Source of the DNA: Candidatus Danuiimicrobium aquiferis
GTDB lineage: Bacteria > Omnitrophota > Omnitrophia > Omnitrophales > Danuiimicrobiaceae
NCBI GenBank assembly: GCA_001804285.1
Contig: MHFR01000053.1
Location: 15,857-79,856 of the forward strand
Length of the DNA stretch: 64,000 nucleotides
Direction: 5' to 3'
In this document: positions 1 through 64,000 of the stretch, in pieces
How positions within the stretch are numbered: position 1 is the first letter of the stretch
How the letters are laid out: the number at the start of each line of letters is the position of its first letter
Program-made: the position numbers and the translations under genes
The notes under the pieces: generated by a model
The model's database searches: none
Seen by the model: only the letters and a program-made list of their open reading frames with translations
Told to the model about the DNA's origin: nothing

Positions 1-40
1 TTGAAATTCCGCATTTTGATAAAAAAACCTGAAGTCTCAT
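1..40 (-). CDS. 5' end of an unidentified gene running off the left window edge (13 codons visible: MRLQVFLSKCGIS...)
   Basis: ATG at 40..38 is preceded by AGGAGG (revcomp of 45-50) with a 5-nt spacer. The reading frame is open to coordinate 1. It is too short to assign a product. Confidence 0.3.
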   Translation of the reverse strand, partial: MRLQVFLSKCGIS

Positions 41-57
41 GTGTTCCTCCTGATTTA

Positions 58-110
58 TAAAAAGGGGACAGGTCCTGCGTCACTTGAGTCAGGACCTGTT
101 CCTTTTTTCT
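58..110. terminator. Hairpin-A family palindrome (aaaaaggggacaggtcctg ... caggacctgttcctttttt), bidirectional intrinsic-terminator-like, downstream of aguA
   Basis: Roughly 17-bp inverted arms with a 12-nt loop, flanked by A-run and T-run so either strand gives a stem followed by a U-tract. It lies between the aguA stop (124) and the next gene start (40). Confidence 0.5.
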
Positions 111-123
111 TTGAGAACCGGTC

Positions 124-1260
124 TCAAGTACCCGGTTCTGCTGCTTGCTGCTGGGTCACGCAGTGAATCGCACCGCCGCCGACGAGCAGCGCGCCCGACG
201 GGACACCCACTACGCGCCGCTTCGGGAAACATTCCCGCAAAATACCGAGCGCTCTCGAATCATTCGAGTCCCCGTAAACAGGAACCAGAACGACTTCGTT
301 TCCGATATAAAAATTGGCATACGACCCCGGGAGTCTTTTTTCACCAGCCATGATTTTTCGAGGCATCGGCAAGCGAATGAAATTGAGCATCCCCATATTT
401 CCGGCGCGGTTTTCTTCGAGAATCCTCCAATTCCGCCGGATCATGTCACAATTCACGTCTGTCCGGTCATCTTCGTCAATCATCACCAGGGTATTTTCAT
501 TCACAAACCTTGCTACATTGTCGATATGCCCGTCCGTATCGTCGCCGAACAACCCGCCGAGTAGCCAAATGAATTGCTCAATCCCCAAATGTTCTTTTAA
601 AATCCGCTCGAGTTCTTCGCGCTCCGTTCCGTAATTCCGGTTCATATTTAAAAGACATTGTTCCGTCGTGATGAGCAACCCTTTTCCGTTCACGTCAATC
701 GAGCCGCCTTCCAGAACAATTCTCGGCCGAAAACGCGGCATATAAAGATCGTCCGAAAGAATCTCGGGAATTTCATTATCGGCAAGCTGGCGATCATATT
801 TAAAACCCCACGCATTAAAAATCCAATCGCAATAAGCGGATTTGCCTTCGCCGTTCAGTAAAAAGGTCGGGCCATAATCCCGAATCCACGGACCAACGGT
901 TTCAATTTGGTGGAAGAAAATATTGCTGACAATATCATGCCTCTTCAATTTTTCCACCACTTCATCTTCTTCAGATTGATCATCCACCAAAAGGTGAACT
1001 TCTTCCGCCTGGTGAAGCTCCTGAATCATCTTGAGATAGATTTCTTCCACTTGAATGAGTAATTCATCCTGCCAGGTTTCGTGGTCATGCGGCCAGGCAA
1101 GCCACGTCGAAATGTGGGATTCCCACTCAGCCGGCATCCGGTAACCGAGCCTTTTAGGAGTTGACGTATTTTCGTATTCAGGTAATGACATAAAATTGAT
1201 GGTTTCTATTTTTTCAACATTCGTGCTTAAATGTCCAATGTCCAAATCCTCAATGACCAA
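124..1260 (-). CDS. aguA: agmatine deiminase (porphyromonas-type peptidylarginine/agmatine deiminase family)
   Basis: 378-aa ORF. It has the N-terminal motif MPAEWESH...WLAWPH typical of AguA, and a C-terminal GGGAIHCVTQQ carrying the catalytic Cys. TTG at 1260 has GGAG five nt upstream. An alternative ATG (MSLPEY) at 1191 gives a more typical N-terminal length. Confidence 0.8.
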   Translation of the reverse strand: MVIEDLDIGHLSTNVEKIETINFMSLPEYENTSTPKRLGYRMPAEWESHISTWLAWPHDHETWQDELLIQVEEIYLKMIQELHQAEEVHLLVDDQSEEDEVVEKLKRHDIVSNIFFHQIETVGPWIRDYGPTFLLNGEGKSAYCDWIFNAWGFKYDRQLADNEIPEILSDDLYMPRFRPRIVLEGGSIDVNGKGLLITTEQCLLNMNRNYGTEREELERILKEHLGIEQFIWLLGGLFGDDTDGHIDNVARFVNENTLVMIDEDDRTDVNCDMIRRNWRILEENRAGNMGMLNFIRLPMPRKIMAGEKRLPGSYANFYIGNEVVLVPVYGDSNDSRALGILRECFPKRRVVGVPSGALLVGGGAIHCVTQQQAAEPGT

Positions 1261-1422
1261 GGAAGCTCCAATGTTTCAATCCCCAATTTTGACTTTAATT
1301 TTTTGGGATTTCCCTGCGTCATTGCGTGCTTGGACATTAGGATTTTCATACAAGTGAACTATTTCAGTTCCAGTCAGTCAATTTAGCCCATAAGGTAACC
1401 TTAGGCGGGAATACTTGCAAGC

Positions 1423-1476
1423 GAAAAAGGGAACAGGTCCAGACTCAAGTGACGCAGGACCTGTCCCCTTTTTTTT
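1423..1476. terminator. Hairpin-A family palindrome (gaaaaagggaacaggtcc ... ggacctgtcccctttttttt), terminator-like, immediately 3' of giant gene 1
   Basis: Inverted arms plus a T8 run. It sits 19 nt downstream of the TAA of the 13,117-aa ORF. Its loop is the approximate reverse complement of the loop in the copy at 58-110. Confidence 0.5.
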
Positions 1477-1494
1477 GCTTCAAACCGGTTTCAA

Positions 1495-2050
1495 TTATGC
1501 GGCAGAACCGGTCAGCTGCTCAGAGCGGATACCTTGAGCGAGAACGTGAATCACAAGATCCAATGCGCTCAGCGCGTCCCGGCTTTCCACCTGAATACGG
1601 TCGTCATGCCGCCTGAGCCATTCAACGGTCTTCTTGGAAAGCGCAACGAGTGCCGCCGTGAAAAGCTGTGCGGCGGTCCCCGTCTCTTTCTCGCCGCGAT
1701 AGCTGAACGGGACTCCGTTCGCATCCTGCCCCGCGTCAAACATGAGGCCCTTGATGCCGGTTACCGCAGTCGCAATGGTAATCGCAGGGTCATTTCCGAA
1801 AAATGTTTCCGAGTTGGGAAGCATTTTATTCGTGAAAATAACCTGCATCTGTTTTCCGGTCACCGAAATAATTCTTCGCACCGGATCATCCTGATTCACC
1901 GGAATGTTATCCATCACCGGCTTCAGCGATGACGGCATTGAAATACGCGGAATAATATGAAGGTTTGAATTTGCCGCCTGGCTCGCGAAGTCATGCAATT
2001 TCCGGACCACCGATTCGGCCCTTGCAGCGGCAACTTTTCCCCCTCGCCGC
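1495..2050 (-). other. conserved C-terminal domain shared by all three giant proteins (gene 1 copy, most divergent)
   Basis: ...FTAALVALSKKTVEWLRR...LAQGIRSEQLTGSAA aligns with ...LLLAGMGLLSKKDIDG...KDALAKAA in gene 2 and ...LLAAAVVLLSKQEIAGL...EEAMKRAA in gene 3. Confidence 0.5.
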
Positions 2051-5000
2051 GACTGCGAGGACAGGTCGCGCGCTTCGGATGACATCATGGCTAAATCTTC
2101 TTCGCTGATTTTGTAATCAACCATTGTCACTTCTTTGATTGACTGAATGGCTTCGGCAAGGTCCGTCGCACGGGCGAGATTTTCTTCGGTAAACGGATCC
2201 GTAGAATCATTCATCCTGTTGATTTCACTCACAACCGCTTGCCGCAATATGGACAACGCTTCTTCGTAAGTCATTCCGGAATTTCTTAAAACTGCCAACG
2301 CTTTTGTAAAACCCGAAATGTCTGTTGCGTCCGGCGTGCGGAGGAAAACCCGGTCGATAATCTCGCTAAATTGAGTTCCGGGTTCCGAGTTTAAAGTTTC
2401 GAGTTTACCGAAAAAGGGGACAGGCAATCGCTCAACTTGAATCATATGCCTGTCCCCTTTTTGTTTGGAACCCGAAACTCGAGACCCGAAACTGTTTTCA
2501 TTGCGCACTTCCGATCTTCCTAAGTCATTATCCGACAACGGCTTAGCGCTCCATCCCAATTTCTGAAGCGCCGCCTCCGATTTTTCATCCTGAACCTTCC
2601 GGTACATCTCAACCAAACGGTCGGCGTTCGCCGGATTAAATTCAAGGAGCATCGCATTCCCTGCAGGACTCACATGAACATCCACCAATTCCCGGAGCCC
2701 GTCGAGCGGTTCATCGAATGTCGGAAGTGACATCACGTCCAGAATCCATTCAAGGCCTTTGACCAGGCTGAGAGGAGAAGGAAAAAGATTCCGGAAATTC
2801 TCGGAAGCTTGTTGAAATTGATCGAGAGGAATGTCATACAGCACAAAATGCGGCTGAAGTGAAAATTCAGGGAAGGCCCCAACCAAAGATTGATTCATGC
2901 TTTCAAGGCTTTGAAGCAATGCCTCCGGTGTCCGCAATTTCTTTCCTAATCCCCGGTAACGTTTCCCCACCAAAAATCCGTCGGGAGGAATCCGGCTGAC
3001 GAGTTTCGGCGCCCGGGCTTCGCGCAAAAGATCTTCCTTCACCAACTCAGCAAGTTTTTGAAGCACCCGGTTTCCGTTCTGATATCCAATGCCATCCTTT
3101 TTGCCGTCCCCGCTCTGAAGCCTATGATATGCGCGGCCGGCCGATTTCTTTTCTAAAATCGCGTGCTCCGCAAAATAATCCCGGACGGACAGCAACATGA
3201 GGTTGTTCATCCTTCCATGGGCTAAATGATGTTTAAACGTATCCATATCCAGCGTCTTCGTTAGGGGATCCGGGTGAGCGCGAAGCATCCCTTCTTCGGC
3301 CTGTTTCGCTAACTTTTTCTGTTCAAGCGCTTCTCTTAACTCAACCACTTTCTGACTGAAAGCCTCGGAGGATAACCGTTTGCCTTCGGGAACGATATTT
3401 CCGATCCATCCTATGGAAGAAAGGACATAATTTTGATTCCGGCCGTTTTGTTTTGCTTTTGAAAGCGCATCGTTCGCGAAGCGCAATCCCCATATATAGA
3501 ATTCATCCAGCCGGTCTTCGCGAAGCTTACCGGCCTCGTCGACCCAATAATTCGAACCGGAAAAGGGGACAGGCATATTACTCAAAAGAGAGCGATTGCC
3601 TGTCTCCTTTTCCATATCCGTCGTCTGCGTGACCAAATAATCAAGCACTTGCTTGGCGGAAACAGCGCCGAGAGAAATGGTGAGGATATTTTCAAACTCA
3701 ACTGCGAGCAACCGCCCGGACGGAAGTTTTAATTCGTTCATGAGTCGCGCAAGTTCGACGCGTTGAAAAAACGTGCTGTCAGGGGAAGATGTCATTCCCA
3801 CGGAAGTGGGAATCCAGCTGGATCCCCGCGTACGCGGGGATGACACTTCTGAGATTGCTTCGACAATATTCTGACCGCCATCTCGCAATGACACGCCGGG
3901 GCCTTGTTTCCTGACCAGCAAATTAAACCCATTTCCATGCCGGACCGCCGCGACGATATATTTCAATCCCATGGTTCGGATCATTTTCTGGAATTCCTGG
4001 ATGTCTTTTTCTTTGTAGCCTTTTAAATCAAGCCGGTAAATCGCATACCGGTTTTCAAATGCCTTTGTGTATAACCCGACCGGTTGAGAAACAAATTCAG
4101 ATCTTCCCATTTTGGGACCGGCAAACTCCAGCACCGCTTCGTCTCCGCCGACATAGCGATGGATCTGCCCTTGCATGACTTGATTCAGGATTTCCCGCGC
4201 TTCACGGTATAACGAGACATTCGCGATGATGACATCCGGCGACGGCTCGTTTCCAAGCGTTCCGAAAAAGCGTTTCCCGAGCGCATCATTCCGGGCACTT
4301 AATAGATCGGAATCGATCATTGAAAAATAAAATTGGTCAAGCGTACCGGCTTTTGCGTGCATTTTGAGTTTCTTAAGATGCTCGACTTCACCCTCCGCCT
4401 GTGATGTAAGCGGATCCGAGGATTCAGTGCGGACTTCAGCTCTGAATTGAGTTCCTAGTTCCGAGTTTAAAGTTTCGAGTTGATCTGTTTGTCCTAACCC
4501 GAAACTCGGAACTCGAAACTCTGAACTATTTTGCAGACGCACCTCTCCCCGTTTCCTTATTGGTTCTGTCACCCCACCATTGCGCATTCCCGGTGGAATA
4601 AACGCATCAACAACGCCGGCTTCCATGCCAATGTTCTGATAAAACCCGTGGTCCGGCTGAAGTGGAACGCGAAGCGTAACGACATTTTTCGGCGTCGCCG
4701 GCGCGAGATATCCTTCGTCCATTTCCCTGAAAAATAAATATTGCCAACCTGCCCCATTTTTCTGAACAAGCTTAAGAAAATTGGTTTCATTGGGATCAAC
4801 TGCTTGCAGTTCGCCTTGGGGATCCACCATGCCAAGCATTCTTAATGCCTCCCCGGCCAAAGCAAATTCAGGATAACGAAAGGATACCGGCGTCAGCATC
4901 CGATGCAAATCCCTCAGCGCTTCCACGGACCCCGCATACGCTTTCACGAAATTCATCACGCTCGGTTCGGCTGCTTCGCGCTTTTTTCCTCTTCCGTCCG

Positions 5001-8000
5001 GCCCTACATCATACTTTTCATCAATCGCTTTTTGAATGGCGCCAACTTCATTAAAGACGACGAGTACTTTTATATTCGCATGCACAAATTCTTCTATCCT
5101 CACCACTGGTTTCGCCAGCAAGCCCTCAATCAGTTTAATGCTTTCGCGCAAACTGGTAGTAAACCCCGAACTTACGCCGACTTTTAATTTACCGGCCCTT
5201 TCCCCCAAAGAAACAAGATTTCCACGGAGCTTGAGCAACTCTCTCTCGGGAGTCACAACCTGCTGCTTGAAATACGCAAAAAGCGCTTTCTCGGAAATCG
5301 CCGGATCGGCGGGCTCAAAGAGTTCGGAATCAACAGGAGCTTCTGCCGCCTTTTCCGTTTCAGAGAGGGAACCAAATCGCCGTTCGTAATTTCGCATCAC
5401 AAGTTCTTCCGCGATTTTCCAGTTGTCACGAAGCTTGAATAAAATGGTCCGCGCACGCGCGCGTTTTGCCCCGTCTTTCTTGAAAAATATGCCGATGAAA
5501 CGCCCCACCTGCGCGAATTCGCTTTCCGAAAGCCCAATGGTTTTGATCTGAAAAAATTCACGCGCTTGATTATACGCTTCACGAATAAAGCGATATTCGT
5601 CCAAACCAAGTACGTTAAACGCCGCATTAAACGAAGCCATCACCAACACTTGCCTCTTATCAGGACGAACCTGTAAACTCTCTTTCCCAATTTCCGCGGA
5701 CCGATAAAACCGGCTATACGATTCATTCAGGTTCTTCCTCAGAGCCGCTTTCCCGCTTTCAGATTTATCCAGGGCTTGATACATCGCAGGAATTTCCTGC
5801 TCTAAGTCTTTCAGAAAACGGTCAAATTGTTCTTCGGAAAAAGACAAGTCCAACGATCTCTGCTGGTTCGGCTGTTTGTATTTGCTGAGCAATTTGAAAA
5901 ATCTATCCTCCATGATAAAGACGCCTTTCGCCAATTCCACTCCGAAAGCCGGGGGAAACAATCCGGAAGGCTGCATGAGCTTCTCTGCGGGCGACCGCGA
6001 AAGAACAACACCGACCCCTCGCTGAATTTCTCCCAACTCGGGAATCTGCATCACTTGAATCAATTCCGGCGCAACAGGATTTTCCGACAAATATTGTTTT
6101 TCGGGCATCAATAAATAGGAATAGCCGGTATGTGCCATCAGCTCCGGACCCGAGAGGGGCTGGGGATACGTTTCAAGATTAACACGCAATCCGGTCTCTC
6201 GAATAGACCGGAAAAAACCGCGCTCCGGAGTGGCAATCAAATTGTCCTGCTTATCTCCGGAAACAATCCCGATCATCAGATGCGGCCCTTTCTCCGGGAC
6301 ATCGACTTTCAATAATACCGGTGCTGTATCAAACACCAACTCTTTCGAGAGTTCGCTGAGCGCGTTGTAAGCACCCACATATCTTTTATTGACCACAAGC
6401 ATTTGCATTCTCGGCATAAAACTTTCCGGTTTATACCGTTTGTTCATCGATTTGCGTGCGCTGGCGCCAAGTTTTCTCAGATTATTTTCCAAACGATTAA
6501 ATTCCGATAAAGCCACATCCCCGGAGCTTTGCGATCGTATACGATCAATCATCTCCGTGCTTTCTTTGTAAGACGCTCTGAGGCCATAACGGTCGTCTAA
6601 TCTTCCGGATTCCGGATAAATTCGCATTTCTTCACAGGCGTTTTTCAATTCTTCTACGGCTTTCGAAACCACTTCCAATTTGTCCTTGCTCACCGTGACG
6701 GACTGCGCAAAAAAGGCATCGATTGCCGTTCTTGCCTCGTCAGCATTTGCCGTGTCAAAAGTACTGCCTGCCGGAATTTTGGTCCGCACGGTGAAAACTC
6801 CGGCCGGAAATGAAAACGTTGGTTTTTCCCGTTTCGCGTCCGCAGCAGACGCCGCTTTAGCCTGTTCGAATGCTTTACGATTTAATACAAAAATATTTTT
6901 CGGCGAAATATCCGGAAGCGGAAGTTCATGCCCCATCACCAAAATTTGCCAACCCGGCGTCGCCTGAAACATTCCATCAAATCCGCTAAACCGGACCTGT
7001 TTCGATGAATCTTCAATATCGGTATAAACAAATGTTTCAAAATTCGCCCGGTAAATTTTCCCGGACGAATCAACAAGACCCATGATAAAGACCGGTTTAT
7101 CGGCTCCCAGGGTGGGGATTTCAAATCCGGGAGCACGGTACTTGATAAAAACGCTGGCGATGTGGTCTTGATACTGCCGGGTCAACGCATTATCTCCCGC
7201 CTGAAACAAATCGATGGCGCGATGATCCATAAACTGTTTGCTTTCAAATAACCACGCTGCTTCGCGGCGTGCTCCGGTCACATATTGATTCATCTGATCA
7301 AGCACTTGAATGATCTTGAAAAACGACGCATGCCCCTTTTGGTCGATCAGCTTCTGTAATGCGGCCGATGCGACCGCGAATTTTTGATCGAGAGAATCTG
7401 TAGCATTCGGATTATTTTTCCGGTGCCAGGCATTCATTTGCCCCATCGCGGTTTTTATAATTTCCAATGCGTTTTTGGGAACAGAAAAAGGCAATCCATA
7501 ATATGAATCAAATACCCTTTTCGCGACAACAGGAGCTGCGGGCGTTAAATAGTCAGAAGATTTTTCCGCTGCTTTATCTTTGTCCAATTCTAATCGCAAA
7601 TTGACACTTTGTTCAGACGCTTCAAGCCCGACGACAAAACCGATGGCTTGCATCATTTGGGCCGGTTCACTGAGCGAAATTTGCGTCACTTGAGAATCCG
7701 ACATGAAATAATCATTCCAAATGAGTGATAGCGAAGACATTCCGAGCGGCGTAGCTTCCCGATCGAACACTTGATGATCGTAAATAGAGGGACTCGCCCA
7801 TAAAATCGTGTGCATTTTCCCGTCATCAATAATTAAAAAGAGCGGCTCGGACTTTCCCTTCCCCTGCTTCGATCGCCAATAGACTAATTTTGCGACGGCA
7901 TTTTCCGGAACCTCGAGGGCGAGCGGACCGGTCAATTGTTTCGCATTCAACTCAACCACTTTATAAAAAACTTTTTGCTGTCCACGCGTTTTTGAAGAGA

Positions 8001-11000
8001 CCGTGTACGTTCTCACCTTTTCGACCTGATCAATTTGGAGCCTTTTGGCCGGTTTCTTCTCTGCCTCTTTCGCTTGAAAGGCTTCAAGAATATCGGCTCC
8101 CCACAAAGGATACCGGGAATCCGCCTCTCTTGATTGCGTGAGCCATATGGCAGAAAAAGCTTGTTGAAGCACCCCTCCGGCATCGTGTCCCGGTTCAAGG
8201 AAAGATTTCGCAACGGAGTCCACCACGTAAGCATACATCCCGGAAAAATTCAATATAGGCGCCGGCGCACCGGTCAAAAGTTCGAGTTTCATTTGGCGCA
8301 AGACTTCGTCGGAAGGCCTCGATAATCCGGCCAAAGCTTCATGCAATTTAGGTAAAATTTCTTCTTTCGTCACAAAAATTTTCTTCGGGGCTTTGGCCAT
8401 CATCTCTTTCACAGAGACATACCTCCCTGCAAGAACGTCTTTATTCAAAGCACCGGCTCCTTCCATATTACGGGCTAAATTAATTTGTTGCGCTATCTCC
8501 TCCGCCGTTTTGTTCTCTAATTGATCGAATAGCTGTCCTTGCTCCGGCGTCAGGCTTTCACGGGGAATCATTAAATTCAATAATGCGGCTGCGTCTTTGG
8601 CCCGGTCCGACAAAAGTACCAGAGGGCCTTTCGAAACACTCGCACCGATGGTTTCAAAAAAGACATTAATGGAATCCCAGAAATCAAATTCAAATGCCGG
8701 CGAAGTGGCAAAATATTCACGGATAATACTTTGATCCGTTTGAAATTTTTCGATCACAATCGATACAAATGCCAGGAGCGCAATGGCATCCGCTTCCCAC
8801 CGTTCGAGCAGCGTCCGTTGATCGGGAGAAATCTGTCCTTCGCGAATTAACTTTTGCAGATTCCGCACCGTTTTTTCCATGGTTAGGAATATTTCAATGT
8901 TTCCTTCAAAGCCTCCGGCCTCATCGTTTCTGTTGAGCACTTCAAAGATCGATATTTCCTGTAAATTGGTCTCGGCGCGCAAAGACGGATCGGCAACAAT
9001 CCGGTCCATGTGAGCCGCATGCATGGCCATCGGCGAACCGGTTTCCTTTAATTCGTCGACGGACTCTGAAATGGCCGTTTCGATCGCACCGATCGCCTGC
9101 GTGGCTTGCGTTTTTAATGTTTCAAAATCATTCGTCTCGCGGCCCGCAACTAATTTTCCGATCATGGCTTTGGATTTTGTATCAAAATTCAGGATATCAT
9201 CTTCTAATGTAGCTATCCGCGCCGGATCTAACGTTAACAAAGGATGAACCCGGGACTGTATGACGCGAAGTTTCGCATCCAAACTTGTTTTCGCTGCGGC
9301 AACACGATCTTGCAATTCGCGAGTCAGTTTGCGATTGAACTTCTGGGAAACCACTTGGGCGCGCTGGCTTTCAAATTCCCGCGCTTTGTCTTCCGACACA
9401 ATCCACTGCTCCGAAATATTTTTGCTCTTGTCGCCGATCGCTTCATTTAATTTCGCGACAAATTGAACCTTGGCGTCCCGGCTTAATAATCCCATAACAC
9501 CCACCGGCAGGTTCTCCATACGGACTCTTCCGCCTTCAATATCAGCTGCCAATTCTTTAATCCACGCAAGATGATCAATCCCTTTGCTGCGTTCTTTTGC
9601 GGCTTGCGCAGCAGTCCGGAAGCGTTCGGGAAACTTCGTAAACGTATTCGCATTTGCCGCCACCAACGTGATTTCAGAAACTTGTCCAAAATACGGAATC
9701 TCGACCGGCTGCTTGAACCGGAGCATGATCCGCTTCAGCCAGTATTGTTCGTTTTCAAGCACGACTTCAATATTTCCGAAATCCGTTTGCCTGCGAAGCG
9801 CCGCGGGGACAGTTTGATTGGTATTCAATCCGGGAATTATTTCCAAGCCCAGATTAAAGGCCTGATTAATTTCATTCCACCACACAAGCTGCTCGGCCGA
9901 CCGGACGGGAATCCGAAGGACCGACCGGGGATTTCCTTGCGAACCGGCTGCGGATCTCAACTGTTCGGGAAGCGTGACCAAAAGTTTGTCAAAAGCTTCG
10001 TCCTTGGACGTGATCGAATCAAGCTCCATTACCCGGATGTTGTCAAAAGAAAACCATTCAAGAAAAATTTTGATGAACCGGTCCGCATCGTGATGGAAAA
10101 AACCCGCCTCTTTGATGAATGATAAAACACCAAAAAGTGTACGACCGATTTCCCCTTCGCTGTGCGAATCAATCCATGAGTCCGTAAACATTTTCCGCAC
10201 CATTTCAATCAATAAATCACGTCCGGCATAGTCACGGGAGATATGTTGATCGAGGAAACGGTTCAGGTCTTCCGTGAAAAGTTTTGCGTTAAATTCCATT
10301 TGCTGGAAAGCGGCGTCCATCCCGCTCTGAGCGGAGCCGGGCAATGCGAGCGCGATGGTCCGTAAACTTCTTGCGATATAAGGAACCAAATCAGGTTGCG
10401 CCTTGGCCAGCGCCATGAGCTCATCGAAAGAGGCCCGGACTTCGCTGCGCTGTTCTTCCCGAATTTTTTCGGCAAGTTGATCGACCTTTTCTAAACCATT
10501 ACGATTCTTCGGCGAAGCCAATAAATTAATCGCGGCCTGGTCCAGCTCATCACCGGCCGAAATTAATATGTGTTTTAATTTTTTCGTAAGCCGGTCCACC
10601 TTTTCTCCGCTTAAAAACCATAAAACGTCGACAGCCGTTCGAATGCCCGAAGCAGGCTCCCCGGACGCGGCGAACCGGCTTAATCTTTCCTGGATTGTTT
10701 TTTCAATTGAATCCCGAAATCCGGAAAAACCTTTTTCACTGTAGATCGATCTCAGAAAAATAAGTTCGGCTGCTATCGGCGAACCATCTTCATTCTGCTC
10801 AATCGCTTTTCGAACGTCCCGAATCACTACGATGCCAACCCCGGCGCTGAGCGGTTCGAGCACTTCGTCAACATACCGGTGGACCGTTTCTTCTTCGGTA
10901 AAAAGATGCGCAAAAACCCTCACTTCTTCAAAAAGTTTCCGGACCTGCTCGAATGAAATGTCCGGCTTAGCCGCAAGATCATGAACATACCGGTACATCT

Positions 11001-14000
11001 CTTTCAGCGTCAGGGAATCGACCCCGCTATAAAGCTTGAACCAGTCAACCTTATACCGGTCTTCCGGATGCTCCAGATAATGCTTGAAAAATTCCATTCT
11101 TAGTTTTGACAAATCATCCCCAAACCACGACCGGTCTCCTCTAAACACGGCGTTAGAGGTCGGCCCCTTTTCCGAAAAGCTGAAGAACGAAATCAAAAGC
11201 AGTTGAGCACTCATTGATAATTCTGCGTCATCAGACCAGATGCTTTGATAGACCAAATCCGCGAAATGCGCCCCTTCTTCAAATACAAAAGCGGGGATAT
11301 TGTCTTTTGTCGCTTCCCGGGAGAACATTTTTTGTTGCAGCAACGAAACCGTTTGTCCGAGCTCTACCGTGTAGAACGACAGCAATCCCTCGCCCACCGT
11401 ACGAATGACGTTGTTCAGCGTTGCATCCGATTGTGCAAAAAAATCATCGGCGCGAATGATCGCGTCTGCTTCTTTCAACCGCGCCGGTAAAGAAGAGCTC
11501 CGGGTATCCGGCACGAGCGCCGCGACAAAATGTTCGTATTGCGGATGGCGAGTCCCGACCGTCTCGGCAAATCTAATTTTCGGATCGCCGGCTGTCCGCC
11601 GGATCGCTAACATACACAAAAACTTCAGATAAACCTGCACATTCTCTTTGACGTACATCTCATCAAAATATTTTCTGATTTTTTGGAACGCTTTATCTCC
11701 GAAGTTTTTGTTGATGGCGGCAACAAACGGGACTGAAATTTTATAATTGATGTTTCCGGCATGCCGGTCCACCAGATGCACATGAAACAACACTAAATAT
11801 TCGAGTAACGGATTCGGCGCGCGGGAAATATATTCGATGATCGCGTCCGCGGCATCACGCGGCCCCAGGTCCGACCTGATAAACGCACGGGCTCTTTCCA
11901 CCGAAGCGTCAATATCTCCAAAGAATTCGGAACGGTCCGCTGTGGCCCCGCGATAAATCGTCGCCATGATACTGCGTTCGGCGAGCAAATGTTCCGGGAC
12001 CGGTTTTCCTTGTTGGTCCGCAATTAAAAATTCATTCACTTCCGCGTTTAAATCTAAAATTCCGTTTCCGCTTTTCCCCAGATCTCCGAATTCATTAATG
12101 ATATATTGAACGACGGCCGGCTTTTCGCGCGGGCCCTCGGCTGCTTCCGGTATCCCGGAAGAAGTCATGCTTTCGGCAGGAATGTGGAGCCGTAATCCCC
12201 TGGGATCCTGAATCACCGCTCCGCCTTTTCGTCTTGTTTCCGCTTCAAGTTCATCACGCGGGTCCTGCATGAATGAACCCGGCCCCATTTCAAAGACTTT
12301 CACATCCCGCGGGAAACCCCACCGATCCGCCAAAGCAGGATCGATTTTTCCGATCACGCGTCCGCCTTGACCCATATTGGGACCGTCAGCCGGTGTCTCC
12401 GATACCGGTTCTGGCCCTAAAGGACCGCTTTGCGGGAGAACCGGAGTTGTTTCCCCGCTCGACGCAGCAACAGTTCTTGTATACTGATCATAATTTGCAA
12501 CAGCCAACTCGTTAATAGCGCGAGCAACTGCCTCGATTTCCTCGACAAAAACTTCAAGTTGAACGTGCAACGCCGGATCAACATTCGGATTATCGGCCCG
12601 CGCAGAACCAACGCTTAGCTGCAAGGATTCCCACTCGGAAAGCGAAAGAAATCTCCCCTTTCTGATCTTTGCATATAACGATTCCTGGCCTAATGCTTTA
12701 AAAAGAGGGCCGACAGAACGCCGTCTTACCACTTCAAAGAAAGCAAGGCCACGAGAAAACTTTTGCAAACTTTGTTCAAGAAATTGCGGCTGTCCTCTCA
12801 CCATCGTCTCGGCAAACAGAATTCGTTCTCTCCCGCTATTGAGCGCCTGATTTAACTTATTCCTTCCGCTTTCGGTATTTTGACCGATATTTTTGAAATA
12901 TTGTGCATGGGTAACCGGCGACAAATCATTGAGCGCAACTAAAAACTGGTGATATTCTCTTTGCGAAAGATTCCGGTTTTCATATAGTCGTGTTTTCTTA
13001 AAAATCCCGAGATTCGTCAGCGCGGTATTCACCGCATCGTTCATGATAAAGAAACCGCGGCTCAACTCAACTCCTAAAGCAGGATCTAAATGGCCGGAGG
13101 GTTGAAATGGTGATAAATCAATTTTCGGAAGAATATGACTTACTGCAGCCGGTAAGGTTGTTTCGGGTGTCATTGCGAGGCGAGAATCTGCTGGTTGCCG
13201 CGGCAATCCCTGCTCTAAGATTGCTTCGTTCGCCTCCGGCGAACTCGCAATGACGGGCGTGGCCGGTGCTTCAGGCTCAGCTTCTTCGGCTTCTATAATA
13301 GTCTCTGCTCCCGATGCGGCAACTGAAGGAGCTATCGGTTCAGCTATGGATTCTGGGAGGACTGGCACATCAACGCCGGACCTTGGCGCTTGGGCAACCC
13401 GTCTTCGCATGGCCAAAGTTCTTGTTTCTTCTTCAGGATAAATTTCGCGGGGCAATATTTCTTTCAATAGAAGCAACGACTCCTCGATCAACCCGCGAAT
13501 TTCGTCAAATATTTTTTCATGCTCGGGCAAATTCGCCCTAATCCATTCGCCGTCAGGAATCGCACCACGAAGCCCGACCAACCTTTTCACCAACCGGACA
13601 TATTGCTCGTTGATGTATCTGGCTTTCGTCTGTTTTGTGTGTTCCGCAACACGGTTTTTTGTACTCCGGACAAAATCCCGCACCGTTTCCGGCTGGGTTC
13701 GAAGAAACCCGTGCAATTCCTGCGTGGTCAATTTGGATTTGACGGTCTTTCTGGTTACGATTGATTCGGCGTGAATTTTTTCCCCGAGCTTTTTTCTCCA
13801 CTCGTCTAATGCGGGAACCGTCAATTCATTGATCCGCAGCCTTTCAAATTGGCCTACCAATTCTTTTCTGCTCCAGGATGAAACCACAGCGTCCTCCGGT
13901 AACACTTCCGCTAAAAATTGATTGATCTCGACGAACCGGTAATCTTTCCCTTTCACGTATCCCGGCAAACTGAAATCTTCCAGCTCCTCGCCATTCAAAA

Positions 14001-17000
14001 CAATCAGCGTGACCGGTTGTGCGGGATCGAAAAGGTCGGGATGTAATTCTTTGAGCAATGTATATTTAATAATGGCTTGCCCGATATCCGCAATGTCCGA
14101 ACCCAGCTTTGCGTCATAAATTCCCCGGTTCCATATATAGTCGGGAGCGCGATATTCCGACAAAAGCGGGTCGGACGCCACAAATCCGTCATAATCAAAG
14201 CGGCCCTGGCTCACGTGATGAAAAACAAGCGCAACCAATCGTTCGAACACATCTCCCTTCAGCTGCGCGTAATCCTTGGGTTTCCGCTCCGCCGTGCTTG
14301 CGGTTCGCTTCGCCGGCGTGTCTTTCTCCGTTGTGGTCGACGCAATCGCCATACTCCACTCTTCGGGTTGTTCCGAAAGCTTACCCATTTTGCGAATGAC
14401 GATCGCTCCGACAGAATCCGCATTCTTTTTCACTTCCGAAACAGATAGGTTCTGGGCCACGGCCGGCGAATCTTCGCCGAGCAGCGCGGAACCATTTCGC
14501 GGGACATAGATCTGTAAACCAAAACTATTCGTATCGGCATCGTAAAACGGAACAAGGTAATATTCGAGATGCCTGTATTTTGCTAAACCCGAAAACCGGA
14601 CAGGAGAAATAGATTCTTCCTCACCTCTTTGAATTTTCAACACATAAGCCACATCCTCCAACCCTCGCTGATTGACGGTCACGGCCATTTCCGGCTGCGC
14701 AGAACGGATTCCCGCTAACCATTCTTTATACTCTTGGGGCAAATAGCCTTGAGACATGTCTAATGCATAAGTTTTCTTGACCGGTTTCGGCCGTGCGGCT
14801 GGCTTCGCGCTCTTTTCAATAATACCCTTCCCCCATTCGGCCATCAGCCGCGGAAGTCCCATCCCGAGGTGTTCGGCTATAAATTGAAGCGTCTCCATCG
14901 CCCCTGTAAACATACTACGTAATTCATCGGTGCTCGGTTCGTTTGCTAAGGGTTCGGGTTCAAGCCGGACTTCTTCCAAAACCGCTTCTTCGGGCGCCGA
15001 GACAACCAGCCCCAGCCCTTGCTCCAAAAATTCGCGCGTTGCCGCTTCCGTTTGAACCGGATAAGTGCCGAGGAATTTTCCGCCGGAAATTAAATTTGTT
15101 TTGTCGGGAGTTCTTCGAATAGCTTGTGCAATGGATTGCAATTTTTCATGATCTTTCAGCGTTGTCTCATTCTTTTTTTCGCTGACCGACAGGATATAAA
15201 TATGTTTGCTGCCGGGCGAAACATAATACACAACGCGAAGGAATCCCTTCGTTCCGCTCCCCAATGGAAAATCTCGAAGTGGATTTAAGTCCGCAAACTT
15301 CGGCGTCTCGCTGCTTCGTCCTTCGAGCAATGTCACCAATTTGGCCCGAATGTCAGGCCCGTAGGCTTGTGCCCGCGCCGTTAATTCGCGAAACGCCTGG
15401 TCCGTCAGAACAAGGCTCCGGTCCGTTTCAATCCTCACCCGGAGCGGGGAAATTTCAAGAAGCTTGATGTGTCCCTTCCGCAATTGACCGTTTGCGCGTA
15501 AATGTTCCAATCCCGGAGGTAAGTCGTCAAAATGGCGCGTACGGATTTCGAACCGGTCATTTCTGAAATCGTTTTCCAAAGGCCCGGCTGCCCGTTCGAA
15601 AGCCGCCGTTAAACTGTGCTCCGTCAATTCAGGACTTACCTGGATCACCCGGACATTCCGGTTGTGCCTTAAAAGTAAACGCATGGCCGATGAAATATTT
15701 TCCGGCAAATTTTGCCAGGCACCGGTTCCGACGCTATATTTTGTACTCGTCAAATAAACGGTTTGACTACCCTGATTTTTTTCCCGGATAAAATGAACCA
15801 GCGGTACCGTGGCAGTACGGGCTTCGGACCTGAATTGAGTTCCGAGTTCCGAGTTTAAAGTTCCGAGTTTACCGAAAAAGGGGACAGGCATATGACTCAA
15901 GTTGAGCGATTGCCTGTCCCCTTTTTGTTTGCTGTCATTCCCGCGGAAGCGGGAATCCAGCTGGATCCCCGTTTGCACGGGGATGACACCCTTGTTAGCT
16001 TTAAAGTTGCGAACTTCCGCCCGACCGGCACCCCCCAAACGTTGGGCACGATCAAACACACCCACGTTATGTTTTGCCCATCGCCTGATTTCAGGATCCG
16101 TCGAATTTAAAAACGTTTCCGAGTCCCAAATATTAATCAAAATGTCCTGCGCACGCGAAATCCCGACATTCCGGCGTTTCTTCCCGTCCACCGGGTCCGC
16201 CAGAAATCCGACCGATCCGCCCTTGTTTGAACGGACCCACGATAAAATGACTGCTTTGTATTCCGATCCGATCGACGAATCAACGGTGATCACTTTAAAA
16301 GCGCCGCTTGACACATCCGCCGAAGGAACAAATGAATTCCCAAGGTCAAGATCACGGAGAAATTGCGTAGCCATTTCCTTGGTCGGCTGTGCGATAAAGC
16401 GCCGGACATCCGCATCAAATAATTTCATTTCTTCCTGAATTATTTTTTCCCGCTCGGGATAAGCTTTTTGACGAAAAGTCGGATCTTCACGGCTGAACTC
16501 CTGGAAAAGATTTTCATGCATCCGGAAACGGACAAATTCTGATTGGAATATCAAATTCAACGCAGCGGCAGATTCTGCGGAAATCGCCGGCGGTCCTTGC
16601 GCAGAAATAACAGATGAAAACGCTTCATGAATTTTCGAAAAATGAAGCAACGCATCCGAAATCATGTCAACCTGCCTCTGATAAGGCGAAATGACGGCAA
16701 TGTCCTTCGCCGCGACACCCTGTCGATTGATAAGCCGGTTCACCCAGCTCACAGCTAAGTTAATTTCGCCGCGGTTAAAGCGGCCCATTTCATCCACTTG
16801 CCCGGTCTTCTCTTCCCGGTAAATTCCTCTTGTATCTTCTTCAATGACGGTACCGTCGACATCACGCCCGGCAATTAATTTCCCATGATAAAAATAATTA
16901 ATGAGATCCACGATCAAACGGCCGGACCGGCGTTGAATATCGAAAAAATAAAAGGGCGGCTGCGTCACGCGAAAAACTTCCGCATCCCGGGTGAAAAATA

Positions 17001-20000
17001 TATTAATCATGTTCTCAAGCAGAGAAATTTTAAATCGCCCCAATTTTGCGGGATCGAAGATTTTCGAAAGCTGCCGTGTCCCAAACGGGGTTTGAATGTC
17101 CCGTATCTTCCAGATCAGAAACTCGTTCATGGCAAATTTAATGTCGTCGTCCCCCAATCCATAGGCCGGCAATTGTTCGTGATCTCCGACAATCAGTACT
17201 TTTTGCCGACCGCTGGACGACCCCTTAAATTTATAAACGGGGAGGAGCGTTTCAGGAACCGTTCCGCGGCTCGCCTCATCAATAATAATCACATCGGCAT
17301 TCCATAACTGGGGCCTCTTTTGAAGGTCCGAGTCAAGCGGCATTCCGTTTGTCGTTCCCAAAGTCAATGTCCCTTTTCCGGCCGCGCGCAAACGAACTAA
17401 TGAATCCAATTTCTCTTCTTTCACATTCCACAAAAGCTCCAACACTTTCTGGTCAATCGGCTCTTCGTTATTTCCAACGCGGGCAATCGGTCCTTGCCCG
17501 TCTTTAAGAAGTTCCCGGTCCATCAATTTGAGTGCCACATTGTCAACGCCGGGATTGGTTTGTGACAAAATCAGCACTTTCCGTCCCAATTTTAAAAATA
17601 ATTCCGCAAGCCAAACAATCGCTGTTGTTTTTCCGGTTCCGGGGGGCCCTTGATATAACGCGATCGGAACGGAACTCATCAGACCTTCGATAACACCCGC
17701 CTGTTGAGCTTTATCAAGCTGCTGTTTTTCGGCTTGTTCCTTGGCTTCAACCGTCGTTTCAATTAATGCGTGTTCATCGCTCACCCGCCCGTTTTGTGCA
17801 GGATCCGAAATAAACAAAGAAAGTCCCAGCAACAAATCAAACCGGGGATCTCCCGTCGTTGCTTTGGAAACTTTTTCGGAAATACCACTCGCTCCCAATT
17901 TTTTTAAATCAATAGCGATATGTCCGTGTGCTGTCCGCCCGAGATTTGAAACTACATCATCCAGCATATCTTTTTGATTCACCCACGATGAATTCTTGAT
18001 CCGGATGAGAGCTCCTCCCTGCTTCAATGCATCTTCAAGCTCGGATTTGATATAATCGTAACCTGCGGACACCTTCGGCAGTTCAAATTCCAGAGAATCG
18101 GTCCCGGTCTGCTTCACGCGGAAAAAGGGCTGTAACGCCTCGGTTTTCCCTTTCGGCTTAATCCGGAATGTATCGCCCCGCCAAACAAATCCTTTCAATT
18201 GTTCTGCCGGAATACCATGCGCAATAAACCCATTATGCGTAAACTCGATGGTTTGGAATGTAAATTCAATCGCGGCAGACGGTGGGAGCCCTTTGGCTCG
18301 TCTCTCCCGTTCATCGCGTTTGTTTTCCGCTTCGACCATGGCCCCAATCATAAAATCATCGTCAATCAATTGCGGCATCCAGTAATTCGCCATGGCGTGT
18401 GAAATCACAATCCTTGCGAGTTCCAAATAATTCTCGGACGCCGGATAATCCGCATTCAACTCAAACACGAGCCGGCTCCATTGAAAGGCTTTTGTATAAA
18501 GCCCGTCATTCAAGGACCTCAACGCTTCCTCTAAAATGCTTTGATACGCTTGGTCCCGATGCTCGGGAAATGTAGCAAGTTTCTGAACATTTTCAAAGAA
18601 AGAGGCAATCGGTCCGTCTTTTTTAATTTGTTCTTGATATTGACGGACCAGGCTTCTCGATTTTTCGATTTGTTCAAATAAATTTTCGACATCCGTCCGG
18701 TTCCGCGCAAATGGCCAAGATGTCTCCGCGACGGCAACAGCCGCCTGAAGCTTACGTTCCGCTTCTAAATACCGGCTTTCGTCCATCAATCCCGAAACCT
18801 CGTCAAGGCGGCTCGCAAATGCTTCAAACGCTCTCACCAATCCTTTAATGACGACGTCTCCCGCCGGTCCGGCCTGAAGTTCTGTTAAAATCCCGATTCC
18901 CTCCGGTCCTTTTCCCTGCTGAACCAAGGTTCGCGCTTGTTGAATTTTTTCGATATTCGAACGGATTCGCGCGGCTTCGGGATTCTCCGGATTTACACCC
19001 ATCAACTCATCAATCGTTTTAAGCGCTTCTTCAAAATTCAAATGTTTATATTGATCGCGCATTTGTTGAAGAAGACCCTTCGCCTTCGCAACCCGTTCGG
19101 AAAGTTGAGCGATCGCTGTTTGAACCTCTGGCTCCGTCGCCCGAGGATTGATCTGACCCAATAACCGGCCGGCGTCATCATAACGGCCCTGATCGTAAAA
19201 ATCGCGCGCGATTCGAACCAGATCCGGGCCGCTCAGATCATGCATCCATTTTTTCAAAATCGCTTCCACCTTTTGCCGGATCGCCGAAGCCATCTCCGGC
19301 CGCCTTGATACACCGTCCAAAAATAAATAATCTCCGGAATTGGGCGTAACAGCAGCTTCGTATTCGGCCAATATTTTACTTTCCCGCGAAACGGATTGTT
19401 GCCCCGGCTGTTCGGTCAGTGTTTCGATATGCGATCGAATCATGGTTCTCAAAAACTGCGGATTGATTATTTTGATGTACCACAGAATTTGCTCGATTTC
19501 CCACTCTGCGAGCGGCTCATCCGGCGCAGACAACAATAAACTCGCCCATAAATTGAGAATACGCTGAATCTGCTCCGCGGGAAGCATTAAAACAAAACTG
19601 GCAACCGATGACCTCATCGTCTCCGGATGGTCGGATGAATCAAAATACCGCTTTAATTTTTTCCTTATTTCACTCACGGGAAGCAAGGTTTCGCGAATTG
19701 TCCGGAGCGCGTCTTCTTTCCGCTGATTTAAATCATACGCAACGGCAAGCATGGGCGAAATATATATACTGCGATAATAGTCCGCCGGATATTCCTGCTG
19801 CGTGGCGACCAGAACCGATTCGAGCGCCTTGTCATTTTCCCCCTGCACCAGATGGGAAAAACCTTTCGCCATTTGAAACGGGACTTGAGCGCCCCGGCTT
19901 TTTGATTCCTTAGTCAACCGTTCATATTGGGGGAATAATCGCTCCAGTGCCGCCTTCATTTTTTCAGCTTCGGACAACCATCCATTTGAGCGCGCAATAT

Positions 20001-23000
20001 GGTAAGCCATAATCAAAAATTCAACACTGCGGATATATTGCCCGGAAGAACCTTCTTTGATTTTTTCCGGTTTTTCCGCAATCGGAATCATTAATTTAAC
20101 GAATGTTCCAAATTCCTCCAAATCCCAAGCCAGCCCGGCCACTTGCATTAAATCCTGAGCATCGTTTTCAGAAAGAACAAAATCAAGAGAACGATTTAGA
20201 AATTCCGTTAACGCGCGTCTCCCCTCCTCATCCGACTGGAGCTTTGCATAGAACAACCCAAGCGAAATATAAGGCAGTGAATCTATCAAATCCCGGAAAG
20301 GCACTTTATTTTTTGCAGGCAGCCAATCTGGTTTTTTTTCTACAAGTTCTTTGACCCGGCTAAACCAATGATCCAAATATTGAGCGCTCTCCTTTGTTTT
20401 TCCCGTCATCATCGCACCCATGGAAGCCATCGCCGTCATTTGAAAGAAAGAATCATTTTTCAAAAAAACTTTTCGCGCTGAACTTACATCTTCTGTTTTT
20501 CCGCTCCCTGTTGCTTTTTTAACTAATTCGGCTGCTTTCCTCTGGTATTCCTGATGCAATCCTTCCACCGATTGCCAATCGCCCGCATCAGTAAAAACCT
20601 TGGTTAATTTCATCAATAGTTGCAGACTTTGTGCATCCGCAGAAAATATTTTAATTTTTTTAAGCAATGTTCCCCGTTCAGCTGCAATAAATTCTCTGAG
20701 TCCCTCGACCATCCGAACCTGCAACCAATTGAGCCGTCCGGATATTTCGAGAAAAGAGTCCAAAGCAACCACCCCCATTAAATAGAAAACCGGATGCATA
20801 TGAGTTGCCCCCATCATCTCGCTCATCTTCTGTTCCAGGCTGCTAATTTGTGAAAAAAACACTTTGGCGTCATAATCCGCCCGAATAAATTCTCCGGTGA
20901 GCCACTCCGTAAACTTAATTTGCCGGCGCTCGTGAAGCCTCATCGTTGAGATGGGCCCGGCAATAATTGAATCGTGGTACATGTCGTCATAGCTGACTGT
21001 CCTGGACGCAATTTCTTTGGCTTTCGCCTGAAGCCGCGCATACGTAACTTTGTTTTTTGCGACTCCCATCATTCGGTGAATCCGCCTCAAAGCACTCAAC
21101 CTGTTTTCGTCTTCTTCACCCGCTAAAAGAAATTCCAATTTTTCCCAGTCTTCCTCGCTCATGGTTTTTTGATTCAAGACCTCCCATGTCTGATTCATCA
21201 AATCACTCATTTCAATGTCTGTATACCGGTTAGCAAATTTATACAAGGCGAGGAATACAGATTTTTCTTTCGGCCATTCGTTCAACTTCCCCAAAATGGC
21301 TGACACCAAATCAGAAATCTCATCGCCGTGCCCGGACCGGTTGAGTAACGCAAGTTGATTCAAATGAACCTGCTGATCAATCTCCGGAAGCCGCAGCAAG
21401 ACTTCCAAAAACAATTTAAATATCTGATGCGCCTGTTCGTGACTCCCTGTAAGTTGATATAGACGCGCCAAATCAAACAGGACATACATCAGGAAAATAT
21501 TTTCTTTGGTGTTTCGATATTTTTCTGCAAGTGCGCTTAAAATATTGATCGCTTTCTGATACTCTTTCTGATACAGGGAAAGAGACGCGAAGAAATAAAA
21601 CCGCCAATCCAACGGGTCTGTGTCGCCCAAATCGTCCGTCAGCATTCGGAAAGCCAAAACATCTTCACGAACAATATCCGTTGCCTTGGCAAAAAATGAA
21701 ACCGCGCTTTGGTCCGCCGTATCCTCGTTTAGCAGCTTTGTCGCCAACATCCGCAAAGCCGCAAAATGAATCGTTTTGACGATCGGAAGACTATTTTTTT
21801 CTCCCACTAGCGGAGTCGTGATCTCAATCGTTTTGACCAACTCTTCATCACCGGCCAGCAATAAAAATACTGCCTTCTCAGATAGCAATCTTTCCTGAAT
21901 TAATTTTTTAGATTCCTTATCTTTTCGAAAAAATGATGACCGCTCCACTAAAACCAGGGCTTGATCAAGCCATTTTATTGTTTGGGTGATTTCATCGCTT
22001 TGAAGCGGCAGATTAAATTTTCGCAAGACTTCCGCAAAATCAAGGGTGGCAAAAGCGCGCCGCTCTTCCAGGAAGTCAGGCTCTCCAAGCAACATTTCAA
22101 GTTCCACCCGCATTTTATCGTACCGTTTAAGGTCCCTGAAAATATCCACCAGCAGCAAACGCCGGCCGATCAACAATTGAGGCTGATTCTGAAATACAAT
22201 CAAGGTTTCATACGTCATATGAATGAGCTCTTCATAATTTCCCTGAATCCTTAAAATAGCCTCGGCCATATAGTAATAAAGAGGCAGTTCCCTGCTGATA
22301 ATATTTTCCTGCGAAGAGAGTCTCACTCTAGGGTCATGCATCTTTCCAAGTGCAAGACGGGCCGGTTTTATTCGCTTTTTCAATTCATCGAGAATCAGAT
22401 TGAACTTGGGCTCAACATCGGCGAAATGAATATCGGGCTGATCGAGTCTGAACTGATGAGCCAGTTTAAGCCGCTTTAAGTCTTCTACAAGTTTCTGAAT
22501 CAAAGCGTCACTGGGGATTTTATCTTGTTGATATTTTTGCAAGGCCACCAAAAAAGAACCCGCGTCCACTGGTTCGGATGCGCGGGCTTCGGACCTCAAT
22601 TGAGTTTCGAGTTTACCGAAAAAGGGGACAGGCAATCGCTCAACTTGAGTCATATGCCTGTCCCCTTTTTGTTTGTCATTCCCGCGGAAGCGGGAATCCA
22701 GCTGGATCCCCGTTTGCACGGGGATGACACCCTTGTTAGCTTTAAAATTGCGCATTTCCGATCTTCCCGGAGCTCCGAGATATTTAAAGATAGAAGAAAT
22801 TTGATCTTTGAGATGATTGACTCGCCCGTTTTCCACAGATCCCTCAAGTTCTGTTACCGCAACGATTACTTTTCGAAGACCGCTCTGCAACCGTTGATAA
22901 TAACGCTCACGGATTTCCGTAGAAAAATAAACGCGTTGAATTTCCGCAAGCCGTGAACGGAACGACTCCAATCCCAGGGGAAGAATTTGAACCAGTGGCG

Positions 23001-26000
23001 TTGTTTTCAAATAATCTCTCAACCCGCCAAGCGCTTGGCGGACAAGCTCATCCCGGTATAACGTATAAATGTTGACCCGGTCTTGTTCAATTCTTGACCG
23101 GATTCTCAAAATCTCATCGATCCGGATTTCAATATACCGTTGCGCGGTTTCGATCGACGTTCTTGCGCCTTCCATATGTCCTTCGCTCAGCATCGTTAAC
23201 GATTGCTGTAAACTGTCCCCGGGTAGCGGGAGCACTTTCCCGCCGGCATCTCTATCGTGAACGGGAGTTTCCCGCCCTCCCAATCCTTTTTTGCCATCCA
23301 AAACTTTACGAATGTCTTGCCGGATCATTTCTGTGATAGTCGGTTCAACTCGTCCTCGTTGAAGAAATGCGGCATACCTTTTCATATTTTCAAGTGCTTC
23401 ACCCAAAATCTGGTGTTGTCCGAAAAACATCCCGAAATCTTCATGGTAATCCCGTAAAATATCATTCCGGCTCCGCAACGCTTCTTCCAAATTATCATAA
23501 TGAATGCCGGTTAAAACGCTTTCGCGTGACGTTCCGCCTCCGGCGACCGGTACATTTTTCCAAACATGCTGCCAAATAATAATTTTGCCGTCCGGAAGGA
23601 TTTCGATCCGTTCAACTGTTTTTTCCCTCGGCGAAAAATTTTTGTTCCGCCATTTGTATTCATAAGAAATGTCTTCGTAGGTTTTGATGATCTGATCGAA
23701 AAGATCGATAATTGAAGCCTGCTTCGGAATCGGAACCAATAATTTTTTTCGAAGCAACAATAATTGTGCTTTTAATTTCCGTTTCAGCCATCGGACGTTT
23801 TTCTTGCTCAATCCGTCGATTTCCAAAAGATTACCGATTTCTTCGGGAAGTTTAAATTGAGAGTTGATATTTGCCAAGATCGGATCGAACTCCGCGATTT
23901 TTGCTTGCAAAGCAACCGCATCATCAACCAAATTGCCCAACTCCTTTAGCGGTTCTATTTCTTCCGGAATATCAGGAATGATCTGGCGGATATTGATGTC
24001 TAATTCGGAAATAATTTCCGCCATGTCGGCAGCAAAGGCCCTTTGAAGTAACACCCGGCTCGATGAATCGGGATGATCTGCCCTTGCACTATTCCATTGG
24101 TGTAATAAGGCCAAAACTTTCCGCCGGCGCCTGTAAAATTTAATAATATTACCATCCGTCACTGCTTCCGCCGCCTTTGCTGATTTCACCGCGGCGCGGG
24201 CTTCAGCCCTCGATACATGTCTCTTGGAACGTATCGAGGACACTTGCGCGCTTTGACCAATGTCTGCTTTGGTACTATTTATATTGTTGCGCGCTTCGGA
24301 GCGCGTCCCCTGTGTCATTCCCACGGAAGTGGGAATCCAGCTGGATCCCCGCGTATCCGCCACTAAAGCGTTGGCGGATCCGACCGCATTGTTTGGCGGA
24401 CGCGGGGATGACAATCCTTGGGCTGTTCCATCGCCTCCGGTCGCTCGCAATAACGTGCCAATTCCGCGGACTTCGGATCGTTGTGCACCTTTCACCCGCT
24501 CGTGGAGACGGAGAAGCGTCTCGCGATTGAAAGAAATGACATCTTCAAGCCGTTCGCCAGCTAAAATTTTCTTTTCGATTTCTCCGCGGAAAGAATCTTC
24601 GATTCCGCCGAACTCATCGTCCGGCATGTGTTTGTAAATCACATCATAAATTACCATTTCAAGCTCGACGAGCTGCTTCACATATTGTTTCCGCATCCGG
24701 TTATTTTGAGTCTCATCCCTGCCAAACAAAATCGTCCGTCCATCTAATGCGTTTAACGTGTCGCGAACATTGCGCAATCGTTTTCGCAACCGTTGATAAC
24801 CCGGATCTTCAAACTGCGGCGGGAAACGGTTCCGCAACTGATCGATTTCTTTGACGGTTTCTGAAATCTTCGCGCCGTCAAGTAGCACCTGCACGGGTTT
24901 CCGGACCACATCCCGCACTTCCATCGTTTTCAGGGCGATGTATTTCGAAATCCTGATATTTTCATCCACATAATTTTCAATATGAAAACGGGCCCAGCGA
25001 ATCGCACGAGCGAGCACCTTGTCGTCCGTAAACAAAAACGCGAGCTCCGCCCCGACCATGTCATCAATCACGATCCTTCTCGAAGGTTTTTTGCCGCGAG
25101 ACGCCCATTCCAGCACATTCGCCAAATTGTCACGGATGTGTTTCCGGGCTTTCTGCCTTGCGTCCGTCACGCCCGGAATATCTTTGTCGAGTTGGCCTTT
25201 TTGAAGTTCTTTTAAACGGCCCAGGGCATCGTCCAAGTATCCCAACATATCGTAAGCCGCCATGTTCGCTTCCGCATAACTCCAAAGCGTGTGATCAAAT
25301 GCGCGCAAAAGATCAAAAACATTATGATACTCGGCCCCGATAAGATCAGCGGAAACGGTATCAATATCGGCTCTTCCATATTGATTAAAATTCGCTTCAA
25401 TATTTTCTTGCTCTTTTTCATCATCCGCTTTCGATAAAAGAAATTCCTCAATATCATCAAAAATAACGCCATGAAGTCCGTTCTCTTCGATGACCCCGCT
25501 TGTGAACACTTGAACGACAGCATCTACCGAAACCTCGCTGGCTTTGCCTTTGATTTTTCCGCCTTCCTCACGAATCCGCGAAACCACGAAATCCTTAAAT
25601 CCCGGCAATTCCCAATATGGCTGAATCAATTTCTCGACGGAATTTTTTAAATAAGCCCGCTGCCGCCGGTAACCGATCCGCTCGACCACCAGCACATCCC
25701 CTTTGAATAATTTCCGGATTTTCGCTTTCACATCCCCGCGAATTTCACCCGTCGCCGAATCAAGAAGTTCTGAACGGACCTCCTCCGTGCCGAGCACGCT
25801 GCGGAAGAACTCCTTACTTAAAAGATAATTCCCGATACTCCATCCCTTGATGTCTTCTTGTGTCATATAGCGAATGACTTCCCGCCGGCCGGCTTGCCTG
25901 ACGCGTTTCCACAAGAATTCGCGCTTGAGTGCGTTCATGTGATAACGTAGCTGGCGGAAACGTGAGAATAACACTCCGAGCTTCGGCGAATCCGCCGTCA

Positions 26001-29000
26001 GATCTCCCTGATTCATTAACTGATCCATCCACGCCGGGTGAAGTTCCATTAATAGAAGCCGGCTGAGCACGTCCATCGCTGCCTGGTTCAGGCGTTTCAT
26101 CCGTTCCGCTTTCGTATCGTCTCCCACATGTTTGGAAAGCCGCCTGACAATGTCTTCGTATTTTTCAGAATACCGTTTGATTTTTTCTCTTAAGACGCTC
26201 ACGCTCGTGATCTGCTCAATCCCCCGAATGGTCCGAATGGACAAAAAGTTGAAATTTTCTTTTGTAAAATCTTCGCGCAATGTTGCGAATTGGCCGACAA
26301 GCCGGACACGGTTTCTTTCGATCTGTTGAAGCTTGGTTTGATCGGGACGTTTCTGAGATGCCTCCTCCTGATACTCTTTCCGGTTGTAATAATATCCGCG
26401 TGCGACGACACTCAACCGGTGAATCAGCGTCCCTTCTCTTTCACGTCCTGCTTGCGGGCGGGCCGGCTCCTCCATGAAATCTCCTTCTTGTCCCAAAATC
26501 CGTTCCTCTCGCAAAGGCTTGCTGCGAACCATCATCGGCGTTCGCTCGGCGGCGGCTTGCCGGTCAACACGATTGAAATAAATGAAAGAACTTGTGATGT
26601 CGGAAAGAAACGTGGCGTCGGAGGAAACTGTTTTGGCGAGTGCAATCCTTGACTTGCCGGCCGCTTGCTGTTCATAAAGAACCGCTATTTTTTTAATTTG
26701 CTCGTTGATCGTTCTGTTTCTTCGAATCCCGTTTTGTCGAAGAACGTCCCGAAGGTAATCGGTCACGGCAAGGCGAATGAGGAGCGAGGCAATCAATCTG
26801 GTTTTTTGGGCGTCTTTTAGTTTTAAAGTTTCTAGATATTCGTAAAATTTATTCAGAATGACGAAGCGTCCTTCATCATCGATCCACGCCAGTTGACTCA
26901 AATCCGTATCCGCATCAAAATAATTCTGGTAAGCGCCGGCCGGAATATTTACTACAATCACGCCTTTCGCATCGATTTTCTTTTTCAAATGATCCAGGAT
27001 TTTTTGCTTGAATGGCCCGCGGACCGTTTCGCTTAACACCGCGCGCGCTTCCGGATTTAATTTCGACGACAACCGCTGCGGCAAGTTTGAAACCCCTCGC
27101 ATGCGTCTCGCGGCTTTCAGCGCTCCGGCTAAAGTCTCTTGAGTTAATTCTTCAAAATTGTTTGCGGCTTCAATTAATTGCGTTCTTTTCTCGCGCAATG
27201 CCTGCTGTTGGTTACGAACTTCGGCCCTGGGTTGAGTTTCGAGTTGATCTCTTTTTCCTAACTCGAAACTCGGAACTCGGGCCTCGGAACTGTTTTTCAG
27301 GCGCGCTTCGCTTCGCGGGACGGCAATCGCCGAATTCACCTGCATCTTCTTCGTCACGTTCGAAAATGCCATGTAATTGCCGATCTTCCCCGGAGGCGTA
27401 TGATTCGGAACCGCAATCCGATGTTCCTTGCCATCTGCGTTAAACGTTACCCTGTATCCTTTTCCGTCCAAAAGCCACGAACTACCCTGTTTGATTTCAA
27501 AGGAAAATGAAACGAGACCGCCGGCGTCGCTTTGAACCGTCAAAACCACTTTTTCATATTGATCAAAATCCGGAAGATATGGCGACAGCCATCCCCCGGC
27601 CCAATTGCTTTCCGCATTCATCGGAATTAATTCGATTCCGGCACCCTCCGAAAGCTGAGCGGCATTCAAATTCCCGTCACCGTGCATCACGGTATAATTG
27701 TTTAATAATTGAGTCCCCGTGCCCGCGGGAACTTCCGGCGCTTCGGGTGCAACCGGGGGCTCTTCCGGCATTTCACCCGGAGGCACCTCAGGTAAGAACA
27801 GCAAATCCGGCAAACCGGGGACTAACTTCGCGCACGCGCCAACAAATCCGGCTAAACCGAAATAAGCAGCGGTCTTTATTAAAAAAGTCCGGCGGGTAGT
27901 ATGTTTAATGTCGCGCATCTTCGGAAGAGACCTCAATGTCTCATCCGAAGAAGTGCTTGCCGCAACCGGCGGCAAGCGCGCTTCGGATCTGCTGGGGCTA
28001 ACAATTTCTTCAGCCGTCAGATTCCTAAGCTCATCATGGTCATACGAATGAAGTGGTTGATACATATTGCCTGGCGCAACTTGAACGCTGCCAGTCCGCT
28101 CAATCCAGCGGCTCGCGTGAATCAAACTATTCCACAAAGCCATTTCAACGCCGTTGAAAATATAGGCTCCCCTCTCTTTTGCTTGAATGAGAAGCGACGT
28201 TGCAAGTGGCATCCGAACCATATCAATCACATACATTCCCTCTGATATCCCGTTCAAGTCTGAAAACGGAAGCTCTTTTCCAGATGCGTTGATCAAAACA
28301 TCAGCATCCGCAAGCAAACGATAAAACTGCTCCTCATTTCCTGTAGCTGCGGTCATGCGGATTCCGGGATAACGTTCCCTCAAAGTTTGTGCGAATGCCT
28401 CTGCCTGCTCCAAATTCTCTTTGGTTTCAACAAGTCCCAAACTACTGACACCTTCCGCCGCTAACGCTTCCCCCGTTTCCCGCCCTGCGCCTCCAGCGCC
28501 ACCCAACAGGAGAATTTTTTTTCCTTTAAATCCGCCCACTGCATCTCCATACGCATTGATAAAAGCAATACCATCGATTGCATCACCCAGCAACCGCCCA
28601 TTTGATTGTTTAGTAACATGATTGACCGCTCTCACCATTCGAGCTCGCTCAGTTTGCTCGTCAAGATATTTCCCAATCGTTCGCTTCCAGGGCTGTGTCG
28701 CAACCGCGCCTATCACACGAGGATGGCTTCTCACTATATCAATTAATTCCTTGAGTTCTGTTTCACTTTTAACTGCATATGAAATCCTAAGCATATCAAG
28801 CGGAGTTTGGCCCGTGACTTGCGGATAAATTTGCCGGAAGATGTACTCATATTTTTTGTTTGCATTTGTTTTCATCACGTTCGCTTCGTCGCCGATAAAT
28901 AATGCAACTTTTGTATCTTTCGTATACGCCAGTCCGTGTTCTTTCGCGGAAGCTTCCAACCGTTTCTCAAATTCAGCTATTGATATTGTGTCCCTCGCTT

Positions 29001-32000
29001 CGGCCCGGTTTTTCCTCGATTTTCCCTCCAATTGCTCAAGAATGGCTGCAAACAAATCAGGCTCTGAGAATAACAAAAGTTTTTCTTCTCTGAAAATTTC
29101 ATCTTCACCTGTGCGTTTTACCTGCAGACTTAGCTGTCCCCCAAGATGTCCCCCTGAAGGAATAATTTTATAATCGAAACCATCTCTCGCCCATGTATAG
29201 ACATCGAGTGTCGCAACAGGCTTTCGAGAAATATCTCCCGGTTTTAACAGCTGCAATTTCCGAAGTATATCTTTGAAAAATGAAGCCTGGGCCCGTTCAT
29301 TTGCTTCTTGTTCAGTCGTTGTGTCGAGCAGTTCCGCCACCAACTTCTGGCCTGTGAGACTCTTGGGATCATCATCTCGTTCTATGCGATATGTAACTTC
29401 AAAGTTATGCCCATCAACCTCATGATCTTCTAATGCATTTAATTTTTGTTCTAAATCCTCGGTCCATTTACGAGGTTGCTCACGAAGCAAGAATATAAAC
29501 TGTTTTAACGCTGTTGAAAAAAAACCAAACCAAAGATTCCACGTTGACCCAATGTCATGCCCTTGAGTCAATGCCCGGTGGATCCGTTCTAATTCTTCTC
29601 GTGACGCATCTATTTGTGTTAAAACAAAATCACCTGTCTCTTGGGTGCTCAAATCACTGGGTTCAGCAAACGCAATGCTTATTTTCCCTTCTAAGATATC
29701 ACCCTTTAGGAAACGAACGACTACCCTTCCAAACCCTTTTCTTGCAGCTGCTAAAATAAATACGGAATGGAATTGTTCTCGAATTTCTTCCGAAGATTGA
29801 TCTTTTCCTACCCGCGCTTCGGCCCGGCCAGCCAGAAAATCAAATCCGTACGGCCTGTATGCCTTTGGATACGGATAATCCTTTTCGAATAAGTAACGGG
29901 GAAACCGCCTAATCCGCCCCTCATCTTCAAGCGCAAGCATATGATCGCAAAAACGCCGGACGGCCGCGTCAATAATTGCCAGATTTTCGGCGCTGAATTC
30001 CGTCCCCGCAGGGAATAATCCGGCGCCCAGATATCCTTTTACACCGTGCGCTTCATCCCATACACGGAGAACTCCGCCGATCTTGTTTTGTTTTTCATTT
30101 ACGTCCTTAATTTGAATAATCGAATCAATAAACACCACAACTTTGTCAGCCCGTTTTCTTTCTTCCGTTTTCTCAGCTTTCCTCGACGCCTGCAATTGGT
30201 CCAGATACCGGCCGAGCCATCTAAAATCTTCGGGAACGATAGGAGAATAGTCCTGCGCACGCTTGGCTGAGAAAATCGCCCTTAGCGTTTCCAAAACATA
30301 CCAGTGCTGACGACGGAGCAGGCCCGGATCAAGAGTCATGTCTTTCGCGATTTCCGCAAGCTTTTCCCGCAGCGAACCAGGCGCCAAGCCGTAGTGCCTC
30401 GCCAATATGGATCTTTTATGTTCATCTAACCGCGCCAAAGCGACTTCGAGCCATTGAAAGAATCTTTCGCGGGTTTCAATATCTTCCCCTTTGGCTTGCG
30501 CATCGCCACGGTCCGGGATGGCCATATTCCTTCTGATTTTGTCGGTGAATTCCTGAAATGGTAACAGGGATTTTGTGCTTGTTCCCAGCGCCTTGCGCTT
30601 GTCATCAAATATTTTTTCGAACTTTTTACGAAAGACTTCCAGATCTGTTTCTAAACTTCCTTTGCCGAGAATTTTTTCGGCCTCGTTAAGGCTCCGGAAT
30701 GCATCATCTATGGCATTTTGCGGGATGGCAACCTCCTCACCGTCCAGACCGCCCCATCTTTCTGCGAGCATTTCAAAAATCGTTGCCCGCACAACCCGGT
30801 GAAGAAACATCAACAAAGGCGTTTTGGCTTTTTGAGTTTTTTTAGCTTTTGGGGAGGCATAATTTTTAAGCGCCAGTATCAACGAGATCCAAACCTGATG
30901 TGCGAAATTCTCCGGCTCAAGTCCGACAGGGATTCCGATCACCTTTGCGAGCAGCCGTGCTTCATCAAATTTTCGCTCGATGGTTCGTTTAAACCGGCGG
31001 CGATTTGGATTGGCGTAGAAAGCAGCCAATTCCCTGATGGCCTCATTGCGGACGGCCGGATCGGAGGAACGTAATTGTTTCACATATCTTTCCAACCTCG
31101 CTCGTCCCCGCCCTCTTGCGCCTTTTTTCGTTCTGACCTCGCTCCGGTTTTTCCAGGGCGCTTTCAGGAATCCGTCCAGTTTCGTTTGCCGGACGTAGTC
31201 ACGCCATGCGGCGTACCGGGCAGGAAGAGGTTCCGCCTCGCTCGGGGCCAGGTCCTCTGCCGTTAAATTAAAATCAACAATCGCTTCAAATAATTCTTTG
31301 GCTGCTGCATTTATTTCCGCATTATTTTTCGCGTCCGACCGTAAAAACATATACATCGTTCCGACGACCATTTGCGCAATCTCCTGATTCCGGACCGCTG
31401 CTTTCATCGCGTGATGAAGCGTAACCATCACCTGGTTCCTGAAAATTTGCCGCTGTTCGGGTTTCATCACGGGCGACAGGAACAAAGTCATGTGCGTTTG
31501 AAGCAGCCGCTCAAAATCTTCCAGCGCCTGGCCGTGAGACATTTGGGAAGCTGTCGATTGAGACATTTCAATAAACGCTTGCGTCATTTGCCTTAAAGCA
31601 TTTGCTATGGCTTTGCGCGACAACCGGCTGTCTGCAAGTGCGGACAACGCCATTTGAAAACAGGGAATTTCTGTCATGAGTTCGCCGGCATCTTTTTTGG
31701 TGATCCCGTAAAGTTCAACATCATCAGAAACGGCCCTGACTGTTGCGCTCCGTTTGCCTTTAAAAAGGATGATTTCACCGTACAGATTAGGCAGGTTCGG
31801 AACCTGAAGTGTTTCACCGTCTTCGAACTCTACTTGCACGCGTCCGTTGGTAACAAAGAAAATTAAATTTTGACCGTCCGAATACTGATCCAGCCCGGTA
31901 CCGCCCACAATAAATTCTGTGCCGTTTGGAATTCTCTTTAATTTCTGCGTCCGGCCGGCAATTGTAGCGAGATCGTCATCACTCAAAAGATATAGCGGCG

Positions 32001-35000
32001 AATCCTCGTTCTCTGCCAATTTTTTCAGGATATCCAGTCCAATTTGTGTACGCGCTTCCGCCCTTGGATGAGTTTCGAGTTGAGCTGTTTGTACTAACTC
32101 GGAACTCGGAACTTGAAACTCGGGATTATTTTCCTCGCGCACTTCGCTCCGCCCGCCCGTCACGGCAAACGCCGGCGTCCAATCGTCATGCGCGGTGCGT
32201 TCGAGGTATTGCAAGTCAGGTTCGGGCGAAACCAGATCAGGCGTTTTTCCCTGCTCTTCAAAAGGATTGACATAAGCGGCGTGCAAACGCAGAAAAACAG
32301 TCCAGATTTTGGTCGTAAAATCTTTATCATTAAATTTCATCAATTTTTCGACCACCAAACTCGCTCGCTTCCGACGTTCCCGATAACTTTCATCCGAATT
32401 CCCTTTCACCACAAGAATATTCCATGCCCGGTTAAATTCCTCATGGCCCCCCCCTTCGTCTTCCGCGAGAAGCGCGCCCAACTCACTCAATAACCGGAGC
32501 ACATTGACTCCCTGCAGATAGGCGCCTTTTTGTTCTTCATCTTTTGGCATGTCGGGATACCAAAAAATATTTTCACCTGACTTCCGTTCCGAAAAATTGA
32601 AACGCCGGTACAAATGGTCTTCGAGAAAATCATCGCTGAAACTGAATAAATCAAAAAATTGAAGACCTTTCACTTTTTTCTCTTTTTGTTCCGGATCCAT
32701 CATGCCGGGGTAAAGCATCGCAAGAATCGCCGTCGCCTCCCCCAAATTTTCCCGGGCAAGTTGCAGAGTGATATCTGAATAACGCTGGTTGGCAGTCTTC
32801 TTTCCTTTTGCATTGTCCACTTGATGCTGGAACTCATGCAAAAGAATTGAGGCGAGGTATCGCCGGACAACCTCATTGAGCATAACAGGCCCGGAAACAA
32901 TTTTATGGTCCTGAAACTCCTCCTGAAAATCCCGTTTGAGCGCTTCCTCGAGCAAAGTCATTAATTGGTCTCGTTCATCCTTCTGAAATTCGTCTTTCCA
33001 CCTCGGCGCGTTGGGCTCGACTTTTCTGCGTTCATTCGTTTTAAGCGTGTCCCATAAATCGGTGATTTGGGCGAGCATGTCTTCTTTGCTCATTTTTCCG
33101 TCGAGAGCCGCAGCGATGATATTCAACATCGAAAGAATGCTCTGACAATATTCGTAAACGAACTCCACATTGACATAAGTCAAATCGGACCCATACTCAT
33201 GAAACGCCATGTGTTTCGCCTCCCTCACCGCGACGGCCGGATAAACGAACATGACGTCATATTTCCCGTCGCCCGGATGACGTTTTTCGCCGCTTTTTTG
33301 TTCCCACGACTCGTATGTTTTGTAGCGGAAAAGGTCAAAACTCCAATGTTGATCTTCCGTTTGCCTTGGATAATAGGTGAGCCCGATAAAATGAAGCGCA
33401 TGAATGCGATCAATAGTCTTGAGGTCCTCCCGGCGGGCTGATGGGTTGTTTGCGGCATCCGCCACGTTCCTGACAAAATCCTTGAGGCCGTTAATCACCT
33501 TGATTTTCCGGTCACTCCGCCAGGCGGGAAAATTGCCATAAAGCGAATGGAAGATTTCCGAAGATATACGGACAAGCGTTTCGGAATTTTTCTTTGAAAT
33601 TTGGCCGGCTCTGGCCCTGGCCGCCCAGGCCGCCAACACTGATTGCGCGATAAAAATCCCGTTACTTCCGGCATCTTTCATTTTCTGGATGGCTATCTTT
33701 TCACGCTCGCCCTTTGCCGCGGGTCGGCCTTCGAGATACGAATCGGCCATGAGAAGCGCACCGGCCACCAAGATCACCACTTTCTCAATAAAATCGGAGA
33801 CGTTATCTCCGGCCAACCGGCGCTCTGAAGCAATGGCTTCGGCGCGAGTTTGAATTTCAGATCTGACAGCTTCGAGATCAATCGCATGATTCTTAACTTC
33901 CTTTTCAATTCCTTGTTCGAGAATTTTTAACACCACTGCTGCTGCAACCCGGGATGTCCGGTCGTCCCTGAAACCTGAATATCCGCTCATTGAAACAATT
34001 TTCTCTACACATCCGGAAACTCCGAGCCCCGCAAAAACAGCCGCAATTTTAAAAAATCTCCGGCGAGTGGGAAAAGCATTGCGCGCTTCGGCCCTCGCTT
34101 GATTCCCTTGCGCCTCGCGAGGACTCTCGTTCGTTTTGATTAATAACTGGTTGGAACTACGTTCAAGGTTATGAACTTCGGCACGTTCAGCTAACGCTTG
34201 GTCCGCCAAAGTACTCTTGCGCGCTTTGATTGATAACTGCTGCGGCTTTTCCAAAACAGGAACAGGTTCTGCGTCCATTGAACCAGAACCTGTCCCCGTT
34301 TTTGGTGTAAGGTTACGCGCTTCGGAACGGAACTTTGTTGCTGAAATTTCAAAGACAGTGGAAACCGGTTCATCTTTAAACCGCTGAAATCTATTTTTCT
34401 CGATAGAAAGGTCCCCAAAACTCGAGAAAACCTCGGACAGTTCAGCCCGATCAAAAAACCGCTGCTGTTTGCCTCTTGAATCCACGATAAATCCGCCTTC
34501 GGTCGCCCGCAAAATACCGCCCATCTCGTGGGTTGTATGAACTTTTCCGGTTTGTTCGTTCGCTTCTCTGTATTTCCAATCGTCGGTTGAACGAACAACA
34601 ACAAACACCTTGCCGCCCGGACGCAATATTCTTCTGATTTCTTGTATCCTTTGAGCAAGCGTTGCCTGATCCAAATAATGAAGCGAAAGATGGGCATACA
34701 CAGCGTCGAAAGATTCACTGTCAAAAATAAGCGGTTCATGAAGGTCCTGCAGTTGAGCTCTTAGGTGATCAGAGACTTTGAATTCCCGCGCGCGGCCGGC
34801 AATATGCTCAACTGCTTCTGAAATGAAATCGGTCGCCGTGACATCATAACCGTGCATTGCAAGAAACAATTCATCATGCCCCAACCATGCGCCCAAACTT
34901 AAAATTTTAGATCCTTTCGGTAATAATTGATTTCTCACGATCCTACGCGCGCTTCCATTGACAGTATGCCGCCGGGCTCGACCGATTCCTTCCGCCTCTT

Positions 35001-38000
35001 TATGAAAATCCGCAATCCAAATTTCCATTTGTTGATCCGTCATGCGCGCTTCCGACCTTTCAGCGGCAACTTCTGGCCTTTGCCGCGGCTGCAAGGACAG
35101 GTCGCGCGCTTTGGCACGTTTGAATGTTTCCTTCGAAACATTCAAAGTACTTTCGCGCATTCCGATTGATAACCGGTTGTCACTCTCATTATTGTTACGC
35201 GCTTCGGTTAATAACTGCTGTGGCTTTCCCGATTCGATGCGCGCTTCCGACCGTTGATTGACGGAAATCTCCAAAGATTGAATGGCCGATCCTTCCTGAA
35301 GTTCTTCAAGCGAGACAGCAACTTCAACCTTCGTCAGATATCCAACCGACGCTTCGACCGTTCCGCTCCTCATTTCGGTTTCATCTAACCCATGATATTT
35401 CATTTCGCTCAAATTGAAATCAGCCCGCCAAAGAATCCCCGGAGCGCCGCCGTTACTCGCCGTTTTTATTTTTTGAGCAAGATCCTTTAGCCCGCGTTTG
35501 CTGAAAAACAATCTGTCATGACGCGCCAGCCAATCGATATTTGCAATGTTAAACACCAACCGTTTCCGGGCTTGCATTCCGCCCCCTGAAATTTGAAAGA
35601 AAAGGGGAATACTTTGTCCTGCCTCCCTGTCTTCCCAAAAAACAAGCACGGCTTCTTTATGATTGCCCGGCAAATCAAAACCGAAACCTCCCAACGCTTC
35701 CGCTATCTCTTCCGCACCTTCAAGATACAAAGCACGGAAACGGTTCCGGCCGGCTTCGCCGTCAAACGGCTTTAACGATGAATCAAAAAATTCGACACCC
35801 GCGACTTGTATTCCTTCGATTCCGAGCGGTTGCTGTGATACAGCTTCGTCCTTCTGTTCCGGCTCGACCTCCAAGTTGAGATCGAACATAGAATTCTCAT
35901 CGATTTGACCCTGGGATCCTTTTCCCACCCCCAAATTTGAAATCCATCCCGTCGGCACAACGTGAATCCCTCGGAAATGCAATCCGGGGCCCGACGGAAG
36001 CTGATCATCTTGTTCTTGATTGACTCGCGTAAAAACTTCAGCACGCATTTGCTTCATGGCCCGAAGTTCATTTTCCGGATCGTATCGATCAAAAACAGGT
36101 TTCATGACATTAAAATCGTAGACCCCTCTATCGGCATAAAAAGAATATCCCGTTTGAGACCCCGCGGCCCCGCCGGATATTTGAAGGAAAAGCGGCTCAT
36201 GCGTATCTCCCTGAGAATGCCACATCACGAGCATAGCCTGGACATCGCCGGTGAGATTTAAGCCCAATCCGCTCGAAATCACTTCCGGCTGCCTTAAGTG
36301 AAAAACCTCATAAGAACCATTTAACCCTTCCATCGGGAAAGTTTGTTTTTCGCCCACTCCGATATTGACACCTTCCCAATGAAGATTCCTGGCTTCAGAC
36401 CGTTTCATCCCCGGCTTTTCCTGAGTCTTGGCTCTTTTGCTCTCAAGCGCCGCCGTGATTGTTTTCCTGGTTAAAACAGTAAAGTCTTCATCTTCCAACT
36501 GTCTCCGAAACAACTGCCCCTCTTTCCAATTCGCCTCGCCTTGTTTGGCATTCAATAAATCTAAGAACGTCAAGAAGTCCTTTCCAACTATTTGTTCAAG
36601 CTCTGATTCCTTGATGCCCAACGCCTCGGCTACCAATTTCATCAGAGATTTCCGCGCGATCTCTTTCCTCGGAAACGTCATTCTTTCGTCTTGTTCCCGC
36701 AATTGCGCCGTTAGTTTGACGGCATAAACATTAATAATCGCATCCACAATGTCCTGATTTGAGATCGGACCGGAAACTGACTGATCCGGGCTTTTTCCTT
36801 TCTTCGCCCGGGTTTCTGAGCGGACGGGACCTTGCCCTTCATCTGATAAAAAACTTTTCGGCTTTCTCATGTTCGCTTGCGGAGGCGAAACCTTCCGATC
36901 CACTCGAAGTGCTGCGCCGCGATCATCAAATTCCAGAACTCCCATTTCGGCAGCTTCTTTTAAGAACCGATCTATCAATTCATGAAGCCCGTATTGTTTA
37001 CCTTCAATTAAAGAAACTGCTTCTTTGACTTTGCCAGATCCTGCGCGACTGAATACCTGCTCTATTTGGCGTTGGAAAAGTGAACTCACATCAATGGACA
37101 GAAAAGGCCTTGAAGAACGCCGATCAGGCAATTCCAATTTGTAGTTAAGCTCCAGCCCGTGCGGCGCTTTTAATAATCGAATATATTGATTCAAATCTTT
37201 CGAACGAATCCGGAAGTCGGGCCGACTGTGTTCAAATTCAATCGTATAGCTTCTGCCCGTTTGTCGATCCCCAAGCATCGTATAAATAGGCTCACCCGAT
37301 TCTACCGGTAACTGCTCCCACAGGAAGGCAGCCAATTCTTCTTCAGACACAGCCCCGAACATCTGTTCCAGCTGCCGGGAGTACGGATATTGTTTCTCGC
37401 TAAGTTCGGTCAATATCGTTTCCGGCAAGAATTTCTTTGATTTCAAAAATTGAAGCAGCAAATAAAATCCGGGTATGCGCGGCACAGAAATTTGAGGAAT
37501 GAACGGCTGATCATCCTGAAAAATGATCCCTTCGCTCGTTAATGCATCAGCCCCCCAATTCAATTCCCTGATGCTTTTCATTAATTCTATCACTACAAAA
37601 AACGACAAGTGATCGACGTCCAAATGAACGTCTGAAAAAGACATGTCAGGAATCGACACATAAAGCTGATCTCCTTCCTTGATACGGTTCCTGACGGCAA
37701 ACGCATAATCGTAATCATCCCAAACTTCATACGGGATCAAATCCACCGTTATTCGATGCACGCCCATTTTAGCCATTGCTTTTCTGAATCGAATTCCGAC
37801 AGGGCTCGAAACAAATAATGGCAAAAGTTCATGTCGGCTAACTTTGGCGTTTTCAATCAATGTTGATTGATATTCCAAAAATGCATCGCGAGATGCAAAT
37901 GAGCCGCCAAACATGGGATCCACCCGTACGTAACGGAGAATCGTCTCGGCGTCTTTTGCCTGAACAACTTGGATCGAAACCACCGGTACATCGCCTTCGT

Positions 38001-40848: not shown

Positions 40849-40888
40849 GGAACGTATTGAAAAACCGCCTTTTTAAGGGATTTTAGTA

Positions 40889-40917
40889 AGTATACCCGGC
40901 CTTTCCCTAAAATGCAA
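40889..40917 (-). promoter_or_regulatory. sigma70-like promoter for giant gene 1: TTGCAT-N17-TATACT
   Basis: On the minus strand: ttgcat tttagggaaaggccggg tatact. The -10 lies about 40 nt upstream of the GTG start. The same architecture is found upstream of gene 2. Confidence 0.45.
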
Positions 40918-40977
40918 CTTTTATGAACAATTTATCGACAGCGTAAGTTGTTTGAATTAAATAAGTTATGAATTAAT

Positions 40978-41140
40978 AAACGAAAGGAGCGGGAGAAGCC
41001 TCCGCTTTAGCTGCGTTCGCTGGTTTCATGGCGAGCGGCCAAAGAAGAAACCAGCGTACTCGCTGCCGCTCGAGCTCAGCTTTGTGCTGAAAGCTTCGCC
41101 CGATCGAAGCCGCTTCGGCTTCCCGCCGCTCCTTTTTTAA
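40978..41140 (-). terminator. roughly 160-nt multi-stem palindromic structured element, likely a terminator/3' structure of gene 2 or a 5' leader structure of gene 1
   Basis: The outer stem gaaaggagcgggagaagcc / ggcttcccgccgctccttttt encloses inner hairpins (cgctggtttc/gaaaccagcg, agctttgtgctgaaagct, gaagccgcttcggcttc). On the minus-strand transcript a U-rich run follows. Confidence 0.4.
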
Positions 41141-41175
41141 TGCTTCAAACTACTAAATTTATCCGCATCTTTTGG

Positions 41176-41280
41176 CATCCTGCAAGAAGTGTCTCATCCG
41201 CGAGTTCGGAAAAAGCGACGAAGTCTCCCTACATAGCTTTTTACGTTGTCCGAGAGGGGAGACACTTCTTACGGGATGCC
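41176..41280 (-). terminator. large hairpin immediately 3' of the gene 2 stop (stems ggcatcc.gtaagaagtgtctc / gagacacttcttgcaggatgcc)
   Basis: An inverted repeat of about 22 bp separated by about 60 nt, starting 24 nt after the TAA at 41304. It lies directly upstream of the 40978-41140 structure. Confidence 0.35.
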
Positions 41281-41303
41281 TTAAACTTCAAAACGGTATG
41301 CGC

Positions 41304-41850
41304 TTACGCGGCTTTGGCGAGAGCATCCTTCGCGGCTTCTTCGAGAACCAAGCGGAGAGTCATGGCAAAGAATTGATTGAATGCATTGGCATTCACCCCG
41401 CGGAAAATATTTTGTTCAACTTGTTGAATCCCGTCGATATCCTTTTTACTCAATAAACCCATTCCCGCGAGTAACAAACCAACCGGCGTTACACGATCAA
41501 GACCTTGATATGCGATTTTCCCTCCGCTCACATACGCATCTGCAGCCAATTTAGCCGCGTGTGCATTCGCCGTCTGAACCTGGTCTGTAATCACCACATT
41601 GGCATCTCGAGACGCATTCATCGGAAATAGTGAAATCTGATAAGTCTTGATATCTCCTTTTGTCCGGGCGCGGTTAAATTCCCGTTCAATCGGTACCCGG
41701 TAATCACGCTGAATACCGGGCGAAATAAATTCAAAACGAATATTAGAATTTAGAATGGCAATATTAGCAACTGTCTTTGCTAATTCACTAAAATCTTCCC
41801 GAAACTTGTCTGTCGTCTTATCATCGGATGTTATATAACCGGCGGGAATA
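41304..41850 (-). other. conserved C-terminal domain (gene 2 copy)
   Basis: NSNIRFEFISPGIQ...ANVVITDQVQTANAHAAKLAAD...VGLLLAGMGLLSKKDIDGIQ...LVLEEAAKDALAKAA. Confidence 0.5.
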
Positions 41851-44800
41851 AAAAATTGAATAATCGTCGGCTCAGTGATTTCCTGAATGGCCTTGACAAC
41901 ACCTTTCGCTACATTCACCGCCGCTTCCGTGAGCTCCGCCTTCATTTCAAGCTCAACGGTTTGCGCCTTTTCTAACAATCCGGCACTCTGCTGCAAGACA
42001 TATTGCTTCGTAAACTCAACAATGCGATCCAACTGTGTTTTGCCGGCGTTGTCCACCGACGATGTAAGAATTAATTTCACAAATTCGACCGGCAATCCCA
42101 TTTTCGAAAATTCCGCTTCGATCGTTTTTAGAACATTGTCGTTCGATACAACCTTTAAACCCTTCAACGTCTCAACCAATCCGCTGACGGACCCTTTCCC
42201 TTTCTCCTCAGCTTTTGCCAATTCCGATAAAATATCTTGTCTCATTCCATCAGTAAATTGTCCCGCAGACCTTCCATCCTTTATTGCAGCCTTCGAAGCT
42301 CCAAAAACCTCGTCCGCGCCCAAACTTCCATAAACGATCCCTTGCGCAATCGGCGACAAGCGCGATTCGGCCCTCGCTTGATGGGACACGGGAGATGAAA
42401 CACGAGACATGTGATCCTCTTGTCTCTTGCCCCTTGTCTCTTGCCCCATCCCAACGCGCGATTCGGAGCGAGTGGCATTAAACTCTTCAAAGACACTAAT
42501 CAAAACATTCTCTAATTCTTCCGCCGTGCTTACCGGTTTTCCCTCGCCTATCCGATTTAAAATTCTCTCGGTAAAAATCCGCTCAAACACTCCGGGATTC
42601 ATAAAATATTTCCCGAGAATTGATTGCAATTCCGTTATCAGGAAGTGTTTAGTTGCTCTTTTTTGGCCTGTATCTAATTGCCGGCGAATACTGGCATCTG
42701 CCGATCTCATATAGGGCCGAACTTGTTCGCGAATCACATCAAGATTTGTTGTGTTGGCCCCCAATTTCAAACGCAAATCTTTTACCGTCACTCCCGCCCG
42801 CGTCTCCGCGCGCACTGGCGGCGTTTCCTCTTCAGGAGCTGGTTTATTCATTTCTAATTCCCACCCAATCAAATCCCCCTGGCTATAAACAGGCTCTAGA
42901 CGATCGACTTTAAAACCGCTTTGCCTAACCATCTCCGCTAAGCTTGCTTTTTCTTCATCACCATAAATTCCCGCTTTTTCAATCAGTGCGCGAGCCAGCA
43001 CTGCTTGAGGCAAAGATAACGCATCTTTTTTCATAACGGTACTCATTGCTTGCATGTGTGCTCTCACATCATTTAATATAACGGAGTTCCTATGATGGAC
43101 GAGAAACATGGCTTTGCCACCCGGAACCAGCACACGATAAATTTCTCTAAGCGCCTGCTCTTTTAAATCCGCATACTCCCAGGCATTTAAAGATGTGACA
43201 ACATCCAAAGTTTCATCCTGAAATCCTTGCAATGTTTCAAAATTCATCTGGCGAAAATCAACAAAAGAAGGAACCTTGTCCGGACTCAACTCCGCCGCAT
43301 CAATCGCAGAAATTTGTGCATTCGAACCCAGGACTTCCCTGACGACTTTTGGCACAAAAAAGTTTCCTGTCCCGATATCCAATATGCGGATTTGTGAAGG
43401 ATTTGATTTATAATTTCCGAAAAACTCCGCGAATAATTTCGCTACATCCGGTCGATATTTTTCAGGCAAAGAACTCGCTTTCCCGTCTTTCCAAAAATCC
43501 GCCCAAAATGCCGGTTCTGTTACGTCCTGTCCCGTAAAACCTATAAATTCGTCCCCCGCCCGCGTTTCCGCCCTTGCGGCCGTTGGCTCCAAGGACAAGT
43601 TGCGCGCTTCGGAACGGAGTTTGACGCTGACGGTCATCTCTTCGGACAGATCGGAAATTGCGAAGACATTCATATATTCATCAGGCGAAAGCGTAATTCG
43701 ATCAGGATCGTCAATAGGAACAAACTCATTAACAATTTGAAATACCTTCGTCACCGGCGCGCCGTTCGATGTCACTGTTATATCTTTTTTCCGTCCATCA
43801 ACCTCTCCCATTTTGCCGATAAGCTGAATCGTATCTCTTTTCAGCTCAAGTTTAAAACTCACCGTGCCGGCGCTTTGAACCGTAATGTCCACTTCTTTGT
43901 ACATCCCGATGTGGGTCAGCCACCCCTCCGTAGCTTTTCGGTAACCACCAATATAATTTTCAGCAGAAGTCGGAATAAGCGTAAATCCGTAATCGTTTCG
44001 CGTCGCTGTCATATTATTGCCAAAAGACATCCCGGGAAAAAGCGCAGGATCAAACACATCAACGACCGTGGTCGGCGCCGGAGGCACGACAGGCGGCGTC
44101 ACGGGCGGTGTTACCGGCGGCTCGACAATCTGTGGAATTGGCCAACTGTCTCCGTTAAAGGGTAAAACAACGGGCGGGTTTGTAAATGGATACAGACTGG
44201 GCTCCTGCGATTCCATAGTTAGCAACCCGGCGCTTGTATCTTCGGTAAATATAAACCGCATTCCATCCGAATATGCGTTCGTAAAGGACCGTTCTGCCTT
44301 TAACGCAATGATCCGCATTCCCCGCATGGACAGTTCCACTCTCACCTTTTCATCCGTTCCGACGTACCGGCGCACACCATATGTAAAATCAAAAGTCCGC
44401 TGGATATCTGCCGTTGTGAGGCCGGTCAAATCCTCACGATAGGTCATCCCTCTTGAGTCAATATCATTCAACACAATTTTCTGCGCAATTTCGCCGAGAA
44501 CCGGCTCTGCCACACTGAGTTCGGCAAGAGTCGAATAGGTTGCAGTAGACCGAACCGGGTTGAGAGGTGTCAGTGTCCCGCGCTGCGGGTTATTGGCTAA
44601 AATATCCTGAACAAATAATCTCGTGTCGAGCTGCATCGGAAGAGAGAGATCTTCCGCTATAGCCGTGAGACCATTTTCATAGGGCTTGATCAACTGAACT
44701 CTTGTCGTCCAGCCATCCGGCGTTGTAAAAATCCGTAATGCATTGCCAATCTCAATCACATCCCCATCAACCTGAACAGACCACTTCTCGGGAAGTAACA

Positions 44801-47800
44801 AATCAGATCCATAAGGAATGCCGTACGCTTGAATTGCGCCATCGCCCGGTAAAATATGGGATCTCATCGCGAACAACAGAAAATCAAGAAAAGTAGAATC
44901 CCCGAGCTTTGCCTGCAAAACAGCCCGTTCTATTGACCCACGACTGCCATACCCATAGGAGGTTTCCATAATCATCGTTTCGATTTCAATATCGGAATCA
45001 TATGAAAATCCGTAAACATCCGCAGCGTTGAGGAGATTTGTTTTAGCGGCCTGAATCAGGGTTTTCCTTTTCTCATCTCCCTTGCTATCGATATGCTGCC
45101 AAAGATGCTGAGCTTCATGAAGAACCACCCAATTCAACAAAGAGTGGCTCGCGATTAATTTTGCCATGCGCGCCCTGCCGTCTTTCTCGGCAAGTTCTCC
45201 CAAATCTCTCTGTCGCGCTCCCGTGGTAATCCTGCGCGCAGTCGCACCCCCTGCTTTCGTTTCGGCAGGCTCATTATTTGTATACAAATTCAGTTCGCCT
45301 AAATTCGATATGCCTCGGGGAACTGATGCGGCTGCGTTCGACCATGACTCTGTCGGTAAAACCAAAACCTGCGATATTAAATGCAACAGATGGGTCGGAA
45401 TTAATTTTAATCCATCGATTAACCATACCTTCTCCTGATCCCCTAAACGATAATTGCGTTTGTCACCTTGATAATTATGATATAATTTTATTTCGTAACC
45501 ATTTACGTCAATCGTCTCTGCTCCCTGACTCAATATAAAAGCCCGCGCTTCGTTGTAAATATCTATCGCTGACGGTTCCGCAGGTGCTTCTGGTGTTCCT
45601 GGTGTTTCTGGTGCTTCAGGCGTTCCAGGTGCGACAGGCGTAACCGGCGCCGGCGCAATGGCTGCGCCCGCTCCGCATCCAGCTGCCAATGGCAATATTG
45701 CTGCCACCGCAGATAGCATCGCAAATCCAATTCCACGCAAACCCTTTGGCCCGGGTTGCTTCATCCGCGTCTGCCCGCCGACGCCTGTTTGGCGGGCTTC
45801 CGAACGGCCCACTGAGCGGCCTAACAAGCCGCCGACACCGAAACGTTCACTCAGAGGGGTCACCGCAATCGGCGTGGTACTCAAGGGGTGCGGAGAACGA
45901 GCTCGCATCGCTGCCTCCTCTGCTTTTCTTCTCTTCGTACGATCTGCAATCCCTGTGGTCTTCATCTCTGCGTTGGCGAGAACGGGACTAAAAATATCGG
46001 GTGTGAAATTCTTGCTGCTTGTCAGGACGAGGCGTTGAATATCGGGTTCGGGGGAAACATGTTCGCCGGCTAATTTGTTCCATTCGGAAAAAACGCGTTT
46101 CACAAGGTTTTCAACTTCCTCATCAGATGAAGCCAGCAATCTTTCGAGAATCCAGTTGGCCCGGCGCATCCGTTCCCAATAACTCGTTTCCGTATCGCCT
46201 TCGACCTGTGTCAGGTCGAGTTCTTTCCGGAAATCTTCCTTCTTAGCGCCCGGTTTTTCTTTTTCATACAAAATCATTCCCATTTGATTGAATAGCTGGA
46301 TCAAATTAATCGCGTAAATGAGATCTCCCCACTCCGCAATTGCCTGATTGGATGCGGGAGGTTTGGGAAGCCAGTTAGAGGTCCCGTCAGGCGCTTTGAC
46401 CTCCGCGTAAGGAATCCGCCGGCCAAATCTATTCTCAACGACGGTGCGTGCCGTCAACGCAAACACCGAAAAACGGGCACTACTTGTGGCCTCCTTTTGG
46501 CGGGCATCTAAATACAAACTCGGAAACAGGCTTGCCAAGAACGAGAGGGCTTCGTCCATATAATTATTGCGCAAGAATTCCGTGGTCTTCGACAGAGCTT
46601 GCCCCGCCACTTTGTTTTTCTGCCCGCCCATAAAATGCTCAAATTCATGAATCAGAGTGTTCCCGGACACTCTTCTGCCAATCTCTTCGCGGGCGAGTGT
46701 CGGGATTTCGGCGTGAGAACGAATTGCATCCTCCATCCGCGAAAAATAATCTTTAAAATCCCTTCTGTATCCCTGTACAACAAGTGACATTATTTCGTGA
46801 AGTTTTTCGCGTGGATATTGGGACTTCCAACTCGAGGCGTTTGGATCCACTTTCCGGCGATCGGCCGTATAGTCCTCGTCAAGCACGTCAATCACCCTAT
46901 CCAGCATCTCGGTTCTGTCCTCTTCGCTCTTTCCGCTTTGTTCAAAATCGGCCATGATTTTCAGCAAACGTTCTGTTCGCGTCACGAGCTCGGCAATGGA
47001 CGCATTATCGACCAGCACCATATCCGAACTCAGGTCGTAATAAGCCAGGAACATTTTCGGGCCGATCCGCATGACGGGAGTCACGTAAGCGACTCGGAAA
47101 TCCTGTTTTTTAAATTTCGCGCCGGGCGTTTTTGCCGGATCCTGCACCCATGATTCGTAACGGGTGTAGCGCAAAAGCTGATAATTCCATCTGCCGCTTT
47201 TGGTCTTGGAAGTCATCCTCGTCAAATTAATCGCGTGGAAAGCCTCGGAATAATCCGCTGCCATGATTGACGCCGGCTCATCCGGATTTTTCGCTACATC
47301 CTGGAAAAACTGATCGATAAATCCTCGAAGATCCGTTTTGACCGTTTGCCCTTCATCCTCGCCCCAGGCGGAAAATTCTAACGCATCAATTAATTCGCTA
47401 TGCAGCCTTGCGACACCAGAAAGTTCATTTATTTTCTCCGTTTGTTCGACCTCGAGAGGAATCGCCGCCATAATAGATTGCGCCAAAAATAAATCATGGG
47501 TTCTCGGATCTTGCATTTGCTTACGCGCAAACTGGGAGGCGCTCACACCGGCCGCGGGCACGTCTTTGAGCATCGAATCGGCCACCAGCAGCGCACCGGA
47601 AATAAGAATAGACGTTTTCTCTATAAGTTCCCACGTTTGATCCGGATTTAATTTTTCCTGTTTCGCAAATGTTTTGACGGAATCGGATATTTCCGCCTTG
47701 AGATCTTTTAAGTTAACTTGAAATTCTTTCACTCCCGTTTTCAGCCCTTGTCCGAGCAAATCAAAAACCAGGCGGTAAGACAAATGAGAAGTTTTCTCGT

Positions 47801-50800
47801 CGCGACGCATCGGGACACCGGCCACAATGAAATGGGCCACTTCACCGCTGTTCGCAATTTGGGAGCACCCGGAGATAACCAGCCCAAACAATCCGCCCGC
47901 ATATCCTGCATATTTCATGAATGTTCTTCGATTTACCCCGCGTGTGGCAGTTGTCGGAAACTCAAACGTAACAGGTCTCGCAACTGCTCCGGCCGCCATC
48001 ACATCCGAAGTTCCCACCATCGGCGGTGCCTTCGGAAGCGCCATCCCCATGCTCTCCGCCACCAGGCGCGCTTCCGACCGAGGGCCCTTTGGGCTTGTCG
48101 GCGAAGCAGGAGTGACTGTGGTGATCGATGGAGAAGCGGGATTTTGCGCCGGAGTTGCAATACCTGGTGTCGGCCTGATGGCAAGAGGCAACGGATTCGC
48201 CGGAGATTGAATCGCCAATCGCGCCAAATGATTCAGATAAGCCAAATCCCCCATTAGCTTAAAAGCAGCTTCTTCGGGAAACGCTTGAGGACTACTCATA
48301 AGTAATTGCAACACCAACCCTGGATCTTGAAAAGATTCCAGAACCACCGCGGACACAGACCTTTTTGTAGCTGTTATCGAAATTCCGTCAGCCTTACCGC
48401 TTAGTAAATCAGCTGATAATGCCGCAATCAACGTACTGCTCCAATCAAACACCTTTTCAGCCATGCCCGGTTTAAATTCGAATCCTTGCGGCACGCGGGC
48501 CTGCCTCGCCAACGCTGTTGGGCGAACTTCGGAGCGGGCTGTAATAATAATATTTGTTCCTTCTTGTCCCACTTCGTAGGCTCTGCCTTCTTCCCCAAAT
48601 CGTGGATCTGTTGCCGACATTTTCATTTCAATAGCCTGATTGACGTTGCCAGGAGGTACAAGTAGATTCAGATCTGTTACACTTTTCTCATCCCCGCCGT
48701 CCCTAAAAAACACACCGACTTGATTGGGCATCGTACTTGAGGGCCTTGCCATAACCGTTTCTCGGATTCGCTCGTATATATCACGGGCCATTCTGCCCAC
48801 TCTCTTCGAAGGAACCGTTTGCCGCGTTTCCGCCCTGAATTGAGTTTCGGGTTCCGGGTTTAAAGTTTCGAGTTGAGCTGTTTGTCCTGACTCGGGACTC
48901 GGAACTACGGGCTTTTTACCGTCCTTTAGAATAAACTCGGAACTTTTGCCGGGGCGCGCCAAATCCGCCTTGATGGCCCGGAGCTTTTCCAAGATGTCGG
49001 GAAAAACGTCGGACGCTGTATTATATTTTGGTTGTTTTGGATTTGCCGGCGCCAGCATTTCCTTCTGCATTTCTTCGGTTATCGCGAGAAGCCGCTTGGC
49101 TTCTTCGCTTTCCGGATCATACTTGACGAGTAAATCGGGATTCTTTCCAAGCGGATTATTCACTAATTTCGCCCACGCAAAAAGGTCTAACGACGGTCCC
49201 AAATCCCCGTCTCCCTGCTCAATGGTGGGAGAAGTCATTTTTCCGTTCACCTTGACAACTTTTTCGTTGAAATCACTTTGAACTGCCGAAATCTCTCTGA
49301 GATCCATCAAAAACGGGAGAATCTGATCTGCCGCCTTTTTCAAAATGGGATTATCGCCCACCCTGTTAGGATCTATGGTGGCGCTCCCCAAGTCGACTAC
49401 CCCAACGCCGTCCGGCGTCACGGCGATGTTATCGCCCCGCAAATCATTGACCGAAATCCCGATCGAATATAAAGCCTCCACAAGCTCCATCAACTGGATC
49501 GCAAAATCGAGCTGGGAAATTTTCTGGCCTCCGTCGCGAAGCCATGTCCGGCTTAATTTAATCACAATTTTCTTCGGAGGCTTTCCTTCTCTTGCGATCT
49601 CCCCTTCCTCTGTTCCCATGGGTCTGGGAAATAATTTCGTGAATCTCTCGAATTTTCCGCCGCGCAGACCTTTTTGAATTTGATCGAGCATCCGGAGCTC
49701 CCAAACAAGTAACCCCGGCAACTGTTCTTCCACCCTGAGCCTGGCTTGCTCAGGCACATCCCCAGGCGCTACCTTGCCCCGTTTTGAAAGAAGCTCTTCC
49801 ATTTCTTTGAGTTCAGGAACATATTTCGCGACGACTACTTGTCCTGATTTCTTATCTACTTCCAAAATAACGTGATTCGTATGGCGTGTAATCGTCGAAT
49901 CCTCTGCCAATGGCAGTTCCATCCTTCGCGCTGAAGCATAATAGTAGGGCTGGCTTCCGGGAACCGGAAACCCAAACACGGTTTTCTCAACCTCTGTGAC
50001 CTCGCGGCTAATTGTGAATTCATTCCGGCCCCTGAACTGTTCGATTTTGGCCTCCACCTCTTGCTGAACTGCTGAAGCAAATACAACTTGTCCGCCCAAT
50101 CCCAGACGGTTAGACATATGGTCTATATTCGTTTTCTCTTCCTCAGGCGTTTTTGCGGTCTCGGCGGCATCCAAAAATAAATAATCCACCTTGCTCTGGC
50201 CCTCTACGTTAGTTGCCCAACGTTGCCCATACTTCCTGAATTCGGGATCCTCTTTATTGAATTTATCGATTAACGCGCGACGCAACCTCGGGATGCTCCA
50301 CCGCTGGCGAGCTAAGCGGGCAAAATGAATCATCGTCCGGATCGTCGATGGCAACCAGGGACGGACCTCTTTGCCAGCTGTCCCAAGAGGTCCGTCCCCG
50401 ACTTCCTGCGAAGGAGTGCTTGGCGCAACAACCGGCGGCACCTGAATTTTTGCCCCAGCAGCGGTACCGTTTGATCCCGGCCGCACCTGCGAGGACAGGT
50501 CGCGCGTTTTGATTAATGACTGTTCAGGTTCTATCAATTGGTTGCGCGTTTCCGCGCGAAGGAAAACGACTTTAGCTCCTGGCAATAACATAATATCTAA
50601 GTTACTATTACGAAAATCATACCCAACAGAAAAATCATACCGCCCGGGGAGCACGGTAAAAGTTTCACCGTTTGCATCCTTTGTTGGACCGCTTACGAGA
50701 ATTGAAAATGGCTTGTTGCGGAGCCCGAGCCGATCCACTATTCCATCGAGAAAGTAGTCGAGCCAGATATTGCTATCTATCGTAAATTCCTCTTCCCGGG

Positions 50801-53800
50801 CTTCCGCACGTTTGGCTTCGCCGCTTGGCTTAGCCAAAGTACTGCCTTCGGCTGCCCTTGCCGCCGTCGGCGCCAAAGACAGGTCGCCCCCCTCGGTTAA
50901 TGGCCGCCTTGATTCTATCTGTTGGTTGCTCGCTCCCGAGCGGTGAATGCCGCGTCGCTCAAGTTCAGCAACTAACTTACCCCAGTAACCTATCGCACGT
51001 TCGAGAATAGCTCCGCGGAAGCCTTCGACAATACCCTGGCCTTGGGCGCTTAATAACTCTTCAAGGACAGGCTGTTCCAATGCATCGGCTGCATCAATAA
51101 GTTGATCCGTTGTAATGGGTTTTTGGTCTTCACCAATTTGTCGAATCGGCAAAAGCCCGGCTTCGTCACGCTGACCGTCCTGCTGAATCACGCCGTCCAC
51201 AATTCCCTGAAAATGGACGATGGCCGCAAATAACGGACTTACATTTTCAGGGAACATTCTTCCGGCCATCAGTTCTCGCTCTATCCATTCCACAAAATCT
51301 TCGACCCGAATAATCCGCTTTTCCAACGGTATTTTTTGTTGATTAAACAGACGCAGCATATCCCGTAAGAATGCTTGAAAAATATCGAGTTCTTGCCGCG
51401 CATTCAATTTAATCCTTGGCGCCTCTATCGTGATTGACTTCGATAAAACCCCCAAATCAAATCCAAGTCGTTTTCCCAACAAATCGACTTTCGGCGCCAA
51501 GCTTGGATTGTTTTTCCACCCTCCGTTAGTAAACAAATTTTTGCCGGGTATAATCTCTTTGAATTCGGGAGCAAACTGAACATTTCCTATCAATTTTTTT
51601 AAATCTAACTCCTGGCCGGCCGGAAATTCAATTTGAAATGGTTGGATAGCAACGGCCTGAAAAGTGTTCCAGTTAACCGTAATCGGTCCCGGAACCGGAA
51701 CGGTTTCTCCCGGCTGAAGTTGACCGGCGGATGGCTTTTCCATAACTGCAATTTCCGAAGGAGCTGAAGGAGTGGCTCGCCTTACTTCATTGATTGCGCC
51801 GGGACCGGTCAATGTTGGTGTTTTCTCTGCTCCCGGAATCTTGAAAGCCGGTATGGCACGTGCCGGCAATGATTTAATCATAGAGGTTCCTGCTGTATCA
51901 GTAAATGTCCTCCGGATTGCCCCCATATCAAAGTCACTGACGGGCGCGGCGGCTTTGGGATTTGAAGTATCAATTATCAAATCTTCCGTCGCCATGCGAA
52001 TAATCGTGTCTAACACTTTTTTATAAAGTAACCGCGCGAAAAAATATTCCGTTAAAAATGGTTCCGTTCCTTTAACTTCTTTTGATTTGTTAGCTTCCAC
52101 CCACGCCGCAATCGCATCCAACTGTTCTTTCCCAGAAACCGTTACTCGATCCGCGATTGCTTCTTCCGGAATGGATGTTTTTGTCAAATCTAATTGTTGT
52201 TGCAAAAATAAAATCCGTTTCTCTGCCGTTCGGTAAGTATCAGGATCTATAACCATGACTTTGGATAATTCGCGTTCTTTAGCGCTGGTCACAGTTAACG
52301 AAAATTTTCCTTCCACATTCCTTGTAATATAAATTTCCGGCAAAACTCCTTCCCCTAAATTCTTCCTCCCGTACTTTGCCGTAAAAATCACCGTTCCAAA
52401 CAATCGCTCGAAAAATTCCTGGGGATTCATAAATACTTCGTCGAGAGTCAATTTGCCTTGATCGATCAAATTCTGGGTTTCAGCTCTTTTAGTGACACCC
52501 CGGAATTGATTTTGCCAGTAATCGGGAAAATTTGCTCCCGAGAGAAACGACCAGAAATCGCCTTCCGGTTGATGACCCGCCATCTCACCATGCAAACCAA
52601 ATGCCGGAAGCTTTCCCAGACCAAATTTCGTGAGGGCAACCTCACGCTTTTCAATCGCGTCATTTAATGAAATGATGTCGTTGAAAATCATAGCCCGCGC
52701 TTCCGCCCTCGCAGCGGCATCGCTTGGCCCTGGCCGCACCTGCGAGGACAGGTCGCCCGCTTCGTTTGATGTCGGCTTTAGTTCTCCCAATTTGTTGCGG
52801 GCTTCCGAACGGGCAGCATCAGCGAGTGCGCGGACTTGGTCAGTCACTTGATCAGCTGCAAAAGGACCCTGTTTGAGAAGATCAGCATCAAAAGGACGGA
52901 CCTTAGCCATTTCCTGATCGACGAAGGCGCGGACTTTTGCTGCAGCTGCATTATTCGCCGTTTCTGCAATCACTGCAGGAGAAGGTTTCCCAAGAGCCCC
53001 AAGATCAAACTTCGGAGCGCGCGATTCTTCTTCTTTGAGTTTTTGTTTAACCGTCGCTTCTATCCCGTTTGTAATTGCCAGAATTTCTGCCTGCGAAAAA
53101 CCCTCCTTTTTCAATTCCTGATAAAGCCGAGCGGCTTCGGGGTCCATATCTGCGAGGGTAAACGCTTTGACTTGCGCGAGTTTTTCCAAAACACCCGGCT
53201 GAGTCATCTTAAAATTGGCAATCGCTTTATCGACCGCTCTCCCAAGTTCCGCTTCGCTTGCCGGCGGCTTTTGAACCACCTGAAGTGTTTCCCGAATGAT
53301 CGCAATCTGAGCCGCAATATTCGACATATTCACCGCATTCACCCGATTCACGAGCGCAGTAACAGATTCTTTCGTCACGTTTCCCGTTTTCCACATTTCG
53401 GAAATGCCGTTTCCGAACACTTCCACTTTCTTCTCGGTAAGTGCTTTCAGCTTTTCAAAATAAGTCGACATCATGGAATTGAGTTCCTCTTCGATCCGGC
53501 TGCGCAAATCCAGCACGAGAAACGGATCTTCGAACGTAGGGGCGGGTTTTAAACCCGCCCCTACATTTCCATAACCCTGCCGGAGCGCCTGAACGAGCGC
53601 GTCGACATATTTCGTGTAGGACCCGGCTTCGGACACTTTTCCTTCGGCGATTGAATCCTGAATAATCCGGTCGCGCCAACGTTTGAGGCTCGGCGTCAGT
53701 TCCGATTCCTTGAGTGAGGCGGCGAGTTTTGCGGAATAATCTTTCGCCAAGGCGTCCCACAGACTTCCTTTGAAATACCGCATGTAGGACATTTTTCCGC

Positions 53801-55607
53801 GCATCGCGTTTAAATAAATATCTTTCGAGCCGAGCTGATTGATTTTCGGCGCGACCAGCACATACGGGACTTTTGACTCTTTGAGTTTTCCCGTGATTCC
53901 CTGCGCGTGGAAACCGCCGGTCACGATCACCGCGAAATTGGTTTTGTTTTTTTCCATCATCGCAAGCGCATTCTCGTAAAGGGCTTCGTCGCGCTTCGTG
54001 GCAAGTTCGTAGAATTTGTAATGGGGTTGGAATAATTCATCCAAATGCTCTGCCGAGGGCACAAGAGCACAAGTCATAAGAGCACAAGTAAATGATTGAC
54101 CCTTGTGCTCCTGTGCGCTTGTGCGCCGGCTCGCTTGTAATTCCTCCCAGTCTTCCTGCACCAGTTCGAGTTTCGCGAAACTTTTGAGAAGTTCGACATA
54201 ATATAAATTCCATAAGACATTTTTTTCTTCCTCCGACTTTGGCAGTGAATTCCGCAATGCTTTTTCGAGCTCGCTTAACTCGGAAAATAGTTTCGTTCCT
54301 TTAATCGATTCGAGCGTTTTCGCATGCGTCGCGGCCGGTTTCAAAATCTCCGGGATATCGATGGCCATATTTTTCTCGTGCAGAACTTCTTCTACCCGAT
54401 TAAGGAGCGCTCCGGAAGCAATCTGCCCGGTCCGGTACATCTGAATCATCTGCCCCATTTCAATTTGTTCATCGGTCGATAACAAGGGAAGCACTTTAAT
54501 ATCAAACTCTTCGATGAGTTTATTCGTCGCGATGTCATATTCGGGGCCTTGCAGTTTGGTTTCGTTGTCCCCGGCCGTGAGAACTTTCGCAAGTTCGGGG
54601 AAGACGGTAGAAAAATCCTTTTTATCTCCTCCCCCCTTGTGGGGGAGGATTAAGGTGGGGGGCATTTCCTTTTCACCCCCATCCCTACCTTCCCCCATCA
54701 AGGGGGAAGGAGCACTGCTCTGTTCCTTTCCAAGAACCGTTTGCTTACCTTTTTCCGGTGTCTGGTGACCAGTGTCTAATGTCTGTTGACTGCCGACTGC
54801 TGACCGCTGACTGCTTTCTTCCCACAACTCCACAAGGTCTTTCACGTAGCGCATCAAATCAATCACATCATTCCGGAAATCACGCTGATGCGAATAAAAA
54901 GATTCCGTTTCCGGTGAAAAATATTGTTTCGCCTTTCTTTCAAGGTCCGATTTAATGCGGCCGAGCTGGTTGATGATTTCGCCTTCGCGGCCGACGGCTT
55001 CGAGAAAAGTTTTTTTATTCTCGTCATACAAACTTTGATTTTCAATTCCGTAATAGGCGGTATCAAATTCTTCATTTAAAATAGACGCGATTTCACCGCC
55101 GGAAAGTTCGCCTTGTTTCACATATTCATCGATCACTTTCTTTTTGAGATCGGCGTTCGGGAATGATCTAAAGAATAAACTGTCTAACCGTCCCGCTCCG
55201 CCTTCGAGCAAAACAAGCGGCACGCCGTAATTTTTCTGGAATAATTGAATCAGCTGGCGAATGTTGGTTTCGGAATCGTAATTCGTATGCGCGTCCTGAA
55301 GGTAGAGAATGAGGCGTTTGGTAGGGGCGTGATTAATCACGCCCTTTTCTTGATCTTGGACGCCATAAATGGCGCCCCTACGCAAATCTCCCCCAGGCAA
55401 AAACACTTCCTGCACATATCCGAGATTTTCGGGGATGACCAGGGATTGAATAACATTCTGCGGTTCAATTTGAAAATTCAATGTTCCGACTGGAACGGAC
55501 TGGGCAAAGACAAAGTTGGAAGGTGTTGCGATTACAGTAGATAATGTAAAGGCAAGAAGCACAATAACGGATGTTGCTCTATTATAGAAGCACACTCGCC
55601 CCATCAA
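41304..55607 (-). CDS. giant multidomain membrane-anchored protein (4,767 aa), paralog of gene 1; TTG at 55607 followed by in-frame ATG at 55604
   Basis: A 14.3-kb ORF. It has an N-terminal TM helix. Its N-terminal roughly 700 aa align with gene 1 (LILYLQDAHTNYDSETNI, LVLLEGGAG, STDEQIEMGQMIQMYRTGQIA, NFAVIVTGGFHAQG). Its C-terminal domain is shared with genes 1 and 3. Confidence 0.85.
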   Translation of the reverse strand: MMGRVCFYNRATSVIVLLAFTLSTVIATPSNFVFAQSVPVGTLNFQIEPQNVIQSLVIPENLGYVQEVFLPGGDLRRGAIYGVQDQEKGVINHAPTKRLILYLQDAHTNYDSETNIRQLIQLFQKNYGVPLVLLEGGAGRLDSLFFRSFPNADLKKKVIDEYVKQGELSGGEIASILNEEFDTAYYGIENQSLYDENKKTFLEAVGREGEIINQLGRIKSDLERKAKQYFSPETESFYSHQRDFRNDVIDLMRYVKDLVELWEESSQRSAVGSQQTLDTGHQTPEKGKQTVLGKEQSSAPSPLMGEGRDGGEKEMPPTLILPHKGGGDKKDFSTVFPELAKVLTAGDNETKLQGPEYDIATNKLIEEFDIKVLPLLSTDEQIEMGQMIQMYRTGQIASGALLNRVEEVLHEKNMAIDIPEILKPAATHAKTLESIKGTKLFSELSELEKALRNSLPKSEEEKNVLWNLYYVELLKSFAKLELVQEDWEELQASRRTSAQEHKGQSFTCALMTCALVPSAEHLDELFQPHYKFYELATKRDEALYENALAMMEKNKTNFAVIVTGGFHAQGITGKLKESKVPYVLVAPKINQLGSKDIYLNAMRGKMSYMRYFKGSLWDALAKDYSAKLAASLKESELTPSLKRWRDRIIQDSIAEGKVSEAGSYTKYVDALVQALRQGYGNVGAGLKPAPTFEDPFLVLDLRSRIEEELNSMMSTYFEKLKALTEKKVEVFGNGISEMWKTGNVTKESVTALVNRVNAVNMSNIAAQIAIIRETLQVVQKPPASEAELGRAVDKAIANFKMTQPGVLEKLAQVKAFTLADMDPEAARLYQELKKEGFSQAEILAITNGIEATVKQKLKEEESRAPKFDLGALGKPSPAVIAETANNAAAAKVRAFVDQEMAKVRPFDADLLKQGPFAADQVTDQVRALADAARSEARNKLGELKPTSNEAGDLSSQVRPGPSDAAARAEARAMIFNDIISLNDAIEKREVALTKFGLGKLPAFGLHGEMAGHQPEGDFWSFLSGANFPDYWQNQFRGVTKRAETQNLIDQGKLTLDEVFMNPQEFFERLFGTVIFTAKYGRKNLGEGVLPEIYITRNVEGKFSLTVTSAKERELSKVMVIDPDTYRTAEKRILFLQQQLDLTKTSIPEEAIADRVTVSGKEQLDAIAAWVEANKSKEVKGTEPFLTEYFFARLLYKKVLDTIIRMATEDLIIDTSNPKAAAPVSDFDMGAIRRTFTDTAGTSMIKSLPARAIPAFKIPGAEKTPTLTGPGAINEVRRATPSAPSEIAVMEKPSAGQLQPGETVPVPGPITVNWNTFQAVAIQPFQIEFPAGQELDLKKLIGNVQFAPEFKEIIPGKNLFTNGGWKNNPSLAPKVDLLGKRLGFDLGVLSKSITIEAPRIKLNARQELDIFQAFLRDMLRLFNQQKIPLEKRIIRVEDFVEWIERELMAGRMFPENVSPLFAAIVHFQGIVDGVIQQDGQRDEAGLLPIRQIGEDQKPITTDQLIDAADALEQPVLEELLSAQGQGIVEGFRGAILERAIGYWGKLVAELERRGIHRSGASNQQIESRRPLTEGGDLSLAPTAARAAEGSTLAKPSGEAKRAEAREEEFTIDSNIWLDYFLDGIVDRLGLRNKPFSILVSGPTKDANGETFTVLPGRYDFSVGYDFRNSNLDIMLLPGAKVVFLRAETRNQLIEPEQSLIKTRDLSSQVRPGSNGTAAGAKIQVPPVVAPSTPSQEVGDGPLGTAGKEVRPWLPSTIRTMIHFARLARQRWSIPRLRRALIDKFNKEDPEFRKYGQRWATNVEGQSKVDYLFLDAAETAKTPEEEKTNIDHMSNRLGLGGQVVFASAVQQEVEAKIEQFRGRNEFTISREVTEVEKTVFGFPVPGSQPYYYASARRMELPLAEDSTITRHTNHVILEVDKKSGQVVVAKYVPELKEMEELLSKRGKVAPGDVPEQARLRVEEQLPGLLVWELRMLDQIQKGLRGGKFERFTKLFPRPMGTEEGEIAREGKPPKKIVIKLSRTWLRDGGQKISQLDFAIQLMELVEALYSIGISVNDLRGDNIAVTPDGVGVVDLGSATIDPNRVGDNPILKKAADQILPFLMDLREISAVQSDFNEKVVKVNGKMTSPTIEQGDGDLGPSLDLFAWAKLVNNPLGKNPDLLVKYDPESEEAKRLLAITEEMQKEMLAPANPKQPKYNTASDVFPDILEKLRAIKADLARPGKSSEFILKDGKKPVVPSPESGQTAQLETLNPEPETQFRAETRQTVPSKRVGRMARDIYERIRETVMARPSSTMPNQVGVFFRDGGDEKSVTDLNLLVPPGNVNQAIEMKMSATDPRFGEEGRAYEVGQEGTNIIITARSEVRPTALARQARVPQGFEFKPGMAEKVFDWSSTLIAALSADLLSGKADGISITATKRSVSAVVLESFQDPGLVLQLLMSSPQAFPEEAAFKLMGDLAYLNHLARLAIQSPANPLPLAIRPTPGIATPAQNPASPSITTVTPASPTSPKGPRSEARLVAESMGMALPKAPPMVGTSDVMAAGAVARPVTFEFPTTATRGVNRRTFMKYAGYAGGLFGLVISGCSQIANSGEVAHFIVAGVPMRRDEKTSHLSYRLVFDLLGQGLKTGVKEFQVNLKDLKAEISDSVKTFAKQEKLNPDQTWELIEKTSILISGALLVADSMLKDVPAAGVSASQFARKQMQDPRTHDLFLAQSIMAAIPLEVEQTEKINELSGVARLHSELIDALEFSAWGEDEGQTVKTDLRGFIDQFFQDVAKNPDEPASIMAADYSEAFHAINLTRMTSKTKSGRWNYQLLRYTRYESWVQDPAKTPGAKFKKQDFRVAYVTPVMRIGPKMFLAYYDLSSDMVLVDNASIAELVTRTERLLKIMADFEQSGKSEEDRTEMLDRVIDVLDEDYTADRRKVDPNASSWKSQYPREKLHEIMSLVVQGYRRDFKDYFSRMEDAIRSHAEIPTLAREEIGRRVSGNTLIHEFEHFMGGQKNKVAGQALSKTTEFLRNNYMDEALSFLASLFPSLYLDARQKEATSSARFSVFALTARTVVENRFGRRIPYAEVKAPDGTSNWLPKPPASNQAIAEWGDLIYAINLIQLFNQMGMILYEKEKPGAKKEDFRKELDLTQVEGDTETSYWERMRRANWILERLLASSDEEVENLVKRVFSEWNKLAGEHVSPEPDIQRLVLTSSKNFTPDIFSPVLANAEMKTTGIADRTKRRKAEEAAMRARSPHPLSTTPIAVTPLSERFGVGGLLGRSVGRSEARQTGVGGQTRMKQPGPKGLRGIGFAMLSAVAAILPLAAGCGAGAAIAPAPVTPVAPGTPEAPETPGTPEAPAEPSAIDIYNEARAFILSQGAETIDVNGYEIKLYHNYQGDKRNYRLGDQEKVWLIDGLKLIPTHLLHLISQVLVLPTESWSNAAASVPRGISNLGELNLYTNNEPAETKAGGATARRITTGARQRDLGELAEKDGRARMAKLIASHSLLNWVVLHEAQHLWQHIDSKGDEKRKTLIQAAKTNLLNAADVYGFSYDSDIEIETMIMETSYGYGSRGSIERAVLQAKLGDSTFLDFLLFAMRSHILPGDGAIQAYGIPYGSDLLLPEKWSVQVDGDVIEIGNALRIFTTPDGWTTRVQLIKPYENGLTAIAEDLSLPMQLDTRLFVQDILANNPQRGTLTPLNPVRSTATYSTLAELSVAEPVLGEIAQKIVLNDIDSRGMTYREDLTGLTTADIQRTFDFTYGVRRYVGTDEKVRVELSMRGMRIIALKAERSFTNAYSDGMRFIFTEDTSAGLLTMESQEPSLYPFTNPPVVLPFNGDSWPIPQIVEPPVTPPVTPPVVPPAPTTVVDVFDPALFPGMSFGNNMTATRNDYGFTLIPTSAENYIGGYRKATEGWLTHIGMYKEVDITVQSAGTVSFKLELKRDTIQLIGKMGEVDGRKKDITVTSNGAPVTKVFQIVNEFVPIDDPDRITLSPDEYMNVFAISDLSEEMTVSVKLRSEARNLSLEPTAARAETRAGDEFIGFTGQDVTEPAFWADFWKDGKASSLPEKYRPDVAKLFAEFFGNYKSNPSQIRILDIGTGNFFVPKVVREVLGSNAQISAIDAAELSPDKVPSFVDFRQMNFETLQGFQDETLDVVTSLNAWEYADLKEQALREIYRVLVPGGKAMFLVHHRNSVILNDVRAHMQAMSTVMKKDALSLPQAVLARALIEKAGIYGDEEKASLAEMVRQSGFKVDRLEPVYSQGDLIGWELEMNKPAPEEETPPVRAETRAGVTVKDLRLKLGANTTNLDVIREQVRPYMRSADASIRRQLDTGQKRATKHFLITELQSILGKYFMNPGVFERIFTERILNRIGEGKPVSTAEELENVLISVFEEFNATRSESRVGMGQETRGKRQEDHMSRVSSPVSHQARAESRLSPIAQGIVYGSLGADEVFGASKAAIKDGRSAGQFTDGMRQDILSELAKAEEKGKGSVSGLVETLKGLKVVSNDNVLKTIEAEFSKMGLPVEFVKLILTSSVDNAGKTQLDRIVEFTKQYVLQQSAGLLEKAQTVELEMKAELTEAAVNVAKGVVKAIQEITEPTIIQFFIPAGYITSDDKTTDKFREDFSELAKTVANIAILNSNIRFEFISPGIQRDYRVPIEREFNRARTKGDIKTYQISLFPMNASRDANVVITDQVQTANAHAAKLAADAYVSGGKIAYQGLDRVTPVGLLLAGMGLLSKKDIDGIQQVEQNIFRGVNANAFNQFFAMTLRLVLEEAAKDALAKAA
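43050..43480 (-). other. class I SAM-dependent methyltransferase domain
   Basis: Motif I RILDIGTGNFFVPKVV (about 43330-43400), AIDAAE, LDVVTSLNAWEY, and LVPGGKAMFLVHH (about 43085-43140). Confidence 0.6.
43650..44130 (-). other. Pro-rich linker (VTPPVTPPVVPPAPTT) plus predicted beta-sandwich domain, paralogous to gene 1 27330-27800
   Basis: ...YKEVDITVQSAGTVSFKLELKRDTIQLIGKMGEVDGRKKDITVTSNGAPV... Confidence 0.4.
44500..45730 (-). other. second internal lipobox-like segment (GFAMLSAVAAILPLAAGC, followed by a Pro-rich APAPVTPVAPGTPEAPETPGTPEAPAEP linker) with an HExxH motif (LLNWVVLHEAQHLWQH, about 45095-45150)
   Basis: Hydrophobic h-region plus LAAGC. The HEAQH lies inside a predicted globular region. 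This module has no counterpart alignment in gene 1, so the support is weaker. Confidence 0.35.
46300..47940 (-). other. internal lipoprotein-like HExxH zincin-type metallopeptidase-like module (paralog of gene 1 32500-34075)
   Basis: VNRRTFMKYAGYAGGLFGLVISGC (about 47850-47940) ... TLIHEFEHFMGGQKNKVAGQALSK (about 46630-46680). Confidence 0.5.
48820..48915. mobile_element. family-B element in gene 2, in frame (encodes PSPESGQTAQLETLNPEPETQFRAETRQT)
   Basis: gcgtttccgccctgaattgagtttcgggttccgggtttaaagtttcgagttgagctgtttgtcctgactcgggactcggaactacggg. Confidence 0.55.
49100..49700 (-). other. degenerate protein-kinase-like domain
   Basis: KIVIKLSR (VAIK-like lysine), a catalytic-loop-like ISVNDLRGDNIAV, and VVDLGSA in place of DFG (about 49375-49480). 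Confidence 0.3.
54040..54130. repeat. in-frame hairpin (ggcacaagagcacaagtcataagagcacaagt ... acccttgtgctcctgtgcgcttgtgcgcc), a further palindromic family
   Basis: It encodes ...RRTSAQEHKGQSFTCALMTCALVPSAE... Confidence 0.4.
54625..54720. repeat. in-frame G/C-rich double hairpin (cccccttgtgggggagg ... ccttcccccatcaagggggaagg). An analogous ccctcacccctcccctctccctctgggagagggatagggtgaggg element is at 38720-38775 in gene 1.
   Basis: It encodes SPLMGEGRDGGEKEMPPTLILPHKGGGDKK in gene 2, and GPHPIPLPEGEGRGEGDLQVDH in gene 1. Confidence 0.4.
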
Positions 55608-55644
55608 TAATCCCCTTAACTAAGCTTTTAGCATTCTTATGAAA

Positions 55645-55673
55645 AGTATATACCGATTAGGGGTAAAATGCAA
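55645..55673 (-). promoter_or_regulatory. sigma70-like promoter for giant gene 2: TTGCAT-N17-TATACT
   Basis: On the minus strand: cttgcat tttacccctaatcggta tatact. The -10 lies about 40 nt upstream of the start. The architecture is the same as the gene 1 promoter. Confidence 0.45.
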
Positions 55674-55764
55674 GCCCGTGTCCTTCATATTATAATTCGT
55701 AAGTTGTTATATTTAAATGAGATAGGAGAAAGGCTAAGTAATTCAAGTGTAAAATTTAAGCACT

Positions 55765-56330
55765 TTATGCCGCACGCTTCATGGCTTCTTCGGCAGCCTG
55801 GGCGAGGACCCAGTTGAGAGTTTCGGCGAGGATATTGAATGTTTGAGCATTCTCAGCGTGGAAAGCTTGATCATCAAGTTTCCTCAGCCCGGCAATTTCT
55901 TGTTTCGACAGCAACACAACCGCCGCCGCAAGCAATCCGCCTAAATGAACTCCGCTTGTGCCAAACCGTAATCTCGTCTTCCCGTCGGCAAGCGTCGTTG
56001 CCAATGTAATTGCTTTTTCCGGCCGCGCCGCAACCGTATTTCCCGTGATCACAGCATCATAGTTTGCCGAAGGAACTGACGGAAATGTGAATTGTCCATT
56101 TCGGATCACGCCTTGTTTTTGAAGTTTGCCAATTTCCCGGCGGATCGTTGAATCAATTTTTAAACCTTGAGTCCCCGCTGATACAAATTCAAACTGGATA
56201 TTTGGATTCAATACGGCAAAATTACGGGCAAATTCAGCCAACCGCCGGATGTTCTCCGATAACTCTGCTCCTTCTAATCCCTTTAATTCATCTAACATGT
56301 TGATTTGAATCTTAACCGGATGATCGATGC
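55765..56330 (-). other. conserved C-terminal domain (gene 3 copy)
   Basis: NPNIQFEFVSAGTQ...AVITGNTVAARPEKAITLATTLADG...HLGGLLAAAVVLLSKQEIAGL...VLAQAAEEAMKRAA. Confidence 0.5.
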
Positions 56331-59300
56331 CAATCATTGCCTTAATCATTTCCCGCGCATGCCGGACGGATTCCGTGGTCATGCGCGCTAAGTCCGCCTG
56401 CAACGCCTCAACTCCGGTACCGTTTCCGGAAGTGCCGGGTTCTGGTTTCTGGAAGTCAGAACCTGGCACTTCCGGAAACGGTACCGGCCTCAAGATACGC
56501 ATGATTTTACTCATTTGCGGTCGGAGCGCTGGCCGCACAAGCCCAACCGGAATATTTTGCCGCGCATATTCTTCTTCAATCATTTTTGTCACTGACTCTT
56601 CCGTCACATCCTGTGGTTTTAAATTCAGCAATCGGCCGGTCAAAGAAGGAACAGCCGCATTCGCCTGCTTTTCGGCTTCGTCGAGAGCCTGATTGATCCA
56701 TTCCTGGATCATCTCGTTGATATCCATCGCCATGAGTCCGCTTGTCCTTGCATCTTGAAGCTGCTTCGCCAAATTTACACTGTCAACCCTTGCCGTTTGT
56801 GTAGGCCAAACCATTTCTGCAAGATCGAAAAAGGGGACAGGCAATTGCTTGCTTTGTTGTACTATGCCTGTCCCCTTTTTGAGTTCAAGGTTGCGCGCTT
56901 CGGCCCGTCCCGCAACTGACAATGGCCTCTGCTCCTTCACGGATTTAGTAACAGGCTGCAACTGTGGCCGAGGGATATCTCTTGCTTTCCACCCAATACC
57001 GGATACGCTAATCGAAAACATTGCGCCTTTCGAAATCTCGAGCACTCTCCTGGCCATGGGTGACAATGGCTGGGAATCCAGGTCAAAGGCCATACTCATC
57101 TCATTTTCTTCACCAATTCGTTTGATTTCTTCTTTTACTTTTCCCCATAAATCCGGATTTTCAGGGCTTCCGTCCGTTTTAAAGCGGACCTCATCCATTT
57201 GCACAATAATTGTTTTTCCTCCATAGATATTGGAAATTAATCTTGAAAACGCCTGTGAATATTTTTCCGTGTCGGTATAAAAGAGAACGTATTTGACCGT
57301 CTCATCAGGCAATCCGTCCTGGTTGATTAATCTTTCCTGTCCCAATTCAGGATAATCACGGTAACCAAACGGCTCTCCATCGGGTCCCACAATAACGATA
57401 CGCCTTCCGCTGTACAAAATATTTTCCGCTCCGGACAAATTCCGGAAATCATCCAAAATTGTTTTAGCATCAATTATTTCTCCACGTACCTCTGCCCTAA
57501 AATTAGTATCATCCCCACGAAAGTGGGGATCCAGCTGGATTCCCGCTTTCGCGGGAATGACAGAAGAATTTTCAAGGTTGCGCGCTTCAGAACGTCCTGC
57601 ATTTCCTTTATCGCTTTGTGGAACAGATTTGTTTGGAGCAGTAACCTCTTCAGCAGGTAACGGATTTGCCAGGTTTTCGAAGCGATCCAACTCTCCGTTG
57701 ACACCGACAAGCGCCTTGTCTAAATCTTCCATCAGCTTTTTCCGTTTCGTAATCGCATCATGAATCAGTTTTGTTTTATTGAGAAGTTCCTCGAAAGTCG
57801 TTTGGGAAAAATCGAAATCCATCGTTTTTGCTTGATGATCTTCCAATATATTTAATTCCGCAATAGTCATTTCGATCGTTTTAAAATCTCCACGAACACG
57901 CTCATTGTGTCGCTCGACTTGTTGCTCTGCTGTAAGCTTCTTCCAACGTTTATCGATAACAGCATGTAACCGCAATGTGTTTTCCCCCGTTTCGAGATAT
58001 CGATTATTCAACGCTAATATAACACGCACTTGGTCCCATAACCGTTGTTGTTCCCGAGTCAATTTATCTTCCGTCTCTTGCCCCATCACTAATTTTCCGG
58101 TAACGGACGGTTTTCGGTACTGACTTAAAAGGAATCTTGCACCGCTGATCGGCGACAGATCGGTTAAATCCATATCCGTTTCCTTAATTTCCGTTCGATC
58201 TTTTTTGAGCTTCGGAATGACACGTTCCTCGCCCTTCGCTTTCAATCGTTTAATCAACTCTTCGTAAATAGCCGGGATTTTTTCATCCGGGAGATTGGGG
58301 GTTCCGATTCTTGCCTCTTTCTTCAGTCTTCTGATCTGAGTTGATAACTCTCTCTTTTTGGAATCTAAAAGATCAATGGCTTTGGTGAGGCCAAGACTGG
58401 GTAGGTCGCCTTCCCTTTGAATCCTGTCCCTCATATTGCTAAGAATTTTTTCAAGCTCTTCTATAATACTGATCAAATTAACATCCGCCGTTTGCAGCCA
58501 ATACCGCCCTTTCCCGTTTTGAAGGAATGCCGCAAAGAAATGAGAAAATACAACGCTCAGGCGATTTTTCTCGGGTTCGCCGATATAATCCGGAAAAAGC
58601 GGAGTCACCAATGTATCGTTGATATCAAAGCTGAACAATTCTCCAAAAACATTACTCATGATCGTATTTCGAATCGCTCCGATCTGCCGGCCGACTTTTC
58701 CGGCGGCCGTTGTCAAAGTCTTAAATTTCTTTTCTTCGGGCGTTAACCGTTTTCCCGGCTCCGGCGAGCGGGCTTCGGCTCTCACAACAGTATCGTTTGG
58801 TTCTTGCCGCAACTGCGAGGACACCTGCGCACCTCGATTATTCAAAACGGGGGCAGGTTTTTGTTTCGTTAACTCAGAACCTGTCCCCGTTTTTGTGGTC
58901 GCGCTCCCCCAGACGGGCTGGTCTTGAATAAATTCATTGATTTCGTCCAGGGACCAAATCGCGTCCATCAATTCCTGCATCTCTTCCTGACTCATATTTT
59001 CAAATGTGGGGATTTCCCTCACGGCAGAAAGCATCGGAAATTGTCTTCCGATTTGCTTCCTGGCGAGTTTAATTATTTCCTGAAAATTTTCTTCTTTTAC
59101 ATTTCGCGTTTCGATTTTCCCGCCGTTATAAAATTTAAACCAATATGCAATCTGCTCGGCATATCCCGAAGGGATTTCTTTTTCCGTCTTGTATTTAAGC
59201 ACGCCTCTCCCGAGCGCAAATCCAAACGCATGGTTTGCTTTCAGCGCAAGTCTTAAGTCTTTTGAGTTTTTCCTCAATTTTTTCAAATTTTTCGCGCTTT

Positions 59301-62300
59301 TCTGTGAAATTCTGATCAATGCAGGATTCATATTTTTATCTTTAAGCCCTCTGTCGATGACCCATTCGGCCGTAGCGGAAAATGGAAAAGTTTCAACTCC
59401 CATATAAGTGACCGCCGCGGAAGGGCCTCCCCTCCTGCGGGGAATTTGTTCATCCCTTGTAAAACCTTTTGATTCAACATAGCCGATCCTTAATAAAATC
59501 TGTTCGACTCTTATTTTATATTCATCCGGAGATTTCTGATCCGTCAGCTGAACGACCGCATGAATAATCCGTTGAGCCGTAGCGACTCTTTCGTTAAGCG
59601 GAGCATTCACGTCGATTTTCAAATCCAACGCTTCATTAAGTTCAGCCTCTGTCAGCATTTGGAATTTAGTTTGAGAAACAGGAGAAACAGGGACAGACAC
59701 CGAATTTTTCCTTTCACTTGAAAATTCGGTGTCTGTCCCTGTTTTGGCATCCGGTCTCACATCAGCCGCCGGAGTACGCCCTTGCGGCGCAGGCTGTGTT
59801 AACTTTTCATGTAAAAGTAAAAATTGCCCGGCAAGCATTGCTGCCACTCCTACCATCTGCCCAAGCACAAACGTCAGGAAAAATTGAGCTCTTCGCTGGA
59901 AAAATCTTGGGAATTTAATTTTCAGAAATCCGTAAAATACAAGTGTCGCAGAAAACGCAATTAGAAATGTTTTTTCAATATTCGCCCTCAAAATCCGGCC
60001 CATCAAATCAAACTGAACAAACTGGTTCCAGATCTCATTGGCTGTTTCGGGATAAATGGCAGTAGCACCAGAAACCGCGCTCGTCGCAAGCCCAGAATAA
60101 ATAAACGTTTTGCCGATCTTTCTCTGAAATGCCCGCATCCATCTTCCTCGCTGCTTCTGGGCTTGCAAAGATTGTTGAACGCCAAACGCAGTCAACGCTG
60201 CACCCGCTATAAACGCTAAACCCGCAAACACCCGTACCTCGGCTCTTTTTTTCGGGCTTGCCACAATCGTATTAATCGGTGTTTCTCCGATTCCAAGCGG
60301 CGCACGACCTTCAACAAAAACCGTTCCTCCATCCGTCGAAACTGCCGTTTTGACTTTATTATCACGGACCCATTCTTCAAGTTTAGCTCTTAACCTTTCC
60401 ATTGAAGGCCCCGTCGCTCCCCAAAAATCAAAACCGTAAATTTCTGTTTTTACCAAATTGCCCGCATCATCAATCCCGATCACAACCCTGCGCCCCGAAC
60501 CACCCAAGAAAAGTTTCGAAAGGTCAAGCACTTGCCCGTTTTCAACAACAATTGGACCCAATTGAACGGCATCTTCGACCTGCCCTTCTGGAATCGTTTC
60601 AAGAAAAGCACGAACTCTTTCAATAAAAATTTCTCCGGTTTTCAAGGTCCCAAATATCGCTTCCGCACGCCCCGGCTGATTAAAACTCGGATTAAGCTTT
60701 CTCAAAACTTCTCCATTTCTCTTCAAATAGCCCGTCGGAAGTTTATCCCCTTCGGTTCCAAGCCGGAAATATCCGGCAGGCGCAATCGCAAACTCGCCCG
60801 GTACTGCCGGGCCTTCATTAATATCAATCCGGTACTCTTGGGTAGAAATGGCCATATTGCTTTGGCTTTCATGAACTTTCGCAAAAATATATTGAAGCAG
60901 TCCCATTCCAAAAATAAAAACAGGGGCAAATCCGAGGAAAAACCTCGCCGCCCGACTTTGTTTAAAAAATGTCCGTACATTTTCTATATAAAAGGGGACA
61001 GCGCCCTGAAAGGGCGCTGTCCCCTTTTTTACACGCACTTCCGATCGCAAAGCACCTGTTTCCCGGCTTGCAGGAACTTGCATTTCCTGGCCTGTAATCC
61101 ACCGCTGAGCTGCGAGGTCGCCACGTTTTGCTTTAGCGATGTTTCCTTTCACTTCATTCATACCTGCACGATCGAAGGCTCTTACTCCGAACGTATTCAT
61201 TAACGGAATCGTTATCCGCTCATAAACACGGATTTCAGCAGCCACATGAGTTTCAAAGTCATACTGCCCGTCCGGTGTTATCAATTGAATCCCGTTTAAA
61301 TATTCACGATAATGTTCTCCTTCATGCGATATGACATCAATCGCGCGAATGGCTTTCCCGAAATCCGTTTGCGGGCCTTCTTGATCAACATAATGTTGAT
61401 TGAGATAAACAATGCCTGTCTCAAGGTCAATCGTCCCGGGAACCTTATCCGGTAAAACACCCGCCGGCAATATTGCGACTCCTTTGACCGCCTGATAGGC
61501 TGTTTTAACCGCCTCCGGAATATTCCGCTGTTCGGTTAAGAATATGTCCAACGTTTTTGTGAAATTTTCCCCGGCTGCCAGCGCCTGTTGATGTCCCTCA
61601 AATGTTAAATTTTGAAGCAAAGAAACGCGCGCTTGAACACCTACAAATACGTCCTTTTCATTTTGGTCAATCCGGATTTCTTGTGTCGTTGTTGGCCCCA
61701 AAAACGGGCCTTGCGGCACAGCCGGAAGGAGATGGAAAGCCATGGCAAGAAGAAAACCGATCAAAAGAATGCCGGAAGCAATCGAAATCGCAAGATAAAT
61801 CCCGCCGATCACATTGGCTGTTTTGTATACTGCAACACCGATTCTCGTATTCCAAAAATTGTCAATATACGTCCGAATGCTTTCGAGGATAGACGGCGGC
61901 GCGCGTGATTCTGAAATACCCGGTTCTTCTTTCAGATATCTTCTGAAATCAGCATCAAGACGGGCTTGTGCTTCCTGAGTTTCAACGTTCAACTGTTGGA
62001 ATGCCGCATCGAATACTTTTTGAAATTTTTTTCGCTCAAAAGCCGCGGATAATTTTTGATGTTCGTCTAAAAGATAAGCAACGTCCGCTTCTCTGCCGCG
62101 CAGAAAGGCAAGTTGATATAATTGTTTTAATGTTTTTAAATTAATTCCTGCAAAATTCAGATCTTCGGCCCTCGCAAAAAACTGCGAGGACACTTGCGCG
62201 TTTCGATCAATCAAAACGGGGACAGGTTCTTGTTTCGCTAACGCAGAACCTGTCCCCGTTTTTGGCGCAATGTCGCGCTCTTCGGCGTTTTTCTTGGCAA

Positions 62301-63996
62301 CTCCAAGCAGATGGCGATAAAAATCGACATTTCGTTTAATTGCCGTTTCAACATTATTTCCATGTTCGCTTAAAATATCATTGAGACGATCAAGATTCCC
62401 GAAAAATTGATCCGAAAACCGGTAAGCGCTAAAACTTGCCTGTTCAATCTCACCGTCAAGCAATTCTTCTTCGGATGACGGCAAAAATTGAATGTTGTAT
62501 TTTTTCCCGCCGCGGGATTCGATAAACCAAGTATTCATCAAAGCAGACCGGGCCAACGGGTCCAGCATATCAACACCAGGCATATTGACTTTAACACCCG
62601 CCTTCCGGAGGGATTCAAACAGATTCGTTTTAAGTCCGGCGAGTTGTTCTTTCTTTATATCTGTTATATCGCCCGGCAGGTGAATTCTGACATCAATGTC
62701 ATCCACCAAATCCCAATTTGGCGTCCCGTCCGGTGTCAAAGTGTAACTCATCGAACCAACAATCGATAAAATCGGAACATAGCCAAACACTTTTCTTGAA
62801 TGATTTTCCAAAACCGAGACTAAATCTACATTCTCCGCACCGAATTTATCCGCCGTCAAAACGAAATTCGTTTTGACGCGGTTTTGATGAAATACTTCTT
62901 TCGTTTCCGGATCAACCAGCAATACAGGCAATGTTTCCGCTCGCACTTCCGCCCTCGATACTTTTGTCATTGCGAGACGCGATCCAAGCTCTGTCGAAAC
63001 AATCTTTATATCTGGAATTGCCGCGGCACCGATTTGTACATTGCCTCGCAATGACACGCTCCGCGCCTCAGACCGGCCAAATGCCTGTTTATAATGAAAA
63101 TCTAAAAGCTCTTTGAATTGAGCCACCCACGGCTCTTGTGACTTTCCGTAGATTTCGAAAAATAGCGTTGAAATCCTGCTTCGATTTTCCATCTCTGCTT
63201 GACGGCTGGTTAAATCATCCAAAACCGACTGAATTTCACCATACAATCTTTGCCATTTCCTTTCATCTCCGGCATGAACCGCCGAGATAAAATTTAAAAT
63301 TCCCACCGCCAATTTTCGTTGTTTCGCGGACCGGCCCATTCCGCGACGGTCTTTGATTGTGAGTCCTTCTATCTTTCCATTGGATTCCGTAATCTGTTCC
63401 GATGTCACTTCCGAAAGACTCCTTCGAGTCATCAGATTGAGGACCTCAAACAAAACCGTTTCGACCCGATTTCTCAAAGCCGCTCGGATCGATTTCCTGA
63501 CGAACGGAGCAAATAAGGAATCCTGCAGACCTGTCTCATCAGCAGGCATGACGGCCATTCGCGTCGGAAATAATCGAACTTGAATAGCCCGCAGAAGGTT
63601 TGTGTCATTTTCGTAGATGCCCGAGTCACTCAGAATTTTCAGAACTTCATCATGTATTTTGGGGGAAAATCGCGAAACACTGAGACCCTTATCGGTCAAA
63701 AAATTAAACGAATCTCTCACGGCAACACGATCTACATGATATAAATGACTTTCTCGAATCTTGGAAACCACTCCTTGAATTTTCGCTTCCACCTGCTCGC
63801 TCAATACGAACGGCCGGGAAGGAACCGGCAAACTATCGAGATGCGCTTCTATCGATTTCATGACATGCCACTTGATCACGTCAAGCGACTCATTCCAATA
63901 ATCTGCATAACGAGGGAAATACTTCCAAAATAAAAAGGCAGCTGAAAAACTGAATCCGGCTATTGCCAAAATCAAAATGTTCGTAACTTCGACCAT
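55765..63996 (-). CDS. giant multidomain, multi-TM protein (at least 2,743 aa); start at or beyond the window edge
   Basis: An 8.2-kb ORF. It has an N-terminal TM helix (ILILAIAGFSFSAAFLFW) and several internal TM helices. Its C-terminal domain is shared with genes 1 and 2. An HExxH motif is at ISHEGEHY (about 61295-61345). The frame is open to coordinate 64000. Confidence 0.8.
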   Translation of the reverse strand: MVEVTNILILAIAGFSFSAAFLFWKYFPRYADYWNESLDVIKWHVMKSIEAHLDSLPVPSRPFVLSEQVEAKIQGVVSKIRESHLYHVDRVAVRDSFNFLTDKGLSVSRFSPKIHDEVLKILSDSGIYENDTNLLRAIQVRLFPTRMAVMPADETGLQDSLFAPFVRKSIRAALRNRVETVLFEVLNLMTRRSLSEVTSEQITESNGKIEGLTIKDRRGMGRSAKQRKLAVGILNFISAVHAGDERKWQRLYGEIQSVLDDLTSRQAEMENRSRISTLFFEIYGKSQEPWVAQFKELLDFHYKQAFGRSEARSVSLRGNVQIGAAAIPDIKIVSTELGSRLAMTKVSRAEVRAETLPVLLVDPETKEVFHQNRVKTNFVLTADKFGAENVDLVSVLENHSRKVFGYVPILSIVGSMSYTLTPDGTPNWDLVDDIDVRIHLPGDITDIKKEQLAGLKTNLFESLRKAGVKVNMPGVDMLDPLARSALMNTWFIESRGGKKYNIQFLPSSEEELLDGEIEQASFSAYRFSDQFFGNLDRLNDILSEHGNNVETAIKRNVDFYRHLLGVAKKNAEERDIAPKTGTGSALAKQEPVPVLIDRNAQVSSQFFARAEDLNFAGINLKTLKQLYQLAFLRGREADVAYLLDEHQKLSAAFERKKFQKVFDAAFQQLNVETQEAQARLDADFRRYLKEEPGISESRAPPSILESIRTYIDNFWNTRIGVAVYKTANVIGGIYLAISIASGILLIGFLLAMAFHLLPAVPQGPFLGPTTTQEIRIDQNEKDVFVGVQARVSLLQNLTFEGHQQALAAGENFTKTLDIFLTEQRNIPEAVKTAYQAVKGVAILPAGVLPDKVPGTIDLETGIVYLNQHYVDQEGPQTDFGKAIRAIDVISHEGEHYREYLNGIQLITPDGQYDFETHVAAEIRVYERITIPLMNTFGVRAFDRAGMNEVKGNIAKAKRGDLAAQRWITGQEMQVPASRETGALRSEVRVKKGTAPFQGAVPFYIENVRTFFKQSRAARFFLGFAPVFIFGMGLLQYIFAKVHESQSNMAISTQEYRIDINEGPAVPGEFAIAPAGYFRLGTEGDKLPTGYLKRNGEVLRKLNPSFNQPGRAEAIFGTLKTGEIFIERVRAFLETIPEGQVEDAVQLGPIVVENGQVLDLSKLFLGGSGRRVVIGIDDAGNLVKTEIYGFDFWGATGPSMERLRAKLEEWVRDNKVKTAVSTDGGTVFVEGRAPLGIGETPINTIVASPKKRAEVRVFAGLAFIAGAALTAFGVQQSLQAQKQRGRWMRAFQRKIGKTFIYSGLATSAVSGATAIYPETANEIWNQFVQFDLMGRILRANIEKTFLIAFSATLVFYGFLKIKFPRFFQRRAQFFLTFVLGQMVGVAAMLAGQFLLLHEKLTQPAPQGRTPAADVRPDAKTGTDTEFSSERKNSVSVPVSPVSQTKFQMLTEAELNEALDLKIDVNAPLNERVATAQRIIHAVVQLTDQKSPDEYKIRVEQILLRIGYVESKGFTRDEQIPRRRGGPSAAVTYMGVETFPFSATAEWVIDRGLKDKNMNPALIRISQKSAKNLKKLRKNSKDLRLALKANHAFGFALGRGVLKYKTEKEIPSGYAEQIAYWFKFYNGGKIETRNVKEENFQEIIKLARKQIGRQFPMLSAVREIPTFENMSQEEMQELMDAIWSLDEINEFIQDQPVWGSATTKTGTGSELTKQKPAPVLNNRGAQVSSQLRQEPNDTVVRAEARSPEPGKRLTPEEKKFKTLTTAAGKVGRQIGAIRNTIMSNVFGELFSFDINDTLVTPLFPDYIGEPEKNRLSVVFSHFFAAFLQNGKGRYWLQTADVNLISIIEELEKILSNMRDRIQREGDLPSLGLTKAIDLLDSKKRELSTQIRRLKKEARIGTPNLPDEKIPAIYEELIKRLKAKGEERVIPKLKKDRTEIKETDMDLTDLSPISGARFLLSQYRKPSVTGKLVMGQETEDKLTREQQRLWDQVRVILALNNRYLETGENTLRLHAVIDKRWKKLTAEQQVERHNERVRGDFKTIEMTIAELNILEDHQAKTMDFDFSQTTFEELLNKTKLIHDAITKRKKLMEDLDKALVGVNGELDRFENLANPLPAEEVTAPNKSVPQSDKGNAGRSEARNLENSSVIPAKAGIQLDPHFRGDDTNFRAEVRGEIIDAKTILDDFRNLSGAENILYSGRRIVIVGPDGEPFGYRDYPELGQERLINQDGLPDETVKYVLFYTDTEKYSQAFSRLISNIYGGKTIIVQMDEVRFKTDGSPENPDLWGKVKEEIKRIGEENEMSMAFDLDSQPLSPMARRVLEISKGAMFSISVSGIGWKARDIPRPQLQPVTKSVKEQRPLSVAGRAEARNLELKKGTGIVQQSKQLPVPFFDLAEMVWPTQTARVDSVNLAKQLQDARTSGLMAMDINEMIQEWINQALDEAEKQANAAVPSLTGRLLNLKPQDVTEESVTKMIEEEYARQNIPVGLVRPALRPQMSKIMRILRPVPFPEVPGSDFQKPEPGTSGNGTGVEALQADLARMTTESVRHAREMIKAMIGIDHPVKIQINMLDELKGLEGAELSENIRRLAEFARNFAVLNPNIQFEFVSAGTQGLKIDSTIRREIGKLQKQGVIRNGQFTFPSVPSANYDAVITGNTVAARPEKAITLATTLADGKTRLRFGTSGVHLGGLLAAAVVLLSKQEIAGLRKLDDQAFHAENAQTFNILAETLNWVLAQAAEEAMKRAA
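56826..56880. repeat. hairpin-A element in gene 3, in frame
   Basis: cgaaaaaggggacaggcaattgcttgctttgttgtactatgcctgtccccttttt. Confidence 0.6.
57509..57564. repeat. family-C element in gene 3, opposite DNA orientation to the gene 1 copies, in frame (encodes SVIPAKAGIQLDPHFRGDD)
   Basis: atcatccccacgaaagtggggatccagctggattcccgctttcgcgggaatgacag. Confidence 0.6.
58800..58895. mobile_element. composite: ctgcgaggacac-type motif plus hairpin-A variant (aaaacgggggcaggttt ... cagaacctgtccccgttttt), in frame. A near-duplicate is at 62180-62263.
   Basis: 58801 ..gcaactgcgaggacacctgcgcacctcgattattcaaaacgggggcaggtttttgtttcgttaactcagaacctgtccccgttttt versus 62185 ..aaaactgcgaggacacttgcgcgtttcgatcaatcaaaacggggacaggttcttgtttcgctaacgcagaacctgtccccgttttt. 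Confidence 0.55.
59684..59744. repeat. hairpin-A-like variant with extended arms (gaaacagggacagacaccgaat ... attcggtgtctgtccctgtttt), in frame
   Basis: 22-bp perfect arms with a 17-nt loop. Confidence 0.5.
60990..61030. repeat. hairpin-A-like variant (aaaaggggacagcgccc tgaaa gggcgctgtcccctttttt), in frame (encodes KKGTAPFQGAVPF)
   Basis: 17-bp arms with a 5-nt loop. This is the strongest stem of the family. Confidence 0.55.
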
Positions 63997-64000
63997 GATA

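Follow-up and report, generated by a model that had tools for sequence, protein, structure and literature searches.

The window, by which we mean the whole 64-kb stretch of DNA analyzed here, from an uncultivated Omnitrophota bacterium, carries three giant open reading frames (ORFs) on its minus strand, the closest homologues of which are annotated as Candidatus Omnitrophica/Omnitrophota. Two copies of a composite palindromic element, the subject of this study, lie inside the longest of them. The ORFs and the conserved module at the start of the first are as follows.

1495-40848, minus strand: giant ORF G1, 13,117 aa, host of both composite copies
41304-55607, minus strand: giant ORF G2, 4,767 aa, with a G1-like architecture and 11 junction motifs
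55765-63996, minus strand: giant ORF G3, at least 2,743 aa, with 8 junction motifs
38092-40848, minus strand: conserved N-terminal module of G1, termed F0, with a TIKI/TraB/erythromycin-esterase-like fold (paralogue in G2 at 52797-55607)

Domains recognized in the giant ORFs comprise methyltransferase, SF1 helicase, and shikimate-dehydrogenase-like types. In an independent scaffold, L189, G1 is 100% identical save for two local insertions, which split the ORF there. A PAD_porph/agmatine-deiminase gene lies downstream; no homologue of it was found in the loci of relatives, which cover the 5' side only.

Protein-sized modules within the giant ORFs are separated by a junction motif, R-[SA]-E-[AVM]-R, which occurs 45 times in the three ORFs against 0.26 occurrences expected. 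Its density in giant ORFs is 1.79 per 1,000 aa, compared to 0.057 in neighboring ORFs. Gaps between motifs mostly span 90-1,000 aa, with a peak at 150-600. In the window, the first arginine is encoded 19 times by AGR and 26 times by CGN, and serine by TCN as well as AGC; due to these mixed codons, we rejected the idea that the motif is purely a DNA-level repeat in this window. The synonymous sites of the junction motif are strongly constrained in relatives. Translational bypassing of the spacers between paired motifs was likewise rejected: every spacer is open and in frame, so ribosomes read through. A search for Shine-Dalgarno sequences before internal Met codons following the junctions gave nothing convincing.

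The giant proteins form a family with 8,632 cluster representatives at 50% identity. Each related giant ORF begins with a conserved F0-type module of TIKI/TraB protease-like fold, continues with variable modules split by lineage-specific junction motifs, and family members share a conserved -AA C-terminus. The dominant motif variants differ between lineages, and in four distant members the motif is replaced by [AS]S[LM]G. Variants in the family include RAEVR, RSELR, RAETR, RQEMR, and ASLGK. In phylum and size class, our ORFs match the Omnitrophota giant genes of two preprints (West-Roberts et al. 2023, 10.1101/2023.11.21.568195; 10.64898/2026.06.07.730766), whose available text also reports methyltransferase and SF1 helicase domains, several hydrophobic segments, and a suspected cleavage into multiple products, as encountered here. 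The C39/S8 peptidase, dockerin, and SecA domains stressed in the available parts of both preprints were not found in the ORFs of this locus, and in those parts we found no mention of the junction motif or of translated palindromic repeats, nor did a conserved N-terminal module of TIKI-like type come up in them.

An earlier note on this DNA had described 15817-16025 and 22580-22768 as two near-identical, nested composites translated in the same frame. Sequence reading and alignment confirm this observation: the two regions are one cassette in two copies, each built of a long hairpin B, a terminator-like hairpin A lodged in the loop of B, and next to it the double hairpin C, which is REP-like. 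Their parts are given below, within each copy in the order of translation.

16009-16023, minus strand: RAEVR (CGG GCG GAA GTT CGC), which opens the spacer of copy 1
15989-16008, minus strand: degenerate outer B arm of copy 1, translated as NFKANKG (compare N-L-E-N-S-S in the outer arms of intact B)
15933-15988, no strand assigned: family C REP-like double hairpin of copy 1, translated as VIPVQTGIQLDSRFRGND
15875-15926, no strand assigned: hairpin A of copy 1, with arms 15875-15890 and 15911-15926 and loop 15891-15910, TATGACTCAAGTTGAGCGAT
15832-15869, no strand assigned: B arm of copy 1, with an 18-bp GAGTTCC-type expansion, translated as KLGTLNSELGTQF
15817-15831, minus strand: RSEAR (AGG TCC GAA GCC CGT), which closes the spacer of copy 1
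22750-22764, minus strand: RSEMR, which opens the spacer of copy 2
22674-22729, no strand assigned: family C double hairpin of copy 2, without any difference from copy 1
22619-22670, no strand assigned: hairpin A of copy 2, with loop 22635-22654, the exact reverse complement of the copy 1 loop
22597-22613, no strand assigned: short B arm of copy 2, translated as KLETQL
22582-22596, minus strand: RSEAR (AGG TCC GAA GCC CGC), which closes the spacer of copy 2

Self-BLAST aligned 15859-16019 with 22603-22760 (91.4% identity, 162 bp, E = 1e-55), and in the MAFFT alignment the homology spans 15817/22582 to approximately 16023/22764, where it ends at the outer junction motifs. In either copy, the edges of the cassette are exactly two in-frame R-[SA]-E-[AVM]-R motifs, and both copies are read in the common frame of the single stop-free G1. 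Apart from a few substitutions, the copies differ by the 18-bp tandem expansion, a 3-bp indel, and the inversion of the A loop; both indels are divisible by three and the inversion is length-neutral, so each difference preserves the frame. The flanking B arms of the earlier note hold for one side: each copy retains a single full arm (15832-15869; 22597-22613), while the opposite side is reduced to a degenerate remnant of about 20 nt. That note captured the composite pair but missed the giant ORF around it, the junction motif, and the intergenic, terminator-like occurrences of A and C.

The same note had proposed a search for target-site duplications at the element borders, and in the window none was convincing. 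The 15-nt motif copies flanking the cassettes were considered as such and rejected, as only about 9 of 15 positions are identical; since the same motif stands at approximately 30 element-free sites and in relatives without B, the flanking motifs are not target-site duplications. A short direct repeat, TTTAAAGTT, is present on either side of A+C in copy 1 only.

Hairpin A has perfect 16-nt arms, AAAAAGGGGACAGGCA / TGCCTGTCCCCTTTTT, and a 20-nt loop. By self-BLAST, 15875-15926 matches 22670-22619 at 100% over 52 nt, and exclusively in inverted orientation, whereas the loops read directly in register have only 4 of 20 bases in common. This establishes a precise inversion rather than divergence, as the earlier note had held. 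The constellation agrees with that of an inverted-repeat spacer inversion, namely perfect 16-nt arms, 52 of 52 positions identical when inverted, and flanks that are 91-100% identical in direct orientation. A third member of the same A subfamily (2411-2462), oriented as in copy 2, is enclosed by an intact B hairpin; the junctions ACCG and GTTTG, one per side, are common to all three members. The pattern GGGGACAGGC-N(5-30)-GCCTGTCCCC matches six times in the window, compared to 0.00 times in shuffles, and the orientation relative to the gene is balanced, 3 to 3. With its form A5-GGGGACAGGC..GCCTGTCCCC-T5, a GC-rich stem followed by a T tract, the anatomy of A resembles that of SPRITE elements and intrinsic terminators.

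Mis-assembly at repeats could in principle have produced the loop orientation or the duplicated cassette. The public scaffold version indeed contains two local insertions relative to the window, elsewhere in the gene; contigs of a conspecific end at repeat clusters; and a short read-derived protein, P0127, diverges directly past C. We nevertheless consider an artefact highly improbable: the cassettes are identical in the window and in L189, protein P0001 (run SRR3989338) has the copy 1 loop in the same orientation as the window, the read length exceeds the 52-nt hairpin, and each cassette has unique flanks. The data on orientation represent one genome version, L189 being the same sequence and P0001 deviating from the translated window in only a few residues.

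An exact inversion between inverted repeats is also the signature of invertible switches, and either orientation is open in frame, such that phase variation might alternate the linker peptide between ...GDRHMTQVERLPVPFF... and ...GDRQSLNLSHMPVPFF.... A programmed switch of this kind is very doubtful all the same. The 20-nt segment and its 16-nt arms fall far under the size range of known invertases, no recombinase domain was found in the ORFs of the window, and the peptide lies in a linker without conserved sequence. Moreover, P0001, the sole other assembly-derived sequence over copy 1, shows the same orientation.

All three palindrome families recur in the window, as compiled here.

2369-2500, no strand assigned: intact B hairpin with A (2411-2462, copy 2 orientation) in its loop
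4445-4527, no strand assigned: B hairpin without passenger (other B-only elements at 27219-27290, 32055-32130, 48838-48906)
24313-24420, no strand assigned: C element with another hairpin in its second loop (C-only elements at 3790-3846, 57509-57560)
40554-40610, no strand assigned: hairpin A as in-frame insertion in the N-terminal module of G1, missing from 7 homologues
3556-3612, 34253-34302, 39859-39910, 40008-40064, 56828-56880, 59685-59744, 60987-61031, 62213-62262: further A copies within ORFs
1424-1473, no strand assigned: A-like hairpin in intergenic terminator position just 3' of the G1 stop
59-108, no strand assigned: second A-like intergenic hairpin, after the deiminase gene

Copy numbers in the 64 kb amount to at least 12 for A within ORFs, 7 for B, and 5 for C. 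All in-ORF copies lie in the stop-free giant ORFs and keep the frame of their host. B was examined for the terminal inverted repeats and target-site duplication of a MITE: its long inverted arms have the ends CCTG...CAGG, and the flanking motif copies are, as described above, not target-site duplications. C consists of two GC-rich imperfect palindromes, each 20-25 nt long; most copies are intragenic, and one C-like double hairpin lies between ordinary genes elsewhere in this genome. The two A-like hairpins located 22 to 70 nt past the stops of G1 and the deiminase gene are predicted terminators; for a repeat of this type, it is the copies within ORFs that are unusual. The nesting that the earlier note had reported is real beyond the two cassettes: A lies in the loop of the intact B, and another hairpin occupies the second loop of the C element at 24313-24420.

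That palindromes were inserted into a pre-existing coding sequence is evident from alignments of the N-terminal module. Here, A and other palindromes are in-frame insertions peculiar to G1, which neither G2 nor 6 Omnitrophota homologues contain. The inserts in F0 correspond to the low-pLDDT segments 73-95, 273-328, and 497-518 of the model, while other copies are located in inter-module linkers. In other species, the same low-confidence loops of the N-terminal module hold different hairpin families.

Alternatively, the opposite loops could stem from two independent insertions of A, as a mobile terminator- or REP-like element, into the same B-loop site of two pre-existing B+C cassettes, in opposite orientations and without any flip. 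As the arms are perfect palindromes, the sequence does not separate insertion in either orientation from a flip of the core. Hairpins of the A family are spread across the ORFs in both orientations with diverged loops, some copies are demonstrably inserted relative to homologues, and loops repeatedly host other hairpins, A within B and a different one within C; pneumococcal repeats, too, insert into each other (PMC10969869). Still, independent insertion calls for two events at the same nucleotide with the same junctions, by 52-nt copies that do not differ. The cassette around A is just as closely matched, for which one duplication followed by one flip is the simpler account. The remaining A copies show neither target-site duplications nor a conserved target, and no RAYT or transposase gene was found in the window or 8.5 kb beyond (72 kb examined). 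Parsimony favors the flip, with the whole cassette and not A alone duplicated, and we regard independent insertion as unlikely.

In the window, 20 perfect hairpins were counted compared to 0.55 in shuffles, and 11 of them are no more than 85 nt away from a junction motif (P = 2.5e-6). Related genomes show no such enrichment, with 3 of 28 in-ORF hairpins near junction motifs; thus, the association with linkers may be specific to the B family and this lineage. For the suggestion of the earlier note that the elements preferentially target one another's hairpins, these data leave the co-location standing but weaken the targeting: with 11 of 20 hairpins near motifs and different families in the same loops, survivorship in tolerant places explains the pattern equally well.

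Hairpins near junctions raise the question whether they are selected structures, for instance attenuators or terminators, RNase processing sites, or ribosome pause sites kept between modules. Along this line, A is built like a bidirectional intrinsic terminator, A-like copies follow stop codons, and the hairpins are enriched at junctions. The composites fold far better than shuffles (z = -8.3 and -6.6), although palindromes score high in folding automatically. The constraint on synonymous sites of the motif in relatives also fits. Against this, spacers are short and lack such hairpins in relatives that share the junction motifs, the same families occur in arbitrary permissive loops of the N-terminal module, neither sequence nor orientation of the loop is conserved, and the hairpins gave no Rfam match at gathering thresholds. 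A scan for consensus terminators yielded counts no higher than in shuffles, but it considers loops of at most 8 nt and is blind to A. Taken together, it is rather improbable that the hairpins are selected structures.

C is read in two frames, VIPxxxGIQLD..FRGND or SSWIPTSVGMT; its translation VIPAKAGIQ / LDSRFRGND is of a type that we take to be seen as spurious ORFs in many bacteria. The 5' arm of A is translated in two frames in the window, KGTG or KGDR, and in a third, KRGQ, in the homologous hairpin of a relative (L130). With two or more frames and both orientations in use, the cassette-encoded peptides appear to be incidental. However, the 3' arm of A yields P-V-P-F or a close variant in 12 of 12 in-ORF copies, which argues that some selection or frame-preserving copying acts and that incidental translation is not the whole story.

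The generic A stem was found at more than 120 loci in unrelated phyla among the matches listed by a scan of a genome collection, and hence the stem is widespread; the junction motif was absent from all of these listed loci, and the genome of the window itself was not among the listed matches. The specific A-loop subfamily had no match in a metagenome scan, and a protein search with the spacer peptide returned one fragment only.

We therefore come to the reading that we hold to be probable: both composites are copies of a translated linker cassette in an Omnitrophota giant gene, duplicated as a whole, with the A loop flipped later in one of them. The cassette is built from palindromic repeats of a normally intergenic kind. 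The outer arms of B abut the motifs, A sits in the B loop, and C has replaced most of the other B arm; the ends of the element and the unit of duplication are presumably those given above. Linkers and some surface loops are probably the sole tolerant places in a 39-kb ORF, so that repeats would accumulate there, with extra DNA tolerated only while open and in frame. The cassette may then have been copied as a unit to a second junction, either by mobilization of B together with the elements it carries or through gene conversion. The 20-nt A loop of one copy may later have been inverted by a template switch or by recombination at the perfect 16-nt arms, a length-neutral change that keeps the frame. 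This order of events, the mechanism of the flip, and the neutrality of the peptides are what we infer from the present-day sequences.

Each ingredient of this reading is known singly, namely from Rickettsia RPEs, pneumococcal nesting, and spacer inversion, while the combination and its setting are new. Minute inversions of hairpin loops in plastid DNA are a similar case. Spacer inversion between inverted repeats by template switching involves two strand switches during replication, takes place in coding DNA, prefers long perfect arms, and is reversible (PMC8604942). The hairpin described here is alike in having arms of at least 10 nt, an exact reverse complement of the spacer, unchanged flanks, and a location in coding DNA; the documented inversions, including the yeast coding cases, concern spacers of 2-5 nt (PMC8604942), whereas ours measures 20 nt and its mechanism would be deduced by analogy. 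The hairpin also offers a clean natural case of 20-nt inverted-repeat spacer inversion in coding DNA.

In-frame palindromic elements and the nesting of BOX, RUP, and SPRITE are on record (PMC10969869). According to that source, the RPEs of Rickettsia (Ogata et al. 2000) are likewise small in-frame palindromic repeats that leave genes open and add peptide segments at tolerated positions. RPE families have a conserved peptide in a fixed frame, whereas here one DNA family is read in several frames and orientations. Further differences to the RPEs are the giant-ORF hosts in Omnitrophota, the many copies in motif-bounded linkers, and the nesting of at least three families. In the same source, the pneumococcal BOX, RUP, and SPRITE repeats (Croucher et al. 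2011) also comprise several families clustered and inserted in one another, and SPRITE, a rho-independent-terminator-like hairpin, is comparable to hairpin A; these repeats are mainly intergenic there, while the clusters here are translated within a continuous ORF. C is a candidate for the RAYT-mobilized REP/BIME elements, whose palindrome anatomy it fits, but here the copies are mostly intragenic and the 72 kb contain no RAYT gene.

If the gene is tens of kilobases long, intergenic-type hairpins, terminator-like as well as REP-like, can colonize its interior at scale, and selection then permits only frame-preserving change, that is, indels in threes and length-neutral loop flips. This extends the notion of selfish DNA in coding genes, developed for Rickettsia, to another phylum and to nested clusters of multiple families. 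The context may matter even more: the giant proteins whose linkers these repeats mark belong to a very large family. West-Roberts et al. explicitly left it open (10.1101/2023.11.21.568195) whether Omnitrophota giant proteins persist as one chain or are cleaved, and the junction motif provides a concrete, testable site for this question.

F0 has the characteristic alpha/beta fold of the TIKI/TraB/erythromycin-esterase superfamily. Across the F0 sequences, H107, E135, H567, and H529 are invariant, and E113 is found in 28 of 29. The catalytic set of the superfamily consists of two His and two Glu, with catalytic residues described in Bcr135 and RRSP (PMC6254334); by conservation, H107, E113, E135, and H567 of F0 are candidate catalytic residues. 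The combination of F0 with modules split by motifs suggests bacterial polyproteins with putative cleavage sites. A more far-reaching, tentative reading joins this to the cassettes: the giant ORFs would be polyproteins, an operon written as one frame, in which the motif is cut and the B element has adapted to being clipped out. We consider it possible but on the unlikely side. F0 or a partner enzyme would cut at R-x-E-x-R in most lineages, or at [AS]-S-[LM]-G-K in some, and free protein-sized modules, several of which would expose a signal peptide at the new N-terminus or within about 30 residues of it. The terminal AGG of B would at the same time be the first codon of the second junction motif; with the motif codon supplied by B, the element and its passengers A and C would come to be bracketed by two putative cleavage sites, and their translation product would be clipped out of the polyprotein. 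If true, selfish DNA would be rendered harmless at the protein level in a manner functionally akin to inteins, but dependent on a host protease.

Viral polyproteins and MARTX toxins with CPD-processed effectors are alike in combining many modules per ORF, short lineage-specific boundary motifs, and one conserved protease-like module. Different from these, the candidate protease has a TIKI/TraB fold, cleavage is putative, and the modules include ordinary cytoplasmic enzymes as well as lipoprotein-type signal peptides.

The two cassettes, i.e., the composite repeats joining hairpins A, B and C, lie in one giant minus-strand ORF, G1. Self-BLAST aligns 15859-16019 with 22603-22760 at 91.4% identity (162 bp, E = 1e-55), and according to MAFFT the homology extends from ~15817/22582 to ~16023/22764, with none beyond. 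Hairpin A, with perfect 16-nt arms AAAAAGGGGACAGGCA / TGCCTGTCCCCTTTTT and a 20-nt loop, is identical between the copies (15875-15926 and 22670-22619, 100% over 52 nt in self-BLAST) solely when inverted. Read directly and in register, the two loops have 4 of 20 bases in common, so that the difference is a precise inversion rather than divergence. The stem pattern of A occurs six times in the window versus 0.00 times in shuffles. Other differences between the copies are a tandem expansion of 18 bp in a GAGTTCC-type repeat, one 3-bp indel and a small number of substitutions, and every length change is a multiple of three. The observation made in the earlier note, two homologous regions with an exactly inverted loop, is confirmed; its interpretation is partly supported, in that inversion and nesting hold.

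Giant ORFs and repeat elements of the window
1495-40848, minus strand: giant ORF G1, 13,117 codons, hosting both cassettes
41304-55607, minus strand: giant ORF G2, 4,767 aa, upstream of G1
55765-63996, minus strand: giant ORF G3, at least 2,743 aa, upstream of G1
2411-2462: hairpin A in the loop of an intact B (2369-2500), junctions ACCG and GTTTG
4445-4527, 27219-27290, 32055-32130: intact B copies without passenger
48838-48906: fourth B-only copy, 5' arm degenerate
24313-24420: C copy with another hairpin in its second loop
1424-1473: A-like hairpin just past the G1 stop codon
59-108: A-like hairpin just past the stop codon of the downstream deiminase gene

The three families were defined by side-by-side reading of all copies. 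Family B is a long hairpin of GAGTTCC-type heptamers, reading N-(L/E)-(E/N)-N-S-S-E-F-R-V-P-S-F-E-L-G...Q-L-E-T-(L-N-S-E-L-G-T)-Q-F in coding orientation, and its outer arms adjoin junction motifs, short peptides found between modules. Family C consists of two imperfect palindromes rich in GC, GTCATTCCCGCGGAAGCGGGAATCC and its partner; translations of this type (VIPAKAGIQ / LDSRFRGND) are well known from spurious ORFs across many bacteria. Both cassettes are ordered as B arm, ACCG-A-GTTTG, C, and ~20 nt of degenerate outer B arm (NFKANKG). Given these shared arms, junctions and order, the most economical history would begin with a B element alone, whose loop was entered by A; C would then have arrived beside A while one B arm was largely lost, before the whole cassette was duplicated and, last, the A loop inverted in one copy. 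Nesting is borne out beyond the cassettes by A in the B loop at 2369-2500 and the hairpin in C at 24313-24420. That the elements preferentially target one another's hairpins, as had been proposed, was not demonstrated.

The earlier note rightly held that insertion in either orientation and flipping of the core are inseparable by inspection, the arms being perfect palindromes: re-insertion of the whole hairpin A in the other orientation, with no flip, yields the same sequence. Re-insertion, however, needs two insertions at an identical site, as compared to one duplication and one inversion. Moreover, what the loci have in common is the entire cassette rather than A by itself, all three subfamily copies of A have the same junctions, and 52 nt are identical. 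On these grounds, a flip of the loop is the probable event. Inversion of inverted-repeat spacers by replication template switching is known in coding DNA, is favoured by long arms and is reversible; reported inverted spacers measure 2-5 nt, compared with which the 20-nt loop of A stands at the long end (PMC8604942). ORF searches of the window found no recombinase gene nearby. One other assembly-derived sequence covers copy 1 and has the same orientation as the window. A short read-derived product, P0127 (SRR3989338_386191; window ~15930-16400), consists of a helicase end, RAEVR, NFKANKG and C, and diverges where hairpin A should begin (...RGNDSKQKKRKKKNQTSLYTFSLL); it may represent an allele lacking A or the chimeric end of a contig.

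Hairpins of these kinds are also found between genes. The A-like hairpins after the two stop codons have the anatomy of a bidirectional intrinsic terminator, and the ordinary genes of the 8.5 kb past the window include a C-like double hairpin in one of the gaps between them (37020-37076 of L189, a public scaffold of the same sequence). Perfect hairpins with stems of 11 or more and loops of up to 45 number 20 inside the giant ORFs, versus 0.55 in shuffles; in this window 11 of the 20 are within 85 nt of a junction motif (11% expected, P = 2.5e-6). We aligned the N-terminal module of G1 to its G2 paralogue (39% identity) and to six Omnitrophota homologues. Hairpin A at 40554-40610 and at 40008-40064 and a GEGRGEG-type palindrome at 38723-38767 appear as in-frame segments specific to G1, and these gaps in the paralogue and the homologues show the hairpins directly as insertions. 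As judged from the alignment and from the copies between genes, intergenic-type repeats have invaded coding DNA. The inserted segments are at pLDDT below 50 in the AlphaFold model. A related locus, L130, carries a C-like double hairpin at the exact position of hairpin A in G1, CGAAGCAATCT...AGATTGCTTCG hairpins occur in five other loci at sites matching G1 insertions, and other species have other hairpin families at the same positions.

The peptides encoded by the hairpins do not appear to be conserved as such. C is read in two frames, the 5' arm of A in two frames here and in three when the homologous hairpin of L130 is counted, and the orientation of hairpin A relative to the gene is 3 to 3. 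The 3' arm of A, however, reads P-V-P-F or a close variant in 12/12 in-ORF copies (frame CCT GTC CCC TTT in canonical copies) and also in L130. All three frames of A are open, yet the P-V-P-F frame is used (e.g., 2411-2462, 3556-3612, 40008-40064, 56828-56880), i.e., frame usage is non-random, which suggests that only benign readings of A survive.

The junction motif R-[SA]-E-[AVTM]-R occurs at 45 sites in the 20,627 aa encoded at 1495-63996 (minus strand), with 0.26 expected from composition. It cuts the ORFs into modules, mostly of 150-900 aa, and 13 short spacers of 14-65 aa. The ranges in which the cassettes had been noticed, 15817-16025 and 22580-22768, correspond to two motif-bounded spacers, motifs included.

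Junction motifs and internal signal peptides
38092-38106, 29812-29826, 48066-48080, minus strand: examples of the motif
16009-16023 (RAEVR) and 15817-15831 (RSEAR): motifs bracketing copy 1
22750-22764 (RSEMR) and 22582-22596 (RSEAR): motifs bracketing copy 2
34040-34080 (G1 aa 2257-2280), 27850-27975 (aa 4292-4335), 45690-45791 (G2 aa 3273-3312): internal signal peptides

In this window conservation of the motif is at the peptide level: its first Arg is encoded by AGR 19 times and by CGN 26 times, its Ser by TCN 20 times and by AGC four times, and third positions vary. Several modules begin with segments resembling signal peptides, located at the motif or no more than ~30 residues from it (RAEAR|NAFPTRRRFFKIAAVFAGLGVSGC, RSEAR|QTGVGGQTRMKQPGPKGLRGIGFAMLSAVAAILPLAAGC), and one methyltransferase module has a Met directly after it. 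Signal peptides in mid-ORF suggest that the modules are exported proteins in their own right, or were so until recently. Those inside the giant ORFs, again at or within ~30 residues of a motif, are of twin-arginine or lipoprotein type with lipoboxes. Term searches of the accessible text of Omnitrophota giant-gene preprints did not retrieve the motif.

Motifs closing a short spacer start with AGR in 11/12 cases, the other motifs with CGN in 23/31 (Fisher P = 0.0013, this window). The closing AGG pairs at the very ends of the B palindrome (CCTG...CAGG), so the B element may itself contribute part of the closing motif. The motif is also present at ~30 element-free sites. A search for target-site duplications at the element borders revealed none that was convincing; the bracketing 15-nt motif-coding sequences are ~9/15 identical.

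With the N-terminal module as query, a profile-guided scan of metagenome contigs revealed 65 loci. Where these are on long contigs, the module stands almost always at the head of an ORF that extends past the 10-kb flank, i.e., spans 4,000 aa or more. The giant ORFs contain 1.79 motifs per 1,000 aa versus 0.057 in neighbouring ORFs, gaps between motifs are mostly 150-600 aa, and hydrophobic segments within 50 aa after a motif number 19 versus 8.3 ± 2.8 at random positions (~2x). Modules other than the N-terminal one are almost never homologous between genomes. The architecture, as far as sequence comparison reveals it, is one conserved head with an array of variable protein-sized units. In these relatives (loci L124-L188) the motif is constrained at synonymous sites, with consensus CGY-KCY-GAR-NNG-CGG: AGR makes up 3% of first Arg codons versus 29% in the background, and codon 4 ends in G in 72-87% of cases for Ala, Thr and Val (for Leu, CTG makes up 40%) even though its amino acid varies. 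Of 148 matches to the DNA pattern, 147 lie inside giant ORFs on the coding strand in frame 0 and one on the opposite strand; two were found in 370 kb outside. Candidate causes are concerted evolution by recombination at junctions and codon-specific translation effects; each relative genome prefers its own 15-mer, which indicates concerted evolution.

Among 1.84 billion cluster representatives, HMMER assigned 8,632 to the N-terminal module family, including 4,116 at E ≤ 1e-30; top matches measure 2,000-7,800 aa with the module at the N-terminus. Of 20 long members, 16 contain 9-22 R-x-E-x-R motifs with a lineage-specific main variant (RAEVR ×17, RSELR ×13, RAETR ×8, RQEMR ×5), and four (P0187, P0188, P0189, P0209) have 5-15 [AS]-S-[LM]-G-x instead (e.g., ASLGK, ASMGK), apparently at module boundaries. 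This suggests that the junction motif differs between lineages. C-terminal -AA or -SA was seen in 19/20 long members and likewise in G1 (1498-1530), G2 (41307-41340) and G3 (55768-55800), e.g., ..TGSAA, ..LAKAA, ..MKRAA. The C-terminal modules of G2 and G3 are homologous (28% identity, 346 aa). In two stand-alone homologues, P0121 and P0126, the C-terminus lies 33-46 aa past a motif.

Pfam and PDB sequence searches of the N-terminal module gave nothing significant, with a weak TraB_PrgY_gumN match at a GGFH motif (E = 0.099). H107, E135, H529 and H567 are invariant in 29 family members, and E113 is present in 28/29. This set resembles the 2His/2Glu set of the TIKI/TraB/erythromycin-esterase superfamily, which includes sequence-specific endopeptidases (PMC6254334). 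These data would fit polyproteins with a cis-encoded predicted protease: the head would cut at the lineage-specific motif of the module boundaries. In favour are the conserved protease-fold head, the short lineage-specific motifs that mark each module boundary, the signal peptides located on or just past some of these motifs, and the motif near the C-terminus of stand-alone homologues. The element peptide would then be bracketed by two putative cleavage sites. The full chain, from polyprotein through element-supplied closing motif to bracketed element peptide, is rather improbable in our estimate. Omnitrophota are known for giant genes, the cleavage of whose products is left open by West-Roberts et al. 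(10.1101/2023.11.21.568195); the nearest protein relatives here are annotated as Candidatus Omnitrophica/Omnitrophota.

In-frame palindromic elements as in the cassettes are of a kind known from Rickettsia, nesting of small repeats is known from pneumococcus (PMC10969869), and the loop flip resembles known inverted-repeat spacer inversion. As each ingredient is of a known kind, the finding counts as a variant of these and not as a separate kind; the setting is unusual and informative, and the giant genes add to the interest of the repeats.

ORF length is assembly-dependent while the two cassettes are not. L189 (ANAN16-1...scaffold_951) matches window 1-30273 at 100% identity, two local insertions aside: one of 28 nt (L189 9957-9984, window ~20319) and one of ~114 nt flanked by a duplication (L189 21972-22053, window ~8334-8365). 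Because of them the giant ORF of the scaffold is broken into products of 6,248 and 6,307 aa. The window seems to be a corrected version.

The gene directly downstream of G1 (124-1260, minus strand) encodes a PAD_porph deiminase (Pfam E = 8e-107), under the NCBIfam agmatine-deiminase cutoffs. In Porphyromonas, this family modifies C-terminal arginines bared by Arg-specific proteolysis. No deiminase homologue was found in the relatives' loci, of which the 5' side was covered, and the link to the giant ORFs may be coincidental.

A further repeat family of ~60-100 bp (77-86% identical; 2014-2077, 35045-35111, 50458-50554, 52696-52807) reads ...DLSSQVRPG.../...ARDLSLQPRQRPEVAAE and adjoins a closing junction motif at 3/4 sites, 2014-2077 having a degenerate motif-like sequence only. 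Hairpins with stem GGGGACAGGC/GCCTGTCCCC and flanking A/T tracts were found at at least 120 loci of a genome collection in very different phyla, among the matches listed Geobacter relatives, Desulfotomaculum, Aminicenantes, Myxococcaceae, Clostridia and others; many of the listed loci have the extended stem GGGGACAGGCTACTTTTT...AAAAAGTAGCCTGTCCCC in common, with ~10 matches expected by chance. Finally, the 1.4-kb metagenome contig L125 is 99.2% identical to the G2 5' region and departs from G2 within a cluster of small palindromes in a variable loop of the N-terminal module (window 54620-54711 versus L125 1150-1427), with extra nested palindromic elements; this difference could be a population-level polymorphism or an assembly break.

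Follow-up and report, generated by a model that had tools for sequence, protein, structure and literature searches.

The 13,117 amino acid product of g1 is, with a probability of about 0.6, a modular giant protein of the Omnitrophota assembled around family-defining modules, an envelope-associated multi-enzyme machine with a nucleic-acid-handling helicase, and not an anti-phage protein. This reading draws on the observed domain identities, conservation pattern, taxon and gene neighbourhood. The machine would be partly exported and may be one of those for which a part in interactions with hosts or prey has been put forward in Omnitrophota; its helicase is predicted to be an ATP-driven 5'-3' translocase on single-stranded RNA or DNA, and the nucleic acid handled would most plausibly be host-derived.

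The giant gene locus

The window, the whole 64,000 nucleotide stretch that was analysed, comes from Candidatus Danuiimicrobium aquiferis (Omnitrophica RIFCSPLOWO2_12_FULL_44_17), an Omnitrophota metagenome-assembled genome from Rifle aquifer groundwater. It contains three giant genes in tandem on the minus strand, encoding 9,320, 4,766 and 13,117 amino acids, of which g1 is the last. The g1 frame (1495..40848) opens with GTG and is uninterrupted and non-repetitive, no internal repeats being found by self-BLAST. g2 (41304..55604; OGW81558.1) encodes an N-terminal module, a methyltransferase and a C-terminal tail, and no helicase. g3 is cut by the window, which holds its C-terminal 2,743 residues (55765..64000) with several hydrophobic segments and a NAGPA domain (60391-60789); its full length of 9,320 residues is seen on longer contigs, and its last 330 residues are homologous to g2. 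The genes flanking g1 are of the housekeeping type, including the agmatine deiminase gene g0 (124..1260, minus strand).

Domains detectable by sequence cover only about 9% of g1, leaving about 91% without any; the approximately 4,800 residues from about 8300 to 13117 (1498..15948) have no detectable homologue or domain. Transmembrane or hydrophobic segments are few.

The helicase module and its family

A Upf1/IGHMBP2-like SF1B helicase core occupies g1 residues 7711-8250 (16099..17718, minus strand), with motifs I to VI at 16147..17718. Pfam (AAA_11 with 82 bits and AAA_12 with 78 bits, residues about 7715-8240, window about 16100-17720), PDB comparison, alignment and structure prediction all agree on the Upf1-like SF1 helicase proposed by the initial annotation. 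The closest solved relative is IGHMBP2 (4b3g, E 2.6e-25), collinear with g1 through motifs I, Ia, II, III, IV, V and VI. The catalytic motifs, whose conservation the same annotation had put forward for checking, are intact: in a 40-sequence helicase alignment g1 retains every invariant column. Two nearly invariant glutamines of other helicases are replaced, that of motif II by arginine, a trait of the whole family (DExSR versus DExxQ), and that of motif V by isoleucine, a change confined to g1. A helical insertion of about 115 residues separates motifs IV and V. The AlphaFold model (pLDDT 74, pTM 0.75) has IGHMBP2, Sen1, Dna2, Upf1 and ZNFX1 as top PDB matches in Foldseek. Preceding the helicase is a TPR-containing region (residues about 6850-7710; 17719..20301, minus strand), which is conserved jointly with it in homologues.

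At least 35 other long proteins retain this TPR-helicase module, with 33-38% identity. An exhaustive phmmer search with g1 residues 7100-8270 gave 35 matches below 1e-30, the top ones being 3,227-7,818 amino acids long and 35-38% identical across about 1,050 residues. Nine of ten representative matches with a named source are from Omnitrophota and one is labelled Elusimicrobia; the family is apparently restricted to Omnitrophota. An independent Omnitrophota contig carries a single open frame collinear with g1 residues 6205-8218. Six homologues have both the N-terminal and the TPR-helicase module, with varied spacing, and share nothing else with g1.

The family is defined by an export signal followed by an N-terminal module of about 750 residues with a hydrolase-like fold, by the TPR region and SF1B helicase with its family-specific insertion, and by a C-terminal tail ending in alanine (SAA, SA or AA); the exported N-terminal module and the tail often accompany the TPR-helicase module in homologues. 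Companion domains are idiosyncratic in eleven homologues (GGDEF, EAL, PAS, PCMT, PTA_PTB, epimerase and others). The family member P0160, whose helicase is joined with a DNA/RNA non-specific endonuclease domain (147 bits), provides a link to nucleic acid. In g1 the stretches between the conserved parts hold the methyltransferase, cNMP-binding and shikimate-dehydrogenase-like domains as lineage-specific additions, and other members have very different enzymes at these places. The initial annotation had called the domain combination unprecedented, which is correct in detail; the combination is however idiosyncratic, since homologues share only the TPR-helicase and N-terminal modules and not these three domains.

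The ends of the proteins

A hydrophobic, signal-like N-terminus is present at g1 residues 1-41 (40726..40848, minus strand), with RYSYK, a hydrophobic core and then VYA|Q; it was judged by eye from hydropathy and from alignment with the equivalent N-termini of homologues, and similar signal-like N-termini are found across the family. The conserved N-terminal module (residues 55-880; 38209..40686, minus strand) has an EreA/ChaN/TIKI/TraB-like alpha/beta fold, split by a helical insertion of about 400 residues, and (nearly) invariant residues are the His of QDAH, the Glu of LEGGE and GGFH. The superfamily to which this fold is compared (EreA/ChaN/TIKI/TraB/RRSP/HopBA1) includes erythromycin esterases, the TIKI and RRSP proteases and the type III effector HopBA1. 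The module differs from it in the insertion, has no Pfam or sequence-profile match to it, and its Foldseek matches are not significant. The same module is encoded alone by a 954 amino acid gene in another Omnitrophota genome. At the other end, the last 70 or so residues of g1 (1498..1707, minus strand) comprise a hydrophobic helix (...ALVALSKK...) and a tail with ...TGSAA as its final residues. Tails of this type also terminate g2 and g3, and alanine is the final residue in 28 of 53 long family members.

Other domains of g1 and g2

Methyltransferases are found at both places where they had been predicted. The one in g1 is a class I SAM methyltransferase of TehB-like type (residues 1965 to about 2098-2114; 34555..34956, minus strand; Methyltransf_25/11, about 1e-11) with a degenerate motif I (LSLGAWLGHD), and the other lies in g2 (residues 4052-4234; 42906-43454, minus strand). 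The proposal that helicase, methyltransferases, cNMP-binding and AroE-like domains reside in one giant protein is thus right for the g1 domains and wrong for the second methyltransferase. The cNMP-binding-like sensor corresponds to Pfam cNMP_binding at g1 residues 2994-3058 (31675..31869, minus strand), which scores 28.7-33 bits where the cut-off is 27.5 and so passes only marginally. The AroE-like fold is a shikimate-dehydrogenase-like NAD(P) domain (residues 4016-4254; 28087..28803, minus strand; PDB 4k28, E 4e-20) in which the Lys/Asp dyad and the glycine loop GAGGAG are preserved; the first 45 or so residues of the shikimate dehydrogenase family are undetectable in it.

A module common to g1 and g2 (g1 residues 2259-2892; 32173..34074, minus strand; 29% identity) contains HEFQH and has no Pfam match or database homologue. 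The HExxH motif itself is enriched, with five occurrences against 0.37 expected; the peptidases read from it found no Pfam match even at E<=5. A kinase-like fold suggested for g2 (49100-49700) was likewise without a Pfam, NCBIfam or PDB-sequence match.

Internal signals and cysteine depletion

Cysteine makes up 0.06% of the g1-g3 products versus 1.26% in eleven neighbouring genes, an approximately 20-fold depletion; several homologues have 0-2 cysteines in 3,000-7,500 residues and many others have a normal content. Out of only 13 cysteines in the 20,627 residues of g1-g3, four lie in lipobox context behind an internal signal-like segment, and three of these four sites are preceded by twin-arginine RRxF(L/M/F)K (0.1 such sites in shuffles). 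Two, both with a twin-arginine motif, are in g1, at residues 2255-2280 (TRRRFFK...GVSGC; 34009..34086) and, starting with Met, at residues 4311-4339 (MRDIKHTTRRTFLIK...FVGAC; 27832..27918), and two lipoprotein-type signals are in g2 (Cys at 47865-47867 and 45675-45677), all on the minus strand. With no intervening transmembrane segment, the orientations of the N-terminal and internal signals of g1 conflict and cannot all be met at once; the helicase, moreover, needs ATP, which is absent extracellularly.

Alternative explanations

These segments could reflect a processed polyprotein, arisen by in-frame fusion of once separate exported (lipo)protein genes, in which Lgt/LspA acting at internal lipoboxes, or the embedded HExxH modules, would release lipid-anchored pieces and twin-arginine signals would let modules leave the cell already folded and loaded with cofactor, the NAD(P)-binding shikimate-dehydrogenase-like domain being an example. 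Export of an NADP-bound enzyme by Tat occurs with the glucose-fructose oxidoreductase of Zymomonas. Besides the signals, of which two of four start with Met, the g1/g2 module starting exactly at an internal signal and the stand-alone N-module gene favour such an origin. The signals are however internal, thousands of residues past the N-terminus; initiation at g1 2280 is improbable, as neither Shine-Dalgarno nor start codon lies upstream; none of 53 long homologues has comparable signals; and their orientation clashes with the N-terminal one. We regard this explanation as unlikely. The cysteine depletion and the conserved tail could instead point to a giant adhesin or effector resembling type I secretion substrates, cysteine-free, exported unfolded by a C-terminal signal, with the N-terminal module holding it on the surface. 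This is still less probable: RTX repeats are absent, the flanks seen (g1 and its homologues P0131 and P0134) contain no ABC, MFP or TolC genes, an N-terminal Sec-type signal is atypical for such substrates, many homologues have normal cysteine content, and domains dependent on ATP, SAM and NAD(P) would be useless extracellularly unless delivered into a host.

Defence systems commonly include large helicase proteins with many domains, and the initial annotation saw a possible anti-phage or conflict protein, which here would be a fusion of sensor and effector domains with a helicase module like that of Mokosh. In PADLOC the g1 helicase does match MkoA best (E 4e-45, 152 bits) and the methyltransferase matches mad2. 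Both matches are generic: MkoA and g1 share only the COG1112/Upf1-like core, for which AAA_11 and AAA_12 together score about equally. Pfam annotation of the window shows no PLD or other nuclease domain or partner, HxKxxxxD occurs at chance level, and export signals and enzymes of metabolism or signalling occur in members of the family. The neighbourhood fails to give a defence context, g1 and P0131 being flanked by housekeeping genes and not defence islands, while P0134 is preceded by a large glycoside-hydrolase-domain gene in otherwise little annotated flanks. A defence role is accordingly very improbable. Metagenome origin and the large share of g1 lacking domains might raise suspicion of a chimeric contig or a fused run of pseudogenes, which is scarcely credible given that a 39-kb open frame could not persist without selection, the same 13,117 amino acid product is called on contigs of independent assemblies, catalytic motifs are conserved and other genomes have collinear homologues.

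Comparison with known systems

With the SF1B helicases IGHMBP2, Upf1, Sen1 and Dna2 (AAA_11 and AAA_12; COG1112) g1 shares motifs I to VI and the two-RecA fold. It is only about 25% identical to them, scores 114 bits on the NCBIfam IGHMBP2 profile against a cut-off of 349, and differs in the DExSR motif II, the motif IV-V insertion and a location at residue 7,700 or so of 13,117. From Mokosh MkoA it differs in domain environment and in lacking the PLD nuclease partner and defence-island context. Nidovirus replicases also combine membrane anchors, protease-like motifs, a Upf1-like SF1 helicase and SAM methyltransferases in a giant polypeptide. The resemblance is an analogy and no evidence of relationship: g1 is a cellular chromosomal gene without a polymerase, and homology is limited to generic domains.

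Omnitrophota commonly have giant ORFs, for which a role in attachment or predation has been proposed, as the 'big ORFs' (Seymour et al. 2023, PMC10066038), the 'Archaeovorin-type' proteins (West-Roberts et al. 2023, bioRxiv 10.1101/2023.11.21.568195) and the 'multi-enzyme' class (Nielsen & Lui 2026, bioRxiv 10.64898/2026.06.07.730766). g1 differs from them in that it lacks SecA_DEAD, glycosyltransferase, glycoside hydrolase, NUDIX, C39 and dockerin domains and has only a small number of hydrophobic segments; it does not fit the 'Archaeovorin' description, and has housekeeping genes in its available flanks in place of T2SS/pilZ neighbours. Where these three texts have a helicase it is a SecA DEAD one, and the hallmark of TPR region plus Upf1-like helicase is unmentioned in them. 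Prey of the cultured Omnitrophota predator have been found to lose their rRNA and to acquire RNA from the predator (PMC13153191). The role in cell-cell interaction or predation that the initial annotation had considered matches the published proposal, itself unproven. Like the published giants, g1 belongs to this phylum, exceeds 20 kb, lies adjacent to other giant genes, is mostly unannotatable with scattered cytoplasmic-type enzyme domains such as methyltransferases, and has a signal peptide or membrane anchoring; giant proteins of Omnitrophota are already a known class, and g1 belongs there.

Organisation of the locus

The window contains, all on the minus strand like every notable feature in it, an agmatine deiminase gene (g0, 378 aa, 124..1260) and three very large genes. 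The first of these, g1 (1495..40848), is a single unbroken ORF of 13,117 aa; at 39.4 kb it lies above the limit of Seymour 2023, who counts as giant an ORF of >20 kb in an Omnitrophota genome. The second, g2 (41304..55604), encodes 4,766 aa counted from the ATG and is by exact-sequence match GenBank OGW81558.1. The third ORF, g3 (55765..64000), reaches the window edge. On longer public contigs with identical proteins (contig L007:1-9840) g3 is 9,320 aa long, which places the ATG at 63996 inside the gene, and the locus is therefore made up of three tandem giant genes, which total about 27,200 codons. The source organism, to which exact protein matches assign the neighbouring genes, also bears the name 'Omnitrophica bacterium RIFCSPLOWO2_12_FULL_44_17' and stems from the Rifle aquifer metagenomes.

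The 10 kb downstream of g1-g3 carry housekeeping genes, for agmatine deiminase, pseudouridine synthase, class II FBP aldolase, thioredoxin, GT2, a PG-binding protein, a NUDIX protein and an acyltransferase among others. Neither T2SS or pilus genes nor a downstream pilZ gene were found in these 10 kb, and none of the neighbouring genes seen encodes the ABC or MFP components of type I secretion. There is no Rfam match in the window, and scans of the intergenic gaps for promoters and terminators gave chance-level results. Large genes in tandem recur at such loci: the gene of the g1 homologue P0134 (4,219 aa; N-terminal module, helicase and tail) is preceded by a large gene of 3,216 aa with Glyco_hydro_15 and alpha-amylase domains (contig L013:173-9823).

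The helicase of g1

The translation of 16100-17800 (minus strand) holds the helicase motifs quoted in the initial annotation, and its assignment to the Upf1-like SF1 helicases is confirmed by Pfam, by the collinear motifs, by the match to IGHMBP2 and by the predicted fold. At g1 aa ~7715-8240 the AAA_11 and AAA_12 domains score 82.4 and 78.4 bits against Pfam gathering thresholds with a cut-off of 27, and the closest solved structure is human IGHMBP2 (E 2.6e-25), to which motifs I, Ia, II, III, IV, V and VI are collinear, with about 115 residues more in g1 between motifs IV and V. The AlphaFold model (pLDDT 74, pTM 0.75) is a two-RecA helicase whose best Foldseek matches in the PDB are IGHMBP2, Sen1, Dna2, Upf1 and ZNFX1 (E 1e-18 to 1e-15). 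The protein is distinct from the IGHMBP2 family proper (NCBIfam TIGR00376), for which it falls below the curated cut-off with 114 vs 348.9 bits. The g1 helicase is real and Upf1-like.

In an alignment of 40 sequences, 39 of them stand-alone relatives, g1 keeps all invariant columns, and a nearly invariant Gln is replaced twice, by R in motif II and by I in motif V. The family consensus of the giant relatives has DExSRAT as motif II and is likewise interrupted by an insertion after motif IV, before motif V, and both are therefore family traits. Judged by its motifs, the g1 helicase looks catalytically competent.

Conserved core and variable parts of the family

The word-indexed protein search never returned a protein of more than ~1,500 aa, the query's own protein included, so that giant relatives are invisible to it and its failure to find a homologue is uninformative for giant genes. 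With the helicase region it yielded only stand-alone IGHMBP2-like helicases of 600-700 aa at ~25% identity. Searching exhaustively with g1 aa 7100-8270 gave 35 proteins at <1e-30, the best matches being 3,227-7,818 aa long with 35-38% identity over ~1,050 residues, which span the TPR region and the helicase. Of the representative matches ten carry a source name: nine are Candidatus Omnitrophota, and the label of the tenth is Elusimicrobia. The genome-contig scan brought up a single relative, in a New Zealand groundwater contig of Omnitrophota (L011), where one open frame is collinear with g1 aa 6205-8218.

Two blocks, the N-terminal ~750 aa (N-module) and the TPR region with the helicase (TPR-helicase block), are common to g1 and six relatives, and BLAST against g1-g3 found nothing else in common; the spacing of the two blocks varies between proteins from 1,600 to 5,600 residues. 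AAA_11/12 is found by Pfam in 11/11 relatives, in which the companion domains are one-off: GGDEF, EAL, PAS, PCMT, PTA_PTB, PEP-utilisers, epimerase and HTH. The combination of domains which had first drawn attention to g1 is therefore an accident of its lineage. On sequence comparison the family has kept the helicase module as its core, and its members carry interchangeable accessory enzymes.

In a protein of 2,774 aa from Ca. Omnitrophota (P0160, MBF0252414.1) a DNA/RNA non-specific endonuclease domain of Serratia type (aa 295-507, 147 bits) is joined to the same helicase and to a tail ending in Ala.

The N-module is shared by g1 and g2 at 39% identity, and its alignments display the conserved motifs QDAH, LEGGEG, GIE, FYE..R and TGGFHS.G after a signal-like N-terminus. 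It probably belongs to the EreA/ChaN/TIKI/TraB-like superfamily; there is no Pfam match to this sequence family, its profile found nothing among PDB sequences, and Foldseek with the N-module model returned nothing significant. In Omnitrophota GCA_016206945.1 the N-module is encoded by a stand-alone gene of 954 aa with its own stop codon (contig L012:9153-12017), directly downstream of mreB-mreC-PBP2-rodA. The existence of this gene fits a growth of the giant genes by module fusion.

Other domains of g1, g2 and g3

Both SAM methyltransferases proposed in the initial annotation score above the Pfam threshold, and they reside in separate proteins (g1 aa 1965-2114, TehB-like, and g2 aa 4052-4234). 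Motif I of the g2 domain (LDIGTG) looks normal. In the g1 domain it reads LSLGAWLGHD and not xLDxGxGxG, with Asp changed to Ser and Gly to Trp (34870-34920, aa ~1976-1992), which makes SAM binding doubtful; by this motif the g1 methyltransferase may be inactive or repurposed. The cNMP-binding domain was recovered at g1 aa 2994-3058, marginally (PF00027, 28.7-33 bits vs a cut-off of 27.5). The AroE-like domain (g1 aa 4016-4254) stands as far as its Lys/Asp dyad and Gly loop are concerned, and its first ~45 residues are undetectable: aligned to YdiB and 4k28 this shikimate-dehydrogenase-like domain has the K in ...QPWK, the D in ...IDG and a GGAGGAG loop, and the match to full-length shikimate dehydrogenase stays below the NCBIfam cut-off (best 87.5 vs 235 bits), starting at profile position ~45-50.

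For the kinase-like fold suggested in g2 there was no match in Pfam, NCBIfam or PDB-sequence searches, and the proposed HExxH peptidases found no relevant Pfam family for four HExxH segments even at E<=5. The HExxH motif itself is enriched (5 observed vs 0.37 expected). For g1 aa 2240-2900, the HExxH module, no homologue came from the word-indexed search, which misses giant proteins.

Sequence-detectable domains cover only ~9% of g1. Its last ~4,800 aa had no match in domain or homologue searches; the PDB sequence search gave nothing for its last 4,317 aa or for g3, and NCBIfam nothing for g1 aa 10001-13117. On the minus strand g3 carries a NAGPA (phosphodiester glycosidase) domain (60391-60789); the g3 fragment in the window has, unlike g1, at least six hydrophobic segments, with an HEGEH site between two of them. 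A C-terminal domain of ~330 aa is common to g2 and g3 at 28% identity (41307-42300 and 55768-56760) and has no match in Pfam, NCBIfam or PDB.

Signatures of export

Cysteine is avoided in the giant genes: g1-g3 have 13 in 20,627 aa (0.06%) vs 1.26% in 11 neighbouring genes (contig L001:10001-19279), and in the 2,743 aa of the g3 fragment there is not one. Among the homologues, several contain 0-2 Cys over 3,000-7,500 aa (P0134-P0138 being equally Cys-free), others are near-normal. Four of the 13 cysteines stand in a lipobox context after internal signal-like segments, for which shuffled sequence gives 0.1 such sites, and three of these four segments have a twin-arginine motif (RRxFLK-like) and a hydrophobic core. 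All four are on the minus strand. The twin-arginine sites are at g1 C2280 (...TRRRFFKIAAVFAGLGVSGC, 34009-34086), g1 C4339 (MRDIKHTTRRTFLIKTAAYFGLAGFVGAC, 27832-27918) and g2 C2581 (...NRRTFMKYAGYAGGLFGLVISGC, 47865-47942); the fourth, at g2 C3311 (MKQPGPKGLRGIGFAMLSAVAAILPLAAGC, 45675-45764), is of Sec type. They sit 2,250-4,310 residues inside the ORFs, not at the N-terminus of the translated protein. Internal translation starts found no support in a convincing Shine-Dalgarno sequence before these signals, and upstream of the g1 2280 site there is no start codon at all. A survey of 53 long homologues for internal lipobox signals gave false positives only.

The C-termini of g1, g2 and g3 end in ...SAA, ...KAA and ...RAA, each after a hydrophobic '...LLSKK' helix (tails at 1498-1707, 41307-41520 and 55768-55980, minus strand). 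Ala at the C-terminal end (SAA, SA or AA) is found in 28 of the 53 long helicase-family proteins, with a recurring ...LYKxQxxVIxSA. We know of no description of such an Ala-ended tail, which may serve as a signal for sorting, secretion or degradation.

Signal-like N-termini are consistent across family members, and a hydropathy scan of the 13,117 aa of g1 shows one hydrophobic segment at the N-terminus and 2-3 weak ones further inside. The signatures in cysteine content, lipoboxes, tail and N-terminus point to a probable destiny in the envelope or outside the cell. In a single chain without cleavage the orientations set by the N-terminal and by the internal signals cannot all be reconciled, and scoring the homologues' second hydrophobic segment by the positive-inside rule gave no decision on topology. 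The proteins differ from type I secretion substrates of the RTX type in having no nonapeptide repeats and only two isolated GGxGxD matches; LPxTG motifs are at or near chance.

Possible role

What emerges from the comparisons is a conserved and apparently active SF1B NTPase motor placed after TPR repeats inside giant proteins of Omnitrophota which seem to be exported or anchored. The helicase would translocate 5'-3' on single-stranded RNA or DNA. As its substrate, host nucleic acid is favoured by two circumstantial leads, namely the fusion of the module with a DNA/RNA non-specific endonuclease in one relative, and the finding that cells preyed upon by the cultured Omnitrophota predator lose their rRNA and gain RNA from the predator (PMC13153191).

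One mechanism, to which we give a probability of about 0.1, is that the giants are secreted polyproteins, in which the Tat/lipobox signals and the Ala tail would direct how modules are cut out and exported in a folded, cofactor-loaded state. The conserved TPR-helicase, with the nuclease in one relative, would reach the host cell or enter it, and there unwind and destroy or import its RNA, and proteins of this kind would have lost nearly all cysteine as an adaptation to the export route. It is also conceivable that the helicase works in the cytoplasm of the cell that makes it, where its very long mRNA could be one substrate. A function in defence, as an anti-phage system like Mokosh, is very improbable. 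It was suggested in the initial annotation, as was predation, and the best PADLOC match of the helicase is indeed Mokosh MkoA (152 bits); this match, however, covers only the generic Upf1-like core. A PLD nuclease, which is the MkoB partner and is fused in MkoC, is missing both as a PLDc Pfam match in g1, g2 and the g3 fragment, where HxKxxxxD is at chance level, and as a gene among the neighbours. There is no defence-island context around g1 or its homologue P0131, P0134 adjoins a glycoside-hydrolase gene, and the helicase family goes with exported giants from a single phylum. The reading as a conflict system is thus unsupported.

If the polyprotein mechanism were true, Omnitrophota would possess a protein-borne device for nucleic-acid predation, and if the helicase does act on host nucleic acid, the giants would be linked to the rRNA loss that prey cells undergo with the one Omnitrophota predator in culture. 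Judging from gene and genome sizes, the giant genes would take up several percent of the small Omnitrophota genomes, and annotation is missing for most of their sequence. The subfamily described here can be recognised by an exported EreA/TIKI-like head, a TPR region with a Upf1-like helicase and an Ala-ended tail, with a conserved core clearly set apart from exchangeable accessory enzymes; its cysteine avoidance and internal Tat/lipoprotein signals bear on where and how such giants are deployed.

Comparison with described Omnitrophota giants

Giant ORFs of Omnitrophota are reported to contain few domains that can be annotated, and attachment or predation was proposed as their role (PMC10066038). 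'Archaeovorin-type' giants have many transmembrane regions, a divergent SecA DEAD domain, glycosyltransferases, methyltransferases, hydrolases, peptidases and NUDIX domains, with adjoining T2SS and pilZ genes (West-Roberts 2023, 10.1101/2023.11.21.568195), and Nielsen and Lui distinguish multi-enzyme, tandem-repeat and dockerin classes (10.64898/2026.06.07.730766). The main texts of these three studies mention neither a Upf1-like helicase nor cysteine avoidance, twin-arginine/lipobox signals or the tail, and 'Danuiimicrobium' has no mention in the papers searched.

g1 fits within the general class of Omnitrophota giants, closest to the 'multi-enzyme' type. From the Archaeovorin type it differs in several respects: the SecA DEAD and preprotein-binding domains of that type have no Pfam match in g1, g2 or the g3 fragment, the numerous transmembrane regions contrast with the few hydrophobic segments of g1, and in place of T2SS/pilZ neighbours g1 has different downstream genes. 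Out of the Archaeovorin-type domain set the methyltransferase alone was detected in g1, while HExxH is present as a motif only and NAGPA is in g3. The initial observation, taken as a whole, was largely borne out, and g1 is a variant form of the giant proteins already known from Omnitrophota; its conserved core can be defined, and it bears some unexplained signatures of export.

Follow-up and report, generated by a model that had tools for sequence, protein, structure and literature searches.

In flavivirus and pestivirus polyproteins, which are encoded by a single open reading frame (ORF), internal signal sequences start the translocation of the downstream part of the chain. Each such signal is released by two cuts, one made by a cytosolic protease just ahead of it, at a few basic residues followed by a small one, and the other made by signal peptidase at its far end. 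Cleavage between modules at simple sites also takes place in the large precursors of MARTX toxins and of RgpA, Kgp and HagA of P. gingivalis, namely Leu for the MARTX cysteine protease domain and Arg or Lys for the gingipains. Dual Sec/Tat proteins, such as the actinobacterial Rieske proteins, resemble the segments analyzed here in having a functional twin arginine and hydrophobic segment away from the N-terminus; their Tat-dependent helix is reportedly the last one, stays uncleaved and precedes a single C-terminal globular cofactor domain. The E. coli proteins LoiP/YggG and YcaL are M48 lipoprotein peptidases in which a lipoprotein signal is followed by an HExxH domain, and they act in the cell envelope. 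Regarding the giant proteins of Omnitrophota, post-translational cleavage has been proposed, the cleavage points being unknown (West-Roberts et al., 2023, bioRxiv 10.1101/2023.11.21.568195), and this lack has blocked their domain-by-domain analysis (10.1101/2023.11.21.568195). In a 2026 preprint (10.64898/2026.06.07.730766), internal signal-peptide calls in such proteins were downgraded as chunking artefacts, and linkers, processing and Tat are unmentioned.

The window analyzed here, a stretch of 64,000 nucleotides of Candidatus Danuiimicrobium aquiferis (contig MHFR01000053.1), contains three giant ORFs, g1, g2 and g3 (Table 1), the first of which was recovered with 99.95% identity from an independent assembly. 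As in the published cases, the ORFs are very long and combine enzymatic and membrane regions with others of unknown nature, and they belong to the same phylum: 72 loci match the N-terminal domain of about 900 aa, typically at 25-48% identity (best segment), and all of them come from Omnitrophota MAGs or metagenomes. This domain is kept across Omnitrophota giants, and the first copy of the boundary motif described below always comes next. Identity between g1 and g2 is 39% across the N-domain and around 30% across the HExxH cassette, and the C-terminal cassettes of g3 and g2 are homologous. Cys is scarce, with eight residues in the 13,117 aa of g1, five in g2 and none in g3 (13 in 20,627 aa). 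No C39, S8 or SecA-like domains were found here. Neither of the two published studies of Omnitrophota giant proteins describes the boundary motif, the division into cassettes or the rule by which signals come after the motif.

Table 1. Position of the features of the three giant ORFs within the window.
Feature	Residues (aa)	Nucleotides	Strand	Remarks
g1 giant ORF	13,117 aa	1495..40848	-	26 copies of boundary motif R-[SA]-E-[AVILMT]-R
g1 N-terminal domain	1-914	38107..40848	-	Sec-like signal, EreA/ChaN/Tiki/TraB-like fold
g1 SAM-methyltransferase cassette		34330-35043	-	Met directly after preceding motif (RSEAR)
g1 motif RSEAR	2174-2178	34315..34329	-	End of SAM-methyltransferase cassette
g1 73-aa spacer between two motif copies	2179-2251	34096..34314	-	In-frame terminator-like palindrome, 34253-34305
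g1 motif RAEAR	2252-2256	34081..34095	-	Twin arginines 5 aa downstream
g1 RAEAR-NAFPTRRRFFKIAAVFAGLGVSGC	2252-2280	34009-34095	-	
g1 Tat-type lipoprotein signal-like segment	2257-2280	34009..34080	-	NAFPT-RRRFFK-IAAVFAGLGVSG-C; h-region 12 aa, lipobox VSGC
g1 orphan, mostly helical cassette with HEFQH	2281-2899	32152..34008	-	
g1 HEFQH	2671-2675	32824..32838	-	Glu-Ala kept past second His in both paralogues
g1 motif RSEVR	2900-2904	32137..32151	-	End of HExxH cassette; then 24-aa spacer and RAEAR (2929-2933)
g1 next cassette after HExxH one	2934-3234	31147..32049	-	cNMP-binding domain, 31.5 bits (cut-off 27.5)
g1 motif RSEAR	4287-4291	27976..27990	-	End of shikimate-dehydrogenase-like cassette
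g1 second Tat-type lipoprotein signal-like segment	4292-4339	27832..27975	-	MRDIKHTT-RRTFLIK-TAAYFGLAGFVGA-C, from Met4311
g1 TTRRTFLIKTAAYFGLAGFVGAC	4317-4339	27832-27900	-	
g1 Pro-rich tether and putative small globular domain	4340-4511	27316..27831	-	
g1 motif RSEAR	4512-4516	27301..27315	-	End of 225-aa cassette
g2 giant ORF	4,767 aa	41304..55607	-	g1 paralogue in N-domain and HExxH cassette
g2 motif RSEAR	2510-2514	48066..48080	-	
g2 Tat-type lipoprotein signal-like segment	2515-2581	47865..48065	-	Long n-region; ...N-RRTFMK-YAGYAGGLFGLVISG-C; passes TIGR01409
g2 NRRTFMKYAGYAGGLFGLVISGC	2559-2581	47865-47933	-	
g2 paralogue of HExxH cassette	2582-3267	45807..47864	-	HEFEH at 46635-46649 (aa 2987-2991)
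g2 motif RSEAR	3268-3272	45792..45806	-	Divides the two exported-type cassettes of g2
g2 Sec-type lipoprotein signal-like segment	3273-3311	45675..45791	-	MKQPGPKGLR-GIGFAMLSAVAAILPLAAG-C, from Met3281
g2 GFAMLSAVAAILPLAAGC	3294-3311	45675-45728	-	
g2 Pro-rich tether and orphan cassette	3312-3997	43617..45674	-	HEAQH at 45105-45119 (aa 3497)
g2 motif RSEAR closing aa 3312-3997		43602-43616	-	
g3 giant ORF	2,743 aa	55765..63996	-	8 boundary-motif copies; no Cys

The reading that we put forward, and to which we give an even chance of being correct, is that g1 and g2 are polyprotein-like precursors cut at the motif, by which their internal signals would become N-terminal; cleavage, export route, lipidation and peptidase activity are parts of it that we infer. 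The chain would be a string of protein-sized cassettes joined by a linker motif, four of which would have the signal-like segments as their N-terminal ends. A putative Arg-directed endopeptidase would cut at or beside the motif, so that the internal segments would come to lie at new N-termini and act as signal peptides, three of Tat type and one of Sec type. The freed cassettes would then be exported, receive a lipid at the lipobox Cys and undergo trimming by signal peptidase II. Pro-rich tethers would carry two of the exported cassettes, and three of the four would present an HExxH domain, probably zincin-type, outside the cytoplasmic membrane, as LoiP and YcaL do, while the methyltransferase, cNMP-binding, Rossmann and SF1 helicase cassettes, devoid of signals, would remain in the cytoplasm. 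As is characteristic of polyproteins, functional units are set apart by a short motif that recurs at their boundaries. There are also differences with respect to the known systems: the viral polyproteins are processed at the eukaryotic ER with an encoded protease (NS3), whereas g1 and g2 lie on a bacterial chromosome and combine Tat and lipoprotein (signal peptidase II) signals and dozens of cassettes with a protease that is putative. The MARTX and gingipain precursors leave the cell as a single chain, cleavage taking place afterwards, either extracellularly or within the host; unlike g1 and g2, they lack Tat and lipoprotein signals in their interior and do not mix cytoplasmic and exported modules.

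The six peptides quoted in the original prediction are all present on the minus strand of g1 and g2 where it had located them; the first g1 signal was assigned to the right site, although it extends slightly past the end given there, to 34092/34095. Three of the segments are near-consensus twin-arginine signals ending in a lipobox Cys (T-RRRFFK, T-RRTFLIK and N-RRTFMK, of the form [ST/N]-RR-x-F-[LFM]-K, for a Tat consensus S/T-R-R-x-F-L-K) and one is a Sec-type lipoprotein signal, with h-regions of 12-19 aa in the four cases. The h-regions of the RR type have 12, 13 and 15 aa, a mean Kyte-Doolittle value of 1.15-1.9 and around 50% Gly/Ala, and end in the lipobox. Uncharged residues precede the lipoboxes, of which VSGC, VGAC and ISGC match the strict pattern [LVI][ASTVI][GAS]-C, and AAGC matches the PROSITE (PS51257) pattern only. 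The PROSITE-type pattern was found four times, versus a mean of 0.083 (maximum 2) in 2,000 shuffles, and 4 of the 13 Cys of the giants occupy lipobox positions. Internal lipoboxes were found in this window only, with none in the approximately 158,000 aa of the other giants, a point against our reading. Between the g1 and g2 modules, which share about 30% identity, the RR pair, F, K, the h-region and SGC are all kept. The Tat segment of g2 scores 19.4 bits against TIGR01409 (TAT_signal), above the curated cut-off of 16.7; the two g1 segments do not match TIGR01409, and they match the Tat-signal profile PF10399 weakly (E around 0.01), under its cut-off. The lipobox statistics, the conservation between paralogues and the TIGR01409 score of the g2 segment make these segments genuine, conserved signal-peptide-like elements, as had been proposed.

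The Tat segments sit 2,262-4,319 residues from the start of the encoded polypeptide and would be N-terminal only if the chain were cut at the motif. The lipoprotein rule (Cys at 15-35, Lys or Arg among the first seven residues) does not apply to the ORFs as encoded. It would apply to a g1 precursor beginning after RAEAR, with Cys at position 24, or at Met4311, with Cys at 29, and to a g2 precursor beginning at Met3281, with Cys at 30. Cys2581 of g2 is at position 45 from Met2537 and 67 from the motif, and a cut at the motif would give the signal at 2515-2581 an n-region of 45 aa, long even for Tat. A related genome makes use of the Tat pathway: the giant gene of locus L009 has as its neighbor a gene for a molybdopterin oxidoreductase whose TAT_signal is bona fide.

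The motif R-[SA]-E-[AVL]-R is present in 44 copies in the three giants of the window, versus 0.41 in shuffles, and in 283 copies in the 158,442 aa of 53 other Omnitrophota giant ORF fragments, for an expectation of 3.2. In the same loci, its density per 1,000 aa is 1.9 in ORFs above 2,000 aa and 0.01 in those of 100-600 aa. The motif is therefore around 100-fold above chance and specific to giants, being almost missing from ordinary ORFs, although three family members (L067, L032 and L016) have no copy of it. The extended linker consensus is [PTS]-x-[AGSP]-R-[SA]-E-[AVL]-R-[NSTA]. Met is enriched 2.4-fold at +1, where L, F and Y are depleted, and some copies have Pro in that position, which many Arg-specific proteases do not tolerate. 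The motif is selected as a peptide, because its codon use varies, with all six Arg codons and Ser encoded by both TCN and AGC. A DNA or RNA repeat was also considered and is ruled out by this variation, with the caveat that GAAGCGCGC is over-represented; no Rfam match was obtained in the window. A search of the literature on RSEAR, RSEVR, RAEAR and RAEVR returned nothing relevant.

The median distance from one motif to the next is 328 aa (interquartile range 224-508), and the distances form two groups, short spacers and protein-sized modules. Homology blocks begin 5-10 aa past a motif in two of three examples, and those reaching the end of a cassette stop about 10 aa or less from the motif that follows. 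The motif delimits cassettes, which double as units of homology. The modules behind the signals had already been regarded as discrete, and they are indeed cassettes, delimited by a motif that had gone unnoticed. All four signals of the window are located 5-45 aa downstream of a motif copy, and internal Tat or Sec signals are found directly after the same motif in related Omnitrophota giants, such as RSEVR-MDRRDFLKTAGIGLGL..., RAEVR+10-RRTFLQVAGTAF...SSAAQP and RSETR-MNKKVGAALAFAAITAGLAAS. Among the Tat-like matches, 11 of 20 fall within 60 aa after a motif, with 2.3 expected (0 of 20,000 permutations), as do 24 of 94 first hydrophobic segments (10.9 expected; 0 of 5,000). Processing into lipoprotein subunits and membrane re-entry anchors had been offered as alternatives, and this placement, repeated in other giants, favors the former.

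The HExxH motif is found at the aligned position of both paralogues (SILLHEFQHQV and NTLIHEFEHFM), in agreement with the original prediction, at a distance of around 390-410 aa past the lipobox Cys and not of some 500 aa after the signal as was then estimated. Hydrophobic residues precede it in g1 and g2, and a low-confidence model puts both copies in a helix. A Glu-Ala pair, whose Glu is the candidate third zinc ligand, as in gluzincins, is kept 28-29 residues after the second His, in a comparison limited to these two sequences. The zincin-like peptidase fold suggested for the module could not be substantiated: there was no Pfam match at E values up to 10, neither the full module nor a 200-aa core of it retrieved a peptidase from the PDB or Pfam in sequence and profile searches, a Foldseek search of the PDB with the low-confidence model (AlphaFold, from a two-sequence alignment, pLDDT 44.8) was uninformative, and the g1 and g2 cassettes do not reach the cut-off of M48 (Pfam PF01435). 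The Peptidase_M48 cut-off (20.3) is passed by the HExxH cassettes of two relatives, L013 (28.9 bits) and L068 (46.6 bits), so that M48 domains like those of LoiP/YggG and YcaL occur in related giants, while the g1 and g2 cassettes differ from those proteins in having about 620 aa, mostly helical, with no detectable similarity to M48 or any family. Across the family there are 30 copies of HExxH versus 4.7 in shuffles, a six-fold enrichment that, like the two relatives above the M48 cut-off, makes the context favorable to a zincin fold. Seven of about 20 HExxH cassettes begin with an export signal, and the association between both elements is marginal (Fisher p = 0.04). We consider the HExxH domains of g1 and g2 as probably zincin-type. 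Autoprocessing by the module, which had been contemplated, would be unlikely for an exported module. The Pro-rich linkers predicted after the Cys are present (4340-4378 in g1, 3312-3347 in g2). The g2 cassette starting at aa 3273, originally described as such a linker and a beta-sandwich domain, which remains a putative one, is larger (around 690 aa) and contains a further HExxH, HEAQH, missing from that description.

The cassettes could also be relics of gene fusion, formerly separate genes, some of them for Tat or Sec lipoproteins, having been joined in frame so that the signals would be leftovers and the motif a mere structural linker. This is unlikely in our opinion. The size of the cassettes, similar to that of ordinary proteins, is in line with such an origin, and so are the enrichment of Met right past the motif, the Met that opens the methyltransferase cassette and the palindromes of the spacers, elements that also occupy true intergenic positions (60-111 and 1425-1476). 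However, RR, h-region and lipobox Cys have outlasted a drift that left the paralogues around 30% identical, and this in proteins where Cys has otherwise been eliminated, the motif-then-signal geometry is seen again in distant lineages, and a passive linker needs no five-residue motif conserved around 100-fold above chance. Nor was a free-standing homologue found for any signal-bearing cassette. For the g1/g2 HExxH cassette, a word-indexed search of 5.8 billion proteins and a scan of GTDB genomes gave no homologue, and a profile HMM run against 1.84 billion representatives retrieved only the same gene from another assembly; no homologues were found for the second g2 cassette (aa 3273-4002) either. 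The capture of once free-standing lipoprotein genes, initially proposed to explain these modules, therefore cannot be backed, as no relatives were found outside the locus.

A single, uncut membrane protein, in which the segments would be internal signal-anchors or transmembrane helices ('SP+TM', the architecture at present assumed for Omnitrophota giants) or, in a variant, Tat signals like those of dual Sec/Tat Rieske-type proteins, seems rather improbable to us, even though published topology surveys predict a signal peptide plus transmembrane segments for most giants (10.64898/2026.06.07.730766) and true hydrophobic helices of 18-26 residues come after some motif copies in g3 and several relatives. 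With 12-15 residues and around half Gly/Ala, the RR-type h-regions are too short for a stable span, and an uncleaved anchor has no use for a lipobox. In g1, exported-type cassettes are flanked by others of cytoplasmic type (SAM methyltransferase, cNMP-binding, Rossmann, SF1 helicase), among them the cNMP-binding domain at aa 2934-3234. A single uncut chain has no workable topology because g1 alternates both types without membrane helices between them that would return the chain. The same three features, short h-regions, no other spans in g1 and flanking cassettes of cytoplasmic types, count against the membrane re-entry anchors of the original prediction. The layout reported for dual Sec/Tat proteins is not that of g1 and g2 either, where the segments have a lipobox and are followed by 1,450-10,800 residues (more than 8,000 in g1), including cytoplasmic-type domains. 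In favor of the uncut chain, natural examples of internal Tat-dependent helices are reported (PMC3471235, PMC5449189).

Internal translation starts are a highly improbable explanation. The cassettes would be made separately from Met4311 in g1 and from Met3281 and Met2537 in g2, and their signals would be N-terminal from the outset. An in-frame Met is located 18-45 residues ahead of the Cys in three of the four segments, which would give signal peptides of textbook length, and Met is enriched past the motif, but no Shine-Dalgarno sequence is present at a usable distance before these codons, while g2 and the downstream gene have one. The signal at 2257-2280 of g1 has no nearby Met, Val or Leu start candidate. 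Promoter-like sites between 26000 and 36000 number 16, versus 9.9 (sd 2.9) in shuffled sequence, a marginal excess, and none is just 5' of a cassette start; the motif is also left unexplained. Finally, the possibility that hydrophobic stretches of such long proteins look like signal peptides by chance has a negligible probability and is rejected by the statistics: some RR plus hydrophobic runs are expected in 20,627 residues, and a strict Tat regular expression alone yields 2.6 matches in shuffles of the whole data set, but the lipobox count (4 versus 0.083), the features kept between paralogues, the placement after the motif (0 of 20,000 permutations) and the segment that passes a curated HMM argue against it.

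Extending the polyprotein reading to the whole family is more tentative, and we place it somewhat below an even chance. The giants of this Omnitrophota family would be 'operons without stop codons', in which a single passage of the ribosome would yield dozens of ordinary proteins as one chain with Arg-directed cuts at R-x-E-hydrophobic-R, whose pieces would be sorted separately to the cytoplasm and to the Sec, Tat and lipoprotein pathways. If so, topology pipelines would now be discarding genuine internal signal peptides, and the cleavage map described as missing in the literature would be given by the motif. The question of one chain versus many products in bacterial giant proteins becomes directly testable with the motif, which predicts exact N-termini, product sizes and compartments and also offers a rule for splitting giants into units for structure prediction and annotation. 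If this were confirmed, the strategy of viral polyproteins would have an equivalent on a bacterial chromosome, where Tat, Sec and lipoprotein signals would direct each piece, and the 'SP+TM' topologies of giant proteins would have to be read differently.

With respect to the protease that would make the cuts, neither the window nor the conserved neighbors of the giant genes yielded a candidate domain, which counts against our reading. The clusters of flanking ORFs in 72 loci comprise mreB/C/D, mrdA, rodA, LarB-like, EPSP synthase and deacetylase-like genes, and no protease. The PAD_porph gene located downstream encodes a divergent agmatine-deiminase-like protein that scores under the equivalog cut-offs; tying it to fragments ending in Arg is pure speculation.

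The four lipoprotein-signal-like segments inside g1 and g2, two of the three giant minus-strand ORFs arranged in tandem in the window, are listed with the other features in the table. All six peptides quoted in the original prediction were present in the window ORFs at the coordinates checked, and Pro-rich tethers like those it described were found after two of the lipobox Cys residues. A PROSITE-type lipobox pattern matched four times across 20,627 aa (mean of 2,000 shuffles, 0.083), and four of the Cys residues (eight in g1, five in g2, none in g3) occupy the lipobox position. Three segments carry twin arginines followed by h-regions of 12, 13 and 15 residues, about half Gly/Ala; such short, Gly/Ala-rich h-regions are typical of Tat signal peptides. 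The g2 twin-arginine segment exceeds the curated cut-off of TIGR01409 TAT_signal (19.4 versus 16.7 bits), and the two in g1 match a Tat-signal profile below threshold only. The fourth segment has a Sec-type h-region of 19 residues. Cys is extremely scarce throughout g1-g3 and 53 related ORF fragments, with 0-11 per ~4,000 aa and many ORFs having none.

Features of the window and of related Omnitrophota loci (L numbers; L001 is an ENA assembly of the same organism)
Feature	Location	Nucleotides	Strand	Residues or remarks
g1, giant ORF	window	1495-40848	minus	13,117 aa
g2, giant ORF	window	41304-55607	minus	4,767 aa
g3, giant ORF	window	55765-63996	minus	2,743 aa
PAD_porph/agmatine-deiminase-like gene	window, after g1	124-1260	minus	378 aa
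Signal, RAEAR-NAFPT-RRRFFK-IAAVFAGLGVSG-C	g1	34009-34095	minus	aa 2252-2280
Signal, MRDIKHTT-RRTFLIK-TAAYFGLAGFVGA-C	g1	27832-27918	minus	aa 4311-4339
Signal, N-RRTFMK-YAGYAGGLFGLVISG-C	g2	from 47865	minus	aa to 2581
Signal, MKQPGPKGLR-GIGFAMLSAVAAILPLAAG-C	g2	from 45675	minus	aa 3281-3311
HEFQH	g1	32824-32838	minus	aa 2671-2675
HEFEH	g2	46635-46649	minus	aa 2987-2991
Motif and signal, RSEVR-MDRRDFLKTAGIGLGLTASAVWGLDAAAEA	L009			
Motif and signal, RSEIR, SRRDFLRAVSAGMVAIATVPFEAWA-QT	L009			signal 19 aa on
Motif and signal, RAEVR, SRRTFLQVAGTAFGVSFIPTISSAA-QP	L003			signal 10 aa on
Motif and signal, RSETR-MNKKVGAALAFAAITAGLAAS	L049			
Motif and signal, RAETR-NVKTAFISFAILGIAALG	L026			
Peptidase_M48 cassette	L013	ORF 10935-22310		~aa 3585; 28.9 bits
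Peptidase_M48 cassette	L068	ORF 2872-14628		~aa 3193; 46.6 bits
In-ORF palindromes, set 1	window	2410-2462, 3560-3612, 15874-15926, 22619-22670, 34253-34305, 39861-39912		
In-ORF palindromes, set 2	window	40010-40062, 40556-40608, 56828-56880, 58845-58896, 62214-62265		
Intergenic palindromes	window	60-111, 1425-1476		flank small downstream gene as apparent terminator
REP/MITE-like repeats, first list	window	3790-3876, 15933-16019, 22674-22760, 57497-57563 (inverted)		
REP/MITE-like repeats, second list	window	2359-2437, 4435-4513, 15823-15901, 27199-27277, 48828-48906		
g1 split sites	L001	1409-1418, 20287-20317		window 39189-39198, 20321
Conserved upstream synteny	L002/L004	3741-8902		also 11-14 other loci
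x-[AS]-A-stop C-termini	g1; g2; g3	1495-1581; 41304-41390; 55765-55851		
x-[AS]-A-stop C-termini	L043, L036, L074, L028, L066, L060, L067, L037, L065, L050, L021			

Just upstream of each of the four segments lies a pentapeptide, R-[SA]-E-[AV]-R, that the original prediction had overlooked, at 5 aa (g1 2262), 27 aa (g1 4319) and 45 aa (g2 2560) from the twin arginines and ~20 aa from the h-region at g2 3294. When the fourth position may also be Thr, Ile, Leu or Met, g1-g3 contain 44 copies, versus 0.41 in shuffles. All six Arg codons are used and Ser is encoded by both TCN and AGC; this varied codon usage indicates that the motif is selected as a peptide, although GAAGCGCGC is over-represented. 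A profile of the N-terminal domain retrieved 72 related loci, whose 53 non-redundant giant ORF fragments (158,442 aa) hold 283 copies, against 3.2 in shuffles, and at these loci the density of the motif per 1,000 aa is 1.9 in ORFs >2,000 aa and 0.01 in those of 100-600 aa. In every case the conserved N-domain comes before the first copy, which lies at ~aa 740-930. The consensus extends to [PTS]-[SPT]-[AGSP]-R-[SA]-E-[AVL]-R-[NSTMA], with Met enriched 2.4-fold and bulky hydrophobic residues depleted at position +1; the second position is relaxed in some lineages (R-x-E-hydrophobic-R), and the motif is absent in a few.

The gaps between consecutive motifs are bimodal, with 34 short spacers (<=80 aa) and 231 modules (>=120 aa) whose median length of 328 aa (interquartile range 224-508) corresponds to ordinary bacterial protein sizes. 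Homology blocks keep to these boundaries in three examples: the g1/g2 paralogous block (g1 2259-2892) occupies the interval between motifs 2252-2256 and 2900-2904, the match of g1 12141-12782 to an L071 giant begins 7 aa past a motif there, and g2 972-1604 matches an L074 block sitting exactly between two motifs. The SAM-methyltransferase domain lies within a 238-aa cassette whose first residue, immediately past RSEAR, is Met.

Signals also follow the motif in other giants (see table). Internal Tat-like matches, loosely defined, lie within 60 aa past a motif in 11 of 20 cases, compared with 2.3 expected (0/20,000 permutations), as do 24 of 94 first-of-cluster hydrophobic segments (10.9 expected; 0/5,000). 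Internal lipoboxes were found in the window giants only, the relatives having AxA-type sites or anchors. The Tat pathway is evidently in use in this group, since the L009 giant gene is adjoined by a molybdopterin oxidoreductase whose N-terminus carries a genuine TAT_signal (27.3 bits).

The order of domains in g1 bears on how such signals could work. A Sec-like signal and the N-domain are followed by uncharacterised cassettes, a SAM methyltransferase of cytoplasmic type, a spacer, the Tat-lipoprotein-type HExxH cassette, another spacer, a cNMP-binding cassette of cytoplasmic type (31.5 bits), more uncharacterised cassettes, a shikimate-dehydrogenase-like Rossmann cassette, a small Tat-lipoprotein-type cassette, further uncharacterised cassettes and an SF1 helicase. 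Tat substrates are folded, released proteins, so a segment attached to 8,000-10,000 residues of cytoplasmic-type domains could not be carried; the signals would therefore be either idle or active once the chain is cut. We give roughly an even chance to the giants being polyproteins cut at or beside the motif, whose pieces are exported through the signals thus exposed, a reading in which we infer cleavage, protease, export and lipidation. After such a cut, the internal segments would become N-terminal lipoprotein signals of Tat or Sec type; export and then Lgt/LspA processing would follow, and the HExxH and small domains would end tethered at the envelope.

That the signals are instead non-functional relics of fusion, with the motif a passive linker, seems unlikely because they are conserved. 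Somewhat less probable still is a membrane protein that stays as one uncut chain and uses internal signal-anchors, with a dual Sec/Tat mechanism (as in PMC5449189 and PMC3471235) as a variant: the twin-arginine h-regions are too short for membrane-spanning helices, which also speaks against the membrane re-entry anchors first proposed, and g1 has no other credible membrane-spanning helix once its signal-like segments and N-terminal signal are set aside. Internal translation starts are improbable, with neither a Shine-Dalgarno sequence nor promoter support, and chance resemblance is negligible given the lipobox excess, the conservation between paralogues and the motif-linked position.

Cleavage of the polyprotein would release the HExxH modules, and these are paralogues (~30% identity) in which the twin arginines, the Tat-consensus Phe and Lys, the h-region, the SGC lipobox and HExxH are aligned and conserved. 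HExxH does follow the signal at aligned positions in both, as originally described, at a spacing of ~400 aa rather than ~500 aa. Beyond the paralogue no homologue appeared in any library searched, Pfam and PDB gave no match, and the structure model was unusable. In ~179,000 aa of giants, hydrophobic-preceded HExxH occurs 30 times, versus 4.7 in shuffles. Of ~20 HExxH cassettes, 7 open with an export signal immediately behind the motif (L003 twice, L020, L049, g1, g2 twice), an association that at a stricter threshold reaches only p = 0.04 (Fisher). In two relatives, HExxH cassettes score above the cut-off of Peptidase_M48; others match WLM, SprT, M4, M90 or DUF2268 weakly. A Glu-Ala pair, kept 28-29 residues past the second His in g1 and g2, could provide the third ligand of a gluzincin. 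This context (enrichment, signal-led cassettes, M48 matches and Glu-Ala) favours a peptidase, for which the zincin fold first proposed is a candidate. Autoprocessing by an exported module is unlikely. Pfam detected no peptidase in g1-g3.

Giant proteins of Omnitrophota and the idea of their cleavage have already been published, with the cleavage points described as unknown (2023 preprint, 10.1101/2023.11.21.568195). Internal signal-peptide calls were later taken as artefacts in a work that mentions neither linkers, processing nor Tat (2026 preprint, 10.64898/2026.06.07.730766). Since these preprints lack them and a literature search on the motif gave nothing relevant, the boundary motif, the cassette organisation and the motif-then-signal rule appear to be new, and they turn an open question into explicit, testable predictions.

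The locus belongs among the 'giant genes' of both preprints, as every homologue of the N-terminal domain shared by g1 and g2 comes from a Candidatus Omnitrophota MAG or an unclassified metagenome contig. One such N-domain protein, P0006 (L016 1728-5774), contains an intein (PF14890; ..GLCVTGDTLL..). The length of the g1 ORF does not stem from an assembly error in the window, because the independent public assembly ENA ERZ28563641 (scaffold_951) has it at 99.95% identity, the sole differences being one N-run and a 31-bp scaffolding duplication, which split g1 into three gene calls there; in the window it is continuous. There is one sigma-70-like promoter for g1 (40849-41303) and a similar one for g2 (55608-55764), AACAACTTACG ... 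TTGCAT-17 nt-TATACT, and the three giant genes are therefore probably transcribed separately.

No protease gene was found as a conserved neighbour of the giants. Directly upstream of the first giant gene, relatives keep EPSP synthase, mreB, mreC, mreD, mrdA (PBP2) and rodA, among others, or, in other related loci, a LarB-like gene. The product of 124-1260 matches the PAD_porph family (E = 8e-107) and scores well under the agmatine-deiminase equivalog cut-offs (288 versus 483 bits; 267 versus 382 bits). The related PPAD of P. gingivalis citrullinates the C-terminal Arg left by Arg-gingipain; a connection of this gene with Arg-ending fragments is pure speculation. In nearly every complete giant ORF of the family, an amphipathic helix leads into a terminal x-[AS]-A-stop (..GSAA, ..AKAA, ..KRAA, ..ALAA, ..QAAA and others), which is similar to a C-terminal sorting signal or to the LAA-COOH terminus that ClpX and Tsp recognise in the ssrA degron.

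Terminator-like palindromes, AAAAGGGGACAGG-N24-CCTGTCCCCTTTT, lie in frame within the giant ORFs, translated as KKGTG...PVPFF, and where checked (g1 aa 2179-2256, 6034-6089 and 8281-8344) they sit in short two-motif spacers. Two more families of REP/MITE-like DNA repeats, 'VIPAKAGIQLD.RFRGND' and 'LETLNSELGTQ', are translated in frame and also occur in inter-cassette spacers, often immediately ahead of a motif copy.
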